Source: an uncultured bacterium
Lineage (GTDB): Bacteria; Oederibacteriota; Muellerivitia; Muellerivitales; Muellerivitaceae
DNA length: 64,000 nucleotides
Direction: 5' to 3'
Assembly: GCA_964624625.1 (NCBI GenBank)
Contig: CAZUXW010000006.1
Span: 13,896-77,895 of the forward strand
Shown: positions 1 through 64,000 of the stretch, piece after piece
How the letters are laid out: the number at the start of each line of letters is the position of its first letter
Numbering within the stretch: the stretch's first letter is position 1
Notes under the pieces: generated by a model
Told to the model about the DNA's origin: nothing
The model's input: the letters and a program-made list of their open reading frames with translations, nothing else
Databases searched by the model: none
Translations under genes and position numbers: made by a program

Positions 1-39
1 GCAGATGACCTTCGCGTTTTTGCCTAAATAGATGCTCAT
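1..39 (-). CDS. sucD: Succinyl-CoA synthetase alpha subunit, N-terminal fragment (runs off window)
   Basis: ATG at 39 overlaps the sucC stop (ATGA); reads MSIYLGKNAKVIC, matching the SucD N-terminus; canonical sucCD order. Confidence 0.75.
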   Translation of the reverse strand, partial: MSIYLGKNAKVIC

Positions 40-1208
40 GAGCGCGCCCCCCCGGCCCCAGCCACCGCGGCCTTAGCCGCCTCGTCCATGCTGGAAGCGA
101 AACTGTATTTCAAGTCGGACTTCGACAGAAGCTCCTTGCCCTTTTCCACGTTGGTTCCCTCCAGGCGAACCACCAGAGGCAGGGAGAGCCCCACTTCCTT
201 GGCCGCGTCAATGATGCCCTGGGCGATCAAGTCGCACTTGGCGATCCCCCCGAAGATATTGACCAGGATGGCCTTCACCCTCTCATCGGAGAGGATGATC
301 TTAAAGGCCTGGGCCACCGCTTTCTGGGAGGCGCTGCCGCCCACGTCCAGGAAGTTCGCGGGGGTTCCCCCGAAATGCTGGATGGCGTCGGCGGTGGCCA
401 TGGCCAGCCCCGCGCCATTAACCAGGCATCCGATATTGCCGTCGAGGGATATATAGGAAAGGCCGCTCTCCGCCGCCAGCAGTTCGCGGGCGTCCTCCTC
501 GTCGGGATCGCGCCAGGAGGCGTATTCCTTATGCCGCGGCAGCCCATTGTCGTCAAAGGCCAGCTTGGCGTCCAGGCAATGGATATTGCCGTCTTTTAGG
601 ACCACGAGCGGATTCACCTCGATCAGCGAAAGGTCCAGGTCCATGAAGATCTTCACCAGGTCCTGGAGAAGTTTGGAACCCTGGTTGATTTTGTCGGAAG
701 GCAGTCCCAGGTCCAGGTGAAGCTGCCGGGCCTGGTAGGGGTGGAGTCCCTGGACCGGGTCAATGTAGACCTTCTGGATGGCCTCGGGCTTGTGGACGGC
801 CAATTCTTCGATCTCGGTGCCTCCCTCGGCGGAGGCCAGGATGACAGGACAGCGGTGGACCCGGTCCAGGACCACGCTGACGTAAAGTTCCTTGGAGTAA
901 TCCACGGCGGGGGTAATGAAGATTTTCTTCACGAGTTTACCCTGGGGGCCGGTCTGGGGGGACACCAGGGTCATGCCGAGGATATCACTGGCCTTCTGGC
1001 GGACATCCGTCTCGGTTTTGCAGAACTTGACGCCGCCGGCCTTGCCGCGGCCTCCCGCGTGGATCTGGGCCTTGACCATCCAGGGGCCCGTCGGAAATTG
1101 CTTGAGGGCCTCGTCCACCTCGGATAGATGCTTCACCAGAACCCCCGGCGTCACCGGCAGTCCATATTTGGCGAAGATTTCCTTGGCCTGATATTCGTGA
1201 AGTTTCAC
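36..1208 (-). CDS. sucC: Succinyl-CoA synthetase beta subunit
   Basis: KLHEYQAK start, KAQIHAGGRGKAGGV, GNIGCLVNGAGLAMAT, NFLDVGG, NIFGGI motifs; GTG at 1208 with AAGGAG SD. Confidence 0.97.
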   Translation of the reverse strand: MKLHEYQAKEIFAKYGLPVTPGVLVKHLSEVDEALKQFPTGPWMVKAQIHAGGRGKAGGVKFCKTETDVRQKASDILGMTLVSPQTGPQGKLVKKIFITPAVDYSKELYVSVVLDRVHRCPVILASAEGGTEIEELAVHKPEAIQKVYIDPVQGLHPYQARQLHLDLGLPSDKINQGSKLLQDLVKIFMDLDLSLIEVNPLVVLKDGNIHCLDAKLAFDDNGLPRHKEYASWRDPDEEDARELLAAESGLSYISLDGNIGCLVNGAGLAMATADAIQHFGGTPANFLDVGGSASQKAVAQAFKIILSDERVKAILVNIFGGIAKCDLIAQGIIDAAKEVGLSLPLVVRLEGTNVEKGKELLSKSDLKYSFASSMDEAAKAAVAGAGGARS

Positions 1209-1342
1209 AAGCACTCCTTTAAAGTTAGTTTTGCTTTAGAAGTAGCTGCGAACTGCCCGCCCTGCCCCGAACCCTCAAGGTGAGGGGCGGTTTTTGGCGA
1301 TGCCAACAAATAGTTGGTGCGACTGCGAGCCGTCACCTGCAT

Positions 1343-2755
1343 TTACTGGATATGGTTGTGGATCTCCAAAAAGATGTTCTTGAAGTCGTTGAATACCGCG
1401 AAAAGCATTAAGCCAGCGACCAGGATGAATCCCGCCTGTTGATAGGCCATTTGAAACTTGACCGACATGGGCCGCCGCTTGACCCCTTCCAATAGGCAGA
1501 TGACAATCTGGCCACCATCCACGATCCCCAGCGGCAGGAGGTTCATCAATCCCAGCATGATTGAAATAACCGCCACGAGGGAAAGGAAATCTTCCCAGCC
1601 TTGGCTGGCTTGGTGGTACATGAGCCTCATGATGGTCACGGGCCCCCCCACGCTGTCCTTCAATGAAATCTTTCCGGTCACCATTTTCCAAATGCCGTTG
1701 AGCATCTCCGAGGACTTATTAACGGCGAAATGGGTTGAATCCCCGAAGGCCTGAACGATTCCGACATGGTTAATGGTGGGAGGTTCCTTGGATTCCATCG
1801 CCATGATGCCGATCTGCTTATAAGTTCCGTTAAAAACCCGTTGGATGGAAACCTTGTGGATCTTGTGGTCCCGCGAAAACTCGATTTGAAGGGTATCTTC
1901 CGTGGTATTGCGGATGTAATAGGTCATTTCCGACCACTCGGTCACCTGGTGGCCGTTGATCGAAAGGATCTCATCCCCGTCCTGAATCCCCGCGTTCCTG
2001 GCGGGATTCCCCAAAGCCGCGGTTCCCACGATGGAGGGCACGAATGCGGAAATACCAAAAGACGGGTCCGGCGGCGCGTCCGGGCCGAATCCCATGGAAG
2101 CCAGGAACCGGAGGGCCAGGTTGTTGGATTGGGCCCACTCGCTCAGGGCCTTGGCTGGTCGTTCGATTTTCGCCTCAAGGGTCTTTCCGCCTCGTTGAAC
2201 GACCACCAGGGCGGATTTTCCATAATCGGGGAATAAATCATCGGCCGTTTGAAGATTCGTAATGTCCTTGCCGTTGGCCTTTAAAAGAAGGTCCCCCTTT
2301 TGTAGTCCGGCCTTTTCCGCCAGGCTCCCCGGGGGGACAAAACCCAAAACCGGTTTCTCCATGGGAATAATCTCACCCTTGACCAGGAAAAGGGCCGCCA
2401 CTAAAAAGAGGGCTGTCAGGTAATTCATGCCGGGGCCCGCCAAAAGGATGAGGATCCTACGCCACCAGGAAGCCGCCAGGTAATCCCCCGGCTCGGGCGG
2501 CTTGGCGTTCATCTCCTCGGCCGATTGGCCGCTCAAGTCCCCGCCCTGGGGCTTGCAAAATCCCCCCAAGGGCACGGCACCGATGGAATAGAGGGTCTTT
2601 CCCCATTTCCGGGAAGCGACCCTGGGAGGGAATCCGATGCAATATTCCTCGACGCCCACCCCCAACAAGCGCATGGCCAAAAAATGGCCCCACTCATGGA
2701 TGGCGACCATAAAGCAAAAGGAGAAAACCACTTCAATGATATGCAGGATGTTCAC
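1343..2755 (-). CDS. rseP: RIP metalloprotease RseP (M50) with two PDZ domains
   Basis: HEWGH zinc motif, two PDZ-like segments (GLQKGD.., GIQDGD..), NLLPLGIVDGG motif; adjacent to dxr. Confidence 0.93.
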   Translation of the reverse strand: MNILHIIEVVFSFCFMVAIHEWGHFLAMRLLGVGVEEYCIGFPPRVASRKWGKTLYSIGAVPLGGFCKPQGGDLSGQSAEEMNAKPPEPGDYLAASWWRRILILLAGPGMNYLTALFLVAALFLVKGEIIPMEKPVLGFVPPGSLAEKAGLQKGDLLLKANGKDITNLQTADDLFPDYGKSALVVVQRGGKTLEAKIERPAKALSEWAQSNNLALRFLASMGFGPDAPPDPSFGISAFVPSIVGTAALGNPARNAGIQDGDEILSINGHQVTEWSEMTYYIRNTTEDTLQIEFSRDHKIHKVSIQRVFNGTYKQIGIMAMESKEPPTINHVGIVQAFGDSTHFAVNKSSEMLNGIWKMVTGKISLKDSVGGPVTIMRLMYHQASQGWEDFLSLVAVISIMLGLMNLLPLGIVDGGQIVICLLEGVKRRPMSVKFQMAYQQAGFILVAGLMLFAVFNDFKNIFLEIHNHIQ

Positions 2756-2842
2756 TTAAATTCCTTGTCGGGAACTGCTGATTTCCGGGTTTCGATCCGG
2801 TCATTACTCATTACGAATGACTCGATCCTAATTCAAGCGGCG

Positions 2843-3991
2843 CTACAAAAGCGAAGCTTGCTGTCTCGCCCAATGATCGGCCATCAATATACCATCGAGG
2901 GTCCGGTTTGTCAGGGGACGGTATTTTGCCAGTGTTTTGCCGATAATTCTGGGGATATCGTTGAAGGAAATTTCCTCCCTCAAAAACCGGTTGACCGCCA
3001 CTTCGTTGGCCGCGTTCAGGACCGCCGGATAGGTCCCTCCCCTCCTGCCAGCCTCATAGGCCAGGTCCACGCAGGGGAATTTTTTCCGGTCCGGCTTCTC
3101 GAAATTCAATTTTCCGATTTGGGCCAAGTCCAGCCGGTTCACCGGCGAGTTGCCCCGCGCCGGGTAGGTCAAGGCATATTGGATGGGGATCTGCATGTCC
3201 GTCGTCCCCAGCTGCGCCAAAACCGATCCGTCGATGAATTCCACCATGGAATGGATGATGGACTCGGGATGGATCACGATGTCGATTTTGTCGAAGGGCG
3301 CGTCGAATAGATAATGGGCCTCGATCACTTCCAATCCCTTGTTCATCAGGGTCGCGGAATCAATGGTGATCTTGGGGCCCATCCGCCAGGTGGGATGGTT
3401 CAAGGCCTGTTTGAGGGTGATCTTGGAAAAATGCTTCCGGTTGAGGCTGCGGAAGGGGCCCCCGGAGGCTGTGAGGAGGATCTTGTGGATCTCCGCCGGG
3501 TTGGTGGATCCTGCCAGGCATTGGAAAACCGCGCAATGCTCGCTGTCCACGGGAAGAATCCGGGAACCGGACTTTTGGGCGGCCTTCGTCACCGCTTCGC
3601 CGGCCATGACCATGGTTTCTTTGTTGGCCAGGGCGATGTCCTTGCCCTTTTGGATGGCCGTCAAGGTGGGCTTCAAGCCGGCGGCTCCCACGATGGCGGT
3701 TAACACCAAATCCGCCCCCGACTCCCCCGCCACGGCGATGACGCCCTCTTCCCCCGCCAAAAGCTTCGTGGAGGTCCCGCGGGTCAAGGCTTTCAATTGG
3801 GGGAAAAACTGGTCATCCAAAATGGCGGCCAGTTTGGGCCTAAAAATCTTGATCTGCTTCGCCAATTCCTTGGCGTTGCGGTAAGCGGTCAGGCCAACGA
3901 CTTGAAAAGTGGGCTTGAGTTTTTGGACGACTTTGAGGGTGGAGATCCCAATGCTTCCGGTGGAACCCAGGATGGCGATCTTCTTAGGCAT
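2843..3991 (-). CDS. dxr: 1-deoxy-D-xylulose-5-phosphate reductoisomerase
   Basis: ILGSTGSIG, LANKE, PVDSEH, HPTWRMGPKITIDSATLMNKGLEVIEA. Confidence 0.98.
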   Translation of the reverse strand: MPKKIAILGSTGSIGISTLKVVQKLKPTFQVVGLTAYRNAKELAKQIKIFRPKLAAILDDQFFPQLKALTRGTSTKLLAGEEGVIAVAGESGADLVLTAIVGAAGLKPTLTAIQKGKDIALANKETMVMAGEAVTKAAQKSGSRILPVDSEHCAVFQCLAGSTNPAEIHKILLTASGGPFRSLNRKHFSKITLKQALNHPTWRMGPKITIDSATLMNKGLEVIEAHYLFDAPFDKIDIVIHPESIIHSMVEFIDGSVLAQLGTTDMQIPIQYALTYPARGNSPVNRLDLAQIGKLNFEKPDRKKFPCVDLAYEAGRRGGTYPAVLNAANEVAVNRFLREEISFNDIPRIIGKTLAKYRPLTNRTLDGILMADHWARQQASLL

Positions 3992-4179
3992 GAAAGAAAT
4001 TCCTTGAGAAACTTTTTACCACCAAGACATCCCCATGGTTCGAAGCGAACCGAGGGGACAGTACCGCCATCATTAAAATATTTTTAGTGCTGACGGCACA
4101 AAAAGGCACCAAGCAGAGCACAAGATTTTAACATCTTCATAACCAAAAGGAGGGGTTCGTTTTAATTCTAATCGGCATA

Positions 4180-4232
4180 AAAAAAGCACCAAGACCCTTT
4201 TAAACTCGGTGTCTTGGTGCCTTGGTGGTGAA
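4180..4232 (-). terminator. Intrinsic terminator after dnaK built from a CACCAAG-family repeat
   Basis: GCACCAAGAC (4186-4195) / GTCTTGGTGC (4211-4220) 10-bp stem followed by a U tract on the minus strand. Confidence 0.7.
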
Positions 4233-4238
4233 TTTTAT

Positions 4239-6182
4239 TTATTTCTTGTCTTTATCCACCGGTTCGTACTCGGCGTCGACCGCTCCGGCGTTCTTGTCTT
4301 CCGCCTTCTCGCCCTCCGCCTTGGCGCCGTTTCCGTCGCCGGCCGCACCGGCCGCGCCCTGCTTCTCGGCGGCAGCCTTGTACATGGCCTCCCCGAGCTT
4401 CATGGAGGCCTGGGTCAGCTCCTCACTGGCCTTCTTGATAGCATCCGTATCGTCGCCCGCGAGGACCTTCTTCAAGGCCTCGAGCTTTTCCTCGATGGAC
4501 TTTTTGGTGTCCGCGTCGACCTTGTCGCCGTACTCCTTCAAGGCCTTCTCGGTGGAATAGGCCAGGGTGTCGGCGTGGTTCTTGGCCTCGATTTTTTCCT
4601 TTTTCTTCTTGTCCTCGTCGGCGTGAAGCTCGGCGTCCTTCTGCATCTTCTTGATCTCGTCGTCCGACAACCCGGAAGAAGGGGTGATCTGGATGCTTTG
4701 TTCCTTGCCCGTTCCCAGATCCTTGGCCCCCACGTGCAGGATACCGTTGGCGTCGATGTTGAAGGTCACCTCAATCTGGGGAACGCCCCGGGGAGCGGGC
4801 GGGATTCCCACCAGGTCGAACCGTCCCAGGGTGCGGTTGTCCGAGGACATCTCGCGCTCGCCCTGGAGGACATGGATGGAGACGGTGCTTTGACTGTCCG
4901 CCGCCGTCGAAAAGGTCTGGCTCTTCTTGACCGGAATCGTGGTGTTGCGCTCGATCACCTTGGTCATGACGCCTCCCAATGTTTCCACGCCCATGGAAAG
5001 CGGCGTCACATCCAGGAGCAGGACGTCCTTGACCTCGCCCTTCAGAACGCCGCCCTGGATGGCGGCCCCGATGGCGACCACCTCGTCCGGATTGACGCCC
5101 TTATGGGGTTCTCTTTTAAAGAAGTCCTTCACGGCCTTTTGCACCATGGGCATGCGGGTCATGCCGCCCACGAGGACGACTTCCTGGATTTCCTCCACGG
5201 TGAGCCCCGCGTCCTTCAAGGCCTTGCGGCAGGGTTCCATGGTCTTGTCCACCATGTCCATGACCAGCTGCTCCAGCTTGGAGCGGCTGAGCTTGACGTT
5301 CAAGTGCTTGGGTCCGGAAGCGTCCGCGGTGATGAAGGGCAGGTTGATATCGGTCTCGTTGGTCGTGGAAAGGTCGATTTTTCCCTTTTCAGCGGCTTCC
5401 TTCAGGCGTTGGAGCGCCATGCGGTCGTTCTTCAAATCCACGCCCGTCTCTTTTTTGAACTCGTCCACAAGCCATTGGATGATGCGCTGGTCGAAGTCGT
5501 CCCCGCCCAAATGGGTGTCCCCATTGGTGGATTTCACCTCAAAAACGCCGTCGCCCAGTTCCAGGATGGAAACGTCGAAGGTTCCCCCGCCCAAGTCATA
5601 GACGGCGATTTTCTCGTTTTTCTTTTCTTTGTCCAAACCGTAAGCCAATGCCGCGGCCGTGGGTTCATTGATGATTCGCAAAACGTCGAGCCCCGCGATC
5701 TTGCCGGCGTCTTTCGTCGCCTGGCGCTGGGCGTCATTGAAATAGGCGGGAACCGTGATGACCGCCTCAGTGATGGGCGAGCCGATGTAGGCTTCCGCGT
5801 CCGCCTTGAGCTTTTGGAGGATCATGGCGGAGATTTCAGGGGAGGAATATTCCTTGTCCTCAATCTTGACTCGGACATCCCCGTTGGAGGCTTCCTTTAA
5901 GGTATAGGGGACCAGCTTTTTATCCATTTCCACTTCTTTATCGTGGAGCTTGCGGCCCATGAAGCGCTTGATGGAAAAAACGGTATTGGTGGGGTTGGTA
6001 ATCGCTTGGTTCTTCGCCACCCGGCCTACCAGCCTCTCGCCCGCCTTGGAGAACCCCACGACCGAGGGGGTCGTGCGGGCGCCTTCCGCGTTGGCGATCA
6101 CCTTGGGCTCGCCGCCCTCCATGATGGCCATGCAGGAATTGGTGGTTCCTAAATCGATGCCTAATACTTTGTTTGTCGCCAT
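4239..6182 (-). CDS. dnaK: Chaperone DnaK (Hsp70)
   Basis: [40 protein letters not shown]. Confidence 0.99.
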
Positions 6183-6253
6183 TGTTCTACTCCTCTTGTT
6201 TTATACTCGCGGCCATTCTAGGCCCTTCAGATTTCAGCCCGGTATGACCTCGG

Positions 6254-6844
6254 TCATCCATTGGCTGGTTTAGAGTGGTTCTTAGCCACTTTCACCAAAG
6301 CCGGCCTCAAAACCCTCTCGTGGAGAAGGTAGCCGCTCTGGAGCTCTTCCATCACCGTCTCGTCGGGAAACTTGTCCGTTTCCTCCTGAAACATCACCTC
6401 GTGAACCCGCGGGTCGAATTTCTCCCCAACGGTTTTCGCCTTGGTCACTCCATGCCGCTCCAAAATGGAGCGGAACTGCTTCAAGGTCAATTCCACGCCC
6501 TGCTTCAGGCTTAATAGACCCTTGTCCTGGTCGTCCGAGGGAAGGGACAGCATGGCCCTTTCCAGGTTGTCGACCACCACCAGCATCTCTTTTAATAAGC
6601 CGGCCTGGGAGAATTTAAGATGCTCTTCTTTTTCCTTCAAGGCCCGTTTCTTGTAATTGTCGAAATCCGCCGCCATCCAAACCAGCTGTTCCTTGATGTC
6701 GTCGTGTTTTTGCTTCCACTCCACCGCTTCGGCGCTGGATTCCGCCCCCGGCTTCGGGACCGGTTGAAAGGAGGCGTCTTCGTCTTTTTCAACCGAACTG
6801 GAAATGATCTCAATTTCCGGCTCTTGCGAGGAATAGTCCGTCAT
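6254..6844 (-). CDS. grpE: Nucleotide exchange factor GrpE
   Basis: ADFDNYKKR, FDPRVHE, GYLLHERVLRPALVKV; between hrcA and dnaK. Confidence 0.96.
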   Translation of the reverse strand: MTDYSSQEPEIEIISSSVEKDEDASFQPVPKPGAESSAEAVEWKQKHDDIKEQLVWMAADFDNYKKRALKEKEEHLKFSQAGLLKEMLVVVDNLERAMLSLPSDDQDKGLLSLKQGVELTLKQFRSILERHGVTKAKTVGEKFDPRVHEVMFQEETDKFPDETVMEELQSGYLLHERVLRPALVKVAKNHSKPANG

Positions 6845-6847
6845 GGT

Positions 6848-7885
6848 TTATCCTTCCCTTTGGGTGAGCGCCGATTCCAGGTGGAGGGCCATATGGCGGA
6901 CCACGCCCGCCACCCGGTCATAAGCCATCCGCGTGGGGCCCAATACGCCGAGGGCTCCCGCGACCTTCCCCTGGTAATAATATGGAACATGGACGAAAGA
7001 AAAATTTCTTAAAAAGGACTGGGGAAACTCGTGGCCGATCTCAACCGCCATCCCCGGGCGGCTCCATTGACGGCCCAGGATTTGGGCCAGAGGCTGTTTT
7101 TCCTCGACCAACCGCACCACCTGCTCCATCATTTGGACGTTTTGAAATTCCGGCTGTTCGGTCAGGAAGGAAGCGCCTTCCATATGGACCTCCTCACCCT
7201 TAAATTGAAGCGCGCCTTCGATCAATCTCAAGGCCGTCTCAAGGATGCCCAGCTTGGCTTTTTTGAGCGACTCCGCTTCCTTCAATAAGCTCTCGCGGAT
7301 TTGGGTTAAGGTCCTCCCCGCGAACCGGCTGTTCAACAGCTGGGTGATTTTAGTGATTTCCTTCAGCTCCACCGGGGCTTCGAGCCAGACCAGCTCTTCC
7401 TTGACCAATCCCCGCTCCAGGACCAGGATAACCATCACTTTCCGGGAATCAATGGCCACGATTTTAAAATGGTCCAGGGATATTTCCTGGGGCAGGTGAA
7501 AAACCGCCAGGCCCGCCAGCCGGGTCATGGCCGAAAGGATCTTCGCCGTGTGGCGCATGAGGGTTTCCACCTCATCCTTCGCCTTTTCATACTGCTGTTC
7601 CACCTGCTGTTTTTCCTTGAGGTTCAAGGCCCTCGCCTGCATGAGGCGGTCCACATAGAAGCGATAACCCTGGTCGAGGGGGATCCGGCCGGCGGAGGTA
7701 TGGGGATGGGTTAAATAACCCTTCTTTTCCAAATCCATCAGGACATGGCGGATGGTGGCGGAGGAGAGGTCCATGTTTTCCGCGATCAACTGGGAACCCA
7801 CGGGCTTCACCGTGGCCACGTAATGGTGGATGACCGAGGACAGGACATTTTCTTCCCGTTCCTGCAAGAGTTGGTTGAACGCCAC
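6848..7885 (-). CDS. hrcA: Heat-inducible transcription repressor HrcA
   Basis: PVGS..LSSATIR, PHTSAGRIP..GYRFYVD, LGVLGPTRMAY. Confidence 0.96.
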   Translation of the reverse strand: MAFNQLLQEREENVLSSVIHHYVATVKPVGSQLIAENMDLSSATIRHVLMDLEKKGYLTHPHTSAGRIPLDQGYRFYVDRLMQARALNLKEKQQVEQQYEKAKDEVETLMRHTAKILSAMTRLAGLAVFHLPQEISLDHFKIVAIDSRKVMVILVLERGLVKEELVWLEAPVELKEITKITQLLNSRFAGRTLTQIRESLLKEAESLKKAKLGILETALRLIEGALQFKGEEVHMEGASFLTEQPEFQNVQMMEQVVRLVEEKQPLAQILGRQWSRPGMAVEIGHEFPQSFLRNFSFVHVPYYYQGKVAGALGVLGPTRMAYDRVAGVVRHMALHLESALTQREG

Positions 7886-7926
7886 GGAGTATCTCCCAGT
7901 TCCAATTCGATGTCGAAGGCTTCATC

Positions 7927-7954
7927 ATAATAGGTAGCGAAGGGGGAATGTCAA
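7927..7954 (-). promoter_or_regulatory. Sigma70-type promoter of hrcA-grpE-dnaK
   Basis: Minus strand TTGACA-16 nt-TATTAT about 40 nt upstream of the hrcA start. Confidence 0.65.
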
Positions 7955-8005
7955 CGTTCCAGCGCCCTCCTCCCACCTGCCAAAATCACGGAAAATAATG
8001 GGTTC

Positions 8006-9112
8006 TCAGGCCACCAATACTTCCAGAAGTCCGTTCAGGACAAAATAGCCTTTGGAAGTGACCCGATAGCGGTCCTTTTCCAGGGCAAGAAAGCCCTCTT
8101 TTTGAAAAAGCTTAAACTTCGTTTCGTACGAGATCCCCTGGGATTGGGCGTATCGCTCGATCTCCCCCTTGGCAACACCTTCATTTGTCCTGAGCCCCAG
8201 CATTAATTTTTCAAAGGCCCTCACCTGATCCGGCAGATTTTCCCATTGAAGGGTTTGGCCTGACTTTAAGGATTGGAGATATTCACCCAGGTTGTCGCCA
8301 TGGCTGTGGCGAACACCCCGGACCGTACCCACCGCCGCGACCCCAAAACCCCAATAGTCTTCCCCCCGCCAGATGTTCCAATTATGGCGGCAGGATAAAC
8401 CCGGAAGGGAGAAGTTGGAGACCTCATATTGCTCGAACCCCTCGGCCGCCAAAAAGGCTTGGGCCCAGGCGTATTCATCGGCCACCTCATCCTCGCCGGG
8501 AAGCGCAAGTCCTTCCGCCACCTGCTTCGCCAAGGGCGTTCCCTCTTCCACCTGCAGGGCGTAAAGGGACAAATGCTCCGGCTTAAGGGCGGCGGCTTTC
8601 TGAAGGGACGCCTGGAACATTTCCAGGGTTTGGCCGGACAGGCCGAACATCAAATCGAGATTAACGTTCGCGAACCCCGCCGTTCGGGCGTCCTGATAGG
8701 CCTTCTCCACCCTTTCCCACTCGTGGCCGCGGCCCAGTTTTTTGAGAATTTCTTTTTGAAAAGCCTGGGCGCCGAAGCTGAGGCGGTTCACGCCAAGACC
8801 CCGATAACCCTTCAATCTTTCCAAATCGACCGTTTCCGGGTTGGCTTCCATGGAAATCTCCGCCCGAGGGTCAAAACCCGCCTTGGCCCCGAGGGCGGTT
8901 AAAATTTTTTCCAATTCCTCCGGTTGAAGCAAGGAGGGCGTTCCGCCGCCGAAATAAACCGTTTGGAGGGGTCCCTCCAGGTTCGAGGAATCGATCTCGG
9001 CGCAAACCGCGCCGACATAAGCCCTCATTTTGGATTCCATTCCCGCGAAAGAAGTGAAATCACAGTAACTGCAGATGGAAGTGCAAAAGGGGATATGGAT
9101 GTAAGCGTTCAA
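8006..9112 (-). CDS. hemW: Radical SAM heme chaperone HemW (HemN-like)
   Basis: YIHIPFCTSICSYCDF (CxxxCxxC), YFGGGTPS, YEVSNF; start moved to TTG 9112 (SD GAGAGG). Confidence 0.9.
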   Translation of the reverse strand: MNAYIHIPFCTSICSYCDFTSFAGMESKMRAYVGAVCAEIDSSNLEGPLQTVYFGGGTPSLLQPEELEKILTALGAKAGFDPRAEISMEANPETVDLERLKGYRGLGVNRLSFGAQAFQKEILKKLGRGHEWERVEKAYQDARTAGFANVNLDLMFGLSGQTLEMFQASLQKAAALKPEHLSLYALQVEEGTPLAKQVAEGLALPGEDEVADEYAWAQAFLAAEGFEQYEVSNFSLPGLSCRHNWNIWRGEDYWGFGVAAVGTVRGVRHSHGDNLGEYLQSLKSGQTLQWENLPDQVRAFEKLMLGLRTNEGVAKGEIERYAQSQGISYETKFKLFQKEGFLALEKDRYRVTSKGYFVLNGLLEVLVA

Positions 9113-9262
9113 AATAAAACCTCTCTCACCACAATCGCCTTCTCCCCTTCGGGGATGCGGCGGCACGAAGCCCGAAAATTAGGTTGAAGAATTTCTTCTG
9201 ATCAAAGATTTATTTCGAGTGAATTGCGGCCCCAAAGGGGGCTTGTGGCGAATGCCTTTCTA

Positions 9263-9970
9263 TTAATGGACGAATCTGAACATCCGTTGGAAATCCGGGC
9301 GGAAATTATTGCTGTGCCAGTAAATAAACCAAGCTTTGCCCTTGATCAGTTTCTCGTCCAACTGGCCCCAGTAGCGGGAATCCAGGCTATTGTCCCGGTT
9401 ATCCCCCATCATCCAGTAATGACCAGGCTCGATGGTCACGGGGCCGTAATTGACCTTGTAGGAGGAGGGTCCGTCCATTTCCAGGGATTCTTTCGGCGTG
9501 AACAGGTGCTTCACGTAGGGCTCTACCTGTTTTTCCCCGTTGCGGTAAAGATCCCCGTTGCGGAGCTCGATGACATCATTCGGCAGGCCGATACATCGCT
9601 TGATGAAATCCTTGGAATGGTCCTGGGGGTAGACAAAAACCAGGATGTCCCCATGCTGGGGTTTTTTAAACTCAAGAAAGCGGGGCGTTTTATTCAGCAG
9701 GGAATATCCGAACTCGTATTTCTTCACTAAAATATAATCCCCGATTTGGAGCGTATCCTCCATGGATCCGGAGGGAATCGTGAAGGGCTGGAGCAGGACC
9801 GCCTTGAGCGAGAGGGCCACCACCATGGCCACCCAAAGGGAATCGAGGGTCTCCACGGTTCCCGCGTTGGCGGGATTCCGCCGGAAGGAAGGAAATCCCC
9901 AGCGCAGGACCGCCTCCACCAGGGTCAAGACCCCGGCCATGATGTAAAGAATCGTGTTCAAGTTTTCCAT
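9263..9970 (-). CDS. lepB: Signal peptidase I
   Basis: IPSGSMEDTL (catalytic Ser), FIKRCIGLP (Lys), GDNRDNSLDSRYWG; ATG 9970 (the upstream ORF extension is repeat-derived). Confidence 0.95.
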   Translation of the reverse strand: MENLNTILYIMAGVLTLVEAVLRWGFPSFRRNPANAGTVETLDSLWVAMVVALSLKAVLLQPFTIPSGSMEDTLQIGDYILVKKYEFGYSLLNKTPRFLEFKKPQHGDILVFVYPQDHSKDFIKRCIGLPNDVIELRNGDLYRNGEKQVEPYVKHLFTPKESLEMDGPSSYKVNYGPVTIEPGHYWMMGDNRDNSLDSRYWGQLDEKLIKGKAWFIYWHSNNFRPDFQRMFRFVH

Positions 9971-9992
9971 GAAAAACTCCTCGAAAAATTTC

Positions 9993-10094
9993 ACCACAGA
10001 GTGAACAGAGTTACACCGAGTACGACCCATCCTTTTTACTTAAATCAAGACGTCCTTTAGCCTTACTCTGTGTTACTCCGTGTAACTCTGTGGT
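9993..10094. repeat. Imperfect inverted repeat pair, ACCACAGAG family
   Basis: ACCACAGAGTGAACAGAGTTACACCGAGT (9993-10021) versus ACTCTGTGTTACTCCGTGTAACTCTGTGGT (10065-10094), between lepA and lepB. Confidence 0.75.
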
Positions 10095-10102
10095 TAAAGG
10101 CC

Positions 10103-11902
10103 TTAATCCTCGACTTTTAACACCACCATGAAGGCTTCCTGGGGTATTTCCACGCTTCCAATCGACTTCATTCGCTTCTTGCCTTCTTTTTGCTTGTCCA
10201 GGAGTTTGCGCTTGCGGGAGATGTCCCCCCCATAGCACTTGGCCAGGACGTCCTTGCGGCGGGCCCTGACCGTTTCCCGGGCGATGATCTTTCCGCCGAT
10301 GGCCGCCTGGATGGGAACCTCGAACATTTGTTCAGGAATGATTTCCTTCAGCTTTTCCGCGATGCTTCTGCCGCGGATCGCCGCCCGGTCCTTGTGCACC
10401 ATAAAGGAGAGCGCGTCGACCACCTCGTTATTCAGGAGAATATCCACTTTGACCACATCCCCCGCGCGGTAGCCAATGGGCTCATAATCCAGGGAAGCGT
10501 AGCCCTTGGTGGCGCTCTTGAGCTTATCGAAGAAATCCATGACCACTTCCGCCAGCGGGAGCTCGTAGGTAATTACCGCCCGGGTGGTGTCGAGGAAGCT
10601 GGTGTCTTTATGGTCCCCTCTTTTGCCCTGGCAGAGGGTCATCACGGCGCCGATGTAATCGGCCGGGACAATCACCTTGGCGGCAATATAGGGCTCCAGA
10701 ATTTCCTCAATGAGGGTCGTGTCGGGAAGCTTGCTGGGATTATCTATTAATATTTCTTCCCCGTTGGTTTTCTTGACGCGGTAAATAACGCTGGGGGCGG
10801 TCGCGATCAAATTGAGGTTATATTCCCTCTCGAGCCTCTCCTGGACGATTTCCATGTGGAGGAGGCCTAAAAACCCGCAGCGGAAGCCGAAGGACAAGGC
10901 CAGGGAGGTTTCCGGCTCGTAGGACAGGGCCGCGTCGGAGAGCTTTAATTTGGACAAGGCTTCCTTCAACTGGTCGTAATCGTCCGTACTGACCGGGTAG
11001 AGTCCGCAAAAAACCATGGGCAGCACGTCTTTAAAACCCGGCATGGCCTCAGCGGTGGGCCGGCCTTCCTCGGTGATCGTATCCCCCACCTTGGCGTCCC
11101 GGACGTCCTTGATATTGGCAGCCACATAGCCGACTTCCCCCGCCGAGAGGGTTTCGGATTTTTCCATTTTGGGTTTGAAGACCCCGATTTCCTCCACCTC
11201 AAAAACCTTGTTGGTCGCCATGAATTTCATCTTGGTGTTTTTTTGGATGGACCCGTTGATGACCCGGATGAAAATCATCACTCCCCGGTAGATGTCGAAC
11301 ATCGAGTCGAAAATGAGGGCCTTCAGGGGCTCCTCCGCGTTTCCCTTCGGGTAGGGCACCCGGGTGACGATCGCTTCCAATATTTCCTCGATGCCGATGC
11401 CTTCTTTGGCGGAGGCGAGAATGGCCTCGGAGCCTTCGATGGTGAGCGATTCCTCCATTTGTTTTTTGCACCGTTCCACGTCCGCGGCCGGCAGGTCGAT
11501 CTTATTGATCACGGGGATGATCGTGAGGTTTTGGTCAATGGCCAAAAAAGCGTTGGCCAGGGTTTGGGCTTCCACGCCCTGGGAGGCGTCAATGAGCAAG
11601 AGGGCCCCCTCGCAAGCCTTCAAGCTGCGGGAGACCTCATAGTTAAAATCCACATGGCCCGGCGTGTCGATCAGGTTCATCTCGTACTTCAGGCCGTCCT
11701 TGGCTTTATAGAAAAACCTGACCGCCTTGGCCTTGATGGTAATGCCCCTTTCCCGCTCCAGGTCCATTTGGTCCATGAGCTGGGCCCTCATTTCCCGGGG
11801 GGGGATGGCGCCGGTAAATTCCAGCAGCCGGTCCGCCAAGGTGCTTTTCCCGTGGTCGATATGGGCGACGATGCAAAAATTTCGAATATGGCTTAACGAC
11901 AA
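10103..11902 (-). CDS. lepA: Elongation factor 4 (LepA)
   Basis: [47 protein letters not shown]. Confidence 0.99.
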
Positions 11903-11988
11903 GGCTGGGTCTCCTGTTCGGTTTGAGGGGACGTAGTATAGGACAGGGTTCGGGGAAAAAGAAGAATGAGATGGGCTGTTCCAGGCGG

Positions 11989-12019
11989 AAAAGCCCAGGA
12001 ACCCCGGAAAGGTTCCTGG
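11989..12019 (-). terminator. Intrinsic terminator ending the CBM/porin locus
   Basis: CCAGGAACC/GGTTCCTGG 9-bp stem with short U tract on the minus strand, 6 nt after the stop at 12026. Confidence 0.65.
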
Positions 12020-12025
12020 CGGCCT

Positions 12026-12862
12026 TTAAGGCAGGAACTCCACGTTATCGATCCAGAAGTCCGTACGGGTCACGACGGGACTGCCGGGCGATCCGGCGGT
12101 GTTGTCGCTGTAGGTCCATTGCAAAAAGATGATTTTATCCAGGTGGGCTGCCAAATTATTGGGCGAGGGAGCCGTGCCAAAGCTGGGCCAGCTGAACTGG
12201 TTCCAAGTGAGGGTGATGGTCTGCCAAGTCCCGGCCGTGGGGTCCGTCCCCTTCGGCATCGCGGCTTGGTAATGGTCATAACAGCCCCCGCTGCAGCCAA
12301 CGCCGGTGCAAATGCCGCCGGAGGTTCCCGAATGGGCCGCGGGCGGTTCGGTTTGGTCGATGACCACTTGGAAGACAGGGCTTGTGTTCGTGTCGGTCGG
12401 TTGGACGTTAATCATGAACTGGATACCCGTATAGGCGCTGGCGTCAAAATAAGTGCCAGCGGTTTGGTTGTAAAGGGGGCAAACCAATTGGTCGGCCTCA
12501 TAACCGCAGCCTGTACCAGCCGCCCTTAAATCCGCGGCAAAGTGGAGGGCGAAATTGCTGGAGTTGGTCGCGTCAGGGACCGTGTTGTGAACCACGAAGA
12601 CTGTCGGCACGGTGTTGGGGGCGTAGCCGGGACCGCCGAAAGTGGCAAGCCTCCAAGTCCCGTTGTTGGTGCCGGCGAGCAGCGGGCTGATATTGGGGCT
12701 TCCATTTTCAAAATCCGAAATGACGTTGGGGGCAAGGGGCGCGGGAGCCGGGGCTAAAACCCTCGGCAATGCCGGAACCTTGCCGTTACATCCCTGGCTC
12801 GAGACCAGGACGACCAGCGACAAACAGCCGGCGACGAAACATAAACCTTTGAACCGTCCCAT
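12026..12862 (-). CDS. Lipoprotein with CBM11/CIA30-like beta-sandwich domain
   Basis: Lipobox-like SQGC; ISDFENG, FDASAYTGIQF, WQTITLTWNQF, IIFLQW, FWIDNVEF; Cys pairs GGIC..GCYDHY; ATG 12862 with GGAGG SD. Confidence 0.6.
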   Translation of the reverse strand: MGRFKGLCFVAGCLSLVVLVSSQGCNGKVPALPRVLAPAPAPLAPNVISDFENGSPNISPLLAGTNNGTWRLATFGGPGYAPNTVPTVFVVHNTVPDATNSSNFALHFAADLRAAGTGCGYEADQLVCPLYNQTAGTYFDASAYTGIQFMINVQPTDTNTSPVFQVVIDQTEPPAAHSGTSGGICTGVGCSGGCYDHYQAAMPKGTDPTAGTWQTITLTWNQFSWPSFGTAPSPNNLAAHLDKIIFLQWTYSDNTAGSPGSPVVTRTDFWIDNVEFLP

Positions 12863-12882
12863 CGAAAAGCCTCCCTCGACCC

Positions 12883-13713
12883 TCATTTAAAGAATTGTAC
12901 CTCATCCACCCAAAAATCAACCCCCGCGATTCCCGCGATGTTGGCATTGCTTTCTTCCCATTGCAACCAAAGGACTTCCTTCAGGTTTTCACCGGTCAAA
13001 TTAGGCGGATTCATCGGCCAACCAAAGCCCCCCCGGGTTAAATCGGTGAACTTCACCGAGAATTTCCGCCAGGACCCGTTGGTACTGGGAAGGGTCAAGG
13101 TGAAATGGTCGTAACACTTGCCTGTGGAATTGTCGCAATTTCCAGCGGGCGGGGCCTGGGTCTGGAGGGTGGGAATTTGGAAGACTCTTTTTAAGACCTT
13201 GTCCGCGGCGGAGGTTTTGTAATAAAAGTTCACTCCCGTGAAAAAGCTCATGTCGTACTTCGAACCGCTTTCCATGGGAATCTGGAAATCCACGGCCGGG
13301 AAAACGTTGTTGCTAAGATCCGTCACGGCCCCGGAAATATGGGCGGCCCAAAGGCTGTTGTTCGCTCCCGGCCCCTCGAAATCCAGAACGGCGTTCTCAT
13401 AGATTGAAAAATTATTGACGACCTGAACCGAACCGGGAAATTGAAGTTGATTCCCTGGTATGGGTTCGAAGAGCAAGGGATTGATCGGATAAAAAGAAAC
13501 GGGAAACCCGTTGATATCGGTTAAGGGGCCGCTGGGCGGTTGGGACGAGGGAAGGGTTGAGGGAACGCTGTTGAAATCAACCACCACTGTCCGGTCAGCG
13601 GTCGTGGCCGGCGCCGAATAGGCTCCCACTGGCGCGACCTTGGCTTCGCAGCCAGCCCAAAGGGCGGCGCAGGACAGGGCCAGGAGGAAAAAAAGGTTAA
13701 AACATGATTTCAT
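12883..13713 (-). CDS. Lipoprotein with CBM11/CIA30-like domain (paralog)
   Basis: Lipobox WAGC; YDMSFFTGVNFYYK, GNC..KCYDHF, WRKFSVKFTDL, VLWLQW, FWVDEVQFF. Confidence 0.6.
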   Translation of the reverse strand: MKSCFNLFFLLALSCAALWAGCEAKVAPVGAYSAPATTADRTVVVDFNSVPSTLPSSQPPSGPLTDINGFPVSFYPINPLLFEPIPGNQLQFPGSVQVVNNFSIYENAVLDFEGPGANNSLWAAHISGAVTDLSNNVFPAVDFQIPMESGSKYDMSFFTGVNFYYKTSAADKVLKRVFQIPTLQTQAPPAGNCDNSTGKCYDHFTLTLPSTNGSWRKFSVKFTDLTRGGFGWPMNPPNLTGENLKEVLWLQWEESNANIAGIAGVDFWVDEVQFFK

Positions 13714-16066
13714 AAGTCAGCTCCATGTACTGGTTGTTCAATGTCGCCGCGGGAAGGGGCGCGATCGCCGTGATCCCCGTGGTCAAGGAATAGTCCAGGT
13801 AAAAATTCGAGTTGCGGTTCGCGTGGAAGGCGGTCGACAGTTTTAAGCTTTGCGTTTGATTGTCCACGTAGAAAACCGAGTAGCCCAAGCCGAGGGGCGG
13901 ATTGATGTCGGTATTGTCAAAAATATACGGATAACGGGCAAAGGTAGTGCCGCCATAACCCGCATCCGCGCCCTTGCTCCTTTTGTAACTATAGGCCGCC
14001 GTCACATCCAAGGCCGGCAAAACCCCGACTTTGATTCCGCTGAGGATCCAAGCACTATCCAAAGTCCCCAGGCCGCTGCTGGTCTGCTCATACCGCACAT
14101 TGGCCCCGATTTCCAAGTCCCGGTCCCACTGGATCAAGGGACCGATATTCAAGGAAGGACCCACGTTGATGTAGGTGAAGGTCCTCATGGGCACAGGTAC
14201 GGCCGCTGTCCCGTCCAAAACCGTGACGCTGGTTTGCGCTGGGTTGGAGACAAGGTTACCACTAATTTCCTGGACGAAGTAGACCGACCCCTTGATCTTG
14301 AGGGCCTGTTTTTCCAGGGCTTTCACGTCCAAATCAATGCCCAGTCCCTGGCGGTTGGGCGTGCCGAGGCCGTAAGGAAACGTATTATCCTCGGTGCGGT
14401 CATAGAAGCTGAAAATACCGCTGGGCCTGGGAACGTTGGTAAAAAGGAACCGGCTGCGCAGGGGAGTTTGGAATATGTCCGTTGTATCCCTCACAGTAGG
14501 GCCGTTGAACAGGTCCTGCCTTTGATATAGATCCTGACGTACTTGGGCCAGGGGGGAGTAATAAGAAGGACCCACGTCCAGGAAGCTGAAACTAATTTTG
14601 GATTGCTCCAATTGGAAATAGGCTCCACCGGTGGCGGCGTAGTCGCTGATGATTTTATTGTTGTCCCTCTTGTCATCCTGGTAGCTGGAGAAGGCCAGAT
14701 CCCCCCCAAGGCCGAAATAAAAATTTCCACCGAAACCAAGCCGCAAATCCGGGGTCCAGCTCCCCACCAGATATTGGTGGGCCCAAGTGGATGGGTCGGT
14801 AGTGTTGTAGAGAGTGCCGGGAGTGTTGGTATCAAGGGGTTCGTCTAAGATGACACCTTGGGCGCCAAGGTTCAACTGCAGGGATAAGTTGCTAAAATAC
14901 CATTTTTTGGAAGCCAGGCTCGCCTGCCCCCCGAAAACCCAGTCGGTAAAATTGGTCGGGCCGAAGAAGTTTCCGTTTTTAGTATCAGCGTTGAACCCGT
15001 TGGCGATCATATTGGCGAAAACCGACGCCTTGAACCTTTCCACGACAGGCGAGTCGGCCCAAGCCAGTTCCGTCCCTATCCGAAGGCCGCGGAATGGCCA
15101 TTGGGTGGCGTTATCGAAGTAGCTCTCATACTTTTCTTGGCTGTCCCTGCGGGCCACCATTTCCGGTATGTATTTGAGATCGAGATTGTTCCGGTTCCAA
15201 AGGGTAAAGGGCGTGTAGGACTCGTCGAAATCCCCCACCGTGGCGGTGAACCAATCAGGGCTGAAGACCATGGTGATGCGTTGGAAATTCATGGAATCGG
15301 TGCTGAGATCCGGCTGGAACCTGGTTTGAAACCGCAAGATGGCGTCCCATTTGACTTGTTTGGAAATAGCTCCGGTCGGTTTTAAGTCCAAATAGCCCCA
15401 GGTTTCCCGGTAGCCGGGATCGGGAAAGTTGTAATCCCCATAATACTGGCGGGAAAAGGCGAAGGCCCTCCCTAAACCGTGGAAGGCAACGTTGGGATAA
15501 TCGGTAAAGCCCTTAAGCCTCTGGAAAATATCGTATTGGGATGCGTCCACCGCCGCGGCACGGCTTTCCCTGGATTTAACCTCATCCTCCACCCTTTTTA
15601 GCTCAAATTGGTAAGCCTCGGCCAAGCTGTGGAGATTTTTTTCAGCTTGGGCCAGTTCCGCCTGGCTGGGGGCGGCGGGAACAACCGCCGGGGCCGCTGG
15701 CGGTGGTGCCGGCGCGGAGGCCGCAGGCGCGGCGGACAAAACCGCGGGAGAGGCGGGGGCCGTGGTAGGAGCCAAACTATCCGTGTCCCCCGGAGGCGGA
15801 GGAATATCATCAGCCTGGGCCACCACGATTTCCCCGTATTTTTCCTGGGCCTGTAGGATTTTTCGGGCCACCTCAAAGCGGGTCAGGACTTTCGAGGATT
15901 CCCCATCAGGAAGGAGTCCCGCTTTTTCCAATTGGGACAATTGGGCGTAAGTCGCGTCCCCTGGAGGTACGACCGAGAATAGATCCCCGCCCGCCAAGGC
16001 CGCGGCCGGAAGGATAATGGAAAGGACCGCCAGGGTCCAAATTTTGAAATTAGAAGGATACTTCAT
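13697..16066 (-). CDS. Putative outer-membrane beta-barrel with degenerate SLH domain and coiled coil
   Basis: Signal peptide; FSVVPPGDATYAQLSQLEKAGLL..LTRFEVA (SLH-like); Pro/Ala linker; heptad segment; amphipathic strands; C-terminal YEIMF. Confidence 0.6.
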   Translation of the reverse strand: MKYPSNFKIWTLAVLSIILPAAALAGGDLFSVVPPGDATYAQLSQLEKAGLLPDGESSKVLTRFEVARKILQAQEKYGEIVVAQADDIPPPPGDTDSLAPTTAPASPAVLSAAPAASAPAPPPAAPAVVPAAPSQAELAQAEKNLHSLAEAYQFELKRVEDEVKSRESRAAAVDASQYDIFQRLKGFTDYPNVAFHGLGRAFAFSRQYYGDYNFPDPGYRETWGYLDLKPTGAISKQVKWDAILRFQTRFQPDLSTDSMNFQRITMVFSPDWFTATVGDFDESYTPFTLWNRNNLDLKYIPEMVARRDSQEKYESYFDNATQWPFRGLRIGTELAWADSPVVERFKASVFANMIANGFNADTKNGNFFGPTNFTDWVFGGQASLASKKWYFSNLSLQLNLGAQGVILDEPLDTNTPGTLYNTTDPSTWAHQYLVGSWTPDLRLGFGGNFYFGLGGDLAFSSYQDDKRDNNKIISDYAATGGAYFQLEQSKISFSFLDVGPSYYSPLAQVRQDLYQRQDLFNGPTVRDTTDIFQTPLRSRFLFTNVPRPSGIFSFYDRTEDNTFPYGLGTPNRQGLGIDLDVKALEKQALKIKGSVYFVQEISGNLVSNPAQTSVTVLDGTAAVPVPMRTFTYINVGPSLNIGPLIQWDRDLEIGANVRYEQTSSGLGTLDSAWILSGIKVGVLPALDVTAAYSYKRSKGADAGYGGTTFARYPYIFDNTDINPPLGLGYSVFYVDNQTQSLKLSTAFHANRNSNFYLDYSLTTGITAIAPLPAATLNNQYMELTYEIMF

Positions 16067-18317
16067 AGGAAGCCCTCCAAATCTCATCCCAGCGCTCATA
16101 GTCGGGATTATCGGTAGTGTATTGGGTCAGGAACAGGTCGCCCTTGAACCGGATTTCGGGAGTGAAGGGAAACTCCAAGCCGTAAGCCAATGTCGTCTTG
16201 GTGGCATTGAGCGATTCGTAGGAATAACTTCCGATGCTGGAGTTGTCCAAATAGAAGGGATAATTAGCGTAGGAGGAGGGATTCCCCTGTCCGGTCAATA
16301 TAAATTCTTTACCCGAGGATCCGGTCCGGACAAAGGCGAAGGAGCCCACCAGGGAAATTCCCGGAATGGGAATGGAAAAATCCGCCGCCAGGATGACCGT
16401 ATCGGTGATAAGGGGATCCCCCAATCCTACGAGGGTGGTTTTTTGGTTCTTATAATCCAACCCGATGGAATAGGTCCGGTCCTTCAGGCCAGCGGCCTTG
16501 GCGATGTCGGCGCCGACCGCCGCCTCCAACCCGCCGAACGTCCGGATGGTGGAAACGTTGGGGGGCGTGTTCGTCTCAACCGCTACGGCTCCGTCGCCCA
16601 ATCCATCCAGGACATAATTGGGTTGAATCTCATGCATGCCCAGGCTGCCCGAATCGAGGACAAAAGAAGCTTGGGGTTTCAACCAACCATCTTTGCCGAT
16701 ATCGGCTGAAATCCCCAGGATGATTCCCAAACGGTTGGGAGTGGCGTCCCCGTAGGGAAGAATATTTTCCACCGTGCGGTCATAAGCAGCGAAGGCAGGC
16801 CGGTTCACGCCTTGGAAAACATAATTATTGATATAGCCAGGCAGGTTGTTGTCCAGGTAAAGATTGGTGCTGATGTAACCCTTGGCTCCCGGCAGGGCGT
16901 TATAACGGTTGGTCTGGGCTCCAGGGGAATAAAAGAAGGGGCCGATATTCATGTACTTGGCCTTCAAATGGACTCCGAACAGGTTGACCGAGCCTTCGGA
17001 CAAGAGGGCCCAATCCTGGAAAGTGCGGTCCGCGTTTCGGCTGTCATCGTTGTATTGGCTGAAAGCGGCTTCCGTGTTGCCGGACAAACTGATCTGGTCG
17101 GCTATCGGCAGGTTGAAGCGGGCGCTGATACTCCCAATTTGGTACTGCTTGGCGAAACTGAGGGAAAAATCGGGAAGGTAAGGGACGCTGGCGCTGTTGG
17201 GATCATCCCAGAGAAGCAACCCTGTTCCCTTGAATTCCAGGTTGTCGTTGAAAAAACTCATGGAAGCCTGGGTCCCGGCGTAATAATCGCTGAAGCTTTG
17301 TTCAGTGGACGACTTCAATTCTCCCGCCATGGCCTGGACCTTGAGGCGGCCCAGCACCTCGTTATCGGGCCAACCCAGCGCGGTGGAGGCTTGAAAGCCC
17401 CTCATGTGCCAATCCGTGCCGTGATCCATGTAAACAATTTCCTCAACGTCCTTCCTGGTCCGCCTAAAGGAAGTTGGTTCAATGAAGGTGTAAACCGGCA
17501 CTTCATAATTCCAAAGGGTGAGCTTGGTGTACTTCTGGTAGAAATCCCCGGCGGTGAAGGTGAATTGTTCGTTGTAATTTTTCAGGGCCAGCCAGCGCAG
17601 GACCAAGGGAGGCGTGATGGGATCAACATAATAGAGACCCACGGTGCGGTACAGCCGGGTTTTGGCCTCGAACAAGAGAAAAGGCACCGGTACACTCTTG
17701 ATCCCAAAATCGATCATCATGACATCGTTGTAATCCATGTTGCCATAGGCCGCGCCATCCCCGTAACCACGGTAAGTGTTGAATATGCCGTGGGAGAACC
17801 CGGTCATTTCCGAGCCAGTCCGTTTAAGGTATTCCTGCTGGAGATCGGCGAATTGACCAGCTCGGAGCTGTTGGTCGTAAAGCTTGTCCTCCAACTTGGC
17901 CAGGTTCACGTTCATCGCCGATATTTCCGACTTGAACTCCTCTACCAGGTCCCTCAGGCTCTTGGAAGCGGCCGGGGCGCTGTTGTCCGCTGGCGCTGCC
18001 AGGGAGGGTTGGGCCAATTCACCCGGAAGGCCGGGAGGCAGCCCATCCAAAGACGGCGGCGGTAAAACGTCCGCTTGGGCCAATATCATTTGGGCCGCTT
18101 GGGCTGTGAGTTGGGCCACTTGAAGATTTGTCATATCCCTTACCGGCCCTTTTGGTTTTTCAGCCCAGCCAGCCGCGACCAAATCCTTGACCCTCTCGTC
18201 GATCCAAGGATCCCGGTCATGGGAGGACAAGGTCCCATGACTCGCCCACAAGGGCGAGGCCCAGGCGAGAGCCAGGCAAAAGGTCAATTGGAAGAGGATC
18301 CGCTTTTTCACTTTCAA
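16050..18317 (-). CDS. Putative outer-membrane beta-barrel with degenerate SLH domain and coiled coil (paralog)
   Basis: Signal peptide; DPWIDERVKDLVAAGW..MTNLQVA; LRDLVEEFKSEISAMNVNLAKLEDKL coiled coil; C-terminal YEVSF. Confidence 0.6.
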   Translation of the reverse strand: MKVKKRILFQLTFCLALAWASPLWASHGTLSSHDRDPWIDERVKDLVAAGWAEKPKGPVRDMTNLQVAQLTAQAAQMILAQADVLPPPSLDGLPPGLPGELAQPSLAAPADNSAPAASKSLRDLVEEFKSEISAMNVNLAKLEDKLYDQQLRAGQFADLQQEYLKRTGSEMTGFSHGIFNTYRGYGDGAAYGNMDYNDVMMIDFGIKSVPVPFLLFEAKTRLYRTVGLYYVDPITPPLVLRWLALKNYNEQFTFTAGDFYQKYTKLTLWNYEVPVYTFIEPTSFRRTRKDVEEIVYMDHGTDWHMRGFQASTALGWPDNEVLGRLKVQAMAGELKSSTEQSFSDYYAGTQASMSFFNDNLEFKGTGLLLWDDPNSASVPYLPDFSLSFAKQYQIGSISARFNLPIADQISLSGNTEAAFSQYNDDSRNADRTFQDWALLSEGSVNLFGVHLKAKYMNIGPFFYSPGAQTNRYNALPGAKGYISTNLYLDNNLPGYINNYVFQGVNRPAFAAYDRTVENILPYGDATPNRLGIILGISADIGKDGWLKPQASFVLDSGSLGMHEIQPNYVLDGLGDGAVAVETNTPPNVSTIRTFGGLEAAVGADIAKAAGLKDRTYSIGLDYKNQKTTLVGLGDPLITDTVILAADFSIPIPGISLVGSFAFVRTGSSGKEFILTGQGNPSSYANYPFYLDNSSIGSYSYESLNATKTTLAYGLEFPFTPEIRFKGDLFLTQYTTDNPDYERWDEIWRASYEVSF

Positions 18318-18329
18318 AACCCTTCTTTA

Positions 18330-20807
18330 TTAAAAAACAAAGTAAAGCTGGCTGAACACCTGGTCGCCCTCATAGCTGTTGGCGGCAACGTTGGCGCTGT
18401 GGAAGATCAAATGTTTGTAACGGCAAATCCATTTCGCGCCTCCCCAGGGGATATCCCAGGACAAACCGGCGCCAATGGAATCGGTCCGGTAATCGATGAG
18501 GGGGTAGGTGTAATCGCATTTCCAATATTCCATTCCCAATTCACCGGACAGGTTCAGGTTCTTAAGGGCCTGGATCATTAAGGTGCCGTCGTAAACCGTC
18601 TGGTCAAACAAGGACGGGATATCGGCCTGGGTTGGGTCGGTAGCTTTCCCGGAGACTCGGTTGTCCGTGAAGAAAAAGGCGCCATAGAAGGGCGCTTCCA
18701 TGCCCAACATTTTGTTGAGCTTGAGCTTGGTGGTCAGGGTGATGTAATTGTAGGACTTCAAGTGGGTCAAGTTGATAAAGCTGTTAAACCCGCTGCCCAC
18801 GGTGACGGGCCTGCCGTTCACGTCCTGGATATTCTCGTTGGGCACCGGCAGGATCAGGGGAATCCTCTCCGTACTCATTTGGAATTGGTAACGAACATCG
18901 TAAAGGAGGGCCCCCGGATCCCCGTCATCACGAATCGCCTGGATGTTGCTGCTATAAGTGCTTCGAACGGAGTAAGGATTGGGATAGCCGCCCCAGAAAT
19001 TCAGGCCCCAGAGTCCCTCGTCATCGGGGTAATAAAAAGAAAGCATGTTGATAGGCTCTATCACGTTATAACCGGTGGGACTATAGACCGTCGAATATTC
19101 GGTCTTTTGGGCAACGTCGAAATTAACGACCACATTATCCAAAAAGCTGGGCCAGCTTTTCATCCAATCCTGCTTGCGGCCGTTCCATCCTAAATTCACC
19201 TTCCAGCCGTAACGGTCGCTGATCAGGTTATCCACTTCCCCGACGGCCCCATATACGTCCGGAACGTGGTCCTGAGTGAAGTTCACCCCATATCGGGCTA
19301 GGTTGAAACCGCTCATCATGACCCTGCTCTGGAAATTGGCGTAATCGTCGCTGATGGCTTGATAGGAAACCGTGAAGGGATAACAGGACAGGGAGGCCAA
19401 GCCTGCCCCCGCTTCCACGGCTTTGGGATTTAAGTCCGACAGGTTATTGAGATCGAGTCCGGTGCGGAAATAGGACCCTCCCCACTCAAGGGACAAATAG
19501 AAGGGTTTGAGATCGACGCCCAAGTCCACTTCCAGGCACTTCAGGTCCAATTGGGCCACCAGCGGCTGGGAGATTCCGAAATTATCGTTCACCCATTGGG
19601 TCGCCACCGAGGTCCGGATCAGGCCGTTGGCGAATGGCTGGGAATACTTGAGCGCTTCTTCCCATCTCTGGGTTTGGGTGGCGGAAGTTCCCATGCGGCC
19701 CACCAAGAAGTTGATTTTGGCGTCCTTGGAAACCAGGGGTAGGTTGGTACCGGTCATAAAAAGCCCGTCAAAAACCCGGTCATTGGTGGATTGGGCTCCA
19801 ACGGAGGCGGTGGCGACGAAGCCGATGCTGTCCATATAGTCATCCCAAATTTTGGTGTCCTTATCGTCGGAAAAGTTTTTGACCTCAAATGGCCTCTCAA
19901 AACGCCGAATCGATGTCGGCGAAACGCCCCTGGTAAAATCACCCAAAGTCGTATCCGGCTTATAAGCCTCCACCGCGAAATTGGTGTCCCAACGGCCCAA
20001 AGAACCGTCAAGGATGAAATTGACGGCGGGGGCATAAGGCGCCAGGGAAACGGCCCCTGCGTTGGAGTTGGAGGAGGAAACCTGTCCCGTAAAGCCCACG
20101 TCAATGGCTCCTTTCCCTCCCAGGTCGGTGTAGATTTCCATTTTAATTTCATTGATCGCCCGCGAGACATTTTCCGTTGCGATACCCGACAAATGGATAT
20201 TCTCGAAACGCGTATAGGACTTGGTGTTGAAATGGGGAATGCCGCCGGATTTATTGGCCTTCTTCCAGACCGAATCCACCTCATCTTGGATGGGTTTTAA
20301 CTTCGCGATTTCATCTTCGCGCCCTTTCAAACGTTCGTCGTTGAGGGCCAAGCGGGTCCTTAAAGCCGCGGACTCAGCCCGCAGTTCCTTCAACAGCTCG
20401 TCAATCTCGCTCCTGACTCCGGGAGCGACAAATACGGGCATCGGCGTCGGGGTGGACAAAAGCGCAGGAGGAAGCGTCATCAGATCGGGCGACGCCGGTT
20501 GGAGGAAAGGAACGGGGGTGGGGGTAGCGGGCAGGGGCTGTCCCAATTGGGGGGCGGAAATCCGGGCCTTGGCCTTTTCAGTGTAGAAAGCCAGTTCCAT
20601 TTTGGTGACAACCTTGCCCTCGTCGAGCACAGCCTTATCCCCGGGGTCCAACAAGCCGTAATCCCCCAGTTTTTTCACCCGCTGGTAAAGTTTTTGGTCG
20701 GAGGTGATTTGCTCGTAGGGATTGGCGAAAAGTCCCGTGGCGCCGGCGCCGAGGAAAAGGGCCAAAAGGAAAAGCCGCGCTGGGATGGTCTTGAACCTCA
20801 AGCTCAA
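18330..20807 (-). CDS. Putative outer-membrane beta-barrel with degenerate SLH domain and coiled coil (paralog)
   Basis: Signal peptide; LYQRVKKLGDYGLL..VTKMELA; EIDELLKELRAESAALRTRL coiled coil; C-terminal LYFVF. Confidence 0.6.
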   Translation of the reverse strand: MSLRFKTIPARLFLLALFLGAGATGLFANPYEQITSDQKLYQRVKKLGDYGLLDPGDKAVLDEGKVVTKMELAFYTEKAKARISAPQLGQPLPATPTPVPFLQPASPDLMTLPPALLSTPTPMPVFVAPGVRSEIDELLKELRAESAALRTRLALNDERLKGREDEIAKLKPIQDEVDSVWKKANKSGGIPHFNTKSYTRFENIHLSGIATENVSRAINEIKMEIYTDLGGKGAIDVGFTGQVSSSNSNAGAVSLAPYAPAVNFILDGSLGRWDTNFAVEAYKPDTTLGDFTRGVSPTSIRRFERPFEVKNFSDDKDTKIWDDYMDSIGFVATASVGAQSTNDRVFDGLFMTGTNLPLVSKDAKINFLVGRMGTSATQTQRWEEALKYSQPFANGLIRTSVATQWVNDNFGISQPLVAQLDLKCLEVDLGVDLKPFYLSLEWGGSYFRTGLDLNNLSDLNPKAVEAGAGLASLSCYPFTVSYQAISDDYANFQSRVMMSGFNLARYGVNFTQDHVPDVYGAVGEVDNLISDRYGWKVNLGWNGRKQDWMKSWPSFLDNVVVNFDVAQKTEYSTVYSPTGYNVIEPINMLSFYYPDDEGLWGLNFWGGYPNPYSVRSTYSSNIQAIRDDGDPGALLYDVRYQFQMSTERIPLILPVPNENIQDVNGRPVTVGSGFNSFINLTHLKSYNYITLTTKLKLNKMLGMEAPFYGAFFFTDNRVSGKATDPTQADIPSLFDQTVYDGTLMIQALKNLNLSGELGMEYWKCDYTYPLIDYRTDSIGAGLSWDIPWGGAKWICRYKHLIFHSANVAANSYEGDQVFSQLYFVF

Positions 20808-20886
20808 AAGAAACCTCGAAATAATTTATTGATGAAACCCCTGATAAAAACCAGGCCGCGACGGCGGCGGTCATCCCAACGAGCTT

Positions 20887-21663
20887 CTAAAAGAATTCGA
20901 CTTCATCCACGTAATAATCGATGGCGTAGCTTCCCGCGGCGTTATTGGCGGAATGATCCCATTTGATCGTGATAAATTCCTTTAAGTGGTCCACCAAATC
21001 CGGCGGCGTCACGGGCGATCCCCAGCCGGATTCCCTTTTCATATCGGCGAAAGCGTATGTTTTCTGGATCCACTCGGGGGCGGTGGATAAATCGCCCCCA
21101 AAATTGTTATAGCAACCGTCCGTACAGGTCCCGCCCTCGGAAGTCGGGAGGGTCGGGGCGATCCCGATCATGAAGCGGCGCTTCAAGGCTTGGTCATCGG
21201 AGGGGCATTTATAGTAGAACTTGAGGCCCGTGAAGGCGCCAGCGTCATAGTAGCCGCTGTCCTTGAATTTTCCCTGGAGGGTGAAGGCCGGATAAGCCGC
21301 ATCGCCCTTGTCGATCAAGGTTCCGAATACATGGGCGCATTTGGGAGTCCCGTTGGCGCCGCCCTCGGCGATGAAGTTATCATTGGCTTTGTTGCCGGCG
21401 AAGGACAAGGTCATCCAAGTCCCGCCGGGATTGCCGTACAACTTGGGGCTGAAGGTTTTGGACCCGTCGTCAAAATTATTCATGACGCGGGCGTCTTTAG
21501 GAACATCCACTTTCTTTTGGTTCCCGCCGGGATTGGCCAGACCCATGGCCAGTGACGCGTTTTTAGAGCCCTCATTGACGAACACCGCGCCGCAACCCGT
21601 TAAAAGCGACAAACCCAACAGGCTTAACATCAGAGGAGAAGTTTTCACCGAGCCCATATCCAC
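20887..21663 (-). CDS. Lipoprotein with CBM11/CIA30-like domain (paralog)
   Basis: Lipobox LTGC; NNFDDG, YDAGAFTGLKFYYK, GGTCTDGCYNNF, FITIKW, YYVDEVEFF. Confidence 0.6.
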   Translation of the reverse strand: MDMGSVKTSPLMLSLLGLSLLTGCGAVFVNEGSKNASLAMGLANPGGNQKKVDVPKDARVMNNFDDGSKTFSPKLYGNPGGTWMTLSFAGNKANDNFIAEGGANGTPKCAHVFGTLIDKGDAAYPAFTLQGKFKDSGYYDAGAFTGLKFYYKCPSDDQALKRRFMIGIAPTLPTSEGGTCTDGCYNNFGGDLSTAPEWIQKTYAFADMKRESGWGSPVTPPDLVDHLKEFITIKWDHSANNAAGSYAIDYYVDEVEFF

Positions 21664-21781
21664 CCCTTCCAGGAGAGACAGTTGTGCCAGGAAAGTCTCT
21701 TAAAATTTAAGATTTTAAGGTTTCTCGCCTGAGTTTCTCGGCCGTTGATTCGCGGACAAGCGACGGCCCCAGGGCCGTCCT

Positions 21782-21810
21782 TTGACAAAGCCCCGGTATT
21801 TTACTAGAAA
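21782..21810 (+). promoter_or_regulatory. Possible sigma70 promoter facing the 3' end of the rlmD fusion
   Basis: TTGACA-17 nt-TAGAAA; the -10 element is imperfect. Confidence 0.3.
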
Positions 21811-21883
21811 GGTTTAAAAAAGCGGGAATGTTTTTTAACCTGGAAGAAACTTTGAAGGGTTGCGCCCAGCGGCTTTTTCCCAA

Positions 21884-21899
21884 TGAAAACCGGTTTCTT
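21884..21899. promoter_or_regulatory. Candidate LacI-family operator
   Basis: TGAAAACCGGTTTCTT with palindromic core AAACCGGTTT, upstream of the CBM/porin locus. Confidence 0.4.
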
Positions 21900-21958
21900 C
21901 AAGTGGTTGGTTTAACGAGAAGAACCCAGGTGAACCTGGAGCCTTCAACAGGCCTCCG

Positions 21959-24900
21959 CTACTTTTTAGAGGTTTCGGTTCCGCGCTCATCGGCGGACGC
22001 CTCATCGTCAACCCGTTTCAGGACGGCCCCGGAAGATAGTTTTTTAAGATAAATAAAGTCGAAGGCCCTCAGGGCCTGTCCCGGCTTTTCCACCATGACC
22101 GCCGCCATGTAACGATTGTCCCTTTCCGGGTGGTCTTCCCGGGGAATGTTCACGAAAAGGCTCTTGATCTTGACCATGTTTCCCGCGGGCAGGTCAAAGG
22201 GCCCCACCGTGGCCAGGTCGACGTAATAATCCTTGGCTGTGTCGATTTGGTGGAGCACCACGCCTTTTAAATTCTCCGGTGAATGGTTCCGCACCACCAC
22301 GCTGATGGGAACGGGGACCCCCGCCGGGATTTCTTTAGGCGCCAATAGAGTTACCTCGATGGGCGACAGGCCCTGCGCCTGCCGAAGGGTGGAAAAAGCT
22401 TTCCCTCCCGCGATGACCCACTCCATGCTCGAATAGGGGCCCCGGATGCCGTAGATAATCCTGTAGAGATCGTGCCAAAACATGCCCACTCCGGCGTTCA
22501 CCGGGAACCAGTTGTGGAACGTCTCGATTTCCCTGTTGTAAAGTTCCTCCGGGCCGGGCGGATCCAGGGATTTTTGAACCCAATTGAAATCCACCATCTC
22601 GCCCATGGCGTACATTCCGTTGCCCCTCGCCAAGTACTCGGGCCATTGCTTTTTCATGGATTCCAAAGTGTTGCGGTCGCCCTCGTAGAGCATGATGTGG
22701 TTATAATTGATGCCCGCATCCACGAACATGGCCGGGTCTTGTCCGTGCTGATGGCCCATTTGCCAGCCGAGCGTAAAGGTAAACACAGGCTTGGTCAATT
22801 TGGCCTCGTCGAGGATGCCCTTCAACGTCAGTGCGACCTTGTGGGCGCGCCACCACTCGAATAGGGCGACGACGTCCTTGTTTTCCTTCAACTCCACCGT
22901 CTTCGCCAGCCAATGAATCCGCTCTTGCTTGGTCATGGTCCAATACTCGGCCGGGCCCGGCACGCTCAAGTCCCTTACGAACTCATCAACCATCTCATAA
23001 CCGGCCGATCCCGTCCTCACGTAATCCATCCCCACGATGTCGACGTCGGGTTCGTTTTCCATTTCTTTCAGGAAATCGATAATGTCCTGCCGGCGCTTCT
23101 TGTCGTTCAGGGAAATAAAACGGGTTTGGATCACCTCGTCGGTGTCCGGGTCATACCCCAGGGAGAACTCATAGGGCGCCTGGTTCCAGGCGTCACCGAT
23201 CACCTTGAAGGTGGTCATGTAGGCCGCGAATTTTAATCCCTCGTTGTGGGCGGCCCGGGCGTACTTCCGTCCCGTCTCCAGGTCCCCCCGCGCGAAGGGA
23301 AAGTCTTTGGGATTCAAATGGTCCCAAATGGAAGTCTGTCCCATCAAGTAGCAGTAAAGATTGGCGCCCATGAACTTGGCCCAGTCAATGGCATTGGCGG
23401 ATTTGAACGAATCGCCGCCATCCAGCGCCGGCACCGCCCCGCCGACCATTTGTTTCCCCCCCTCCATCGTCAGTCCGGCGTAGCCAGGGTAAAGGCCCTG
23501 AGGCCTCAAGGGAGAAACCGTGAAGGCGGACTCGAATGTTTTCGGCGAGTTCCATTGGGGAGCGGAAACAATGACCTCCGCCACATAGGTTCCGGGAGCC
23601 GGATTGTAGGGAATCGGCCAGTTGCCGAATAATTTACCGTTAGCTGAGTCTTTCTTAAGCGTCAATCGGGACTTGCCGTCCACCATGGAGACCGGCTCCC
23701 CTCCCCGGTAAACTTCCACCACCGCGTGCATCTGGGAAAAATAGGGCATCTCGGCCGCGTTGACCCTCACCTCGAAGGGGACCATTTCATACCGAAGAAA
23801 ATTTCGGGACGGCATGACCGCGATCACGTCGGGAATCATTTGAGAAACCGTGGCCACCAGGGCCCCGGACCGCTTGCTCTCCGGGGACATCGTGGCCTTG
23901 GCGACCAGCCCGCCTCCCACCAAAATAGCAGCGATTAAAGCCCCCCGGATCAGCCTTTCCCCCCTGATTCCAGTCGGCAAAACAACCTTCGGCATGGAAA
24001 ATGAAGGAATCTTCCAGTTCAACAAAGGCCTCCGGAGAGGAGGCCATAAAGGCCTTTCGGCGGGGGGACCCGCCGGATCCAGTCTTTGGCTCGGGGGGTT
24101 ATCCAACAGGGGGTCCGCTGTGGATCCGGCGGCGCTCGGAACCTCAGGCGAAAGGCCCAGGGCCTTCCCCGTCGGGGCAGGATTTGTTTCAGCCGAATCC
24201 GGCCCCCAGCTGGAAATTTTATATGACGAGGCAAGGACCGAAGCGACAATCTCTTCCTCGCTTTCGGTCATGATTCTTGACTCGGTCAAAATCTCCACGG
24301 ACCCGGAAATCTCAAGGGGTCCCGCCTCGATCGTGGAATCCAAGGTTGGTGGTTTTTCCCGGGAGCCTGCTTGGAGGGCCGCGAACATCCTCTCCTTGAT
24401 CCCGAGCGTCTTTTCCCGGACTCCCTCCACTAAATCCCGGCTTTTTTCCGCTCCTGACTTCGTCAAGCGGTTGAGGTGCTCGGCCCTTTCCTTCGAATAA
24501 TCCTTCAGCGCCCCAGTGGTCTTAACGGAGGTATTTCCGGCGAGGCGGAAAAGAAAAGCGAATCCCTTCCCCAGGGCCCGGATCATTTCATAAATTCCAA
24601 CCGCCAAGGACAGAACAATAGCCAATAGGAGGCCCAATCCGGCTCGGAGCTGTTGCGCGACGGCCCCGAAAAGAGTGGAAGTTTTTTCTTTAAAAACTTC
24701 GAAATTGGCCGAGACATTCAATGTCGGAGGCTCGGGGGGTTTAGACAAGCGGAACGACTCCGCCTCAACCGATGTCTGCGGAGGCGCCGCCACGGGGGGC
24801 GGTTGGAAAGTCAGTTTGACAACGGATTCCACATGGTAGGTTTGCGGAAACATGTCCAGTGGCTGGATCCAATCCACCGTGAACCCGTGCTTGACCAACA

Positions 24901-26236
24901 GGGCCAGATCCCTGGCCAAAGTGGAGGGATCGCAGGACACATAAACCAGCCGTTCGGGGCGCAAGGCGGTGATCCGGGCCAGCACTTCTGGCAATACGCC
25001 CTTTCGTGGCGGATCCAGGATGGCCGCGTCAATTTGGGCGAGACCCTTGTCCTTCAGCCCCATGAGAATTTGGGCCACATCGCCTTCGAGGAAATCGATA
25101 TTGTTTTTTTGGTTTAAGGCCGCGTTGAACTTCGCGTCCTCCACCGCGGGACCGACCTCCTCGGCCCCCACCACGTATTCGGCCTTATCCGCCACCGCCA
25201 TCGCCAGGGTACCAATGCCGCTGTAAAGGTCCAGGACTGTTCCCCATTTTTTTTTGCGGGCCGGTTCGCCCAAGGCTTCGCGGACGATGGTATGCAGCAT
25301 ATCGGCCTGGTCCGTATTCACCTGAAGGAAGGATTTTAAGGACACTTTCAGCTTGAGGCCGTCAATGATTTCGTAATAGTGGTCCCGGCCCGCCAGAAGG
25401 GCGGTTGTGGGGCCGAAGACAATGTTGGTGCGGGAAGGATTGACGTTTTGCAAAACCCCGACCAGTCCCGGCACCTCCTCCATTAACTCCCTGGCGATCC
25501 GCGGCAGGATTTGATCCATTTCCTCGGGAAGAACCGATGGCTTCTGGAGCCTTTCGTCGGGGACCTCCGTCCGGGTGATGAAAGCCAACAACAGCTCGCC
25601 GGTTTTATAGCCCTGCCTCAGGGTCAAGTGCCTCAAAAATCCCGTGTGTTTTTTTTCCTGGTAGGGAGTCAATCCCGAACGGTCGATTTTCTGTAAAACT
25701 TTTTGGATCAAGTCGTTAATGGCGTCGCCCTGGATCGGGCAGCTGTGGTAGGGGATCAAGTGGTGGGACCGGGGCTCATAAATGCCGGAAATGAAATGGC
25801 CGTCCCTCATGGAAATGACCGGCATGGCCTTGTTGCGGTAAGCGTAGGGGTTGGGCGAGGGCAGGCAGGGCTGGACCGTGACCTCCGTCAGGTGGCCGAT
25901 CCGTTGGAGCGCGTCCACGACGAATTGCCGCTTGGTTTGCAATTGCCGGGGGTAATTAAAATGCTGCCACTGGCAGCCGCCGCATTCCTCGAAAATGGGG
26001 CAAAGGGGCGCCACCCGGTCCGGGGAATGCCTTAAGACGGCCTGGATTTCACCCGTGGCGAAATGGTCCCGGACCTGGGTGATCTTGACCCGGACCCTTT
26101 CGCCCGGAAGCCCGCCTGGAACGAAAATGGCGAAGTCCTGATATCGCCCAACCGAATCCCCGCCAAAAGCCAGCGACGTGATTTCAAATTCAATTTGATC
26201 CCCGTGCCGCACGGGTTTTACGGCGTTGGTGTTCAT
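21959..26236 (-). CDS. rlmD: 23S rRNA (uracil-C5) methyltransferase RlmD-like domain fused to a TM segment and a glycoside-hydrolase-like domain
   Basis: TRAM domain, CPIFEECGGC Fe-S motif, DLYSGIGT, DPPRKG, YVSCDPSTLARD, DMFPQTYHVE within the first ~480 aa; then ~950 extra aa with hydrophobic segments and a DIVGMDYVR motif; no internal stop. Confidence 0.8.
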   Translation of the reverse strand: MNTNAVKPVRHGDQIEFEITSLAFGGDSVGRYQDFAIFVPGGLPGERVRVKITQVRDHFATGEIQAVLRHSPDRVAPLCPIFEECGGCQWQHFNYPRQLQTKRQFVVDALQRIGHLTEVTVQPCLPSPNPYAYRNKAMPVISMRDGHFISGIYEPRSHHLIPYHSCPIQGDAINDLIQKVLQKIDRSGLTPYQEKKHTGFLRHLTLRQGYKTGELLLAFITRTEVPDERLQKPSVLPEEMDQILPRIARELMEEVPGLVGVLQNVNPSRTNIVFGPTTALLAGRDHYYEIIDGLKLKVSLKSFLQVNTDQADMLHTIVREALGEPARKKKWGTVLDLYSGIGTLAMAVADKAEYVVGAEEVGPAVEDAKFNAALNQKNNIDFLEGDVAQILMGLKDKGLAQIDAAILDPPRKGVLPEVLARITALRPERLVYVSCDPSTLARDLALLVKHGFTVDWIQPLDMFPQTYHVESVVKLTFQPPPVAAPPQTSVEAESFRLSKPPEPPTLNVSANFEVFKEKTSTLFGAVAQQLRAGLGLLLAIVLSLAVGIYEMIRALGKGFAFLFRLAGNTSVKTTGALKDYSKERAEHLNRLTKSGAEKSRDLVEGVREKTLGIKERMFAALQAGSREKPPTLDSTIEAGPLEISGSVEILTESRIMTESEEEIVASVLASSYKISSWGPDSAETNPAPTGKALGLSPEVPSAAGSTADPLLDNPPSQRLDPAGPPAERPLWPPLRRPLLNWKIPSFSMPKVVLPTGIRGERLIRGALIAAILVGGGLVAKATMSPESKRSGALVATVSQMIPDVIAVMPSRNFLRYEMVPFEVRVNAAEMPYFSQMHAVVEVYRGGEPVSMVDGKSRLTLKKDSANGKLFGNWPIPYNPAPGTYVAEVIVSAPQWNSPKTFESAFTVSPLRPQGLYPGYAGLTMEGGKQMVGGAVPALDGGDSFKSANAIDWAKFMGANLYCYLMGQTSIWDHLNPKDFPFARGDLETGRKYARAAHNEGLKFAAYMTTFKVIGDAWNQAPYEFSLGYDPDTDEVIQTRFISLNDKKRRQDIIDFLKEMENEPDVDIVGMDYVRTGSAGYEMVDEFVRDLSVPGPAEYWTMTKQERIHWLAKTVELKENKDVVALFEWWRAHKVALTLKGILDEAKLTKPVFTFTLGWQMGHQHGQDPAMFVDAGINYNHIMLYEGDRNTLESMKKQWPEYLARGNGMYAMGEMVDFNWVQKSLDPPGPEELYNREIETFHNWFPVNAGVGMFWHDLYRIIYGIRGPYSSMEWVIAGGKAFSTLRQAQGLSPIEVTLLAPKEIPAGVPVPISVVVRNHSPENLKGVVLHQIDTAKDYYVDLATVGPFDLPAGNMVKIKSLFVNIPREDHPERDNRYMAAVMVEKPGQALRAFDFIYLKKLSSGAVLKRVDDEASADERGTETSKK

Positions 26237-26331
26237 GTGTGTCCTGGAAATAAGGATCGGATATCAACGGGCCTTTACGCGAGATTTTCCTGACGGCTGA
26301 AGTCGGACGGCGATCACCGGCGTTAAGGCGG

Positions 26332-26360
26332 TCGTTTTTCGCGATCACCGCGAAAAACGA
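26332..26360. repeat. Perfect 12-bp hairpin upstream of rlmD
   Basis: TCGTTTTTCGCG-atcac-CGCGAAAAACGA. Confidence 0.7.
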
Positions 26361-26602
26361 ATGACGGCGTTAAAAAAAATCCACGCCGTGATTTGGGTTC
26401 CACTGCTTATTTTAACGATTTTTCATGGCAGGGCAACCCTCCTCATGGGCGGCCTCCTTCGGGAACCCCGCGGTTCATTCCGTGGTTCTCATAGGCCGGC
26501 ACCACTTCGTTCATCCGGGGTTTCCTTTAACTTCCCTGGGATAACCGGCATGGCTGAAAACCCCGCATCCCGCCCCAAAACAGGGAAACCCGGGAAGTCG
26601 GA

Positions 26603-26611
26603 TGCTATACT
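26603..26611 (+). promoter_or_regulatory. Extended -10 promoter element
   Basis: TGcTATACT 30 nt upstream of the GTG at 26641. Confidence 0.4.
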
Positions 26612-26640
26612 GCGTCCCGCAACCTATGGATCGAGGGCCC

Positions 26641-28074
26641 GTGAAAACCTTTTCAAGGATAATCCTTACCCTTCCCCTTTTAGCCGGTATGGCCGCCGTT
26701 CCCTCCTTTTGCCCCGCTTCCGAAACAAGGCTCAATGCCGCCGGCGGTTTGGAGTCGGTTTTCATGGACGAGTCCAGCGACTTAAACCTCTTTCTCAATG
26801 GAAATCCCGCAGGGCTGGGCTACCTTAACAGCCGCAGCCGGCTGGACCTTTCGGCCAGGTGGCTGGACTCGGACCAGGAAGGACCTTGGGGTTCCGCCCG
26901 CCTCCATGCCTGGGACGCCTTGGCCCAGCCGGAGGACCATCCGGGGTACGGGGGAGCGATTCTCTTTCCCTCCCCCCACTGGGCCTTCCAAGCGGCTGGG
27001 GGATTTTCCCAGACGGGGGGAACGGAGACCCCTTCCTTGAACCAATACCAGGGAATGGTAAGGATTTGTTACGCGCTATCCTTCGGGTCCGTGGGAGTGG
27101 AACTGCTCGATTCCCAAAAAGATTTAACCCTCATTTCCAATCCCTGGGTGCCGGCTTCCGAATTCCTCGAAGGTGAAAGAACCCAAAACCAGACGCTGGT
27201 GAAAACCGGAATTGCGGTCGTTTTCCCCGGCGTCACCTCCCCCGGGGAACCCCGGTGGCAAGCCGGTGCCTATTTGGCGCTTCCCGCGGGATCCCAATCC
27301 GGCCGGCAATCCTTCAGCATATCCGAAAACAGCTTGGCTCCTATCCTGGTCAGCCAAACCACCACCGCCGATCTCTATCACGCCTCGGGTCTTGAAATGA
27401 TTTATGAGGTTCCGGCCAGCCTCAAAGTGGAGCTTTCGGCTTCCCTCCTGGACGAATCCTCGAAATTTGAGCAAACCACCTCCGCGTCGACAACCTTGTT
27501 TGAAAATCCATCCTTGGGCCGCCTGAATTTCCAGTCCGGAAACATGGAGGGATCTTTCCGCTATTCCCTTCCCTTGGACGAGGATCAAAACCTAAAATGC
27601 GGCGGGAGTTTGGGCTTTCATTGGGACGACAACTTCGCCAACTACGGTTTCTCTTCCAATTCATTCCAACAACAACAATTGAACCTTCTCCTGGGGTTGG
27701 GTTTCGAAGAGGTCAAGGAATACACCATGGGACTTCAATGGAAGAGCCGCCGCACCCTTGCCGCGAATGGGGATACCCCACCGGCAAACCAAGCGGCTCC
27801 CACGACGGCCGATTTTGTTCAATTGGCTTTCGGAGGAGAAAGGTGGCTTTCACCGGTTTGGGCCTTAAGGCTGGGGCTGGTCCTAGAACAGGACGACGCC
27901 TTCCGCGGCGGGAGCCCTACCTTGACGACCACCCTCCATGGGGGGGCTGGATGGGAACAGGTGTTGGGAAGGTTGGATTTCGGGCTTTCCCTGGGGCAGT
28001 CCCTGGATACGGGAAATTCCAGCAACACGATCGGGTTCTTCGGAGCTGAATTGTCCGCGACGCTCTTCTTATAA
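26641..28074 (+). CDS. Putative outer-membrane beta-barrel protein
   Basis: Signal peptide after GTG 26641; NPAGLG motif reminiscent of FadL/porin-type barrels; alternating strands; C-terminal LSATLFL. Confidence 0.6.
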   Translation: MKTFSRIILTLPLLAGMAAVPSFCPASETRLNAAGGLESVFMDESSDLNLFLNGNPAGLGYLNSRSRLDLSARWLDSDQEGPWGSARLHAWDALAQPEDHPGYGGAILFPSPHWAFQAAGGFSQTGGTETPSLNQYQGMVRICYALSFGSVGVELLDSQKDLTLISNPWVPASEFLEGERTQNQTLVKTGIAVVFPGVTSPGEPRWQAGAYLALPAGSQSGRQSFSISENSLAPILVSQTTTADLYHASGLEMIYEVPASLKVELSASLLDESSKFEQTTSASTTLFENPSLGRLNFQSGNMEGSFRYSLPLDEDQNLKCGGSLGFHWDDNFANYGFSSNSFQQQQLNLLLGLGFEEVKEYTMGLQWKSRRTLAANGDTPPANQAAPTTADFVQLAFGGERWLSPVWALRLGLVLEQDDAFRGGSPTLTTTLHGGAGWEQVLGRLDFGLSLGQSLDTGNSSNTIGFFGAELSATLFL

Positions 28075-28100
28075 AACCAAAAGCAGGCATCACCACCATG

Positions 28101-28229
28101 CACCACAGGTCCTTCGGACCACAGAAGCTTAGTAAGGCAAAGATGAATTATTTGTGATGAGGAAAAGCAAAAACCTGATCCGGTGATTGGCTTTTAATCG
28201 AGTCTCTGTGGTCCGAAGGACCTGTGGTG
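28101..28229. repeat. Perfect 25-bp inverted repeat between convergent genes
   Basis: CACCACAGGTCCTTCGGACCACAGA (28101-28125) and its exact reverse complement (28205-28229). Confidence 0.9.
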
Positions 28230-28262
28230 AAACGGGGGTTGAATTTTTTCGAGAGGCGGGAA

Positions 28263-28970
28263 CTACTTTTTATTGACTTCTTTTTTCGACATGGGGGTCG
28301 CGGCGTCGCCTTCCAGCCGGACGTTGTCCACATAGGCCACCATCGGCTCAGGAACGCCGGCCATGTTGACCGCGAATTTGAAGGTCCGGATATTGGTCAA
28401 GTCCAGCCTGGTCTTGATCAGATCATCCAGGGGCACGTCGATATTCGTGACTTTTTTCGGGGTCAAAACTCCCGTGGTTTCGTAAACATAAGCCTTGGAG
28501 TCGACCACTTGAATGAAATAGCTGACTGGTTGGGCCTGGTCATTGTAGACGTCCAATTTTAAATCCCCAAAATCCTGCCATTCATAGACGTTGAGTTTCG
28601 TGACCGAATTGGTGTCGAGGGTGATTTCCGGCCTCCATAAAACTTGGCCCGCCGCGGAATATAAAACCTGCGAGGAATTCATCGAGGCTACTCCCGGCAC
28701 GGGAGTCACATAAAACTGGTGGGTGGTATAGAAGGAAACCTTCGCGCATTTTTTGCCGTGGGTCTGGTTTTCGGTGGAAGGCTCGATTTTCGCGTAACCG
28801 CCCGTGGTCCAGTCAAAATCATCGCGGAGATATTCGAAATCGTCGATAAGCTGGGTCTTTTTCTGATCCTTGCGGTGCTTGAAGGCCCGGGTCAACCCCA
28901 AACCGCTGACAACGGCCCAAAGGAGGGCGATCACCAAGAGAACGCCCAGGATTTGCATCAGTCGCCGCAT
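28263..28970 (-). CDS. Membrane-anchored protein with a carbohydrate-binding-like beta-sandwich
   Basis: N-terminal TM; LIDDFE at the domain start, LDLTNIRTFKF, YVDNVRLE at the end, similar in pattern to the CBM11-like paralogs. Confidence 0.5.
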   Translation of the reverse strand: MRRLMQILGVLLVIALLWAVVSGLGLTRAFKHRKDQKKTQLIDDFEYLRDDFDWTTGGYAKIEPSTENQTHGKKCAKVSFYTTHQFYVTPVPGVASMNSSQVLYSAAGQVLWRPEITLDTNSVTKLNVYEWQDFGDLKLDVYNDQAQPVSYFIQVVDSKAYVYETTGVLTPKKVTNIDVPLDDLIKTRLDLTNIRTFKFAVNMAGVPEPMVAYVDNVRLEGDAATPMSKKEVNKK

Positions 28971-29040
28971 AGGACCCCTAAAGAATCGATTTTAACCGGT
29001 GGCCTGAAACGTCCCGGAGGACCCTTGGCTCAGGCGAGGC

Positions 29041-29069
29041 ATTGTATCAGCCGAGGTAGGGTCTCGCAA
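29041..29069 (-). promoter_or_regulatory. Sigma70 promoter of the 28263-28970 gene
   Basis: Minus strand TTGCGA-17 nt-TACAAT. Confidence 0.55.
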
Positions 29070-29207
29070 CCCTTGCATCAAGCTTGGGACGAACCAGGGA
29101 CTGGCGCTTGAAATGGCTTGCTTGAGTGTTAAACCCTTGGGCGCCTGGCTGGCGATGAACTTTTTTTAATTAAAATCAGCGTTTTTCGGGAGGGCCTTGC
29201 CCGCTTT

Positions 29208-30242
29208 TCAAAACCACTTTTTCTTGGAGCCGCAGGATTGCCGCACCACCAGCTGGGTCGGAATGAGGATTTGCCGGGGCTTCCATTCCCCCTGGCTCTG
29301 TATTTTTTCGATCAAAATCCTGGTGGCCTCGACGCTGATAGCCCGGTAATCCTGGCGGATCGTCGTGAGGGAATAGGGGGGTGTAAAGGCCTCGGTCACA
29401 TCGTCAAACCCGACCAGCCCGATGTCCGTTCCCACGGTCAGTCCGGCTTCCTCAATGCTATCCCAGGCGCCCAAGGCCATCAAATCGTTCGAAGCGAAAA
29501 CCGCCGTGGGCCTGTCGGGCAAAGCCAGTAATTTTTTCATGGCCTCCCTTCCCGATTCCCGCAGGAAATTTCCTTCAACGATATATTCGGGGGGGATTTT
29601 CAACCCCTGCTTCCGGATCTGCTGATGAAAGCCCTCGAGCCTATCCACGGCGTTGCGGGATGTTTTCACCGGGCCGGCGATACAGGCTATTTTGTGATGC
29701 CCCAATTTCACCAAGTGATCCACCACCTGGATGGCCGCCTCGCGGTTGTCGCTGTCGACGAAGTCCACGTTCTTGTCCTCGGTTCGGTAACCAATGAGGA
29801 CCACCGGCACCCGGTTCGCCGTCAAGTGAAGGACGTCCTTTTCCTCCAGGTAGGGGGAAACCATGAGGACGCCGTCCACCACATTGTGGAAAACTTTCTT
29901 GTACACTTCCATGGGATCGAAAACGCCGGCGATCGTGTTGATGAGAAGGCCGAATTGGTTTTCCTGGACCACTTCGTTGATCCCGTTGAGGAGGCCCACG
30001 TACCAAGGGGTTTGAAAGTTCAATTTATAGCCGGCCCAGGAGTAGAAAACCTCGATCAAGTTGGTGTGCTTGACCACCAGTCCCCTGGCGATGGGATTGG
30101 GCTTGAAATGAAGGTCGGCGATGGCCTTTTGGACCTTCACCCTGGTCTCTTCCAGGACATTGGGGTTGTTATTCAGGACCCGGGAAACGGTGGAAATGGA
30201 AACCCCGGACTTTTGCGCGACATCATAGATCGTTACAGTCAA
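29208..30242 (-). CDS. LacI-family transcriptional regulator
   Basis: TIYDVAQKSGVSISTVSRVLN HTH, PNPIARGL hinge, VDSDN, FASNDLMALG, VGFDD, LTTIRQD. Confidence 0.95.
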   Translation of the reverse strand: MTVTIYDVAQKSGVSISTVSRVLNNNPNVLEETRVKVQKAIADLHFKPNPIARGLVVKHTNLIEVFYSWAGYKLNFQTPWYVGLLNGINEVVQENQFGLLINTIAGVFDPMEVYKKVFHNVVDGVLMVSPYLEEKDVLHLTANRVPVVLIGYRTEDKNVDFVDSDNREAAIQVVDHLVKLGHHKIACIAGPVKTSRNAVDRLEGFHQQIRKQGLKIPPEYIVEGNFLRESGREAMKKLLALPDRPTAVFASNDLMALGAWDSIEEAGLTVGTDIGLVGFDDVTEAFTPPYSLTTIRQDYRAISVEATRILIEKIQSQGEWKPRQILIPTQLVVRQSCGSKKKWF

Positions 30243-30344
30243 GGCAGCCTCCGAAAATAATTAGCAATGTGGAATTTTAAAACTTCCCCAAACCCACAAC
30301 CCTATAAATTCCTAACTCCCGATTCCAAATCCCGATGGAAGCCC

Positions 30345-31082
30345 TCATTCCCATCTTGTCGCCAACCCCATCAAAACCAGGCCCCCGAGGAAAGCCCCGA
30401 TATGGTAGTTTCGCCAATGCTTCGCCTGGTGGATCTCCGGGGCCAAGTCCACGACCGCGATATGGATAAAGGTTCCAGCGGAAAAGGCCAAGGCCGCCCC
30501 CAGGACGGCGGTCGTTTTTTCCGCCAGGAACATTTGGGAAAGGACCGCCCCCACCGGAATCATGAGGGAAACCAGTCCGATCAGCAGGGCTGTGTTTGGT
30601 TTGGAACGCTTCCCCGCCATCAGGAGGCTGGAGAGGGAAAAAAATTCCGGCGCCTTGTGCCCCAGGGTCGCCAGAAAAACGATGAAACCTAATGAGGGAA
30701 TCGAAAGGGAGGCCCCCAGGGCCACGCCGTTCACTAAATTATGCAGGCTCAAACCCGCGAAGGCGACCCATCCGATTTTGTGGTAGTCGCAATGGTCTTC
30801 CTCGCAAGGGTGGGAGAAGGTGAACATTTCCAGGAGAAACAGAAAAAGAAAACCGCCCAGGAGCCAAAACCCCATGGACTTTCCCAAATACTCGATGGCG
30901 TCGGGAATTAAGTGAAGGAAAGCCGCGCCCAAAAGAACCCCTGCCCCGAAACTGATGAACAGGCGCAGATATCGGGAATCCTTATCCCTGCGGTGAAAAT
31001 AAAGGGGAAGGCAGGCACCCAGCCAACCGGCGGCCATCACCATTCCACTGTAGATTAACGAGCTTTCCATGGTTGATCCCAA
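30345..31082 (-). CDS. ZIP-family metal (Zn/Fe/Mn) transporter
   Basis: FGAGVLLGAAFLHLIP, His/Cys loop HPCEEDHCDYH, LHNLVNG, HKAPE, FIHIAVVDLAPE. Confidence 0.9.
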   Translation of the reverse strand: MGSTMESSLIYSGMVMAAGWLGACLPLYFHRRDKDSRYLRLFISFGAGVLLGAAFLHLIPDAIEYLGKSMGFWLLGGFLFLFLLEMFTFSHPCEEDHCDYHKIGWVAFAGLSLHNLVNGVALGASLSIPSLGFIVFLATLGHKAPEFFSLSSLLMAGKRSKPNTALLIGLVSLMIPVGAVLSQMFLAEKTTAVLGAALAFSAGTFIHIAVVDLAPEIHQAKHWRNYHIGAFLGGLVLMGLATRWE

Positions 31083-31117
31083 ACCAATCCTCTTTCACGG
31101 CGCTTTCATAAGTAAGC

Positions 31118-31152
31118 AAAAAAATCCGCCCTGCGGTGATCCCGAAGGACGG
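31118..31152 (-). terminator. Intrinsic terminator of the autotransporter gene
   Basis: CCGTCCT..AGGGCGG stem (one G-U pair) followed by a 7-U tract on the minus strand. Confidence 0.7.
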
Positions 31153-31202
31153 CTTGAAATCATCATAGGGCAACGAAGGCCAATCGCCAAACAAAAACGA
31201 AC

Positions 31203-34200
31203 TTAAAACCCGACGGACATTCCCCCCGTAAAGCTTTGGGAGTCATAATTCGCCTGGCCGAACTTTCCCTGGTAGAGAATCGCGGCGGACAAGCCCCGCG
31301 CGAATTGGACGTTCAATTCCGCGCCTACCACCGCCGCGTCCTGCCCCAGGGCCGGGCCTTGAACCGTGAAAGGCTGGCCTCCGCCCGAAAGACCGGAGCT
31401 GAGGCTGTCCTGGTACCCCTGGAATTGGTGCTCCCAGGCGATTCCAATTTTGGGACGGAAATTCATGGCTCCCGATTTCCAGTTCCAATCGATCTTGGTC
31501 CCCATTTGTGCGGAGAGGGCGCTTTGGCTTTGCGCGGGTATGTCCAGCGGGGCCATGGAACCAGTCTCCGAGTAAGCGTTAAGCTGAACGACCGTCGCCT
31601 GCCCGGCCAAGTAGGGGCTTAATTTGACAGCCCCCATTTTCCAATCGTAACCTCCGCCCAGCCATCCGGAAAATTGCTGGCCTTGGTTTTCCCCCTTCAC
31701 TTCAGCGCCATAACCCTGACGGCTGGTTTTGTAGCTGTTGAGTCCGCCTTCCGCCAAAGCCTCCGCGAAAAAACCGCCGGGGTGCCAACCGCCGTAAATT
31801 CCCGCTTGGCCGCCCGAAACATCCATCTTGGCTCCATTGGCGCTGGTGGTGGAAGTTTGGTCAAAGCTCAAAAGAAGCCCCGCCTCGAAATCCTTGCCGA
31901 TCCGGTAATCCGCGCCCCCGCTCATGCCGTTCACGGTCATTTGATAACCCGCGGCGTTTGCATCGCTGGAAACAGTCCCGATATTTTTGCTTCCCGTCAC
32001 GAACACGCCCCACTTGTCTTCCGTTGGGGCGCTGTCCGAAAGGCTCCTTAAATCCCCTGCCGGCAGGTCCGCCGCCAGCATGGGACCGTCCGAATCCCAG
32101 GCCGCGAGTTGGGCGGAGGGTTGGGCTGCCGCTTCCCTAATTTCCGACAACCGGCTTTCGACGAGGGCCTGATGGTTCCGGGCGGTCGCGTACCCGATTT
32201 GGAAGAGGGCCGTCAAATCCTCAGGGGCGATTTCATCGTAAACCGCCGGCAAGTCGGCGGAGGAAGTCATTCCCGCTGCCAAAATCAGGGTCCCATATTT
32301 CGGGTTCAGGAATTCAACATCCAACATGGTTCCCACGGCAACCTGGTTGGGAGTCAATCCCACCGCCGCGAAAGAAGGCTGAAGCGCCAACAAGTAGACA
32401 TCGAAGGGTTGATAGATGGGGAACCACCGGCTTCCGGTTGGGCTGATCAATTGGCTGAATCTTCCATTGACTCCGTTGTCCGCCGTCAAAAGGGTTACCG
32501 CGTCACCCATTTGGGGAAGGTAGGATCCGTAATAAAAAACGCTTAAGGTTCCGTTAAGATCGGCGGTTTGAACCACGCTCACGGAATCGGATAATCCCGC
32601 CGCCGCTCCCCCGATTCCCTCCTTGAGGGTTGCGGCGGAGCCCTGAACATAATCGCCTCCGACATTGAGGGTGAGGGTGGTTCCATTGGAAGCTAAGGTG
32701 CCGATGTTCAAGTTGACCGTGCCGGTCCCCAAAGCGTTGCTATTGCCCGCCACCAGGGTGCCGCCGTTGATCACCATAGAATTGGAAAAGTTATTGGCTC
32801 CGGTCAAGGTTAAGGCGCCTGCACCGACTTTCGTGAATTGCCCCGTCCCGGAAACAACACCATTAAAGGTTGAGTCGAAACCGTTGGTGTCGAACACCAA
32901 TCCCCCGCCCGAATTGATCACCACGTCGCGATTGGAGGTGACGGCTCCCAGGGTCTTGAAACCAGTGCCATTGAAGGTCAATGACCCGCTGGCGTCGCCC
33001 AGGTTGGAATCGCTCGAAACGGCAAGGATTCCCCCTTCCACGTCCGTCCCCCCGCCATAACTATTAGTCCCGGAAAGGGTCAAGGTCCCCAATCCCAATT
33101 TGGTCAAGGCGCCGGAACCGCTGATGACGCCTGATAGGGTGGAATTATTACCGTTGGTATCGACATTATCCGTACCGTTCAACGTGACTAAATTCGTGAC
33201 CGCTAAATTATTGACGCCCGCCTTCAAAGTGGCGCCATCCCCAAAAGTCAAATTACCCGTTCCTAAGGCGTTGTTGTTCTGAAGGTTGAGGGATCCGCTC
33301 GACAAGGTCGTTCCACCCGTATAGCCGTTCGCGCTGGCCAGCGTCAATTGGCCCGCGCCCACTTTGGTTAAGGATCCTCCCGAGCCGCCGCCGCTGCCGC
33401 CATCCAGGAAAACCCCGGAATAAGTTGTATTGAGGTCGTTGCTTCCGATCGCCAGGTTGTTGCCGCCGAGACTGACCGAACCAGCGCCTTCCAAGGAACC
33501 TACCGTTACCGAGTTACCAACCTGCACATTGCTGATATCCATGAAGGCCGTTCCATTGAGGATAAACCTCGCCGTTCCACCCTCCGCGCTTCCGTAAAAA
33601 CCGACGTTCGCGCCGTTATTCGTCGTGACGGTCACTCCCCCCGCCGAGGCGCTGTTGACGTAATGTAACGAGGCGTTGTTCGTGACGTTTCCGGTTCCCA
33701 AGGAACCGCCCGTGTCGACGGCCAATACCCCGCCCTCGATGTCCGTGCCGCCCGCGTAGCTGTTGGCGCCGGACAAGGTCAAGGTTCCCGTCCCGATTTT
33801 GACCAAGCCGCCGTTGCCCGAGATAACGCCGGCGGAGGAGGAGTTGACCCCGTTGCTGTTCCAAGTGCCGTCCGTGTTTAAAATAATCGAGCGGGTGGAG
33901 GTGATGCCAGCCAAGGTTTTGAGGGTTCCGCCGTTGAAGGTCAAGGCGCCAGCCGAGTCGCCCAAGTTCGCCTCCGAAACGACCGCCAACACCCCGCTAT
34001 TGAGGAGGGTTCCTCCCGAATAGGTACTGGCCCCGAATAATGTCAGGGTCCCGATACCCATCTTGGTCAAGGACCCGGTACCGTCAAAGGTTCCGGTAAT
34101 GATTTTATCCTCGTCGTTGGTGCCGGTCGCCAAGTTGTTGCCCCCCAGGTGGACGGCCCCATCTCCTTCCACCGAACCCACCGTCACGGCGCCCACGTGG

Positions 34201-36689
34201 GAGCTGATATCCAAAGCCGAACCAGTATTGAGGATAAACCGCCCCGAACCTCCATCCGAGGTATTTAAAAAATCAACCTCGCCCCCGTTGTTCGAGACGA
34301 TCGTCGCGGCTCCCGCCGAAGAATTATTCCAAAAGGAAAGGCTGCCCGTATTCGTGACGGTCCCGCTGTCCGCTGTGGCGCCGTCGTGGTATTCGAGGTT
34401 TCCCGCGTTGACGATCACTGAGTGGCCGCCCAGCGAGCTGTCATAGAACCCCACCGTACTTCCGGCGTTGTTCACGACAAGAGCGGTTCCCGCGTTGGAG
34501 TCGTTATAAAAATACAGTGTCCCCCCGCCGGGGCCGTTGGTGATATCCAAAGATTGGGCTGAGGCGCCGTTGACGAAAGAAAGGTTGGCGTTGTTCTGGA
34601 CGGCACCCGTGCCCAATTGGCTGTTGACCCCGGACATTTTCAGGATCCCGCCGGCAATGGTCGTCCCGCCGTCATAGGTATTGGTCCCCGTCAGGACAAG
34701 GGTTCCCGTTCCGACCTTCGTGAAGGAACCAACATTGGGGGATTGGTTGTTGATGACGCCCGTGAAGGTGGTGCTGAGGTTGTTCGCGCCGGTGGCGAAA
34801 TTATTATTTCCGAGTTCAACCGTTCCATCCCCCTCGATGGAACCCACGGTTACGGAACCCGAATTGTGGCCCGTGATATCCACCACGCCCTCCACGCCGA
34901 GGCCGTTTTGAAAGACAAATTGGGCGTCCCCACCCGTGGAATCATCGTCGAAGTGGGCCACGGACCCGCTGTTCATGGTGATGGAGGCGCTGCCGGCGGT
35001 AGAGTCGTTCTTGAAGAATAGGTTGCTGTTATTGTTGTTGGTGATGTTGGAATTACCCGCTGTCGCGACGCTGACCGCCGAGTTATTATCCAGGTAAATG
35101 GCCCCGTTATTGGTGACGGTGGCGTCCTCCATCGAGCTATTGTCGTCGAAAAGGATCGTGGCGTTGTTGGTGATAACCGAGCTTCCCGCTTTCGAGTCCC
35201 CCGCGAAACCAATTACACTGTTATTGGTGATGGTGGCGCTTCCAGCGGTGGAATTGGCGAAGAAGGAAAAACTCCCGTCGTTGGTGATGGTCGAGGTCTC
35301 GGCGGAGGCGCTTCCCAGGAAAACCAAATTGCCGCTGTTGGTGTTGTTGATCGAGGCGCTTCCCGCGCCCGCGTTGTTGTCGTAGGACAAATAACCGCCG
35401 ACGGTGATCGAGGCATTGCCCGAGGTTGAATTGTCGAGGAACTTCATGGTCCCGTCGTTCCGGATAGCCAGGTTTCCCGCGGAAGAGCTGTTGATATAGT
35501 AAAGATTGGCGTTGTTAAAAACGCCCCCTGTCCCCAACTGGCCGCCCGTGTCGACTTTCACCGTCCCGCCGGCGATGGTCGTGCCGCCATCATAAGTATT
35601 GGCGCCCGAGAGGGTCATCGTCCCGGCTCCCACCTTGGTGAAAGAACTGCTAAAGGCCCCGTCGTCGATCGCTCCCGCAAAAGTGGCGCTGAGATCATTG
35701 GCTCCGACCGCCAAGGCGTTGGGCCCGATATAAAAAGAACCGGCTCCCGCCAAGGAACCCACCGTCAAGGCGCCGTTGTGGGCCCCCATGTCGATTTGTC
35801 CCCCGCCATTGACGACGAGGCTCGAGGTGCCGCCCAAGGAATCGTCGTTGAAAAAAAGTTTCGCCCCATTGGTGGTGGTAATGGCGGCGGCGCCGGCGGT
35901 GGAACTCAGGGCGAAAGTCATGGTGTCATTGTTCGTGACCTGGGCGTTGGCCGCCGTGGAGCTGTCGGTGAGGGTCAAGGTCGAGTTGTTGGTGATGGTC
36001 GCGGCGTTCAAGGAAGCGTTGTTGATCACTGAAAAATTGGAGTTGTTCGTGATGTTTGAGTTACCGGCGTCGGAGTTAGTCTTGAAATCGAGATTACCGC
36101 TGTTGGTGATAGAGGCGCCTCCCGCGGTGGAGCCTCCGTCGAAAATGATGGTCCCGCTATTGGTGATGCCCGCATTCGCGGCCGTGGCGCTGGTGCCAAA
36201 ACTAAGGAGACCCCCGTTATTGATGGAGGCCCCGGCGGCGGAGGATGTATCTTGAAAAGAAACGGAAGCGTTATTGAGGATCGCCGCGTTGTCCGCGCTG
36301 GAGCTGTTGTAAAAATTGACCTGACCCGTGTTGAAAAGGGTTTGACTGGTGCCGGAGCTGTTGGACAGGCCCGCCCCAAAAAGTGAAAGATTATTCCCGT
36401 TGGTCCCGAGGGTGTAAGAGGGAGCGGCCGCGCCGAACTGGATTCCATCCACGGAAACCGCGGCGTTCAGGACGACGTTCGTGACACTGGAGGAACCGAA
36501 AACCGCCGTGTCGGTGGTAGCATTGGGAATCGTGCCAGGCGTCCAGTTGCCGCTCAGGTTCCAGGAATTGGATCCCGAACTGCTCCAGGTTTGCGCCTGA
36601 AGGGGCGCCGCCGCAGCCGCAACCCAAAGGGCGGCTATGCTCGCGAGGCCTAGAAGATGAAACCTTTGACGGGGAAGGTGAAATTTCAT
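31203..36689 (-). CDS. Autotransporter with beta-helical passenger and seven autotransporter-associated beta-strand repeats
   Basis: Signal peptide from ATG 36689; seven TKxGxGxLxLxxxxxYxGxTxxxxG-type repeats; many short N/S/A-rich rungs; C-terminal barrel ending GMSVGF. Confidence 0.92.
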   Translation of the reverse strand: MKFHLPRQRFHLLGLASIAALWVAAAAAPLQAQTWSSSGSNSWNLSGNWTPGTIPNATTDTAVFGSSSVTNVVLNAAVSVDGIQFGAAAPSYTLGTNGNNLSLFGAGLSNSSGTSQTLFNTGQVNFYNSSSADNAAILNNASVSFQDTSSAAGASINNGGLLSFGTSATAANAGITNSGTIIFDGGSTAGGASITNSGNLDFKTNSDAGNSNITNNSNFSVINNASLNAATITNNSTLTLTDSSTAANAQVTNNDTMTFALSSTAGAAAITTTNGAKLFFNDDSLGGTSSLVVNGGGQIDMGAHNGALTVGSLAGAGSFYIGPNALAVGANDLSATFAGAIDDGAFSSSFTKVGAGTMTLSGANTYDGGTTIAGGTVKVDTGGQLGTGGVFNNANLYYINSSSAGNLAIRNDGTMKFLDNSTSGNASITVGGYLSYDNNAGAGSASINNTNSGNLVFLGSASAETSTITNDGSFSFFANSTAGSATITNNSVIGFAGDSKAGSSVITNNATILFDDNSSMEDATVTNNGAIYLDNNSAVSVATAGNSNITNNNNSNLFFKNDSTAGSASITMNSGSVAHFDDDSTGGDAQFVFQNGLGVEGVVDITGHNSGSVTVGSIEGDGTVELGNNNFATGANNLSTTFTGVINNQSPNVGSFTKVGTGTLVLTGTNTYDGGTTIAGGILKMSGVNSQLGTGAVQNNANLSFVNGASAQSLDITNGPGGGTLYFYNDSNAGTALVVNNAGSTVGFYDSSLGGHSVIVNAGNLEYHDGATADSGTVTNTGSLSFWNNSSAGAATIVSNNGGEVDFLNTSDGGSGRFILNTGSALDISSHVGAVTVGSVEGDGAVHLGGNNLATGTNDEDKIITGTFDGTGSLTKMGIGTLTLFGASTYSGGTLLNSGVLAVVSEANLGDSAGALTFNGGTLKTLAGITSTRSIILNTDGTWNSNGVNSSSAGVISGNGGLVKIGTGTLTLSGANSYAGGTDIEGGVLAVDTGGSLGTGNVTNNASLHYVNSASAGGVTVTTNNGANVGFYGSAEGGTARFILNGTAFMDISNVQVGNSVTVGSLEGAGSVSLGGNNLAIGSNDLNTTYSGVFLDGGSGGGSGGSLTKVGAGQLTLASANGYTGGTTLSSGSLNLQNNNALGTGNLTFGDGATLKAGVNNLAVTNLVTLNGTDNVDTNGNNSTLSGVISGSGALTKLGLGTLTLSGTNSYGGGTDVEGGILAVSSDSNLGDASGSLTFNGTGFKTLGAVTSNRDVVINSGGGLVFDTNGFDSTFNGVVSGTGQFTKVGAGALTLTGANNFSNSMVINGGTLVAGNSNALGTGTVNLNIGTLASNGTTLTLNVGGDYVQGSAATLKEGIGGAAAGLSDSVSVVQTADLNGTLSVFYYGSYLPQMGDAVTLLTADNGVNGRFSQLISPTGSRWFPIYQPFDVYLLALQPSFAAVGLTPNQVAVGTMLDVEFLNPKYGTLILAAGMTSSADLPAVYDEIAPEDLTALFQIGYATARNHQALVESRLSEIREAAAQPSAQLAAWDSDGPMLAADLPAGDLRSLSDSAPTEDKWGVFVTGSKNIGTVSSDANAAGYQMTVNGMSGGADYRIGKDFEAGLLLSFDQTSTTSANGAKMDVSGGQAGIYGGWHPGGFFAEALAEGGLNSYKTSRQGYGAEVKGENQGQQFSGWLGGGYDWKMGAVKLSPYLAGQATVVQLNAYSETGSMAPLDIPAQSQSALSAQMGTKIDWNWKSGAMNFRPKIGIAWEHQFQGYQDSLSSGLSGGGQPFTVQGPALGQDAAVVGAELNVQFARGLSAAILYQGKFGQANYDSQSFTGGMSVGF

Positions 36690-36744
36690 TGTTCCTATTT
36701 TACCAGACAGGCTAAAATCCAACCCATTCCATGGAGGAAAAATC

Positions 36745-37617
36745 GTGCCCCCAATCCTAAAAACAGCCATAAAAGCAGCTAAAGCCGCTGGATTGATCCA
36801 TAAAAGGCATTATGGACTGGTCCGGAACATCCAATTCAAGTCCCACAACAAGCTCAACCTGGTGACGGAAGTGGACACCCTTTGCGAGAAAAGGGTTCTT
36901 TCTATACTGAAGCAAACCTTTCCTGGCCATAATTACTGGGGCGAGGAGAGCGGAAAGGACAAGGGAACCTCCCAATATACCTGGCTGATCGATCCCCTCG
37001 ACGGCACCACCAACTACGCCCATGCCTATCCCTTCTTTTGTTGTTCCATCGCTTTGATCAAAAAAACATCCCCTCTCTCCTTGCGGGAGAAGGACAGGGT
37101 GAGGGGTGACTTAAAAACCTCTTACGAAATCATCGCCGGCGTCATCTACGACTCCCTCCGCGACGAATGTTTCTCCGCCGAAAAAGACAAGGGCGCCTTC
37201 CTCAACGGCAAAAGGATTCTCGTCACCAAAACTTCGGACCTGAAGCAAAGTCTCGTCTGTACCGGTTTCGCCTATCACGTGATGAAAACCAAATACAACT
37301 TCAAGAATTTCGAGAACTTCGTCATGAAATCCCAGGGCGTCAGGCGCGACGGCTCGGCTGCCATGAATTTGGCTTATGTGGCGGCGGGGCGATTTGAGGG
37401 ATTCTGGGAGAGGGGGATCCAAGCCTGGGACATGGCAGCGGGAGTTTTGATGGTACAGGAAGCGGGCGGGAAGGTAACGGATTTAACCGGAAAGCCTTTT
37501 GAATTGATGGGTGAAAACGCCTTGGCTAGCAACGGAAAGATTCACCATCAGATGTTTAAAATTTTAAGTACTGGAACCGACGAAAAAAAATGGATCGCCG
37601 ATCATCGCCCTAGATGA
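36745..37617 (+). CDS. suhB: Inositol monophosphatase family protein (SuhB)
   Basis: LVTEVD, WGEE, WLIDPLDGTTNYAH, RRDGSAAMNLAYVAAG, WDMAAG; GGAGG SD. Confidence 0.92.
   Translation: MPPILKTAIKAAKAAGLIHKRHYGLVRNIQFKSHNKLNLVTEVDTLCEKRVLSILKQTFPGHNYWGEESGKDKGTSQYTWLIDPLDGTTNYAHAYPFFCCSIALIKKTSPLSLREKDRVRGDLKTSYEIIAGVIYDSLRDECFSAEKDKGAFLNGKRILVTKTSDLKQSLVCTGFAYHVMKTKYNFKNFENFVMKSQGVRRDGSAAMNLAYVAAGRFEGFWERGIQAWDMAAGVLMVQEAGGKVTDLTGKPFELMGENALASNGKIHHQMFKILSTGTDEKKWIADHRPR
37069..37106. repeat. CCCTCACC..CTCCC palindromic repeat inserted in frame in suhB
   Basis: Reverse complement CCCCTCACCCTGTCCTTCTCCCGCAAGGAGAGAGGGGA resembles the intergenic copies at 39003 and 56851/56893. Confidence 0.8.
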
Positions 37618-37653
37618 CTGGAGGCCTCCCCAAATCGGACTCGAACTTTTCGG

Positions 37654-38886
37654 TCACCGAAAATTGAAAAAAACCCTCGCCATCCCCATAAAGTCCTGCC
37701 GGAGCCTTCGGGAAGAAATGAGCACTCCGATCGTGACACCCAGATATAAAAAAGCGTAAACGTTGCGGACATAAACGGAAGAGACTCCCACCCAAGGTTC
37801 AACCAGGGGATAAAAAGCCTGGGTTATAAACAGGATGAAAAGAATTCCGGCTTCCTTCATGCTGAACCGCAAGTTGGACAGGATCACGACCCCGAAAAGC
37901 GATTGAGCCGAGGTCAGGAAGACCTCCGCCATTTGGCGGGAATCCATGGCCATGGAATGAAATCCTCCCCGGGAAAGGGTATAGGCCAAGGGCAAGGCTC
38001 CGACCAATAGAGTCCACTGGTTGACCGTCGAGGAAATGATGGTGTTGAAACTGGCGGTAGGCTTGGCCTTCAGCGCGAACAAAATAGCCACGAGAAATTC
38101 CGGCGACTCGGAGGCGATGGGCGCCAGCCACTGGACCAGGATAAATTCCTCGATCCCCCAATGTCTTCCCAGCGTCAACAATCCCTCGGCAAAGGGATGG
38201 GACGCGGCGTAAATGGTCCAGGCTGCGATGGTGAAAAAGGACAAGACAAAAATCCTTCGTGGAAATTTCGGCCAGCGTTGGATGACGGCCACCGGGCCTT
38301 CCGCCTGGGGTTCATGGGCGCCGCTCTTCAATAGACGCGAAAAATAAAAGAGAAATAACCCGAAGAAAACTGCCGTGTCGATGAGGGATAGGGTTCCTTT
38401 GAGGGGAATGAGAAAGGAATATAGGGTCGCCGCCAGCAGCACCCCCGTTTCCAGGCGCATCCTTTTTTCCAGCACCACTTCTTGTTTCCGAAACTTCCAT
38501 GCGTAAACCAAAACGATGAGGGCCCAACCCATGCCGATCAAAAGCCTGTTCCCCCCCGTCATATTCGCGACCGCGAAAGGTATATAAGCAGGGTTTTGCC
38601 CTCCCTGCCAGGCGAAATAGATGTCCACCGCGTATTCGGGCGCCACCGCCGCCAGGGAGAGGATGCCGAGGGCCAAAGCCGGGGGAATATCCACTTCCGC
38701 CACTTCCGCGGCCCAGGACAAAAGATAAGCTGAAGCGAAGATGGCCAGTCCCGGCAGAAGGGGTTCCCAGGGAATGGGAAGCTGGGGATAGAGAAAATGG
38801 GTGATGGGCCATTGTAGGGCGAGAAACGGCGCGAGAAATAGGGCCAGCTGGTTCGTCAGGGAGATGTGGGGAGTTTTCTTTTTCAT
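37654..38886 (-). CDS. Sodium:calcium (CaCA) antiporter family protein
   Basis: Multiple TM helices; alpha repeats AVAPEYAVD..ANMTGGNRLLIG and APIASESPEF..SSTVNQWTLL. Confidence 0.85.
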   Translation of the reverse strand: MKKKTPHISLTNQLALFLAPFLALQWPITHFLYPQLPIPWEPLLPGLAIFASAYLLSWAAEVAEVDIPPALALGILSLAAVAPEYAVDIYFAWQGGQNPAYIPFAVANMTGGNRLLIGMGWALIVLVYAWKFRKQEVVLEKRMRLETGVLLAATLYSFLIPLKGTLSLIDTAVFFGLFLFYFSRLLKSGAHEPQAEGPVAVIQRWPKFPRRIFVLSFFTIAAWTIYAASHPFAEGLLTLGRHWGIEEFILVQWLAPIASESPEFLVAILFALKAKPTASFNTIISSTVNQWTLLVGALPLAYTLSRGGFHSMAMDSRQMAEVFLTSAQSLFGVVILSNLRFSMKEAGILFILFITQAFYPLVEPWVGVSSVYVRNVYAFLYLGVTIGVLISSRRLRQDFMGMARVFFNFR

Positions 38887-38908
38887 TTCTTCTTTCTTTT
38901 ATACTCGG

Positions 38909-38947
38909 CGTCATTGCGAGGAGCGAACTATACGGCGAAGCAATCTC
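38909..38947. repeat. GTCATTGCGAG..GAAGCAATCT REP-like palindrome
   Basis: CGTCATTGCGAGGAGCGAACTATACGGCGAAGCAATCTC; ATTGC/GCAAT arms. Confidence 0.7.
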
Positions 38948-39002
38948 AGTTTATGGGTTGTTAAAATGTGTTGGCTGTAGCCTTTGAAACGCCATATTAA
39001 GT

Positions 39003-39041
39003 CACCCTCATCCTAGCCTTCTCCCCTCAAGGGAGAAGGGA
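39003..39041. repeat. CCCTCA..CCTTCTCCC palindromic repeat
   Basis: CCTTCTCCC-ctcaa-GGGAGAAGG 9-bp hairpin preceded by CACCCTCATCCTAG. Confidence 0.8.
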
Positions 39042-39135
39042 ATAAGTTCAGCGCCATCTTGACTATTGCATCAAGCGGCGAGGATTTTTGTGCATTTTTA
39101 ATTCCTAACTACTAACCCCTCATTCCTAATTGCTT

Positions 39136-40008
39136 TTAGGTTGTCCAACCTGCGAGAAATTCCTCAATGAGAATCGGTAAGTCGTCATGATAACCGCCTT
39201 CCAGGAGGGAGAAGACGGGTACATGAAGGCTTTTGAGGACCATTCCGATTTTATGGTAGTCCTTCCTCGTCAGACCGAATTGGGTTAAGGGGTCTTTCTC
39301 GTAGGTATCAAAACCCATGGAAACCCCTACCAGGTCCGGTTTGAAGGCCATGATTTTTTTCAGGGCTCCGTCTAAGGCCGGGAAGTAATCCCCTTCTTTC
39401 GTGCCTGGCGCCAAGGGATAGTTCACGCAATTCCCCTTCGACTGCCTTCCCGTGCCTGGATAGGCGGGAAACTGGTGGAGGGAGACATACATCAACCCCT
39501 CCTTCCCCAGGCAATAATCCTCGGTGCCATTGCCATGGTGGCAGTCCAGGTCCAGTACGGCGATGCGCTTGGCTTTGCCCTGTCGTAGCAAGTCCTGGAT
39601 GGCGACCGCCATGGAGTTGAAATAACAAAAGCCCATGGCCTGTTGGGGAGTGGCATGGTGGCCGGGTGGACGCATCAGGGAAAAGGTCGGGGTTCCCTTT
39701 AGGCTTTCTTCCGCCGCCTGGAGCGCCGCCCCCGCCGAGAGAAGGCTCGAAGCGTAGATGCCGGGGCCTCCGGGTGTGTCCGGGTCAAAATAACCCTCGG
39801 CCTGGACCAGGTTCACCAAGGAAATTCCGTGAACGGCCTGGATTTTCGCGATCGGGGCAGGGACCGGCTCCTCGAAAACAGAGGCCGGCAGGATGGTTTT
39901 TAAATATTCCAGGGATCTCAAAACCCTGGCAGGCTGCTCGGGATGGCCGGAAATATCGTAGAGGCCGGCCTTGGGAGTGGAAAGAATTTTTAAATTTATT
40001 CCAGTCAC
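39136..40008 (-). CDS. Histone-deacetylase-family protein (AcuC/AphA-like)
   Basis: HPEQPAR, RPPGHHA, GFCYFN, DLDCHHGNGTE, SLHQ, GFDTYEKDPL, LEGGY. Confidence 0.92.
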   Translation of the reverse strand: MTGINLKILSTPKAGLYDISGHPEQPARVLRSLEYLKTILPASVFEEPVPAPIAKIQAVHGISLVNLVQAEGYFDPDTPGGPGIYASSLLSAGAALQAAEESLKGTPTFSLMRPPGHHATPQQAMGFCYFNSMAVAIQDLLRQGKAKRIAVLDLDCHHGNGTEDYCLGKEGLMYVSLHQFPAYPGTGRQSKGNCVNYPLAPGTKEGDYFPALDGALKKIMAFKPDLVGVSMGFDTYEKDPLTQFGLTRKDYHKIGMVLKSLHVPVFSLLEGGYHDDLPILIEEFLAGWTT

Positions 40009-40016
40009 TGCGTTTC

Positions 40017-40108
40017 ACCACCATGGCACCAAGACACCAAGGACGGCAAAAAATTCATGTACAAAGACTCTTTTTTCACGGTTCTTGGTGTCTTGGTGCC
40101 TTGGTGGT
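40017..40108. repeat. 24/25-bp inverted repeat, CACCAAG family
   Basis: ACCACCATGGCACCAAGACACCAAG (40017-40041) versus CTTGGTGTCTTGGTGCCTTGGTGGT (40084-40108). Confidence 0.9.
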
Positions 40109-40128
40109 TCATTTCGGAAGGTTCTTTC

Positions 40129-40566
40129 TTATTTTCCGCCGGCATGGCGGCGGAGTTTTTCGGCCAGGAGGTACTTGTCCAGGCGGATCACGTCCTGTTT
40201 ATTGATGGCTAATATTTTAAGACCAGCCCGGAAGGTGGAACCATTGCTCCCGGAGGATTCGGCGTCCGCACGGATCACCTCCGCGATGAGGGTGATCGGA
40301 GCCGGGTAATTGGGAAGGTAAAGGTGGATTTCCAAGGCCATGTCCGGGGGAAAAGCCACTTGGCCCACCAGGGACATGCCCCCCATTGAAATATCCCTGG
40401 TCACGGCGTGGACGATGGCGGATTTCTTGGATAACTCGGGAAGCTGGTCCGTGGTGGATTCCCGGTAGGAGGGGTTGGAAAGGGTGCTTAACAAATCGGC
40501 TTTGGGGATCAGGCAATAGGTCACCTTGACCGAGGCGTCAATGCGCTCGAACTGACGTTTTTCCAT
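40129..40566 (-). CDS. Single-domain PilZ protein
   Basis: EKRQFER (RxxxR) and DISMGG (DxSxGG) c-di-GMP-binding motifs; ATG 40566. Confidence 0.85.
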   Translation of the reverse strand: MEKRQFERIDASVKVTYCLIPKADLLSTLSNPSYRESTTDQLPELSKKSAIVHAVTRDISMGGMSLVGQVAFPPDMALEIHLYLPNYPAPITLIAEVIRADAESSGSNGSTFRAGLKILAINKQDVIRLDKYLLAEKLRRHAGGK

Positions 40567-40618
40567 CCATCCCGTGTGCAGGACCATTAAACACCCCTAA
40601 AATCCGTCCTCTGTCGTC

Positions 40619-40654
40619 CGTCCTTCGCCAAAACTTAAGCTTAAGCGGAGGACG
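40619..40654. repeat. GTCCTTCGC..GGAGGAC palindromic element
   Basis: CGTCCTTCGC / GCGGAGGACG arms enclosing the perfect palindrome CTTAAGCTTAAG. Confidence 0.6.
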
Positions 40655-40681
40655 AACAGCGAACAACTAAGGACGGGTTTG

Positions 40682-40891
40682 TCACTTCTTCCAATGAATG
40701 CAGGATACGGGACAGCCGTTCATGGCGTCCTGGATTTTTTCTTCCGAGTCCCCCTGGGGATTATAAACTTCCGCCAATCCATCGGAGGTCATCCGAAATA
40801 CCTTGGGGGCCTCCACCACGCAGGCCTCACAGCCGGTGCATTCCAAAGGGTCGACAAAGGAAATTCGGTTTAACTTCTTCAGATTACCCAT
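40682..40891 (-). CDS. Single-cluster ferredoxin
   Basis: CTGCEAC ... CPVSCI. Confidence 0.9.
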   Translation of the reverse strand: MGNLKKLNRISFVDPLECTGCEACVVEAPKVFRMTSDGLAEVYNPQGDSEEKIQDAMNGCPVSCIHWKK

Positions 40892-40970
40892 AACGGCTCA
40901 AATTCCTGAATCTTGATGTTGGTACTAGGTCGTCCCTGATACCTTGCCCCTGGTGCCTGGAACCGGTTTA

Positions 40971-41954
40971 TTAAAACTGGACCCCAAACGAGGTGCTTCC
41001 GGCGATATCCGCTCCGTTGGATTCCCCCACCACGGACCACTTGAAACCTTCACCCAGGTCAAACCCAGCGACGAATTTGGGCTCAAAAACCGTTGGAACT
41101 GCTGAGGTCGCCACCGTGAAATTGGCCGCGGCGCTGCTGGAGGATCCTCCCGTGACATCCACCGTGCCGGCGGAGGACATGGAGGAGGAAACGCTTCCCG
41201 AGTTGCGTTGGAATCCCACTCCCACGTAGGGAAAAATCATTCCCAGGTTTTTACCGACCATGATTTTAGCCCCGAGGCTTCTCACGTCCCAATTGAGGGA
41301 ATAAACGGAGGTGCTGGACAAATTGGCGTTATAGGTCGTCGAGTCATGGGTATCCGGGTAGCTGCCGCTCTGGCTCACCTTGGTGGTAAAAGCCATGTTC
41401 CCGTTCATCCTGTCCCAACTCACATCCACCGTCACGGTCGGCAATTGGAGGCCGTCCAAAATTTTGTAGCGCAGGTCCAATCCCCACCCCGTGTAATTGG
41501 CCGCGAAGCCGAAATCCGGCAGGTTGATCTGCGGCAGGATGGACAAGCGCAACCCTAAGTCCAAGCCGTTCATGAGACCCACCCTGGCGGTCCCCACGGG
41601 AAAAGGGATCGGAACCACGGAGGGAATATTAAGGTTGTCTTTCCCCGAGGCCGCCAGCAAACTTAAATTATTGAGTCCCGGGACCGCGATAAAATCCGCG
41701 CCCAAACCCACGCCAACTTCCACCCTGGGCCCTAGGAGAAGGTCAAAAACACCGGGCGGGGCGCTCCATCCCAGAGTGGAAAAAAATCCTAGGCTCTTGG
41801 CGAAGGGACTATTCACGGTCGCCGCGATGGTGCCGTAATCGGCCGCCATATCCGCGACGAAGTCATCCGCGGGAGTAGCGCCAACGGGAGCCGAGAAGGC
41901 CGCCGCCATGGACAGGCCCAAACCCAGTCCCAAGAGGGGCTGACGTGAAAACAT
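40971..41954 (-). CDS. Putative outer-membrane beta-barrel protein (DUF6588-like)
   Basis: Signal peptide, amphipathic strands (LDLGLRL, GLDLRYKI, PYVGVGF), C-terminal FGVQF. Confidence 0.55.
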   Translation of the reverse strand: MFSRQPLLGLGLGLSMAAAFSAPVGATPADDFVADMAADYGTIAATVNSPFAKSLGFFSTLGWSAPPGVFDLLLGPRVEVGVGLGADFIAVPGLNNLSLLAASGKDNLNIPSVVPIPFPVGTARVGLMNGLDLGLRLSILPQINLPDFGFAANYTGWGLDLRYKILDGLQLPTVTVDVSWDRMNGNMAFTTKVSQSGSYPDTHDSTTYNANLSSTSVYSLNWDVRSLGAKIMVGKNLGMIFPYVGVGFQRNSGSVSSSMSSAGTVDVTGGSSSSAAANFTVATSAVPTVFEPKFVAGFDLGEGFKWSVVGESNGADIAGSTSFGVQF

Positions 41955-42071
41955 TTTTTCCCTTCCCCAGGCGAATAAGATTTAATAGGCGCCAACAAAC
42001 TTACTCTAAGCGAGGATTCTGTAAATGAAAAGTGTTTACGTTAAAACAGTTGAAATATTGGCGAAATTGGA

Positions 42072-42800
42072 GTGGCTTTGAATTGGACTGACGGTCCTTT
42101 GGTTTTGGGCCAATTCGTGGAACGGCTTCATCGATTTGGGGCTACCGTGATAGTGGGCGGCCGCCGGGAATATTGCCATGTTCCCAACTCGGGCCGGCTG
42201 CGGGAACTGCTTTACCCAGGCGCCAAGGTCGCCCTGGTAGACCACCAACCTAAATTAAAAATTAAAATGACCCGAAAGACCCGTTTTGCATTGCGCTTGG
42301 CTTTTTATCAAAGACGTTGGGTCTGCATCGAGGCCAACATCGCCCCCAAGCTCCTTCACGAGGGTTGGAAAAAAGGCCTGGTACCAGGACTGAAACCCTA
42401 CGACCAACTCCAGGCGGAAGTTTCCTTCAGCGTCCATACCCGCTTTGATTTTCAAGCGAGAAACTCCCAAACCGGTGAGAAGGCCTGGGTGGAGGTTAAG
42501 TGCGCCACCTTGGTGGACGAGAAAGGAATCGGGCGTTTTCCCGACGCTCCCTCGGAGAGGGCCTCCAAACACCTGCGGGAATTGACGGCCCAAGTCCATC
42601 GGCCCAAAACCAAATCTTTTGTTTTTTTTATTTTACAGAATCCCTTGGGAAAGGCGATGGGACCCCAGGACCAAAGGGATCCCATCTTTGGAAAAACATT
42701 GAGGCGGGCTTTCCGGCGGGGTGTCATCCTGGAGGCTTTCCGGGCTCGGGTCAATATCAAGGGAGCGAGCCTGGAAAGGCGAATCCGGGTTTTATTGTAA
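42072..42800 (+). CDS. sfsA: SfsA-family DNA-binding protein/nuclease
   Basis: HVPNSGRLRELL, RFDF, WVEVKCATL, RFPDAPSERASKHLREL. Confidence 0.9.
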   Translation: MALNWTDGPLVLGQFVERLHRFGATVIVGGRREYCHVPNSGRLRELLYPGAKVALVDHQPKLKIKMTRKTRFALRLAFYQRRWVCIEANIAPKLLHEGWKKGLVPGLKPYDQLQAEVSFSVHTRFDFQARNSQTGEKAWVEVKCATLVDEKGIGRFPDAPSERASKHLRELTAQVHRPKTKSFVFFILQNPLGKAMGPQDQRDPIFGKTLRRAFRRGVILEAFRARVNIKGASLERRIRVLL

Positions 42801-43739
42801 GTGGTACTTGACCACCCGGCTGTTGCCGTTGTCGGTCACATAGACATTGCCGTTACCGTCAAGGGCCATGGCGATGGGATGGTTCAACTGCTGGAAAGCA
42901 GTACCGGTCTGGCCCCATTGCGTCAGGTATTTTCCGTTGGTGTCGAACTCCTGGATACGGTCGTTCCCGGCGTCCACCACGAACACATGCCCGCTATTAT
43001 CCAGTTTCACGTCGGTAGGGTTGGCGAAGCTGCCGTTCCCCGTTCCCACTTGTCCCCAGCTGGTGGTGGTCCTGGTTTGGACATTGAATTTGGTGATGTT
43101 ATTTCCCTGATAATCCGCGACGTAAACATTGCCGTCGCTGTCCGCCGCCATTCCGATGGGATAATTGAACTGTCCGTCCAGGTTCCCGTTTTTGCCCCAC
43201 GGAACCGCAGTCGAGGAACCCAATTGCCAAACCACGTTGGAAATGTCCGAGACCAACAGCCCGCCGTTCGGGTACAGGGCCACTCCCACCGGATAGGAGA
43301 AGCTGTCCCCGCCCAAGGAGGCGGAATCGAATTGTTTCACGAAATTTCCGGCCGCGTCCATCTCCTCAACCCGCCGATTGCCCGAATCGGCGACGTACAA
43401 GAGCCCGTCAGCGCTCACGGCCAAACCGAAGGGATGCTTAAACTGGCCCGCTCCGGTTCCCATGCTTCCCCAAGCCGTAACCGCGTTCCCGTTGGAATCG
43501 AACTTGAGAACCTGGTTCCCGTCCACATCCACCACGTAAATGTTATTGTTCGCATCGACTCCCACCCCCGCCGGGGAGCTGCCGCTGCTCCATTGGCTGA
43601 CAAAGGAAGCTCTTTCGACCTGCGTACCGGGAGCCACTGCCAAGGAGGTATTGGGAGCCGAGGGCAAATTGGCTTTCGTACAGCCCAACGGCCCTCCCAG
43701 TAGGAATCCCGCCGCTAAGATCAGTAGTAATTTTTTCAT
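42792..43739 (-). CDS. NHL-repeat (six-bladed beta-propeller) lipoprotein
   Basis: Lipobox PLGC; repeated PxGxAxDxxGNVYVAD / GQFxxP units. Confidence 0.88.
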   Translation of the reverse strand: MKKLLLILAAGFLLGGPLGCTKANLPSAPNTSLAVAPGTQVERASFVSQWSSGSSPAGVGVDANNNIYVVDVDGNQVLKFDSNGNAVTAWGSMGTGAGQFKHPFGLAVSADGLLYVADSGNRRVEEMDAAGNFVKQFDSASLGGDSFSYPVGVALYPNGGLLVSDISNVVWQLGSSTAVPWGKNGNLDGQFNYPIGMAADSDGNVYVADYQGNNITKFNVQTRTTTSWGQVGTGNGSFANPTDVKLDNSGHVFVVDAGNDRIQEFDTNGKYLTQWGQTGTAFQQLNHPIAMALDGNGNVYVTDNGNSRVVKYHLQ

Positions 43740-43816
43740 TCGAGCACCGCCCCTTTGTTGTTGGTCTCCGGGTTTGAACTTCAAACTTCAATTCATTCCG
43801 GATGCCTATCCTTAAG

Positions 43817-43832
43817 GCAACGGTTGTGCCAA
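43817..43832 (-). promoter_or_regulatory. Sigma54 (-24/-12) promoter of the NHL lipoprotein gene
   Basis: Minus strand TTGGCAC-aaccg-TTGC, an exact match to the TGGCAC-N5-TTGC consensus, about 78 nt from the ATG at 43739. Confidence 0.7.
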
Positions 43833-43991
43833 GTGGAAAGGGACTTATTCACTGAAAATATTGGATTCTACTGGGAGAGGGGAAAGCGGAATTTGGGTTA
43901 AAAGGGAACGAGCGGGTAAAAATGACTCAAGGGGTTTTGACCGAGATAACCGCATCATGAAACGGCCGGGAAATATCCAGGCCAGGGGCCG

Positions 43992-44168
43992 CTATTCCGC
44001 GTATGACGCGAGGGCCATTTCCTCCACAAACGATCTACGGACCTGTTGGTCCAATAAATAGCAATCGGGGCAATCATGGATATGCTTTTGGATCCATTCC
44101 AATTGTGAGGGTGTAAGCTGGCGTCGGAGATAGACACTGTAAGCCTGATGAACTTGCCGACAATCCAT
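43992..44168 (-). CDS. 58-aa stand-alone ZAS (zf-HC2, anti-sigma-type) zinc-finger protein, absent from the ORF track
   Basis: Hand translation: MDCRQVHQAYSVYLRRQLTPSQLEWIQKHIHDCPDCYLLDQQVRRSFVEEMALASYAE*; Cys3 plus H-x3-C-x2-C; G-rich SD-like run upstream. Confidence 0.75.
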   Translation of the reverse strand: MDCRQVHQAYSVYLRRQLTPSQLEWIQKHIHDCPDCYLLDQQVRRSFVEEMALASYAE

Positions 44169-44425
44169 GGTTTCCCCCCAAAAAAGGTATTTTCCACGAA
44201 AGCTTTCAAATGGCGGTTAAAAACATACCCCATCACGAACCCATTTCATAACAAAAAATGGGCGCCGGGGAATCGTGAAACCTTGGGAAGTAAGGGGAAA
44301 ACATCTGCCGAATCACCGCGGAGAACCAGCGACCACAAGGTTTGGCGGAAAACACTGGAAATCGGAAGCCAGGGAGGGGAGGGGATTTTTCACGGCCTCG
44401 TCAGATTCGGCCTTATCTTCCCCTC

Positions 44426-44466
44426 AAAAAAGAAAAGGCCGCCTCATTCAAGAAGCGGCCTTTTTT
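44426..44466. terminator. Bidirectional intrinsic terminator after the pilin gene
   Basis: AAAAGGCCGC..GCGGCCTTTT with A/T tracts on both sides. Confidence 0.8.
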
Positions 44467-44487
44467 CAACTGACTTTTAACTAAAAC

Positions 44488-44943
44488 TTATTCAAACCCG
44501 TAGAACGAATAAGGAATCGACTTCGAGTCCTTGACCGTGCTGTTGACGTAGACATTTCCAAAGCTGCTGTCGTACATCCAACCGGTCGAGCCAGTGTTTG
44601 GCACGCCGCTGCCGGCCGTCATCGTCACCAAGGCTCCAGCGGGACTCTGGGCACCCGCCACGAAGGCCGCCGTCACCTTCACTGGCGAAATGTTATCCAA
44701 GTACCTGCTGAAAGAGTAGGTTGAAACGGACGAAAGAGTGGTCGGCCAGATGCCTTGGGTGTCTCCATAATAAATGGAGGCGGCTGACTTGATGCTACCC
44801 AAGTTACCTTTGGTCGATCCTTCCCTGGATTTTTCCAACATTTGGGCAAAGCGCGGAATCGCGATCGCCGCCAAAATACCGATGATCGCGACAACGATCA
44901 TCAGCTCAATCAACGTAAAACCTTTTGCTTTTAAACGAACCAT
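44488..44943 (-). CDS. Type IV pilin / GspG-like prepilin
   Basis: [24 protein letters not shown] class III signal; [14 protein letters not shown] segment. Confidence 0.9.
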
Positions 44944-45070
44944 AACAGACTCCTCCCAACCTTGATAACTACCCTGCTACTTTTAGTATACCCCTAAATT
45001 CAAAAAACAAAACCCTTTCAATTTCCGGGCCTAACAATGTTATCGACAAAGCCCCATTTTCAGGCCTGAA

Positions 45071-45403
45071 TCAATCCTTTGGGGGTATGTTTTTAGGCAT
45101 TTTTACCATGTCCATACCGCATTCCGGGCACTTTCCAGGCTTATCCGCCTTGATATGGCACATGGGACAAATCCAGGAATCCTTTTCCACTACCGAGGGC
45201 GAAGCTTTTTTATCGGCCTTGGATTTTTTCATGGATTTCATTTTCTTGGACACACCGAGGGCTCCTGGGCCCTTTTTCAAATTGGTTCCGGCGGTCTGGC
45301 TGGTTGCTTGATTTCCAACCGCTTCCTCGGCCTGAGCGATGGACGCGGCCATCAACGAACACGCCAATAACAGGGCGGCCATGGACTTTAGGAATCTTTT
45401 CAT
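45071..45403 (-). CDS. Secreted small protein with heavy-metal-binding domain (HMBD-like)
   Basis: Signal peptide, Lys-rich linker, WICPMCH..KPGKCPECGMDM. Confidence 0.8.
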   Translation of the reverse strand: MKRFLKSMAALLLACSLMAASIAQAEEAVGNQATSQTAGTNLKKGPGALGVSKKMKSMKKSKADKKASPSVVEKDSWICPMCHIKADKPGKCPECGMDMVKMPKNIPPKD

Positions 45404-45519
45404 TCAAATCTCCTTTTAATCATAGTTTGCTTCTCCAACCCATCCACCCAACACAAATAAGTGAACCCCCGGACATCCGCGGGTCCGCCCGGCGGCTTGT
45501 ACCGAAGGATCGCCCCGCA

Positions 45520-45891
45520 TCAGCTGGGGGACGAGATTTTTTTCAGGTGGGCGGCCAACAGTTCCAAATCCTCTTCCTTCATGGCTAAAAAGTGAATACC
45601 AGCCCCCGTCTCGTTCGCCCACGCGACCTCGGCGAAAGCCGAGATGGGATTCATCCGCTCCGGAATGGAAACCTTCAGGCTTAGGAGCGTCCCGATTTTC
45701 AAGGCTTGATCCGCCACGATATACATACCGCCCAAGCTCGTGTCGAGGGTCTCGGCGTTCTTGGTTTTTGCCCCCAACTCCCGGATATTTTTGATCTCTT
45801 CCTGGTCGTCCATCAACCGGTAGGAGACTGGAATTTTCGTGGGGATCCGGGAATGGGCCCTTTTATCTAAAAACATATCCGCTTTAGGCAT
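45520..45891 (-). CDS. Single-domain PilZ protein
   Basis: DKRAHSR and DTSLGG motifs. Confidence 0.85.
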   Translation of the reverse strand: MPKADMFLDKRAHSRIPTKIPVSYRLMDDQEEIKNIRELGAKTKNAETLDTSLGGMYIVADQALKIGTLLSLKVSIPERMNPISAFAEVAWANETGAGIHFLAMKEEDLELLAAHLKKISSPS

Positions 45892-46019
45892 TTTTTCACT
45901 TTTCCATTACTAAATTGAGAATATAGGACTCATTCTAGCCTGATTACCAATGATAATCACTTGAACATTTGTAAAATCATCCCAATTGGTAAGCGGTTAA
46001 CCAGTCCGGAGTCCAATAT

Positions 46020-46292
46020 TTATTTTTTAATCTCCAATTCCATGCCGCACTTCGGACATTTGCCATCCGCCGTCTTGGGGCCGCTGTAATCCCCCATCGG
46101 GCAAACCCAGACCGCCATCTCTTTTTTCGGACCTGCCGATTTTTTCTTGATCTTGTTAGCCTTATGTTTCATGACAGGAGTCGAGCCAGCGGCCGGTCTG
46201 GAAATGCCTTCCATTTTGCCCAGGTCATCCGCCCCAACCTGAGAAACCGTTAACAATCCCATTCCCATCAACCAACACAATAATTTTTTCAT
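46020..46292 (-). CDS. Secreted small protein with heavy-metal-binding domain (HMBD-like)
   Basis: Signal peptide, Lys-rich linker, WVCPMGD..GKCPKCGMEL. Confidence 0.8.
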   Translation of the reverse strand: MKKLLCWLMGMGLLTVSQVGADDLGKMEGISRPAAGSTPVMKHKANKIKKKSAGPKKEMAVWVCPMGDYSGPKTADGKCPKCGMELEIKK

Positions 46293-46356
46293 GCCCCTGC
46301 TCCTTTTTTAATTACCAGTTATTTTTAAACCTGACGAATACCTCTTCCAAATCCCA

Positions 46357-49300
46357 TTAACCCACTTTCTTCACCAGCCTCCAAAACCAGCCGGACTTGT
46401 TTGGATTCACCTCGGTGTTCCATTTCCACATCGTGAATAGGACCGGGTAGACCAGCAGTTCCAATAGGAAGGAGGTAAAGACCCCTCCCACCATGGGCGC
46501 GGCGATGCGCTTCATGACATCGCTTCCCACCCCTGTGGAAAAAAGGATGGGAACTAATCCGAACCAGGCGGCGGAGACCGTCATCAATTTGGGGCGGAGC
46601 CGCTTAACGGCCCCCTCCATGACGGATTCCTCCAAGTCCCCGAGGTTATTGAGCTTTCCCCCTTCCTTTGATTTTTTATACGAAAGATTGAGGTAAAGCA
46701 ACATCACAACCCCCGTCTCGGCGTCCAATCCCGCCAAGGCGATCATGCCCACCCACACCGGCACCGAGGTGTTGTAGCCCAATAACCACAAGAGCCAAAC
46801 GGCCCCCACCAATGAAAAGGGCACTGCCATAAGAACAATGAGGGTTTCAGTAATGGACTTCGTGTTGAGGTGAATCAGGAGAAACACGATTAGAAGCGTC
46901 AAGGGAATCATGATCCGGAAACGCGCCGCCGCCTTCTCCATGTTCTCATATTGCCCGCTCCAGGCCAGGCTGGTTCCCGAGGGAAGCGCCACTTTTTCCG
47001 CCAACAACTTCTTGGCCTTCCGGACATAGCTGCCGATGTCGACTCCCTCGGTGTCCACGTAAATATATCCGGCCAAAAGCCCGTTCTCGTCACGGATCAT
47101 GCTGGGTCCAAGGGTCAAACTTACTTCCGCCAATTGGGCCAATTGAACCTTACTTCCGGAGGGCGTGGTCACCAAAACATGACGTATCTTGTCCACGTCA
47201 TCACGGTAGTCCTTGGCGAAGCGGACGTTCACCGAATATCGGCCCCTTCCCTCGACGGTCGTCGTGACATTGTCCCCTCCGATGGCCATCTCAATGATTT
47301 CGTTGACTTCCTCGAGGGTCAACCCATAACGGGCGATTTGGTCCCGAAGGGGCTGGATATCGATGTAATAGCCTCCTGTCACCCGCTCTGCGAAAACACT
47401 GCTGGTTCCCGAAAGGCCCCTTAAGGCCTTCTCAACCTCAATACCGACTCCCTCTATCGTCGCCAGGTCCCCGCCGACGACCTTGATGCCGATGGGTGTT
47501 TTCACCCCGCTGGTCAGCATATTGATCCGGTTGATGATGGGCATGGTCATGGCGTTGGCGTAGCCGGTGAATTGAAGCGCCGCGTTCATGTCGTGGACGA
47601 GCTTCTCCTGCGTCATCCCCCCGCGCCATTGGCTTTTAGGCTTCAGCCAAACGGTGGTTTCCACCATGGAAAAGGGAGCCGGATCCAGGGATGTCTCGGC
47701 CCGCCCCGCTTTCCCAAAAACCCTTTCCACTTCGGGGAAGGATTTTAAGACCTTGTCCTGGGCCTGTAATACCCTCCCTGCCTCCGTCACCGAAATGCCC
47801 GGGAGGGTTGTGGGCATATAAAGGAGCGAACCTTCCCAAAGCGGCGGCATATATTCACTGCCAAGCCTGGAGAAGGGAATGAAGGAGGCCGCGATCAACC
47901 CGATCGCGGTTAAAATAACATTGGCCCGGTTCCTCAAGGCCCACCTCGCCGGACCTTCATAAATTTTTCCAAAAACCCGGTTGAGGGGGTGCTTTTCCTC
48001 CGAAAGCATCTTGCCCCGGAGAAAAACGACCATCAGTACCGGCGTAAGGGTAATCGCCAGGAACGCGGCAAAAAACATGGAAAAGGTTTTCGTATAAGCC
48101 AGCGGGGAAAAAAGCCGGCCGTCTTGGCCTTGTAAGGCAAAAACCGGAAGGAATCCCACGGTGATAACCAGTAACGTGAAAAACAAAGAGGGGCCCACTT
48201 CCTTGGCCGCGTTCAATACCACCTGGACGCGGTCCCCTACCCTCCCGCCCTTTTCCCATTCGGAAAGCCTCGTGCAGGCGTTTTCCACCATGATGATGGA
48301 GGCGTCCACCATGGCCCCAATGGCGATGGCGATCCCCCCCAAACTCATGATGTTGGAGGAAACCCCCAGATATTTCATGGTGATGAAGGACATGAGGATG
48401 GCCACGGGAAGGGTCAGGATTATCACCAAGGCCGACGGCAGGTTCCATAGAAAGACCAGGCACACCACCGAAACCGCCACCGCCAGCTTGATCAGCTCGT
48501 GGGTCAGGGTCTTAATGGAGTCGTCAATGAGTTCCGACCTGTCATAGACCGGCACGATTTCCACGCCCGGCGGCAGGGAGGGTTTCAACTCCTCGATCTT
48601 TTGTTTTACCCTCTCGATGACTTTCAAGGCGTTCTCGCCGTAACGCGCTGTGACGATCCCCCCCACCACCTCGCCTTGGCCGTCCAGTTCCGCCACGCCG
48701 CGGCGCACATCCGGCCCGATTTGAACCTTCCCAATATCCCGGACTAAAACGGGGACTCCCTGCTTGTCCCTCCCCACCGCCACCTTCTCGATATCCTCAA
48801 TGCCTTTCAGATATCCAAGGCCCCGAACCATGTACTCGGCGCCATTGATGTCCAGAAGCCTTCCTCCTACCTGCCGGTTGGAACTGCGGATAGCCTCGAT
48901 CACTTGGGAAAAAGTCAGGTCATAGGCGGCCAAGGCATTGGGATTGATTTCAACTTGGTACTGCTTCGTCATCCCGCCGACCGTGGAGACTTCCGCCACC
49001 CCCGGAAGGCTTTGGAGGAGGTATCGAAGATTCCAATCCTGGTAGCTTTTCAAATCCGCCAAGCTATTCTTCCCGCTCTTGTCCACGAGGGCATATTGAT
49101 ATACCCATCCCACACCGGTGGCGTCCGGACCCATTTCCACACTGACCCCCTGGGGCAGGGAATTTTGCACCTTCGAAAGGTATTCCAAGACCCGGCTGCG
49201 GGCCCAATAGACGTCGGTCCCGTCCTCAAAAATAATGTAGACATAGGCGTATCCGAAATCCGAGAAGGCGCGGATCGCCTTCACTTTCGGCGCTCCTAAA

Positions 49301-49515
49301 AGGGCCCGGACAATGGGATAGGCAACCTGATCCTCCAGGATGTCGGGGCTTTTCATCCACTTGGCGTAAATCACGACCTGGGTGTCCGAGATATCGGGGA
49401 TAGCGTCCAGGGGGATATTCCTCAAGGCCCACAGGCCCCAAGCGATGAGCGCGACAATGGCCAAGGAAACCATAAACTTGTTTTTTCCACACCATTCAAT
49501 GAGTTTTGAAGTCAT
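46357..49515 (-). CDS. cusA: CusA/CzcA heavy-metal efflux RND permease
   Basis: PLDAIPDISDTQV, GPDATGVGWVYQY, GAMVDASIIMVEN, Met triad region YMPP/MPIINRINML, RLRPKLMT; ATG 49515. Confidence 0.95.
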   Translation of the reverse strand: MTSKLIEWCGKNKFMVSLAIVALIAWGLWALRNIPLDAIPDISDTQVVIYAKWMKSPDILEDQVAYPIVRALLGAPKVKAIRAFSDFGYAYVYIIFEDGTDVYWARSRVLEYLSKVQNSLPQGVSVEMGPDATGVGWVYQYALVDKSGKNSLADLKSYQDWNLRYLLQSLPGVAEVSTVGGMTKQYQVEINPNALAAYDLTFSQVIEAIRSSNRQVGGRLLDINGAEYMVRGLGYLKGIEDIEKVAVGRDKQGVPVLVRDIGKVQIGPDVRRGVAELDGQGEVVGGIVTARYGENALKVIERVKQKIEELKPSLPPGVEIVPVYDRSELIDDSIKTLTHELIKLAVAVSVVCLVFLWNLPSALVIILTLPVAILMSFITMKYLGVSSNIMSLGGIAIAIGAMVDASIIMVENACTRLSEWEKGGRVGDRVQVVLNAAKEVGPSLFFTLLVITVGFLPVFALQGQDGRLFSPLAYTKTFSMFFAAFLAITLTPVLMVVFLRGKMLSEEKHPLNRVFGKIYEGPARWALRNRANVILTAIGLIAASFIPFSRLGSEYMPPLWEGSLLYMPTTLPGISVTEAGRVLQAQDKVLKSFPEVERVFGKAGRAETSLDPAPFSMVETTVWLKPKSQWRGGMTQEKLVHDMNAALQFTGYANAMTMPIINRINMLTSGVKTPIGIKVVGGDLATIEGVGIEVEKALRGLSGTSSVFAERVTGGYYIDIQPLRDQIARYGLTLEEVNEIIEMAIGGDNVTTTVEGRGRYSVNVRFAKDYRDDVDKIRHVLVTTPSGSKVQLAQLAEVSLTLGPSMIRDENGLLAGYIYVDTEGVDIGSYVRKAKKLLAEKVALPSGTSLAWSGQYENMEKAAARFRIMIPLTLLIVFLLIHLNTKSITETLIVLMAVPFSLVGAVWLLWLLGYNTSVPVWVGMIALAGLDAETGVVMLLYLNLSYKKSKEGGKLNNLGDLEESVMEGAVKRLRPKLMTVSAAWFGLVPILFSTGVGSDVMKRIAAPMVGGVFTSFLLELLVYPVLFTMWKWNTEVNPNKSGWFWRLVKKVG

Positions 49516-49528
49516 ACCAATCCTCTTT

Positions 49529-50599
49529 TCACTTCGTTTCGGCGAATGCCGCTTTAAGTTTTGAATCCGCATCGATGAGGAAAAGGGCCCCATCCACGAC
49601 TTGGTCGCCTTCCTTCAAGCCCGAGATAATTTCCCAAAGATCGTTTCCCTCATATCCCGTCAGAACGGGTTGGGGCGTGAAATTTCCCGGTGAAGTTTGA
49701 ATAAAAACATACCTCTGGGTCCCCGTATCCATGACCGCCGTGGGGGGGACCGCCAACCTGGGAGCGGTCCCAGCTTGGATTTCAACATTGGCGAAAATCC
49801 CTGGCGGGCTTCCCTTGGGCAGGCTGATTTTGACGCGGGTCACCCGCGATTGCGTCTGATCGTAGGGATAGACCAGGGCAACAAGCCCCGTGACGGGACT
49901 GCCGGGTCCGTTCAGGGAGGTGATAACGGCTTTTTGCCCGACCTTGACGAAGGGAAGGTCCAGGGCGTAAACATCCGCCACGACATAACGGGCGGTTGAA
50001 CGCGAAGGTTCCCGCGCCGTGAAATCGCTGGCCAGGACCGCGAAATCCCCCGCCCCCCCCGCGAATCGTCCAATGGTGCGGATGGCGCGGGTCAGGGGTG
50101 CCTTTCGGACCGATGCGAATTTCACATCGATCAACTGTTCTTTATAGGCGCTGATATGGATGGGGACTAATCCCCTTATTTCGTCCGGCGCGTCTTCACC
50201 CCTTGAATGGGCCTCTTCCTCATAAACCGGGACATAATCCATGCCCATTTCATCCTTTTCCGGCTTGCCGCTATGTTGGGCCGGGTTCATGGGATTGGCC
50301 CAAAATTTTATTTTTTTCGCCGGCACCGGATTTTTTTTCGTTTGCGGGGGAGCGGGAGTCACCCCAGCTTCGTCCAAAGGAATCAGCGTCATTCCGCAAA
50401 TGGGACAGTCCCCCGGCTTGTCCCTCCTTATTTGATGATGCATGGAACAGGTATAGATGGTTTTTTTGGCCTGGTTTTGTTCTTGTTTTGGTTGGCTGCA
50501 GCCAACCGCCGTCAACAGGCCCGACAGAACCGCCGTCGACAGGAACAACGCGAGAAGGCCTTTCATAATAAGTCCCGAAAATTTATTTGAGGTTTTCAT
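49529..50599 (-). CDS. cusB: CusB-like RND periplasmic adaptor, internally shortened
   Basis: YTCSMH..CPICGM HMBD, NPM..DEMGMDYVP Met motif, VVADVY..GQ barrel, GLKEGDQVV..FLIDADS; lipoyl/hairpin segment missing. Confidence 0.8.
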   Translation of the reverse strand: MKTSNKFSGLIMKGLLALFLSTAVLSGLLTAVGCSQPKQEQNQAKKTIYTCSMHHQIRRDKPGDCPICGMTLIPLDEAGVTPAPPQTKKNPVPAKKIKFWANPMNPAQHSGKPEKDEMGMDYVPVYEEEAHSRGEDAPDEIRGLVPIHISAYKEQLIDVKFASVRKAPLTRAIRTIGRFAGGAGDFAVLASDFTAREPSRSTARYVVADVYALDLPFVKVGQKAVITSLNGPGSPVTGLVALVYPYDQTQSRVTRVKISLPKGSPPGIFANVEIQAGTAPRLAVPPTAVMDTGTQRYVFIQTSPGNFTPQPVLTGYEGNDLWEIISGLKEGDQVVDGALFLIDADSKLKAAFAETK

Positions 50600-51848
50600 G
50601 ATTATCTCCTTTTAACTCACCGACTTGATAATCCAGTTCCGCCAAGGCCTTTCCATAATCCGCCTTGGTTTGATAGTAATTCGTCAGGGTTTCCACATAG
50701 TTGTTGTAGGTTTCCACGTAATCCGGAAGGGATATTTGCTCATTGCGGTAAGCCGTTTGGGTGACAGTCCAGGCCCGATCGACCTGTTGGATCAGCCGGC
50801 CATCCTCGTAAAGCTTGAGCAACCGCCAGGCCGATTGGGCGTTGACAAAGGCGTCTTCCACCATGTGGATGACCTCATTTTGTTTTCCCTGGAGATCAAA
50901 TTGGGCGGCCGCCAACTCATCGGAGGCGGCTCCGGAAGCCTGCATTTGTTTGGCGGGAAAAAACAAGGGTAGGGTCACCCCCAACCGGAAGCCGTAATTC
51001 GAGAAGGACCCGTTGGCCGGATCCCTCACGCCGGACAGCCATAGGTCGAAATCGGGCAAATATTCAAGGGAGGCCATCTTTTGTTGAGCCTCGCGGGATT
51101 CGATCGACCTGCGATAAACCATGATCTCGGAATTTTGCCGGAGGGCTCTTTGGACCAAGTCCTCTTCCTTCGAGGATAAGGGCGGCAAAACCGGCTCCCC
51201 TTCCAACCGGTAGGCGGTGAAATGGGGGAGGCTGAAAAGGTGGTTCAGGTTGTATTGGGATATTTTGAGCGCCCGGCTGTTGGTGATGAGCTCATTGACC
51301 GCTTTGGCGGTTTCCATCTGCAGGCGCACGGCCTTGACCGAGAGCCACTGCCCGGTCAATTCCTTAGCCTGGAGGATCTGGCTCAAGTTTTTCCACCGGG
51401 CCTGGGCCTCCTGAAGGATCGCGTCGACCTTTTGGCGGTAATAAAACTCCCAATAGGCCTGTTGGGCCTGCAGCAGGATGGACCGCTGGACCCCGGAGGA
51501 TTCGGCGCTCAATCTTTTGGCTTCTGCGCCCAGCATATCCGCCTTGGCGATTCCCTTTCCGGGAAAACCCAGTTTCTCCTCCACCATCCACATTTCCATT
51601 CCCGGGTTGGTGGTGTCCACCATGACCATGGGATCCTCCGGGAAGAGGGACGGCAAAACCTGTTTCCCGGCCGCCTGGGCCCTCGCGCTGGCGGCGTGGA
51701 TATGGGGGTTGCCGGAGAGGGCCATTTCCTGGGCCTTTGGCAAGGTCAGGACGATGGTAACAGGGGCCAGGGTTTCCTGGGCCGAACCCTGCCGGAGTCC
51801 CATCAGCCATCCGATGATTAATAAACCTATCAGTTTTAAGCTCTTCAT
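50583..51848 (-). CDS. TolC/CusC-family outer-membrane efflux protein
   Basis: Signal peptide, two OEP repeats (LSGNP, YLPDF), helical heptads; first gene of the efflux operon; ATG 51848 is 8 nt from AGGAG. Confidence 0.9.
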   Translation of the reverse strand: MKSLKLIGLLIIGWLMGLRQGSAQETLAPVTIVLTLPKAQEMALSGNPHIHAASARAQAAGKQVLPSLFPEDPMVMVDTTNPGMEMWMVEEKLGFPGKGIAKADMLGAEAKRLSAESSGVQRSILLQAQQAYWEFYYRQKVDAILQEAQARWKNLSQILQAKELTGQWLSVKAVRLQMETAKAVNELITNSRALKISQYNLNHLFSLPHFTAYRLEGEPVLPPLSSKEEDLVQRALRQNSEIMVYRRSIESREAQQKMASLEYLPDFDLWLSGVRDPANGSFSNYGFRLGVTLPLFFPAKQMQASGAASDELAAAQFDLQGKQNEVIHMVEDAFVNAQSAWRLLKLYEDGRLIQQVDRAWTVTQTAYRNEQISLPDYVETYNNYVETLTNYYQTKADYGKALAELDYQVGELKGDNHENLK

Positions 51849-51853
51849 GGTCA

Positions 51854-51958
51854 TCACTCCTTTTCAGTGGAAATGTCCCCCGTCCCTTCAGCGAAGGAGG
51901 ACGCAAAACGGCGACAAGCCGGTTCTTTTGAACCAGCTTCCACAATCAAAAGGAGTGA
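51854..51958 (-). promoter_or_regulatory. Structured RNA leader sequestering the tolC SD
   Basis: Minus strand TCACTCCTTTT (51958-51948) is perfectly complementary to AAAAGGAGTGA (51864-51854, the tolC SD); two internal hairpins, GCTGGTTC-aaaa-GAACCGGC and CGTCC..GGACG. Confidence 0.7.
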
Positions 51959-51959
51959 A

Positions 51960-52313
51960 TCAGATTCTTAAGGGAAGAAGACCTGGGGGAGAGGAACAGC
52001 TGGAGTAATAAAATGAGGACGCCTCAGCCATCTTGGGGATGGAGTGGCAGGACAACGACAACCGGCCCGCCTGGACAGCGGGAGCGTCAAGATGCGCCGG
52101 TGAAACGGAAACAGAAGATTGATCCATCACTTTACAAAGGGGGCTGCTGGATTTGGCTTTATGGCAGCAATCCATCTTGCCGGACATGTGCGCCATGGCG
52201 CAGGCTTGGGTGGAGGCGGACATACCCTTTTGGCAAAGACCGCAAGGCGTCAGGGCCACCAGGACCCCGGCGATAAGCAACATCCGATAGAGTAGGGATA
52301 ATGTTTTACGCAT
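51960..52313 (-). CDS. Cys/Met/His-rich membrane-targeted leader protein (DUF2946/CruR-like)
   Basis: Hydrophobic N-terminus, CGLC, CAMAHM..CCH, C-terminal SSPP seven codons before the stop; directly upstream of the efflux operon. Confidence 0.6.
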   Translation of the reverse strand: MRKTLSLLYRMLLIAGVLVALTPCGLCQKGMSASTQACAMAHMSGKMDCCHKAKSSSPLCKVMDQSSVSVSPAHLDAPAVQAGRLSLSCHSIPKMAEASSFYYSSCSSPPGLLPLRI

Positions 52314-52456
52314 GACGAGAGTCTACACCCTTTCCGGGAAAATAATCTATTGAGGCACTCGAACAACCTAAGCGATGGACGGCCCCTCCCTTGATCCATA
52401 TCAAGGATAGTCTGAAAAGGTTACGGACGACTATGATTTGCGTCAGGTGGATTTGT

Positions 52457-53092
52457 TCAATCTTTTCCTTGTTTCCTGGCAGCCAGGGCCCCCACGGCCG
52501 TACCGATGAGGATAAGGGAAAGCCAAAGCAGGAAACGGTTGTTGCCGATCGAAACGCCGTACTTACCATCCACAAATTTTCCCAGGAGCAAGCCTAAAAA
52601 GCCTCCCAGACCCGAGTAAAAGAAAATCACCAGCAATGGGCCTAATGAAAAATACTTCTGGCTGGTCCCTAAAACCGGCTGGATTAAGGGAAAATAGATG
52701 AAAATAAACAAAGCTCCCAGCACCAGCCAGTGGTTCATCAAGGACCCTGTATAGGGGCTTCCGGAAAACTGGAGCCAATAGGTGATCCAAAGATAAGCCG
52801 AAACCCCCAGGCCCCAGCTTAACAGAATACTCACGGGCCACATCACCAAACCCAGGAACCCATCCGCCATCTTCCAGCGGTAAACATATAGGAGGGGATA
52901 GGCGATTAAAAAGACGATGGCGTTATAGTGAAAGTGGAGGGACCAAAGGGGATTGGCGTTGGGGTAGCGGAGGATGTGCAAAAAACCGATCAAGGCCATA
53001 CCCTCCCAAAACAAAAGCCGCAACAGGGAGCGTGAGTTATCGGAACCTTTGGCCACTTGAACCCTTTTCCGCGAATTTGCGTAAATCATCAC
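52457..53092 (-). CDS. Uncharacterised multi-pass membrane protein
   Basis: About 6 hydrophobic helices; paralog of the next gene; start uncertain. Confidence 0.7.
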   Translation of the reverse strand: MMIYANSRKRVQVAKGSDNSRSLLRLLFWEGMALIGFLHILRYPNANPLWSLHFHYNAIVFLIAYPLLYVYRWKMADGFLGLVMWPVSILLSWGLGVSAYLWITYWLQFSGSPYTGSLMNHWLVLGALFIFIYFPLIQPVLGTSQKYFSLGPLLVIFFYSGLGGFLGLLLGKFVDGKYGVSIGNNRFLLWLSLILIGTAVGALAARKQGKD

Positions 53093-53235
53093 AGTTTAAA
53101 AATATTAAAAAATTCCCACATGGCCTTTAATATACGATCCTTGTTTATCTGTGTTCGTCCGTGGCCAAAAACATTCCTGCCTTAAAATCATTTAATTTTA
53201 AAGAGTAAAATTGCGCGAATTCCCGGCGATGGCCT

Positions 53236-53865
53236 TCATCCTTTTCGGGTCTTGTTCCCGAACCAAACCACCGCCCCGACTCCCACCAAAACGAAAATAA
53301 TCCAGATCAGGGCCCGAATGTCCGCGTCGCCGAAAAACATCCCCCACTTGGTGTCCAGGGTCCGTCCCAGGTAAAAGCCGCCCACCGATCCGCTCACGGA
53401 ATCGGAGATCATCCCCACCGAAGCCCAGAAATTAAAATTAACCGTGCTAATTCCCCATAGATGTTCCAGGAAGAAGAAGTAATCCAAGACGTAAAAGGGC
53501 GCCATGAACATCCAGTAATTTTTGAAGATCAGGAAGCAGGACGTTTCACCCAAGAGAAATTTGGTGGCGTAAGCGACATAGGCGATCCAAACAAAACTGC
53601 AAATCATCATCACTAGCCGAAGGAAAAGGCTAAGAGGCGAGATCAGGGCTTTCAACACCGGGGGGAGCTTCAATTGGCTGAAAAAATAAATGACCGGGTA
53701 AAGAAGGATGAAGACAACCGAGTTGGCCAAAAAATAAAGCGGGGTCGGGTCGTTGGCAGGAGCATATTGGAGGATATGCAGGAGCCCCACGATGCCGAGG
53801 ATTTCCCAGAGGATGAACCTGGAAAAGGGCGGGGGTTGGAATATCGGCGTCGCTTCCTTGGTCAT
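53236..53865 (-). CDS. Uncharacterised multi-pass membrane protein (paralog)
   Basis: Shares WExxxxxGxLHILxY..AN and GGFxLGxxxDxKxG motifs with 52457-53092. Confidence 0.7.
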   Translation of the reverse strand: MTKEATPIFQPPPFSRFILWEILGIVGLLHILQYAPANDPTPLYFLANSVVFILLYPVIYFFSQLKLPPVLKALISPLSLFLRLVMMICSFVWIAYVAYATKFLLGETSCFLIFKNYWMFMAPFYVLDYFFFLEHLWGISTVNFNFWASVGMISDSVSGSVGGFYLGRTLDTKWGMFFGDADIRALIWIIFVLVGVGAVVWFGNKTRKG

Positions 53866-53866
53866 C

Positions 53867-54202
53867 TCACTTCCCTTTTCCCGCTTTGGATTTTTCCGTT
53901 ACATGGCCGCATTTGGGGCAATGGTAAATCATCACCCATTCTTTTTTCGCTTCGTCGAATATCATCTCGGCCGCGCTCACCCTAAAGCCGCACCAGGTAC
54001 AATGCGCCTTTTGCCATCGAGGACGGCTGGTTCCCCACAACAACCCCATTCCCGCGGCCAGAAGCAGGCAGAGGGACGGCACTACTATCCTTGCCGTAAA
54101 GCCGTAGTGCAACCACAAAAGACTGGTGCCCATCAAAAATGCCAAAAACCATAGAAGGAAAAACTTTTCCCATGGGACGCGATTGAGGAGTGGTGGGGTC
54201 AT
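53867..54202 (-). CDS. Small membrane protein with C-terminal zinc ribbon
   Basis: Two TM helices, then CTWC..x23..CPKC. Confidence 0.65.
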   Translation of the reverse strand: MTPPLLNRVPWEKFFLLWFLAFLMGTSLLWLHYGFTARIVVPSLCLLLAAGMGLLWGTSRPRWQKAHCTWCGFRVSAAEMIFDEAKKEWVMIYHCPKCGHVTEKSKAGKGK

Positions 54203-54229
54203 CGGGGGGTATTTTAACAGAAAGCGGGA

Positions 54230-55477
54230 CTATTTCGTTTTAGGTTTTTCGAAGGGAGAAGGGCCGTCCCTGCCATCCTCCTCTTTCTCCCGCGGATCCA
54301 AGGAAGCGGCCTTTTCCAATTTATGAAAGCCGTACCTGCGCTTGATGGCGTCCACGCTCTTAAAGAGGGCTTCTTTCTTCTTGGAACTCATCTCAGGAAA
54401 GAGCCAATCCGCCTCTTCCACCTTCTCGAACTTGGAGAGGGATACGCCCAGCAGACGGATTTTTCTCCGGCGGATATGGGATTCCTGGAACAACTCGTAA
54501 GCCGTTTTCATAATGACCGCGTCATCGGCCGTCTCCGGGATTGTCCTGGCCCTGGTAATGGTCTGGAAATCGTCGTAGCGGAGCTTCAGGGTCACGGTCC
54601 TTGCCTTCTTTCCCAACCGCCTGACCCGGTAACAGCTTTTTTCGGAAAGCCAGGCCAGCGTCTGATGAATCAGCTCCGGATTGTCCGTATCTTTTTCGAA
54701 GGTGGTCTCGTGGCCGACGCTTTTCGCTTTGTGGAAAGGATGAACTTCCGAGTCGTCAATCCCCCTGGCCGCGTCATGGAGCCATTGGCCCGCCGAGGGC
54801 CCGAAGGTTTTTTGGAGTTTAACCAAGGGAATCGCGAGGATATCGCCGATCTTCTGGATGCGCATTTCCCTCAGCCGGGGCAATGTTTTTTCACCGGCCC
54901 CGTGAAGGCGTTCAATCGACAAAGCCCCTAAAAAAGACTGCTCCCGGCCTCCCGGAACCACAATGACTCCTGTTTTGGATCCGGAGGAAGGCTTGACGGT
55001 TTTTCCCGCGATCTTCGCCACGTACTTGTTGGACGCGATCGCGACGGAGCAGGTCAGCTTCGTTCGGGCGAAAATACTTTCTTTTACTTTCTTGGCCATG
55101 TCCTCAAAATCATTCCCGTAAAGGGCCTCGCACCCGGTGAAGTCGAGGTAAAACTCGTCAATGGAGGCGTATTCCACGACTGGCGCGATTCGTTTGAGCA
55201 GGACAAAGACTTTGCGGGAATATTTGGAGTAAAGTTTGTGGTGCCCGGGCACGAAAAGCGCTCGGGGGCATAATTTTTCCGCGGTCATGATGGGCATGCC
55301 GGATTTGATGCCAAACTTGCGGGCCTCATAGGAAGCGGAAGCCACCACTCCCCTCTCCCCCTTCCGTCCCCCTACGACGACCGGCTTCCCGTTCAAGGAG
55401 GGGTCCACCAGCCTTTCGCAGGAGACAAAAAAGGAGTCCATATCCACATGGGCGATGATTCGTTGGGTTGATTCCAT
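54230..55477 (-). CDS. dinB: DNA polymerase IV
   Basis: HVDMDSFFVSCE, ASYEARKFG, SIDEFYLD, AGKTVKP, KSVGHETTF, IRLLGV. Confidence 0.95.
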   Translation of the reverse strand: MESTQRIIAHVDMDSFFVSCERLVDPSLNGKPVVVGGRKGERGVVASASYEARKFGIKSGMPIMTAEKLCPRALFVPGHHKLYSKYSRKVFVLLKRIAPVVEYASIDEFYLDFTGCEALYGNDFEDMAKKVKESIFARTKLTCSVAIASNKYVAKIAGKTVKPSSGSKTGVIVVPGGREQSFLGALSIERLHGAGEKTLPRLREMRIQKIGDILAIPLVKLQKTFGPSAGQWLHDAARGIDDSEVHPFHKAKSVGHETTFEKDTDNPELIHQTLAWLSEKSCYRVRRLGKKARTVTLKLRYDDFQTITRARTIPETADDAVIMKTAYELFQESHIRRRKIRLLGVSLSKFEKVEEADWLFPEMSSKKKEALFKSVDAIKRRYGFHKLEKAASLDPREKEEDGRDGPSPFEKPKTK

Positions 55478-55480
55478 TGA

Positions 55481-55492
55481 ATACAGATGTAT
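55481..55492. promoter_or_regulatory. Palindromic operator candidate at the dinB promoter
   Basis: ATACA-ga-TGTAT lies 3 nt from the start codon, downstream of a TTGACT -35 hexamer (minus strand). Confidence 0.4.
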
Positions 55493-55535
55493 ACCTTAAA
55501 CGAAAAAAGTCAACTCTTTATTTTGCTTTGGTGGG

Positions 55536-56222
55536 TTACGAAAAAATCTTTGAAAGACTGGGTAAAACACTAACCGGGGTAAGTTCACGGACCTTGGCGC
55601 CCCTAGCTTCCCACTCGGCCAACCGTTGTTGATGTTCCTCGATGATGGGCCTGGCCGCGCTTTCGGCGAAGACGGCCTTCAAGTGGAGGGATAGCTGCTC
55701 TTCCCTGGGACGGTTGGCTCCGGTCAAGAGTTTGGCGGCCCCGTCCTGGGCGCAGGCGGTGAGGATGAAGGAATTACCGTCGAAGGAATAAATCTCCAGG
55801 TTCGGAATGATGACTTTCCCGCCATCCTTCCCTTCCACCCAATTCACCAGTAAAAGGGCGGACTTGTGGTCGGGGGAAAGGAAGGTGCGGGCCCAGAAGA
55901 AAAGCATGGAAGCGTAGGAAAAGTCCCCCAATAAAAGGTAGCCCTGTTCCTGGAGCTTTTGGGTGAAGTCCGCCTGCCACTTGGGAGTCAAGGCCCTGGT
56001 CATTTCTTCGGGCGCCTTCACCAAATTCACGGCAACCTTCGGAAGACTGGCCAGCAAAGCCCCGGCCGAGTCCGTATCTTTTATTTTCCGGAAGGTTTTT
56101 TCAGTGACAAGGATATAGCCCAGAATTACAAGGAACAACAAAACGATCACAATTCCACCTGGTCCCAAGTCAGGCCCCACCCAATGGATTGGATTTGAGG
56201 ATTTCAATCCCAAATTCCCCAT
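55536..56222 (-). CDS. Hypothetical protein with N-terminal TM helix
   Basis: 228-aa ORF filling the gap, one hydrophobic helix; no recognised family. Confidence 0.6.
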   Translation of the reverse strand: MGNLGLKSSNPIHWVGPDLGPGGIVIVLLFLVILGYILVTEKTFRKIKDTDSAGALLASLPKVAVNLVKAPEEMTRALTPKWQADFTQKLQEQGYLLLGDFSYASMLFFWARTFLSPDHKSALLLVNWVEGKDGGKVIIPNLEIYSFDGNSFILTACAQDGAAKLLTGANRPREEQLSLHLKAVFAESAARPIIEEHQQRLAEWEARGAKVRELTPVSVLPSLSKIFS

Positions 56223-56236
56223 TCCGGAATCCCAAT

Positions 56237-56806
56237 TTATTTCCCATACAGCCCCATGATCTGAGTCCAGGCAAGGATATGTTTGTCCATGGCCTTAAGC
56301 ACTTGGGCCTTGGAGGCTCCCGCCGCCAATTTGACCGGCCCGTCCAGGGCGTACAACTTGAAGAAATACTGGTGCAGGCCGCTGGGGGGACAGGGCCCGT
56401 CGTAGCCGATTTTATTGAAGTCATTCACACCCTGGAAAATGCCCTCGGTGGTCTTCTCCTGCCGGGGGAAACCTTCCAAAAGTTCATAGAGGTTCGTCGC
56501 GTTGTCAACTTTAGCGGGAATGTTATAAATGACCCAATGGGTCCAGCTTTGCATCGGAGCGTCCGGATCCTCGCAAATCAGCGTAAAGCATTTGGTACCA
56601 GCGGGCGGCCCTTTCCAATTTAGTTCAGGGGAGATGTTCTGGCCCTTGCAGCTGTACTTGTCGGGAATCATGTGGCCGTCTTGGAAGGAGGTGCTTTTCA
56701 ACCGCAGGGTGGACTTCACTTTGGGAGACGATTGGGAAATATCCGAAGCGAAAAAAAGAGCCGCCACTACCGGCAGGGCAAGCAATCTTGAATAAATCTT
56801 AGGCAT
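56237..56806 (-). CDS. YbhB/YbcL (PEBP/RKIP) family protein, exported
   Basis: Signal peptide from ATG 56806 (GGAGG SD); SPELNW, EDPDAP, THWVIYNIP, GYDGPCPPSGLHQYFFKLYALD. Confidence 0.9.
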   Translation of the reverse strand: MPKIYSRLLALPVVAALFFASDISQSSPKVKSTLRLKSTSFQDGHMIPDKYSCKGQNISPELNWKGPPAGTKCFTLICEDPDAPMQSWTHWVIYNIPAKVDNATNLYELLEGFPRQEKTTEGIFQGVNDFNKIGYDGPCPPSGLHQYFFKLYALDGPVKLAAGASKAQVLKAMDKHILAWTQIMGLYGK

Positions 56807-56850
56807 AAATCCTCCGAAATAAAAAAGCTTCAAAGCAACCAATCGCGGCA

Positions 56851-56929
56851 CCCCTCACCCCACCCCCTTCCGCAATGGGCGAGGGAGATAATTCCCTTCT
56901 CCCTTGAGGGGCGAAGGATGGAAGGAGGG
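56851..56929. repeat. Head-to-head dimer of the CCCTCACC/CCTTCTCCC repeat (BIME-like)
   Basis: CCCCTCACCCCACCCCCTTCCGCAATGGGCGAGGGA followed by the reverse complement of ACCCTCCTTCCATCCTTCGCCCCTCAAGGGAGAAGGGAA. Confidence 0.7.
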
Positions 56930-56974
56930 TATTTTTTTCCTGACTATTATCCCCTGACTCTTGGCTCCAAGCTA

Positions 56975-57436
56975 CTAGGATCGCCCGTATTTCCCCATCA
57001 ATTGGGCTTCCCCCAATATCCGACGCTGCATCTTTTTTTCCAGCTGGTCCTTCGTCGCGCCTGGTTCCAGGTCCAACAACGAGCTGAGGGCGTAGAGCTT
57101 GAAATAATAGCGGTGGATGCCGCTGGGCGGGGCCGGTCCGCGGTAGCCGATGCCCCCGAAATCCGTGGCTCCCTGCTTGGTGCCGTTGGGAAGGGAGTTC
57201 AGCGAGGGAAAGGCCTCGGGAAAATTCGTGATATTTGACGGAATATTGTAAATCACCCAGTGGCAAAAGGAGCCGCTGGCCGCGTCCGGGTCCTCGCAAA
57301 TCAACGCGAAACATTTGGTGCCTTCCGGGACATTCGTCCAGGCTAAGGGGGGCGTGACGTCATCCCCATCCGAGGTGTAATGGGACGGAATCATCTCGCC
57401 ATCTTTGAAAGCACGGCTGGTGAGTAGAAGCGGCAT
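56975..57436 (-). CDS. YbhB/YbcL (PEBP/RKIP) family protein, cytoplasmic
   Basis: LTSRAF, PPLAW, EDPDA, HWVIYNIP, GYRGPAPPSGIHRYYFKLYAL; no signal peptide. Confidence 0.9.
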   Translation of the reverse strand: MPLLLTSRAFKDGEMIPSHYTSDGDDVTPPLAWTNVPEGTKCFALICEDPDAASGSFCHWVIYNIPSNITNFPEAFPSLNSLPNGTKQGATDFGGIGYRGPAPPSGIHRYYFKLYALSSLLDLEPGATKDQLEKKMQRRILGEAQLMGKYGRS

Positions 57437-57628
57437 AAATACCTCATGCACGGGAGATGGCTTGATTCTACTCCAACCTTGGCTTAAACCCAGCTAAAGG
57501 ACAAAATAGTAGGCCTTTTTGCCAAACCTTTAATTTAATTATGAGATTTTGGGCAGAAAACCGGTTTCAAGGACATATTTTGTGGAAATACACCAGGCTG
57601 CCACCCACGACACCAAGGGGAATTTTGT

Positions 57629-58057
57629 TTATTTATTACGAACCCTGGCCGCGACCACGCCTAAACAGGCGTCCGAAATAACTTTGAACCCTTCCTTTTC
57701 CAGCTTCGCCTCGGCTTCCGGATGGGTGATGCCGGTCTGGAGCCAGACGGTTTTAGGCCGGAGCGATTCGGGAAGCGCAATAATCTCATCAGCCAAGGCC
57801 GGAATAACGTCGGGACGCCGGAACACATTTAATATATCGACCTTGATCGGCAGATCCTTGATCGAAGCGTAAGCCTTTTCCCCGAGGGAGGATTGGATCT
57901 TAGGGTTCACGGGATAGAGTTTCATGCCCCTGGCCTGCAGGGCCGCGGGAATTTGGTAGGCCGCCCGGTCCATTTTGCTTTCATCCTGCATGCCCTCGAC
58001 CGCGACGGTCTTGGCGGTTTTGACGATCTCCAGCATTTCTTGTTCATTGACGTTCAT
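57629..58057 (-). CDS. CoA-binding protein (YccU-like)
   Basis: YPVNP, VDILNVFRRP, VWLQTGI, DACL. Confidence 0.88.
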   Translation of the reverse strand: MNVNEQEMLEIVKTAKTVAVEGMQDESKMDRAAYQIPAALQARGMKLYPVNPKIQSSLGEKAYASIKDLPIKVDILNVFRRPDVIPALADEIIALPESLRPKTVWLQTGITHPEAEAKLEKEGFKVISDACLGVVAARVRNK

Positions 58058-58131
58058 GGTTCTCTCCTCGCGGATTTAGACTCAATATAGGAAGGGACCG
58101 GAATATAAGACAATGACCGTCGTCATGATTC

Positions 58132-58554
58132 CTACCGCAAAAAATCCCGGTAAAGCATGAAATAAACGACCACGCCCGTCATGGAAACATAGAGCCAGAT
58201 TGGGTATGTGACGCGAGCGATTTTTTTGTGCTTCTCAAAATCCCCCTGCAAGGCCCGCCTGAGCGTCACGATGGCCAGCACCGGCACCAAAACCGCGAGA
58301 ATCGTGTGGGTGGTAAGGATGAAAAAATAAAGCTGACGGACCCATCCTTGGCCCTGGTAGTAAATGATTCCCGCCAAGGCGTGATGGATCAGGTAGGAAG
58401 CCAGGAAAATCACAGAAACCACGAAGGCCGTGACCATGCAAAAACGGTGGGCCTTTTTGTTCCCTTGGCGGATGAAGCGATAACCCATGATCAATAATAG
58501 GGCGCTGAGGGAATTAAGGCAGGCGTTGAAGGCCGGCAAGGTGTCGAGGGTCAA
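58132..58554 (-). CDS. DUF420 membrane protein
   Basis: NACLNSLS, HRFCM, FLASYLIHH, HTILA, PIWLYVSMTGVVVY. Confidence 0.88.
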   Translation of the reverse strand: MTLDTLPAFNACLNSLSALLLIMGYRFIRQGNKKAHRFCMVTAFVVSVIFLASYLIHHALAGIIYYQGQGWVRQLYFFILTTHTILAVLVPVLAIVTLRRALQGDFEKHKKIARVTYPIWLYVSMTGVVVYFMLYRDFLR

Positions 58555-59177
58555 GATTTGCTCCGGGAACTCATCAGGAATTTGACGTCTTGATTGAGCT
58601 TCTTCAAATCCTCCTCCTGCTCGCCGTCATAAAGGCCGCGGACCACTCCTTTGCCGTCCACCAAGATCATCCTAGTGCTGTGGATATAGTCAAAACCCGG
58701 CACGGCCTCCTCATTCGGCATAGCCGTCACCTTGAAACCCTCCCGGATCACCCGGTAAAGGTCGGCCTTGGGACCGGTCAGGAAAAACCATTGGTTTTCG
58801 TCGGCCTTCAGGTCCGAAGCGTAGGTTTTTAATCCCGCCACCGTGTCCCTTTCCGGGTCCACCGTAAAGGACACCAATTTCAAGTCCTGGTTGCCTTTCC
58901 ATTGGGTTTGGAGATGCTTCATTTGCTGGCTGAGGAGAGGGCAGGAACCGGCGCAATGGGCGAAGATAAAATCCACCACCCAAACTTTTCCCTTCAACTC
59001 GGAACTGGAAAAAACCCGCCCGGTCCGGTCCTGGAAGGAAAAATCCGGCGCCTGCATCACGTTTTTTTGCAGCTTGTCCGAGTGACGGGAACCCATCACC
59101 TGGTAGCCGGTTACGACCAAGAGCAGCAATGCGATCCCGGCGGCCAGCCAGGGCAGGGGCGCGTTGGAATTCCTCAT
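58551..59177 (-). CDS. SCO1/SenC copper chaperone
   Basis: DFIFAHCAGSCP (CxxxC), SFTVDPERD, HSTRMILVD. Confidence 0.92.
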   Translation of the reverse strand: MRNSNAPLPWLAAGIALLLLVVTGYQVMGSRHSDKLQKNVMQAPDFSFQDRTGRVFSSSELKGKVWVVDFIFAHCAGSCPLLSQQMKHLQTQWKGNQDLKLVSFTVDPERDTVAGLKTYASDLKADENQWFFLTGPKADLYRVIREGFKVTAMPNEEAVPGFDYIHSTRMILVDGKGVVRGLYDGEQEEDLKKLNQDVKFLMSSRSKS

Positions 59178-59926
59178 TTTTGATTTCCTTCGTCGCTCTT
59201 TTCAACCACCAGGGATGAAAAAACGTAAAAGAATACCGAGAATCCGGCCAGGACCGCGAAACTCAGCATTTGGGACGGCAAAGCGCTTAAGTCGGCCCCG
59301 GGGAAAAGCCCCCGCCGCACCCCCGCCACACCGTAGGTGAAGGGATTCACGCTCATAAAAAATCTAAGCCAAGGGGAATCGCTGGCCGCGAATACCGCGC
59401 CGGAAGCCATCCACAGGGGAAGAAGGACCATGTTCATGATGGTGTGAAACCCCGCCGGCGACTCGCTTTTCCAGGCCAGCCAAAAACCGGCGGCGTTGAT
59501 GACGAAGGAAAGCAGGAAAAGGGACCCGATTAAACCCAAGGCTGGCGCCAGTTGAAAGCTGGCCCCAACCGTTCCCGCGAAGGGCAACAGCACCAAACCC
59601 TGAAGCGTGGAGAGGGTGGCCCCGCCGAGTATTTTACCCATAACAATCGCCGCCCGGGATACCGGCGCCACCATCACGGATTGAAGAAACCCCGCCTGAC
59701 GATCCTCAATGATGGAGGCGTTGGAGAAAATACAGGTGAACATGACGCTCATGACGATGGTTCCGGGAAAAAAATAAGCCCGGTAGCTGGATCCCCCGAT
59801 CCCGGTTCCGAGCACTATCCAGAAAAGAAGGGCCGTACCCACCGCCCCGACCACGCGGCTGGGCTGCCGGTAAAACCGGACCAATTCCCTCTGCCATAAA
59901 GTGAAGACCGTAAGCCAAAAAACCAT
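59174..59926 (-). CDS. ABC-2 type transporter permease
   Basis: Six TM helices; EDRQAGFLQSVMVAPVSR..GKILG; NPFTYGV. Confidence 0.88.
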   Translation of the reverse strand: MVFWLTVFTLWQRELVRFYRQPSRVVGAVGTALLFWIVLGTGIGGSSYRAYFFPGTIVMSVMFTCIFSNASIIEDRQAGFLQSVMVAPVSRAAIVMGKILGGATLSTLQGLVLLPFAGTVGASFQLAPALGLIGSLFLLSFVINAAGFWLAWKSESPAGFHTIMNMVLLPLWMASGAVFAASDSPWLRFFMSVNPFTYGVAGVRRGLFPGADLSALPSQMLSFAVLAGFSVFFYVFSSLVVEKSDEGNQK

Positions 59927-60050
59927 TAAAAGCTCCTCAATTTTCCTGAAGTGCGCCGGGATCCACAGAGATTATTTTTTTGTTCCATCCATGCTAATCC
60001 GCATTCATCGGCAGCTAATGGCATTTGATTTATTTTATATCCATGGCTCA

Positions 60051-60980
60051 TCATTCTTTTTCCTCTTGGAATCGTCGTCCGGTCTTGTGGATAAAGACAT
60101 CCTCCAGCGTCGGCGGGCCCAGCGTAAGGGATAAAACCTGGTCCGGAAAGGCCTCCAACAGGGGGCCCACCAGGTTGTGGGCCTTTTTCTCCTCGATTTG
60201 GACAAAGCCGCCTACCAACAACGTTTTGATCCTCAACTTCTCCGTGATTTGTCCCATCATGGCCTCGGGATCCTTCACCCGGATCCGCAGGACCTCCCCG
60301 CCAATCTCAGCCTTGAGCTGGTCCGGGTTACCCAAAGCCACCTTGAGGCCCTGGTCCAAAATAAGGAGCCGGTCGCACCGGTCCGCTTCCTCCAGGTAAT
60401 GGGTTGTCACCAACACGGTCATCCCCTGGCTTTTACGGAGTTCCTCCAAATGATCCCAAAACTCCCTGCGGGCAGCGGGATCCAACCCCGTGGAGGGTTC
60501 ATCCAGGATCATCAGTTCAGGATCGCTTAAAAGGGCCTTCGCCAACTCCACGCGCCGTTGGAGCCCTCCGGAAAGGGATTCCACTTTATCCATAGCGCGG
60601 TCTCCCAAGTTCAACCTGGTTAAATCCCGGTCAATCCGGCTTTTTAGCTCGCCGCCCGAAAGGCCGTAAAGGTGTCCTTGATGCTCGAGGTTTTCCCGGA
60701 CCCTCAACTTCTTGTCGAGGGCCGGCGATTGAAAAACGATTCCCATCTTTCGCCGGATCGCGATTTTATCCTTGGCCAAATCCAGTCCGAAGACCTTTAC
60801 CTGGCCAGGCTTGCAGGAAAAAAGCGTGGAGAGGATTTTAAAGGTGGTGGATTTGCCCCCGCCATTGGGGCCGAGAAAACCGAATATCTCGCCGCGGCCG
60901 ACCGAAAAAGTCAGTCCTAATAGGGCGACTTTGGCGCCGTATTGGAAGGTTAAATTTTCAACCTCGATCAAGTTTTCCAT
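60051..60980 (-). CDS. ABC transporter ATP-binding protein
   Basis: GPNGGGKST, LSGGLQRR, ILDEPSTGLDP, TTHYLEEA. Confidence 0.95.
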   Translation of the reverse strand: MENLIEVENLTFQYGAKVALLGLTFSVGRGEIFGFLGPNGGGKSTTFKILSTLFSCKPGQVKVFGLDLAKDKIAIRRKMGIVFQSPALDKKLRVRENLEHQGHLYGLSGGELKSRIDRDLTRLNLGDRAMDKVESLSGGLQRRVELAKALLSDPELMILDEPSTGLDPAARREFWDHLEELRKSQGMTVLVTTHYLEEADRCDRLLILDQGLKVALGNPDQLKAEIGGEVLRIRVKDPEAMMGQITEKLRIKTLLVGGFVQIEEKKAHNLVGPLLEAFPDQVLSLTLGPPTLEDVFIHKTGRRFQEEKE

Positions 60981-61835
60981 TTAAACCTTGTTCAATGCCA
61001 TGATGATGAAAAGCGCCGGCAGATAGGAGATGGAGTACCAAAAAAGCCCCTTAGCCCTGCCCACCGTCTTGTCCCGGGCCAGGAGAAAACTATAAAACAC
61101 AAAGCCTATCCCTAAAACAAGGGCGGTCCAAAAATAAAGCCTGCCGGCCATGTGAAAATGGGTCGGTAAAAGGGTGATGGGAATGAGGGCGGCGGCGTAA
61201 GCCACCGACATCAGGCCCGTGGTGACTCCCTTCGGGTCCAAAACCGCCAGCATGGGAAAACCGCCCCTGGCATAATCCTCCCGATAGATCCATCCAATGG
61301 CCAGAAAATGGGGCATCTGCCAAAAAAAGAGGATAAAAAAAAGGGTCCAGCCTTCCGGACCAATTTGGTTTTGCGCCGCCGCCCATCCCATCATCGGCGG
61401 AAGGGCGCCAGGCACCGCGCCCACCACGGTGGAGAGGGAGGTTATTTTCTTGAGCGGGGTGTAAAAAATAATGTAGCTCACCAAGGCGCAGATGCCGAGA
61501 AAGGCTGCCAAGTCATTGACCCGCCACCAAAGGATTCCCACGCCCAACAGCGATAACAACAGTCCAAACCAGAACGCCTTCGGGGCCGAGAGCCTGCCTG
61601 CCGGGATAGGCCTCTTCTTAGTCCGGTTCATTTGTCCGTCCACGTCCCCCTCAAACCATTGATTCAAGGCGCCGCAGCCAGCCGCCACGCCCGTCGTTCC
61701 TAATAGCGTGAAACCCAAAAGAGTCCAATCCAGGGGCGAGGAACTTCCCATGTAAAAACCCGCGAGAGTCGTGAGAATCGCCAGGGAATTGAGCCTGGGT
61801 TTGGTGAGGGTGATGTAATCCCGTAGGTTTTTCAA
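60981..61835 (-). CDS. cyoE: Protoheme IX farnesyltransferase (heme O synthase)
   Basis: LTKPR, DGQMNRTKKRPIP, YTPLKK, GAVPGALPP, WQMPHF, DYARGGFPML. Confidence 0.96.
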   Translation of the reverse strand: MKNLRDYITLTKPRLNSLAILTTLAGFYMGSSSPLDWTLLGFTLLGTTGVAAGCGALNQWFEGDVDGQMNRTKKRPIPAGRLSAPKAFWFGLLLSLLGVGILWWRVNDLAAFLGICALVSYIIFYTPLKKITSLSTVVGAVPGALPPMMGWAAAQNQIGPEGWTLFFILFFWQMPHFLAIGWIYREDYARGGFPMLAVLDPKGVTTGLMSVAYAAALIPITLLPTHFHMAGRLYFWTALVLGIGFVFYSFLLARDKTVGRAKGLFWYSISYLPALFIIMALNKV

Positions 61836-62764
61836 AGGCCCGTTTCCTTTTTAAAAAGCTGAAAGCTCTTAAGGGTCAGAATCAGCATGGCGGCCAGGGT
61901 CGCGGCGCCCAAAATAACATGCACTGAGGTCGGCACGATGGCCTTGTTATAAATCAGGATGGAGAGGCCCAGGAAGCATTGGAACCAGACCAACAGGCCT
62001 GCCGCCGCCGCTGGCCAGAAGAGCCCCTTTTCATCCGGGAAATGGAAGCAAAAACGGTAAGCCGTATGGGATACGAACAACAGGACGGCCGTTGCCCCGA
62101 TCCGGGTATGGAAAAATTGTAAGGTCACCAGGGGCGTCCATTCGGGGGGAAGTAAACTTCCGTTACTGAGTGGAAAATCCGGGATGGCCAGCCCGGCGCC
62201 GCTGTGGCGGGTAACGGCCCCCAACACAATTTGCAGGTAAACTAGAACTGTCGTCCCAAGAGCCCAAATTCGAAGGGAGGACCGGCTGTCCTTTAGACGA
62301 TAGGGTGGGTCCTCGATCCAACTTTTTGAGGTCACCAAGGCAAGAGTCACCGCCAGGCAGAAGAATATTTGGGCCAAGCTCGCGTGAGCCACCGAAACCT
62401 GCGTGGGCAAATGAAGCAGCACGGTAACCCCGCCTAATACCGCCTGGAGGATAATGGCACCCACCGCGGTCCAAGCCAGGCGCTTTACCCAGAGCCTTCC
62501 CTCCAATTTTTGCGCCGTCAAAGCCAATCCGGCCGTTAATAACGAAACCGTTCCCGCTATCATCCGGTGGCCATGCTCAAACAAAACCCCGCCCGTCATC
62601 TCGGGGAAAAACTTTCCGAAAGAAAGGGGCCAATCCGGGACCGCTAAGCTTGATCCCGTACTGGTCACCAAAGCTCCTGCCAATAGGAGAACAAAGGTGC
62701 AACCGGCGGTGAGGAGTGCGAAACGGTGGAGCCAGGGGTTAAATTTTGGGTTGGGTTCGCTCAA
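61832..62764 (-). CDS. ctaA: Heme A synthase (COX15/CtaA)
   Basis: VTSTGSSLAVPDWP, FEHGHR, LGGVTV..H, and later conserved His residues. Confidence 0.9.
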   Translation of the reverse strand: MSEPNPKFNPWLHRFALLTAGCTFVLLLAGALVTSTGSSLAVPDWPLSFGKFFPEMTGGVLFEHGHRMIAGTVSLLTAGLALTAQKLEGRLWVKRLAWTAVGAIILQAVLGGVTVLLHLPTQVSVAHASLAQIFFCLAVTLALVTSKSWIEDPPYRLKDSRSSLRIWALGTTVLVYLQIVLGAVTRHSGAGLAIPDFPLSNGSLLPPEWTPLVTLQFFHTRIGATAVLLFVSHTAYRFCFHFPDEKGLFWPAAAAGLLVWFQCFLGLSILIYNKAIVPTSVHVILGAATLAAMLILTLKSFQLFKKETGL

Positions 62765-62791
62765 GAAAAAATCCTTTAATAACCTCTGGCC

Positions 62792-62826
62792 AAAAAAAGA
62801 TGGCCCCGGGACGGAATCCCGAGGCC
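62792..62826 (-). terminator. Intrinsic terminator between the lipoprotein gene and ctaA
   Basis: GGCCTCGGGA-ttccg-TCCCGGGGCC followed by ATCTTTTTTT on the minus strand. Confidence 0.7.
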
Positions 62827-62853
62827 ATCAAAAACGGCTGAACGTCCTGAAAA

Positions 62854-63633
62854 TTACTTAGCCGCGAATGTAAAATCCACCGTTTGGGACGCGCCATCCG
62901 TCACCGTTACTTTTTTCTCTTCCGAAACGCCGTATTTTTCGTGAACCGCCACTAGGGTGTAGCTCCCAGCGGGCAACTGGGTTATTTTAAATCCTCCATC
63001 CGCTCCCGAAACGGAGAAGAAGGAATTATTGACCACGCCGCCGAAGCAATGCATCCAGCCATGGACATCGCACTTGAACGGCACCAGCACCTCGGCCTTG
63101 CCGAATTTCTTTTCGGTCTTCATTCCCTGGGTCGGTTGTCCCACGTTGAAACTGTCGTTGACCGCCGCCAGGCAATGGATGTTGTGCAAGGTCTGGTCGT
63201 CATTGACGATCTGCATCGTTTGGTTGACCTGGATGCCGAACACGTGGGGGCTGTACATACAGCCATGCTGGGTCAAAACGACGGGAGTGGAAGGGGCGGC
63301 GGTATTCGGGGCGTCCTTAACATACACGAATACGTTGGCCAAGTTGCCCTTGGCGTCCGAAACCACCGTCTCATCGTTGGCCGTGCCCGTGTGCTGGGAC
63401 TTACAAACCGGATCCGCGTCAAAAGCGATCTTGGCCGCGATGGGCGCTTTGCCCGTTAAGGTGACTTTGCCCGAGATGGAAGCGGTGCCTAAAGCCGCCG
63501 CAGGAGCCGCGGCGGTGCTGCCGCCTTTGCTTCCCCCAGCGGAAATATCGTCGTCATCGTCACTGCTTCCACAACCTGCCACCGCCACCAGTGACGCCAT
63601 CATCAACAAGGCCAAGATTTTGCTTAATTTCAT
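62854..63633 (-). CDS. Lipoprotein with cupredoxin-like core and carboxypeptidase-regulatory-like (CnaB-type) domain
   Basis: Lipobox VAGC; GCMYSPHV, LHNIH, KCDVHGWM; ATG 63633. Confidence 0.7.
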   Translation of the reverse strand: MKLSKILALLMMASLVAVAGCGSSDDDDDISAGGSKGGSTAAAPAAALGTASISGKVTLTGKAPIAAKIAFDADPVCKSQHTGTANDETVVSDAKGNLANVFVYVKDAPNTAAPSTPVVLTQHGCMYSPHVFGIQVNQTMQIVNDDQTLHNIHCLAAVNDSFNVGQPTQGMKTEKKFGKAEVLVPFKCDVHGWMHCFGGVVNNSFFSVSGADGGFKITQLPAGSYTLVAVHEKYGVSEEKKVTVTDGASQTVDFTFAAK

Positions 63634-63825
63634 CGTCCCTCTCCTCAATTAATTTAAATTAAAATTTAAAGGATAATTGCCAAGGCTCCTTTGGGCCGAC
63701 CGATTCCCCAACAACTACCTATCCCCCTTTGGATCAATGCCAGGGGGACGAAAGGCTCTGGAAAAATAGGATTTTCAATTTAACCCTTGGTGGCGTCGAA
63801 AGCAATGGCGGCCCGGAAGGGTCGG

Positions 63826-63999
63826 TTAATGCTTTTTGGTCTTCGTCTTTTTCTGGGCGACCTTCTCGCCCTCGGGCTCGGTGGAGGCTCCGCCCAAGCT
63901 GAACAAGTAGTTCCTCAGGGCCTCTCGCTGTTTCTTGGAGTCCCCATGGAAATAAGCCGGAACCGGCGAAATATCCTCCGGTTGCGCCCAAAAGCCGGG
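63826..63999 (-). CDS. C-terminal fragment of an upstream gene (possibly a cytochrome c domain), runs off window
   Basis: Open frame from the window edge: PGFWAQPEDISPVPAYFHGDSKKQREALRNYLFSLGG...KH*; the ALxxYLxSL ending is typical of cytochrome c C-termini. Confidence 0.45.
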   Translation of the reverse strand, partial: PGFWAQPEDISPVPAYFHGDSKKQREALRNYLFSLGGASTEPEGEKVAQKKTKTKKH

Positions 64000-64000
64000 C

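Follow-up and report, generated by a model that had tools for sequence, protein, structure and literature searches.

Textbooks present RlmD/RumA as a soluble enzyme of rRNA modification. How, then, does one come to share a reading frame with a membrane segment and a glycoside hydrolase (GH)-like module, and is the resulting protein real? We addressed this at a locus within the window, a 64,000-nucleotide stretch of DNA from an uncultured bacterium, where the ORF listing contains a single 1425-aa ORF with an ATG start (Table 1). A sequence-only reading of this DNA had described a complete RlmD running without a stop into ~950 further residues, and this was borne out by the ORF and by its TIGR00479 and Pfam matches. 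All motifs quoted in that reading are present in the ORF: VSCDP, PQTYHVE, LGLLLAIVLSLAVGIYEMI, ALIAAILVGGGLVA, DIVGMDYVR and HIMLYE.

Table 1. Features of the fusion ORF, in window coordinates.
Feature	Residues (aa)	Window positions	Strand	Basis or remark
Whole ORF: RlmD-linker-signal-GH-like fusion		21959..26236	(-)	1425 aa + stop; same single ORF in 16/17 FCPU426 genomes
RlmD/RumA-type 23S rRNA m5U methyltransferase (predicted)	1-476	24809..26236	(-)	Pfam, TIGR00479, alignment of 41 homologs, dN/dS
Short conserved motif FRLxKPxEPxSLN(I/V)SANFxxFKEKT directly after RlmD	495-519	24680..24754	(-)	Alignment
Ala/Gly-rich hydrophobic or amphipathic stretch LGLLLAIVLSLAVGIYEMI	526-570	24527..24661	(-)	Hydropathy, alignment
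Low-complexity Ser/Pro/Glu/Ala-rich linker, many indels	571-750	23987..24526	(-)	Conservation, composition, dN/dS
Signal-peptide-like export/anchor segment	751-781	23894..23986	(-)	In 41/41 homologs
N-terminal Ig-like beta-sandwich, family motif YxRYExV	796-907	23516..23851	(-)	AF2 model m0c9a4f651e31, family alignment
(beta/alpha)8 barrel	915-1290	22367..23494	(-)	AF2 barrel-only model, Foldseek, conservation
C-terminal beta-sandwich	1293-1399	22040..22360	(-)	AF2
Charged unconserved tail	1400-1425	21962..22039	(-)	Conservation 0.26, pLDDT <50

Authenticity of the fused reading frame

A long ORF of this kind might arise artefactually through misassembly, a lost stop or a frameshift uniting two genes, and the breaks seen in several homologs on long contigs (L001, P0052, P0211 and P0213) would fit such an origin. 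We therefore turned to 17 species-level genomes (GTDB) of the candidate phylum FCPU426, which derive from different studies and sequencing technologies. An uninterrupted ORF spanning RlmD and the C-terminal module (C-module) was present in 16 of the 17, the frame remaining open over both halves although the linker ranges from 160 to 412 aa. Approximately 45 full-length metagenomic homologs also carry the TRAM and U5-MT Pfam domains. Positions 23700-25100, which include the RlmD end, are covered by contigs of four independent rhizosphere metagenome runs; these display no indels and no stops, and are identical per base save for five SNVs, all synonymous. In the L001 genome the halves lie in different frames, from which both could still be produced; the split falls at a T-run in an assembly that looks long-read, and may be an error.

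The independent assemblies, together with the 16 genomes, refute an assembly artefact, the chance of which we regard as vanishingly small. The same 16 genomes contradict the possibility that relatives encode the halves as separate genes. That the fusion is real is virtually certain, and it is ancient. Its novelty lies in the domain architecture, the component parts being of known kinds. Among the RNA runs searched for the locus, none carrying it was found.

The methyltransferase half and the GH-like module

The N-terminal half scores 409.8 bits against TIGR00479 rumA (cutoff 183.55), aligning aa 24-470 to model positions 3-432 of 432; against the stricter equivalog PRK13168 it scores 249.6, below the cutoff of 458. 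Pfam identifies the TRAM domain (PF01938, E 1.5e-10, aa 9-64) and tRNA_U5-meth_tr. The predicted [4Fe-4S] ligands C79, C85, C88 and C166 are invariant in all 41 aligned homologs, across which motif I (DLYSGIGT, aa 336), motif IV (DPPRKG, aa 408), VSCDP and PQTYHVE are invariant or nearly so; from these motifs C435 was assigned as the nucleophile and E470 as the general base. With a dN/dS of ~0.04-0.055, aa 1-476 have the sequence of a complete, strongly constrained [4Fe-4S], SAM-dependent RlmD/RumA-type m5U methyltransferase.

E. coli RumA (PDB 1UWV/2BH2) shares the TRAM domain, the four Fe-S cysteines, the SAM motifs, the nucleophilic Cys and the basic Glu. The best solved relative is S. pneumoniae SP_1029 (RlmCD, PDB 5XJ1), to which the N-half aligns end to end (E 1e-69). 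As RlmCD targets both U747 and U1939, the target of the window enzyme is uncertain. To our knowledge, the role of the RlmD Fe-S cluster has never been explained. The closest unfused RlmDs are at most 45% identical to this half. Known RlmD, RumA and RlmCD proteins are soluble and ~430-520 aa long (4263 matches), whereas the window protein carries 950 residues more, joined via a membrane segment.

AF2 modelling of the C-module (pLDDT 80 overall) confirmed the predicted order of helix, beta-rich domain, alpha/beta barrel and beta-sandwich, and the barrel modelled by itself reached a pLDDT of 94.9 and a pTM of 0.93. Compared with solved folds using Foldseek, the barrel matched glycoside hydrolases exclusively, with PgaB-C/GH153, GH14, GH20 and GH42 in the lead (TM 0.56-0.62). 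Near-invariant residues lie at its strand ends: E925 (b1), D1071-Y1072-R1074 (b4), Y1184 (b6), G1212/D1216 (b7) and H1255-D1256 (b8), and R1048 and H1164/Q1166/D1167 (after b5) are similarly conserved. The C-terminal sandwich of relatives gives weak Pfam matches to Transglut_C, CARDB and NPCBM_assoc. Selection is strict on both halves (dN/dS ~0.04-0.07 on RlmD and exported module alike). A GH-type fold is highly probable on the strength of these models; whether the module is an active glycosidase we judge to be evenly poised. Pfam, curated HMM, PDB profile and hhalign searches returned no match to a curated GH family.

The DxxxxDYxR motif had suggested a GHL10/DUF4015-type barrel. DUF4015 was absent from every scan, and the resemblance to GHL10 (PF02638; C. 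difficile Cwp19, E. coli DigH/YddW and D. radiodurans DogH) holds weakly. No Pfam match was found in the C-half of the window protein, including none to PF02638 even at E<=1, whilst 6 of 49 family members match PF02638 at E 0.002-0.1, all below the gathering cutoff of 27.9 bits; E. coli DigH, the positive control, scored 453 bits. Likewise, an hhalign profile alignment to DigH was not significant (probability 3.7%, 23 aligned columns). A possible likeness is in the residue pattern. In Cwp19/GHL10 enzymes, beta4 ends in D-Y and beta6 in Tyr, Gly replaces the Glu of beta7, and an Arg is conserved (PMC5765458); D1071-Y1072, Y1184, G1212 and R1048 are (near-)invariant in our family, the strand ends having been placed by DSSP and compared with Cwp19 by its published description, and Gly likewise occupies the beta7 position of the usual catalytic Glu. 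Both are secreted (beta/alpha)8 barrels with PgaB-C as nearest structural neighbour (for GHL10, PMC5765458), but GHL10 lacks the Ig-like flanking sandwiches. PgaB itself, whose C-terminal domain (GH153, a PNAG hydrolase; PDB 4F9J/4P7L) is the top Foldseek match at E 1e-10 and TM 0.56-0.62, is also a periplasmic envelope-polysaccharide enzyme; its resemblance to the barrel is confined to the fold, with 9-10% identity and no PDB sequence match to either single sequence or profile, and it is partnered by a deacetylase rather than by Ig-like sandwiches.

Outside FCPU426, in Firestonebacteria, Edwardsbacteria and Elusimicrobiota, the module occurs as a stand-alone 'hypothetical protein' that is secreted, a lipoprotein or anchored. 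Together with FCPU426 these lineages hold an uncurated family, ~200 clusters in size, of extracytoplasmic proteins with a GH-like TIM barrel, which public annotation overlooks, the fusions being labelled 'RlmD' alone. The stand-alone genes sit in tight strings of housekeeping genes with 4-nt overlaps, and none of those examined adjoins RlmD. Adjacency of the fusion to a porin/CBM locus, pointed out for this window, is frequent; it is not obligatory, as L013 has the fusion without that locus.

Membrane topology and candidate cleavage site

Residues 477-750 form a poorly conserved linker of variable length. Within aa 571-750 column conservation is 0.15-0.35, with a gap fraction of up to 0.57 and a dN/dS of 0.15-0.5. 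The hydrophobic segment at aa 534-552 had been read as a membrane pass. In the window protein this stretch is quite hydrophobic (KD 2.3), with 11 K+R in the following 50 aa versus 3 before; among homologs it is not a conserved pass, the stretch being below the hydropathy threshold in about a third and containing R/K in many. Were it truly to span the membrane, the topology would differ.

The second hydrophobic segment (aa 751-781) is the only universal one. Its positive n-region leads into an uncharged h-region of 14 residues containing GGG, and its c-region, A779-K-A781, is followed by TxSP. The Ala at -3 is found in 40 of 41 homologs and that at -1 in all 41, in a region that is otherwise variable; the h-region is 14 aa long in 28/41 (range 14-19), and the n-region bears a net charge of +1 to +5. 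By sequence, the segment has the features of a signal peptidase I substrate, in which small residues occupy -3/-1 and the positive n-region is followed by a short h-region (~7-15 residues). The segment's location is not that of an N-terminal signal peptide, as the folded domain of 476 aa and the linker both precede it, placing it at ~aa 760, and internal signal sequences cleaved ~760 residues from the N-terminus are rare in bacteria. K+R counts of 3.4 before and 1.7 after the segment accompany an N-in/C-out topology, which we consider likely. Stand-alone relatives carry a signal peptide, lipobox or anchor immediately ahead of the same YxRYE sandwich, the nearest of them having classic AxA-type cleavable signal peptides. 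Since the family elsewhere comprises stand-alone secreted, lipoprotein or anchored proteins, the C-module can be placed outside the cytoplasm, in agreement with the extracytoplasmic GH-like domain originally proposed: a (beta/alpha)8 barrel between beta-sandwiches in the AF2 model, with exported stand-alone relatives. Cleavage at the predicted A-x-A site has about an even chance; the G/A-rich segment could instead belong to an uncleaved anchor and serve there as a small-xxx-small motif for helix packing.

Possible reasons for the join

The reading we narrowly favour is a type-II (N-in/C-out) inner-membrane preprotein, comprising two enzymes that act on opposite sides of the membrane. RlmD would fold and act in the cytoplasm, and the hydrophobic segment at aa 762-781, presumably a signal peptide inherited from a once stand-alone module, would direct the C-module into the Sec export pathway. 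Signal peptidase I would probably cut after the invariant A779-K-A781, freeing a ~72-kDa periplasmic, GHL10/GH153-like glycan hydrolase whose substrate, at best guess, may be an envelope or exopolysaccharide glycan, whilst RlmD and linker (~86 kDa) would stay tethered to the membrane via the long flexible linker. The fusion would thereby give co-expression and membrane localisation, not allosteric signalling.

The sequence-only reading had instead posited that rRNA modification is coupled across the membrane to a cell-surface glycan enzyme or sensor. Developed further, this describes an uncleaved bitopic unit, in which the GH-like module senses or binds an envelope or environmental glycan and its state (occupancy or oligomerisation) controls an RlmD-fold output that binds RNA or ribosomes or senses redox state through Fe-S; in another version, the RlmD-fold domain tethers ribosomes or RNA at the export site. 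Such a unit would parallel single-pass N-in/C-out proteins with a cytoplasmic effector and an outside sensor or glycan-binding domain, namely ToxR/CadC, RsgI anti-sigma factors with CBM/GH-like sensors, and PknB-PASTA. The window protein shares with these a cytoplasmic domain, one hydrophobic segment and a large outside domain, but where they have a DNA-binding, anti-sigma or kinase domain in the cytoplasm it has an rRNA methyltransferase, its linker is long and disordered, and a signal-peptidase-type A-x-A follows its segment.

Maintenance of the fusion throughout a phylum speaks for a bitopic unit, as does a rare sister lineage (P0062/P0200 and P0056) with the same fusion, in which the RlmD-like domain is, by sequence, catalytically dead. 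Between P0062 and P0200 this domain is as conserved as the C-module (64-72% versus 65-78% identity, without gaps) and still has both TRAM and all four Fe-S cysteines; in P0056 it is even more degenerate (hhalign probability 92%), with TRAM kept. A longer TM, the absence of an A-x-A and the near lack of a linker make an uncleaved bitopic unit probable for P0062/P0200. Retention of a dead domain argues that the cytoplasmic part contributes more to the fusion than co-expression. In FCPU426, however, the low-complexity, poorly conserved linker is hard to square with signal transmission, the invariant A-x-A suggests cleavage, RlmD keeps all catalytic residues like an ordinary housekeeping enzyme, and most family members are stand-alone, never adjoining RlmD. 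The coupling originally proposed is thus a poor fit here, and we consider the bitopic unit doubtful; separation into two independent enzymes by A-x-A cleavage is no less likely than functional trans-membrane coupling.

The join may also be a neutral 'Rosetta-stone' accident without advantage, in which neighbouring housekeeping genes merged by stop loss and an internal signal peptide kept both working. The weakly constrained linker, the tight 4-nt-overlap gene strings in which fusions arise easily, and the L001 halves, both still producible from different frames, are consistent with this. Yet the L001 split may be an assembly error, no examined stand-alone relative adjoins RlmD, the frame is unbroken in the 16 genomes and ~45 metagenomic homologs despite large linker indels, a conserved motif directly follows RlmD, and dead-RlmD fusions were kept rather than trimmed. 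We regard such an accident as distinctly improbable.

It is also unlikely, if somewhat less so, that the RlmD fold serves as a non-catalytic or more-than-catalytic module (RNA/ribosome-binding or Fe-S-sensing) coupled through a single pass to an envelope glycan hydrolase. If true, ribosome or rRNA status would be linked to cell-envelope remodelling, or the reverse, and the function would be seen in its 'pure' form in the dead RlmD-like domains of P0062/P0200 and P0056. The coupling would be convergent if the FCPU426 and P0062/P0056 groups fused independently, with which a crude barrel tree is compatible.

Use of the internal A-x-A would make the preprotein a rare bacterial polyprotein resolved by signal peptidase. 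An uncurated family of GH-like TIM-barrel proteins is now defined in uncultured phyla. Finally, a phylum whose only close RlmD forms the cytoplasmic N-terminal part of an exported glycosidase-like protein constitutes an unexpected natural experiment, and sister lineages in which the RlmD fold and Fe-S cysteines have outlasted catalysis provide a second; both bear on roles of the RlmD scaffold besides U1939 methylation.

The RlmD fusion is a single, conserved gene

The fusion was confirmed as one long open reading frame of 1425 aa with an ATG start, carrying every motif quoted by the sequence-only reading, and its base composition is even along the whole length. Its first 476 residues are, as had been proposed, an RlmD: they match TIGR00479 over the whole model at 409.8 bits (cutoff 183.55), Pfam finds TRAM and tRNA_U5-meth_tr domains in them, and among solved structures they come closest to S. 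pneumoniae SP_1029 (E 1e-69, end-to-end), with E. coli RumA next. Across 41/41 homologs there is no variation at the four Fe-S cysteines, the uracil-binding Gln, motif I, DPPRKG, the nucleophile Cys435 or the base Glu470. Estimates of dN/dS, approximate because dS is saturated, were ~0.04-0.055 for RlmD, ~0.05-0.09 for the C-module (the C-terminal part of the fusion, aa 796-1399) and 0.15-0.5 for the linker. The RlmD of the fusion is thus shown to be intact and strongly constrained. When the RlmD half was used as a query, every match at 74% identity or more was a fragment or split copy of the fusion, and after a sharp gap the next-best matches were ordinary RlmDs of 441-522 aa at no more than 45% identity; no close stand-alone RlmD was visible in this search, nor was a second RlmD-like ORF found within the 64-kb window.

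Querying with the C-terminal 945 aa retrieved 53 proteins; some 45 of these span 1260-1510 aa and contain TRAM and U5-methyltransferase domains. Scanning one genome per GTDB species revealed 20 loci, nearly all labelled candidate division FCPU426, a candidate phylum, and both halves lie in one unbroken ORF at 16 of the 17 loci that hold them, establishing that relatives conserve the fusion. Over window positions 23700-25100, independent assemblies of four rhizosphere metagenome runs yield contigs without any indel, and the five SNVs that they carry there are all synonymous. An artefactual origin of the long ORF is excluded, and the fusion is shown to be real, ancient and confined to the FCPU426 lineage and rare sister groups. 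An RNA-seq search found no RNA runs holding the locus. In the one exceptional locus, L001, a single-base shift of frame at a run of T (CCATTCTTTTGA, positions 5985-6005) splits the fusion inside the linker; both halves are collinear with an intact fusion. Broken copies occur on long contigs (L001, P0052, P0211 and P0213) and are probably long-read indel errors, the alternative being real splits.

Features of the fusion and its surroundings (window coordinates)
Feature	Position	Strand	Remarks
Fusion ORF	21959-26236	-	
Motif FRLxKPxEPxSLNISANF (aa 495-519)	24680-24754	-	directly after RlmD; kept in all fusions
216-aa antisense ORF	23850-24500	+	opposite the linker
Paralogous 755-825-aa proteins (three)	18330-20807, 16050-18317, 13697-16099	-	no Pfam/NCBIfam match
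258-aa protein	20887-21663	-	lipobox LLTGC; no known family
Two ORFs paralogous to the C-terminal half of the 258-aa protein	12883-13713, 12026-12886	-	25-44% identity; downstream of the 258-aa protein; no family
235-aa protein	28263-28970	-	
LacI-family regulator	29208-30242	-	
490-aa ORF	26602-28074	+	divergent from the fusion; no family match
1855-aa protein	31203-36770	-	seven autotransporter beta-strand repeats; autotransporter-like C-terminus

Linker and internal signal-peptide-like segment

Aligning 41 full-length homologs delimited two conserved blocks, aa 1-476 and ~800-1400, each with a column conservation of ~0.8-0.9, and between them a gap-rich stretch of low conservation (aa 480-750). 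The linker varies from 160 to 412 aa across homologs, is rich in Ser, Pro, Glu and Ala, and starts, next to RlmD, with a short motif common to all fusions (see table). The first hydrophobic segment (aa 534-552) is no conserved membrane-spanning helix: it is Ala/Gly-rich and amphipathic, falls below the hydropathy threshold in about one third of homologs, and its region often holds Arg or Lys. In the window protein, 11 Lys and Arg residues lie in the 50 residues after this segment versus 3 before it, so that the positive-inside rule keeps that flank cytoplasmic. The antisense ORF opposite the linker probably arises as a mere shadow of the GC-rich coding strand.

The second hydrophobic segment (aa 762-781), by contrast with its low-conservation surroundings, is universal and forms the sole conserved island of its region. 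It comprises a positive n-region and an uncharged core containing GGG, of exactly 14 residues in 28 of 41 homologs (range 14-19), and ends in A-x-A followed by TxSP, with Ala at -3 in 40/41 and at -1 in 41/41. Judged by its sequence, the segment is built like a Sec signal peptide in an internal position, with a predicted signal peptidase I site. A Tat signal can be dismissed, as homologs share no RR beside the h-region. Separate translation of the C-module from a conserved internal start was likewise rejected, since the window protein's Met748 varies among homologs.

The C-module is an extracytoplasmic glycoside-hydrolase-type module

Neither the C-terminal 945 aa nor a 49-sequence family profile, barrel included, gave a significant match to Pfam, NCBIfam or PDB sequences; profile and sequence searches of the C-half yielded only arrestin-like noise on Ig-like domains. 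AlphaFold2 modelled aa 740-1425 with pLDDT 80 and pTM 0.79, in the order helix, beta-sandwich (796-907), alpha/beta barrel of eight strands (~920-1287), beta-sandwich (1293-1399). Foldseek with the whole module against the PDB retrieved glycoside hydrolases only (GH2, GH66, GH13 and GH14), all of sandwich-barrel-sandwich order; global TM scores were low (0.2-0.36) because domain orientations differ, and the barrel was therefore re-modelled alone with a deeper alignment (pLDDT 94.9, pTM 0.93). Its best match was the C-terminal domain of E. coli PgaB (GH153; TM 0.56-0.62), with further matches to GH14 beta-amylase (TM 0.58), GH20, GH42 and GH156. These matches make it a glycoside-hydrolase-type barrel without a close solved relative, in keeping with the glycoside-hydrolase-like extracytoplasmic domain first proposed.

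The sequence-only reading had further likened this domain to GHL10 and DUF4015. DUF4015 appeared in no scan. GHL10 (PF02638) was the most recurrent weak match, in 6 of 49 members with a best E of 0.002, and no family member reaches the Pfam threshold. Membership was also tried through E. coli DigH, a true GHL10 protein (453 bits), and rejected: hhalign of the family profile against DigH was not significant. For Cwp19, PMC5765458 describes a GHL10 active site with Asp-Tyr closing beta4, Tyr closing beta6, a Gly conserved in place of the beta7 catalytic Glu, and a conserved Arg, and names PgaB as nearest structural neighbour. In the C-module family D1071-Y1072 (beta4 end) and Y1184 (beta6 end) are near-invariant and G1212 (beta7) and R1048 invariant, all located by DSSP strand ends only, and PgaB is the top structural match. 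We read this as a tie of the C-module to the GHL10/GH153 group at superfamily level, short of membership.

Exhaustive HMMER searching of 1.84 billion cluster representatives placed 199 clusters in the C-module family. Most members are stand-alone proteins of 600-750 aa at 30-38% identity, and the named ones, from Candidatus Firestonebacteria, Candidatus Edwardsbacteria and Elusimicrobiota, are all annotated 'hypothetical protein'. The stand-alone proteins begin with classic signal peptides, lipoprotein boxes or signal anchors directly before the YxRYE sandwich; this places the family outside the cytoplasm and lends independent support to an N-in/C-out topology of the fusion. Together with its dN/dS, this shows the C-module to be an equally constrained extracytoplasmic glycoside-hydrolase-type module of an uncurated family. 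The genes of the named members lie among housekeeping genes and never adjoin RlmD. Two on unrelated contigs (L024 6001-8043 and L026 6001-7872) are directly upstream of mfd (TRCF), the latter overlapping it by 4 nt, which sets the C-module in a housekeeping context and not in a polysaccharide-utilisation locus; another adjoins polA and lgt/lspA.

Gene neighbourhood, degenerate relatives and topology

A common gene order was observed in ~18 genomes: a LacI regulator, the 235-aa TM protein, often the 490-aa protein on the opposite strand (~10 genomes, 29-46% identity), the fusion, the 258-aa lipoprotein-like protein and two to three paralogous 750-825-aa OMP-like proteins. The three 755-825-aa paralogues are kept downstream of the fusion in ~17 genomes; at least the first, which has a signal peptide and ends in ...YFVF, resembles an outer-membrane beta-barrel. 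The adjacency to a porin locus noted earlier is therefore frequent, but in locus L013 lepA directly follows the fusion, so the porin locus is not an obligate partner. In related genomes the 235-aa protein, which has an N-terminal TM helix, always stands between the LacI-family regulator and the fusion, an order that suggests a sugar-responsive operon. The autotransporter-type 1855-aa protein implies a diderm envelope. Among the neighbour genes, a Pfam or NCBIfam family could be assigned only to LacI, LepA, a ZIP transporter and an autotransporter-repeat protein; promoter and terminator scans did not exceed shuffled controls, and window positions 18000-31000 gave no Rfam match.

Two long C-module relatives, P0062 (1135 aa) and P0056 (1102 aa), are also fusions. 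Over its first 470 residues, P0062 aligns end-to-end with the window's RlmD at 24% identity, and this part scores 72.8 bits on TIGR00479, below cutoff; it still contains TRAM and all four Fe-S cysteines, but motif I, DPPRKG, the nucleophile Cys and the base Glu are gone from it. The same losses occur in P0200 (70% identity), the sole relative of P0062, and the pair align without gaps at 64-72% identity in the pseudo-RlmD and 65-78% in the C-module. In both, hardly any linker separates the pseudo-RlmD from a TM of 18 residues, and A-x-A is absent. The N-domain of P0056 is still more degenerate and RlmD-like by profile comparison only (hhalign probability 92%, E 6e-7, 378 columns). A neighbour-joining tree of barrels, a crude method with star-like deep nodes, recovered the FCPU426 fusions as one clade (100/100 bootstraps) and P0062 with P0056 as another (97/100), and the two as sisters in 0/100; this would fit a single ancient fusion as well as two independent ones. 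A signal peptidase I gene (Peptidase_S26; L022 6286-7044, + strand) lies two genes upstream of P0062 (8001-11408), which may be coincidence.

A signal-peptide-like segment is shown between RlmD and the C-module. RlmD would work in the cytoplasm, while this segment would export the C-module. We give even chances to signal peptidase I cutting after A781, which would free the C-module as a soluble enzyme in the periplasm and keep RlmD tethered to the membrane by a long, flexible linker. The trans-membrane coupling of rRNA modification to a glycan enzyme or sensor, as originally proposed, finds its best support in the retained fusions with a dead RlmD; in FCPU426 the A-x-A site and a linker that is long and variable speak against it, and we consider it unlikely. 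A neutral Rosetta-stone fusion appears less probable still. Public annotation calls the fusion proteins simply 'RlmD', and our literature search found no description of an RlmD/GH-like fusion architecture. The parts of the fusion are of known kinds; its architecture and the C-module family are new.

Follow-up and report, generated by a model that had tools for sequence, protein, structure and literature searches.

The 64,000-nt stretch of DNA analysed here, hereafter the window, carries on its minus strand a three-gene metal efflux system headed by a small open reading frame (ORF). The system consists of a TolC/CusC-type outer-membrane efflux gene (50583-51848; Pfam OEP, E = 4e-23), a CusB-type periplasmic adaptor (49529-50599) in which Pfam recognizes an N-terminal heavy-metal-binding domain (HMBD) and HlyD_D23, and a CusA-type heavy-metal RND permease (46357-49593; TIGR00914, 1109 bits). 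The adaptor matches the NCBIfam CusB and CzcB subfamilies below their cut-offs. The best match of the permease among solved structures is E. coli CusA (1083 bits, compared to 521 bits for ZneA). With a CusA-like permease, a CusB-like adaptor and a TolC/CusC-like outer-membrane protein in one operon, the pump is of the Cus type (HME-RND), and RND efflux of Cu(I)/Ag(I) is the predicted substrate class. The likely start of the tolC-like gene is ATG 51848 (MKSLKL...), 8 nt after GGAG. It was chosen over GTG 51857 and ATG 51854 because of its spacing to the Shine-Dalgarno sequence (SD) and because homologues keep (A/G)TG at the 51848 position, whereas the upstream ATG is variable. None of the neighbouring ORFs tested encodes a metal-responsive transcription factor.

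The small ORF, referred to below as the leader ORF, extends from 52313 to 51960 on the minus strand (start ATG 52313-52311, stop TGA 51962-51960) and encodes 117 residues (MRKTLSLLYRMLLIAGVLVALTPCGLCQK...CAMAHM...MDCCHK...SSPPGLLPLRI). A preliminary description of the locus had placed it directly upstream of tolC-cusB-cusA, and the presence there of an OEP protein, an HMBD adaptor and a CusA-type pump is confirmed. The leader ORF is the first gene of this metal operon and has a promoter-like element directly upstream. On the minus strand, a -10-like hexamer, TAGACT (52320-52325), ends 6 nt before the ATG, and the predicted promoter includes a weak -35-like hexamer, TAGATT (52344-52349), which is a poor match to the TTGAC(G/A) found in homologues 17-18 nt upstream of the -10 hexamer. 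About 22/24 distinct homologous loci have a TAnnnT hexamer that ends 6-7 nt before the start codon. There is no SD upstream of the leader ORF, and its transcript is probably leaderless, judging from this arrangement. A conserved palindrome lies further upstream (52434-52445); it could be an operator for conventional transcriptional control.

A homologue search with the leader ORF found 30 relatives of about 117 residues. An exhaustive HMMER profile search of 1.84 billion representative proteins returned 24 proteins, nearly all from the same tight family of about 117 residues, and gave no bridge to other families. The family has 67 distinct members of about 114-122 residues, mostly from candidate division FCPU426, and nearly all of them head Cus-type RND operons. 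Comparison of the homologues gives a pN/pS below 1, with constraint that differs between regions of the protein. The leader ORF is a genuine conserved gene under protein-level selection, the first in a Cus-type operon. The synonymous sites of the family are near saturation (pS about 0.65), so that conservation in the intergenic region reflects selection.

Membership of the leader family in DUF2946 finds no support from HMMs: the PF11162 model matches 0/30 family members even at E<=10. A Pfam scan of the leader ORF gives 0 families at E<=1, and Pfam and NCBIfam scans of the leader ORF and all 30 relatives detect neither DUF2946 nor any other family. The profile comparison with the SilD family is also negative: hhalign finds no relationship of the leader family to the single SilD sequence, and its comparison with an alignment of 37 SilD sequences gives a probability of 0.2% (E = 0.27).

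Residues 1-21 of the predicted peptide (52251-52313, minus strand) resemble an export signal, with a basic n-region (MRK...R) followed by a hydrophobic helix (residues 2-21) which is conserved in the alignment and is the sole part modelled confidently by AlphaFold2 (pLDDT 82-85). Export of the peptide is predicted from this segment. A CxxC motif follows immediately (52233-52244; C24-G-L-C27 within ALTPCGxC), and L21, T22, P23, C24, G25 and C27 are invariant among 30 sequences. Then comes a block rich in Cys, His and Met (52113-52202; C38...M-D-C49-C50-H51...S-P-L-C60-K-V-M-D-Q-S-S67), in which C49, C60, M63, Q65 and S67 are invariant and C38, C50 and H51 are at least 90% conserved in the same 30 sequences. 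This block presumably binds metal. The placement of the CxxC directly after the signal segment differs from that in CutF and CruR, described below; here the Cys located about 45 residues from the C-terminal motif is C60. Reading ALTPC as a lipoprotein signal was rejected: the Pro at -1 does not suit a lipobox, and the sole LPAM_1 match in the family is very weak (one member, E = 0.82). A RiPP or methanobactin-like precursor was also discarded, as the neighbours tested include no MNIO/DUF692-type maturase.

The spacer that follows, residues 68-105 (51999-52112, minus strand), is variable in sequence (pN/pS 0.82, close to neutral) and fixed in length. C60 lies 57 +/- 1 residues from the C-terminus in 62/63 members and 45-47 residues from the SP motif in 56/61 members. 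The AlphaFold2 model of the whole peptide has a pLDDT of 53 and no usable fold; it appears disordered and non-globular, which is consistent with a peptide acting while nascent, but this prediction is weak evidence because the alignment is shallow. A second transmembrane segment in the spacer, which is hydrophobic in some homologues, was considered and rejected, for it is found neither in the window protein nor in the AlphaFold2 model.

The C-terminal region (51963-51998, minus strand) reads C-S-S-P-P-G-L-L-P-L-R-I and is a candidate arrest or pause peptide. The family consensus is SPx(R)(A/G)PLxLRI. LRI followed by the stop codon occurs in 67/67 members, its three codons all showing synonymous variation, and the SP motif in 64/67; the last 12 residues have the lowest pN/pS of the leader ORF (0.39). 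The ORF ends with the rare codons TTA AGA (in the window genome, TTA makes up 6.7% of the Leu codons and AGA 3.8% of the Arg codons). The stop codons of 25 distinct loci are all RF2-readable, TGA or TAA and never TAG. RF2-specific stop use is only suggestive, since these loci are related. The stop context, TGA-T, does not count among the weak terminators known to us.

A RAPP, PPP or proline-rich stalling motif is not characteristic of the family. RAPP, RGPP or RAGP are found in 0/67 members and R[AG]P in 34/67. Arrest of the RAPP type needs a proline in the A site, and the RAP-L or RGP-L of this family has no such proline. We know of no arrest sequence that corresponds to SPx..PLxLRI, an ending without RAPP or PPP. 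The window protein itself has a PP (P109-P110) and would therefore pass the rule-based PP filter of PMC9973294. This PP was initially taken as the stall site, at about 24-25 nt from the anti-SD sequence (a distance which is correct), in a two-state model where a ribosome stalled at PP leaves the SD closed and one that reaches the stop opens it. PP occurs within the last 15 residues of only 46/67 members while LRI-stop is invariant, so that the comparison lends this model no support. A pause at the last codons or at the stop would fit the pattern of conservation better than a stall at PP, and it is at LRI-stop that the ribosome is expected to pause.

Between the leader ORF and the tolC-like gene, the RNA can form a long-range helix. 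One nucleotide separates the stop codon from the anti-SD sequence TCACTCCTTTT (51958..51948, minus strand), which starts 2 nt after the stop and is the exact reverse complement of AAAAGGAGTGA (51864..51854, minus strand) in the SD region of the tolC-like gene. The gap between the two arms is 83 nt; the preliminary description, which gave about 85 nt, was essentially right about the spacing, and the leader ORF, the 11-nt complement, the tolC SD and two hairpins are all found at the positions it gave, on the minus strand. The pairing is exactly 11 bp long and is bounded by U-U and G-G mismatches. The segment 51990-51830(-) folds in RNAfold with -56.7 kcal/mol (z = -3.36; 0/200 shuffles fold as well), and the fold proposed earlier is recovered: the anti-SD is the 5' arm and the SD region the 3' arm of an outer stem which encloses two inner hairpins. 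An exact inverted repeat of at least 11 nt arises by chance in 43/20000 shuffles of the region.

The helix is conserved among homologues. The segment following the stop pairs with the downstream SD in 19 distinct loci of the main clade (-12.6 to -22.5 kcal/mol), at most 6/200 shuffles being as good in 17/19 of them and 11 and 25 in the other two. The outer stem is part of the minimum free energy (MFE) fold in 19/19 of these loci and starts 0-3 nt after the stop. In the alignment of the helix, 84.7% of the cells are paired, compared to 45-66% in slid controls; 5/13 pairs have changed on both sides, and 12 cells carry double changes where 3.4 are expected (0/500 shuffles reach 12). There are few independent covariation events, because the loci are mostly orthologous and from one lineage. 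The anti-SD:SD helix is evolutionarily conserved with compensatory changes and fixed next to the stop. Since it begins 0-3 nt past the stop, it has to be opened by any ribosome that reaches the end of the ORF. Matches in an Rfam covariance-model scan of the region were all at chance level, with unrelated families of eukaryotes or archaea (E ~0.9 or higher).

In the main clade, the gene located 3' of the leader ORF, at 77-144 nt, is TolC, CusB or YtkA-like. The same unit of ORF and anti-SD is found directly 5' of cusB in locus L027 and of a YtkA-like gene in L008, an instance of modularity. A second clade (L004, L006, L010, L021, L023, L026) has a spacer of 160-173 nt without consistent anti-SD pairing: the intergenic stem-loop that sequesters the SD is present in the 19 main-clade loci and not in these 6. 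The second clade keeps the leader peptide and inner hairpin 1, so the function of the peptide cannot depend solely on the helix. The expectation that homologous loci would carry both anti-SD and PP holds for the anti-SD in the main clade (19/19), and neither for the second clade nor for PP.

Inner hairpin 1 (51911-51943, minus strand; GUGGAAGCUGGUUC-AAAA-GAACCGGCUUGUCGC, -17.5 kcal/mol) has a counterpart at +12 to +23 after the stop in 26/26 distinct loci of both clades, with divergent arm sequences. RNAalifold on a MAFFT alignment predicts no pairs for this hairpin, because the arms are too divergent to be aligned by sequence; its conservation was assessed instead by detecting hairpins in each sequence and comparing with shuffles. 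Inner hairpin 2 (51875-51902, minus strand) is present in the MFE fold of the window; it varies among homologues and is absent in L001, L012, L013 and L031. The intrinsic-terminator scan of the window did not call hairpin 1, whose tail, CGTTTTGCG, has 4 T in 9. A T-rich tail follows the hairpin in about 10/26 homologous loci. The idea that hairpin 1 is an intrinsic terminator was rejected for the window, on the basis of the scan and of the lack of a proper U-tract, and is only partly tenable in homologues.

The closest functional parallel is CutF of Rhodobacter capsulatus (cutFOG, DUF2946-like), for which metal-ON logic has been demonstrated: the stalled ribosome melts a stem-loop, and the peptide is thought to be active only while nascent (PMC9973294; bioRxiv 10.1101/2025.02.05.636593). 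This logic, which had been put forward here as the inverse of CruR, is therefore not novel. CutF-like ORFs have already been reported bioinformatically, most frequently upstream of RND outer-membrane genes. Like the leader ORF, cutF is a small first gene of a copper-detoxification operon, its product has a Sec-type N-terminal signal (an export-signal-like segment here) and a Cys motif about 45 residues upstream of the C-terminal motif, and an intergenic stem-loop shields the SD of the next gene. The two differ in several respects. There is no detectable sequence homology, the leader family ends in SPx..PLxLRI up to the stop where CutF has PPP, and the target is an RND efflux pump instead of a multicopper oxidase. 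In addition, the anti-SD of the leader family lies 0-3 nt after the stop and the leader ORF is probably leaderless, and the host is candidate division FCPU426, as opposed to Pseudomonadota.

SilD/CusD of Cupriavidus metallidurans (silDCBA, cusDCBAF) is listed as CutF-like in PMC9973294. Like the leader ORF, SilD is small, immediately precedes the OEP gene of a Cu/Ag RND system, and has an N-terminal hydrophobic segment followed at once by a Cys and an internal LC(Q/K)...Q(D/S)S Cys block. It ends with ...PPLAILHCCFRI before the stop, compared to ...PRGPLALRI in the leader family, and the bases adjacent to its stop pair with the silC SD region. However, a true RAPP is present in the SilD family, about 12 residues ahead of the stop, and absent from the leader family, and the hhalign probability is only the 0.2% given above. 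SilD itself fails the PF11162 HMM, which is carried by 2/80 SilD relatives.

CruR (Bp2923) of Bordetella pertussis, a DUF2946 protein, works in the copper-OFF direction on an uptake transporter, through Rho-dependent transcription termination over a 162-nt intergenic region and a RAPP arrest motif, and its regulation is independent of the signal peptide (PMC9426467). It shares with the leader family its position as a uORF heading a copper-related operon, the CXXC motif and the 45-residue spacing to a C-terminal arrest motif near the stop, and most members of the CruR family have an export signal; the leader family, unlike CruR, fails the DUF2946 HMM and is devoid of RAPP. Other regulatory peptides are more distant. 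SecM, MifM and VemP are exported nascent chains whose C-terminal arrest holds the ribosome over the 5' arm of an SD-sequestering stem, but they sense secretion or insertion, control Sec/YidC components, lack a metal-binding motif and use other arrest motifs. TnaC and SpeFL have conserved residues right up to the stop codon, but they sense small molecules in the exit tunnel, act on Rho-dependent termination, are short (24-34 residues) and are not exported. Finally, the equivalent place in front of czcCBA is taken by CzcI, for which a role as a metal-sensing regulator has been suggested and which has no proline motif, according to the CutF paper (PMC9973294).

By comparison with these systems, the architecture matches CutF and CruR closely, with an export signal, a CxxC and Cys block, a spacer of 45-47 residues, a conserved C-terminus and, as in CutF, a stem-loop shielding the SD. 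The reading we favor, with a probability of about one half, is that the leader ORF acts in cis as a sensory leader gene of the CutF type, ahead of a Cu(I)/Ag(I) RND efflux operon. It would have its own promoter and probably give rise to a leaderless mRNA, and its product would have an export signal, a metal-binding region, the 45-47-residue spacer and the invariant SPx..PLxLRI ending at the stop. The 11-13-bp anti-SD:SD helix, clamped by the inner hairpins, would keep translation of the pump genes OFF. When a ribosome stands on the last codons or on the stop, its mRNA channel would hold the anti-SD, and the SD would be free for as long as the ribosome stays there. The C-terminal peptide, the rare TTA-AGA codons and the stable downstream structure would make the ribosome dwell at the end of the ORF, and metal bound to the already exported Cys block may prolong this dwell by weakening the force that pulling or folding exerts on the nascent chain, a mechanism put forward for CutF. 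The outcome would be pump synthesis when periplasmic Cu/Ag is high. The metal dependence of the switch and its ON direction are inferred.

Alternatively, the gene could encode a stable exported Cys-rich protein that binds metal as an accessory of the pump, either a CusF/CzcI-like chaperone or a regulator acting in trans, while the helix merely couples translation and sets the stoichiometry. Stalling would then not be regulated, and metal control would be transcriptional or absent. This explanation is a serious competitor, although it appears clearly less probable than a sensory leader. The conserved Cys block and the export signal are what such a protein would have, CzcI holds the equivalent position before czcCBA, the upstream palindrome could be an operator, a clade exists without the anti-SD, and any terminating ribosome would briefly open the helix. 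However, the strongest constraint is in the last 12 residues, with an invariant LRI-stop, and rare codons are kept just before the stop. No globular fold is predicted, and the 38-residue middle is near-neutral in sequence yet fixed in length to +/-1, a pattern that marks a ruler separating sensor from ribosome and not a folded domain.

Control could also be exerted on transcription, the position of the ribosome governing termination (Rho-dependent as in CruR, or by attenuation), with hairpin 1 as the terminator and SD pairing as a secondary feature. We consider this improbable. The hairpin is conserved in all 26 loci and the second-clade spacers are close in length to the Rho-dependent CruR region (160-173 and 162 nt, respectively), but hairpin 1 of the window lacks a proper U-tract and is not called by the scan, and 16/26 loci have no T-rich tail. 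Moreover, judging from footprint sizes, a ribosome at the stop covers no more than about 10 nt beyond it, whereas the core of the hairpin starts about 20 nt downstream, so this ribosome cannot prevent the core from forming. A terminator does not explain the anti-SD:SD covariation either. As for a chance complementarity beside a spurious or non-functional ORF, CT-rich strings complementary to an SD are indeed short, but 67 distinct homologues with conserved length and motifs, together with the covariation and the shuffle statistics of the helix, effectively refute it.

A sensory leader gene could be part of a broader picture, in which the family is a class of nascent-chain metal sensors that evolved independently or diverged beyond recognition, with an undescribed SPx..PLxLRI arrest at the stop codon in place of RAPP/PPP and a leaderless mRNA. 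It would be the main, perhaps the only, metal-responsive control of the FCPU426 Cu/Ag RND pump, and its SD-masking helix, fixed beside the stop, would be the first of such a sensor to have covariation support. That all these elements hold together is a tentative proposal, and somewhat doubtful.

Control of metal efflux pumps is usually attributed to two-component systems or to MerR/CsoR-type regulators. CutF and CruR established that sensing can be done by the exported nascent peptide itself, and to our knowledge no pump-linked case has been dissected so far. The locus is a compact and comparatively well-supported example: the candidate sensor has 117 codons, the helix next to the stop measures about 11-13 bp, the sites to mutate are clear, and the helix is kept in some natural variants and lost in others. 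Should LRI-stop turn out to cause arrest, the small set of regulatory arrest peptides would gain a new motif, and the "45-residue ruler" between metal site and ribosome would have been reached by families unrelated in sequence. In addition, an annotation rule is gained for an orphan gene family of an uncultured phylum.

The leader ORF encodes 117 amino acids on the minus strand, from an ATG at 52313 to a TGA at 51962-51960, and is followed by genes for a TolC-type outer-membrane efflux protein (Pfam OEP), a CusB-type adaptor with an HMBD metal-binding domain, and an RND permease of the CusA/CzcA family. The best solved-structure match of the permease is E. coli CusA (1083 bits, compared to 521 bits for the zinc pump ZneA). 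Judged by sequence, the three genes encode a Cus-type efflux system. The most likely start of the tolC-like gene is the ATG at 51848 (minus strand, MKSLKL...), since the homologues keep an (A/G)TG at this position, 8 nt past GGAG, and the nearer ATG/GTG codons are variable.

Two small HMBD-domain proteins encoded just 3' of cusA on the same strand (46020-46292 and 45071-45403, minus), with a PilZ-domain protein between them (45520-45891, minus), may also belong to the efflux operon. A gene for an SCO1/SenC-family copper chaperone lies about 6 kb upstream (58551-59177, minus), so that the neighbourhood holds more than one copper-related function. Three further genes lie between a dinB-like gene and the leader ORF and are syntenic with the ORF and the cus operon across FCPU426 genomes. 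They encode two multi-TM paralogues of about 210 aa, which match nothing in Pfam or NCBIfam (52457-53092 and 53236-53865, minus), and a protein of 111 aa whose C-terminus bears a zinc-ribbon-like CxxC...CxxC (53867-54202, minus). None of the ORFs tested within about 10 kb encodes a regulator of the CusRS, MerR, CsoR, ArsR or CopY type.

Comparison of homologous sequences indicates that the leader ORF is a real conserved gene, belonging to a small orphan family. A word-indexed search returned 30 homologues, nearly all of 114-118 aa, and a profile search of all 1.84 billion cluster representatives gave only 24 matches, which are full-length and of similar size except for two weak ones. Genome and metagenome scans yielded 33 loci; most come from metagenome-assembled genomes that carry the label candidate division FCPU426. 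In the alignment, a basic and hydrophobic N-terminus is followed by an invariant ALTPCGxC and a Cys/His/Met block (C38, MDC49C50H51K, SPLC60KVMDQSS67), then by a variable middle and a nearly invariant C-terminus. By region, pN/pS is lowest in the last 12 codons (0.39), intermediate in the Cys block (0.48) and the signal (0.49), and highest in the middle (0.82). C60 is separated from the C-terminus by 57 ± 1 residues, although the spacer is nearly neutral, and from the SP motif by 45-47 residues. In the AlphaFold2 model (mean pLDDT 53), only the N-terminal helix is confident. All 67 distinct family members end in L-R-I followed by the stop; synonymous variation at each of these codons (Leu TTA/CTA/CTT/CTC, Arg AGA/AGG/CGC/CGG/CGA, Ile ATC/ATT) places the constraint on the peptide.

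One base past the stop codon lies the anti-SD, TCACTCCTTTT (51958-51948, minus), the exact reverse complement of the SD region of the tolC-like gene, AAAAGGAGTGA (51864-51854, minus), from which it is separated by 83 nt. An exact inverted repeat of at least 11 nt arose in 43 of 20000 shuffles. The 161-nt segment 51990-51830 (minus) folds at -56.7 kcal/mol (z = -3.36, equalled by 0/200 shuffles), with the 11-bp anti-SD:SD pairing as a closing stem that encloses two hairpins. The preliminary description was thus accurate in every particular as to the ORF, the anti-SD, the SD and the hairpins: coordinates, complement and fold are all confirmed.

It had also proposed a search for conserved pairing in homologous loci; such pairing holds throughout the main clade (19 distinct loci, intergenic regions of 83-150 nt) and is not consistently present in a second one. 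When the 20 nt past the stop are paired with the 22 nt preceding the next start codon, main-clade duplexes range from -12.6 to -22.5 kcal/mol in 19/19 loci; they are equalled by no more than 6 of 200 shuffles in 17 loci, and by 11 and 25 in the other two. In all 19, the helix begins 0-3 nt past the stop codon and forms the outer stem of the minimum-energy fold. On a MAFFT alignment of the main-clade intergenic regions, 84.7% of the cells of a 13-pair helix are paired, compared to 45-66% after a shift of the 3' partner by 1-3 columns. At five pairs both partners have changed (e.g., U-A to C-G in five sequences); the 12 double-change cells counted compare with 3.4 when columns are shuffled, and no shuffle reaches 12 (0/500). 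Synonymous sites of the adjacent leader ORF are near saturation (pS about 0.65), which makes phylogenetic inertia an unlikely cause of the intergenic conservation. The independent covariation events are nevertheless few, because most loci are orthologous and have a common synteny (dinB, three small membrane proteins, leader ORF, tolC-cusB-cusA). Function is also supported by the modularity of the unit: it directly precedes cusB in one locus (L027) and a YtkA-like gene in another (L008), and the anti-SD matches the SD of each gene. By these comparisons, the helix abutting the stop codon is conserved with compensatory change. In the six loci of the second clade (L004, L006, L010, L021, L023 and L026), which have 160-173-nt spacers, no consistent anti-SD pairing was found. 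Their C-terminus reads TSPPKPLVLRI and the first inner hairpin, hairpin 1, is kept, so conservation of the peptide and of hairpin 1 extends beyond that of the helix. In three of these loci (L004, L006 and L021), a further gene, for a 114-aa protein without a Pfam match, separates the leader ORF from tolC.

At the end of the leader ORF (51963-51971, minus), positions -3 and -2 are taken by TTA and AGA, which are rare in this genome (6.7% of Leu and 3.8% of Arg codons, respectively). Most main-clade loci keep rare codons there: this pair is found in 10 of 25 distinct loci, a further 5 have AGA/AGG with CTA or TTA, and the second clade has the common codons CTC CGC instead. In the same 25 loci the stop is TGA or TAA, never TAG, and hence always readable by RF2; TAG accounts for about 14% of stops among window ORFs of at least 150 aa, and the loci being related, this choice is only a hint.

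The leader ORF has no SD. Of 24 distinct loci, about 22 have a -10-like TAnnnT that ends 6-7 nt short of its start codon, with TTGAC(G/A) 17-18 nt further 5'; in the window, these are TAGACT (52325-52320, minus) and a weak -35-like element (52349-52344, minus). The usual spacing between the -10 element and the start site is about 7 nt, which would place the transcription start at the A of the AUG. From these consensus matches, the leader ORF probably heads its own transcript, which would be leaderless. A palindrome, TGAC-N4-(G/A)TCA followed by TAT/TAG (52445-52434, minus), is conserved in most homologous loci, about 105-125 nt 5' of the leader-ORF start and immediately behind the stop codon of the preceding gene, of which it could be a 3'-end element; alternatively, it could be an operator.

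CruR from Bordetella pertussis, to which the leader had been likened, is copper-OFF and Rho-dependent (PMC9426467). CutF from Rhodobacter capsulatus, which combines a Sec signal with a CxxxC motif and a proline motif at the C-terminus (PMC9973294), is a closer precedent. The SD of cutO is shielded by a stem-loop, which melts when copper prolongs stalling (PMC9973294; bioRxiv 10.1101/2025.02.05.636593). In the CutF study, the gene reported most often next downstream of a CutF-like gene is that for the OEP of an RND system, and SilD and CusD are named (PMC9973294). The Cys-to-motif spacing is 45 residues in both CruR and CutF (PMC9426467; PMC9973294), close to the 45-47 of the leader family.

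SilD from plasmid pMOL30 of C. metallidurans (131 aa, 72 nt upstream of silC) ends in ...PRPPPRPLAILHCCFRI before its stop; across silD-silC (19940-20419, minus, of the pMOL30 locus L034), the SilD ending is RPPPRPLAILHCCFRI, then the stop. In the fold of this junction (MFE -38 kcal/mol, z = -3.42), the silD stop codon and the next bases are paired to the SD region of silC. SilD, a positional analogue, may therefore have the same stop-adjacent anti-SD design. The SilD family consensus ending is RAPPPPLxILHCCFR[ITN], with a true RAPP motif, whereas this motif occurs in 0/67 leader-family members. PF11162 (DUF2946), proposed as a check in the preliminary description, matches no leader-family member tested, nor SilD, and matches two SilD relatives; profile-profile comparison of the leader and SilD families gives a probability of 0.2%. 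By these tests no homology between the two families was detected and the leader is not a DUF2946 member, but the system would work like a CutF/SilD-type sensor.

When a stop codon is in the A site, roughly 10 nt past it are protected by the ribosome, whose helicase works about 11-13 nt away from the P-site codon. Once Ile117 occupies the P site, the segment UCACUCC, which pairs with the SD core GGAGUGA, would thus lie inside the ribosome. A ribosome on the last codon or two would leave the pump SD single-stranded, and its departure would let the helix re-form (duplex -20.8 kcal/mol, the inner hairpins acting as a clamp). Dwell time at the end of the leader ORF would be the regulated variable, as suggested by the invariant peptide ending exactly at the stop, the rare TTA and AGA, the very stable structure immediately ahead of the ribosome, the fixed distance of C60 from the C-terminus across a near-neutral spacer, and the match of the C60-SP spacing to CruR and CutF. 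If the exit tunnel holds about 30 residues of nascent chain and the translocon about 17, the end of the Cys block would emerge just outside the membrane once the ribosome is at the stop; the authors of the CutF study made the same spacing argument (PMC9973294). By analogy with CutF, the exported Cys block would bind Cu/Ag; the resulting drop in pulling or folding force on the nascent chain would lengthen the pause, and the pump would be made. The pause and all that follows from it are an inference.

The anatomy supports the earlier proposal of SD release by a ribosome at the stop. A stall at the PP (P109-P110 in the window protein) as the OFF state finds no support: PP occurs in only 46/67 members, and the universally conserved residues lie downstream. 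The interpretation first offered is partly supported.

A CutF-like sensory leader ahead of a Cus pump is given a probability of about 0.5. Constitutive coupling with a functional accessory protein is a possible, rather doubtful explanation, hard to reconcile with a spacer that evolves fast at a fixed length and with constraint being strongest at the stop codon. Control by transcription termination or by Rho is improbable: it is favoured by the long-spacer clade and by hairpin 1, which starts 12-23 nt past the stop in 26/26 distinct loci of both clades (-7 to -20 kcal/mol, with arms too divergent for sequence alignment), but the helix covariation counts against it and the U-tracts are weak. Indeed, a T-rich tail follows hairpin 1 in only about 10/26 loci, and a terminator scan of the window did not call this hairpin (tail CGTTTTGCG). 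Hairpin 2 is variable and absent in several loci. Chance is effectively excluded.

A literature search found no test of such a leader upstream of an RND pump. A CutF-type sensory leader and metal-ON logic, the latter presented at first as the inverse of CruR, are already known. What is new here is a family that is unrelated in sequence, comes from an uncultured phylum and has a distinct LRI-stop ending, an anti-SD that adjoins the stop codon and is supported by covariation, and a start that is probably leaderless.
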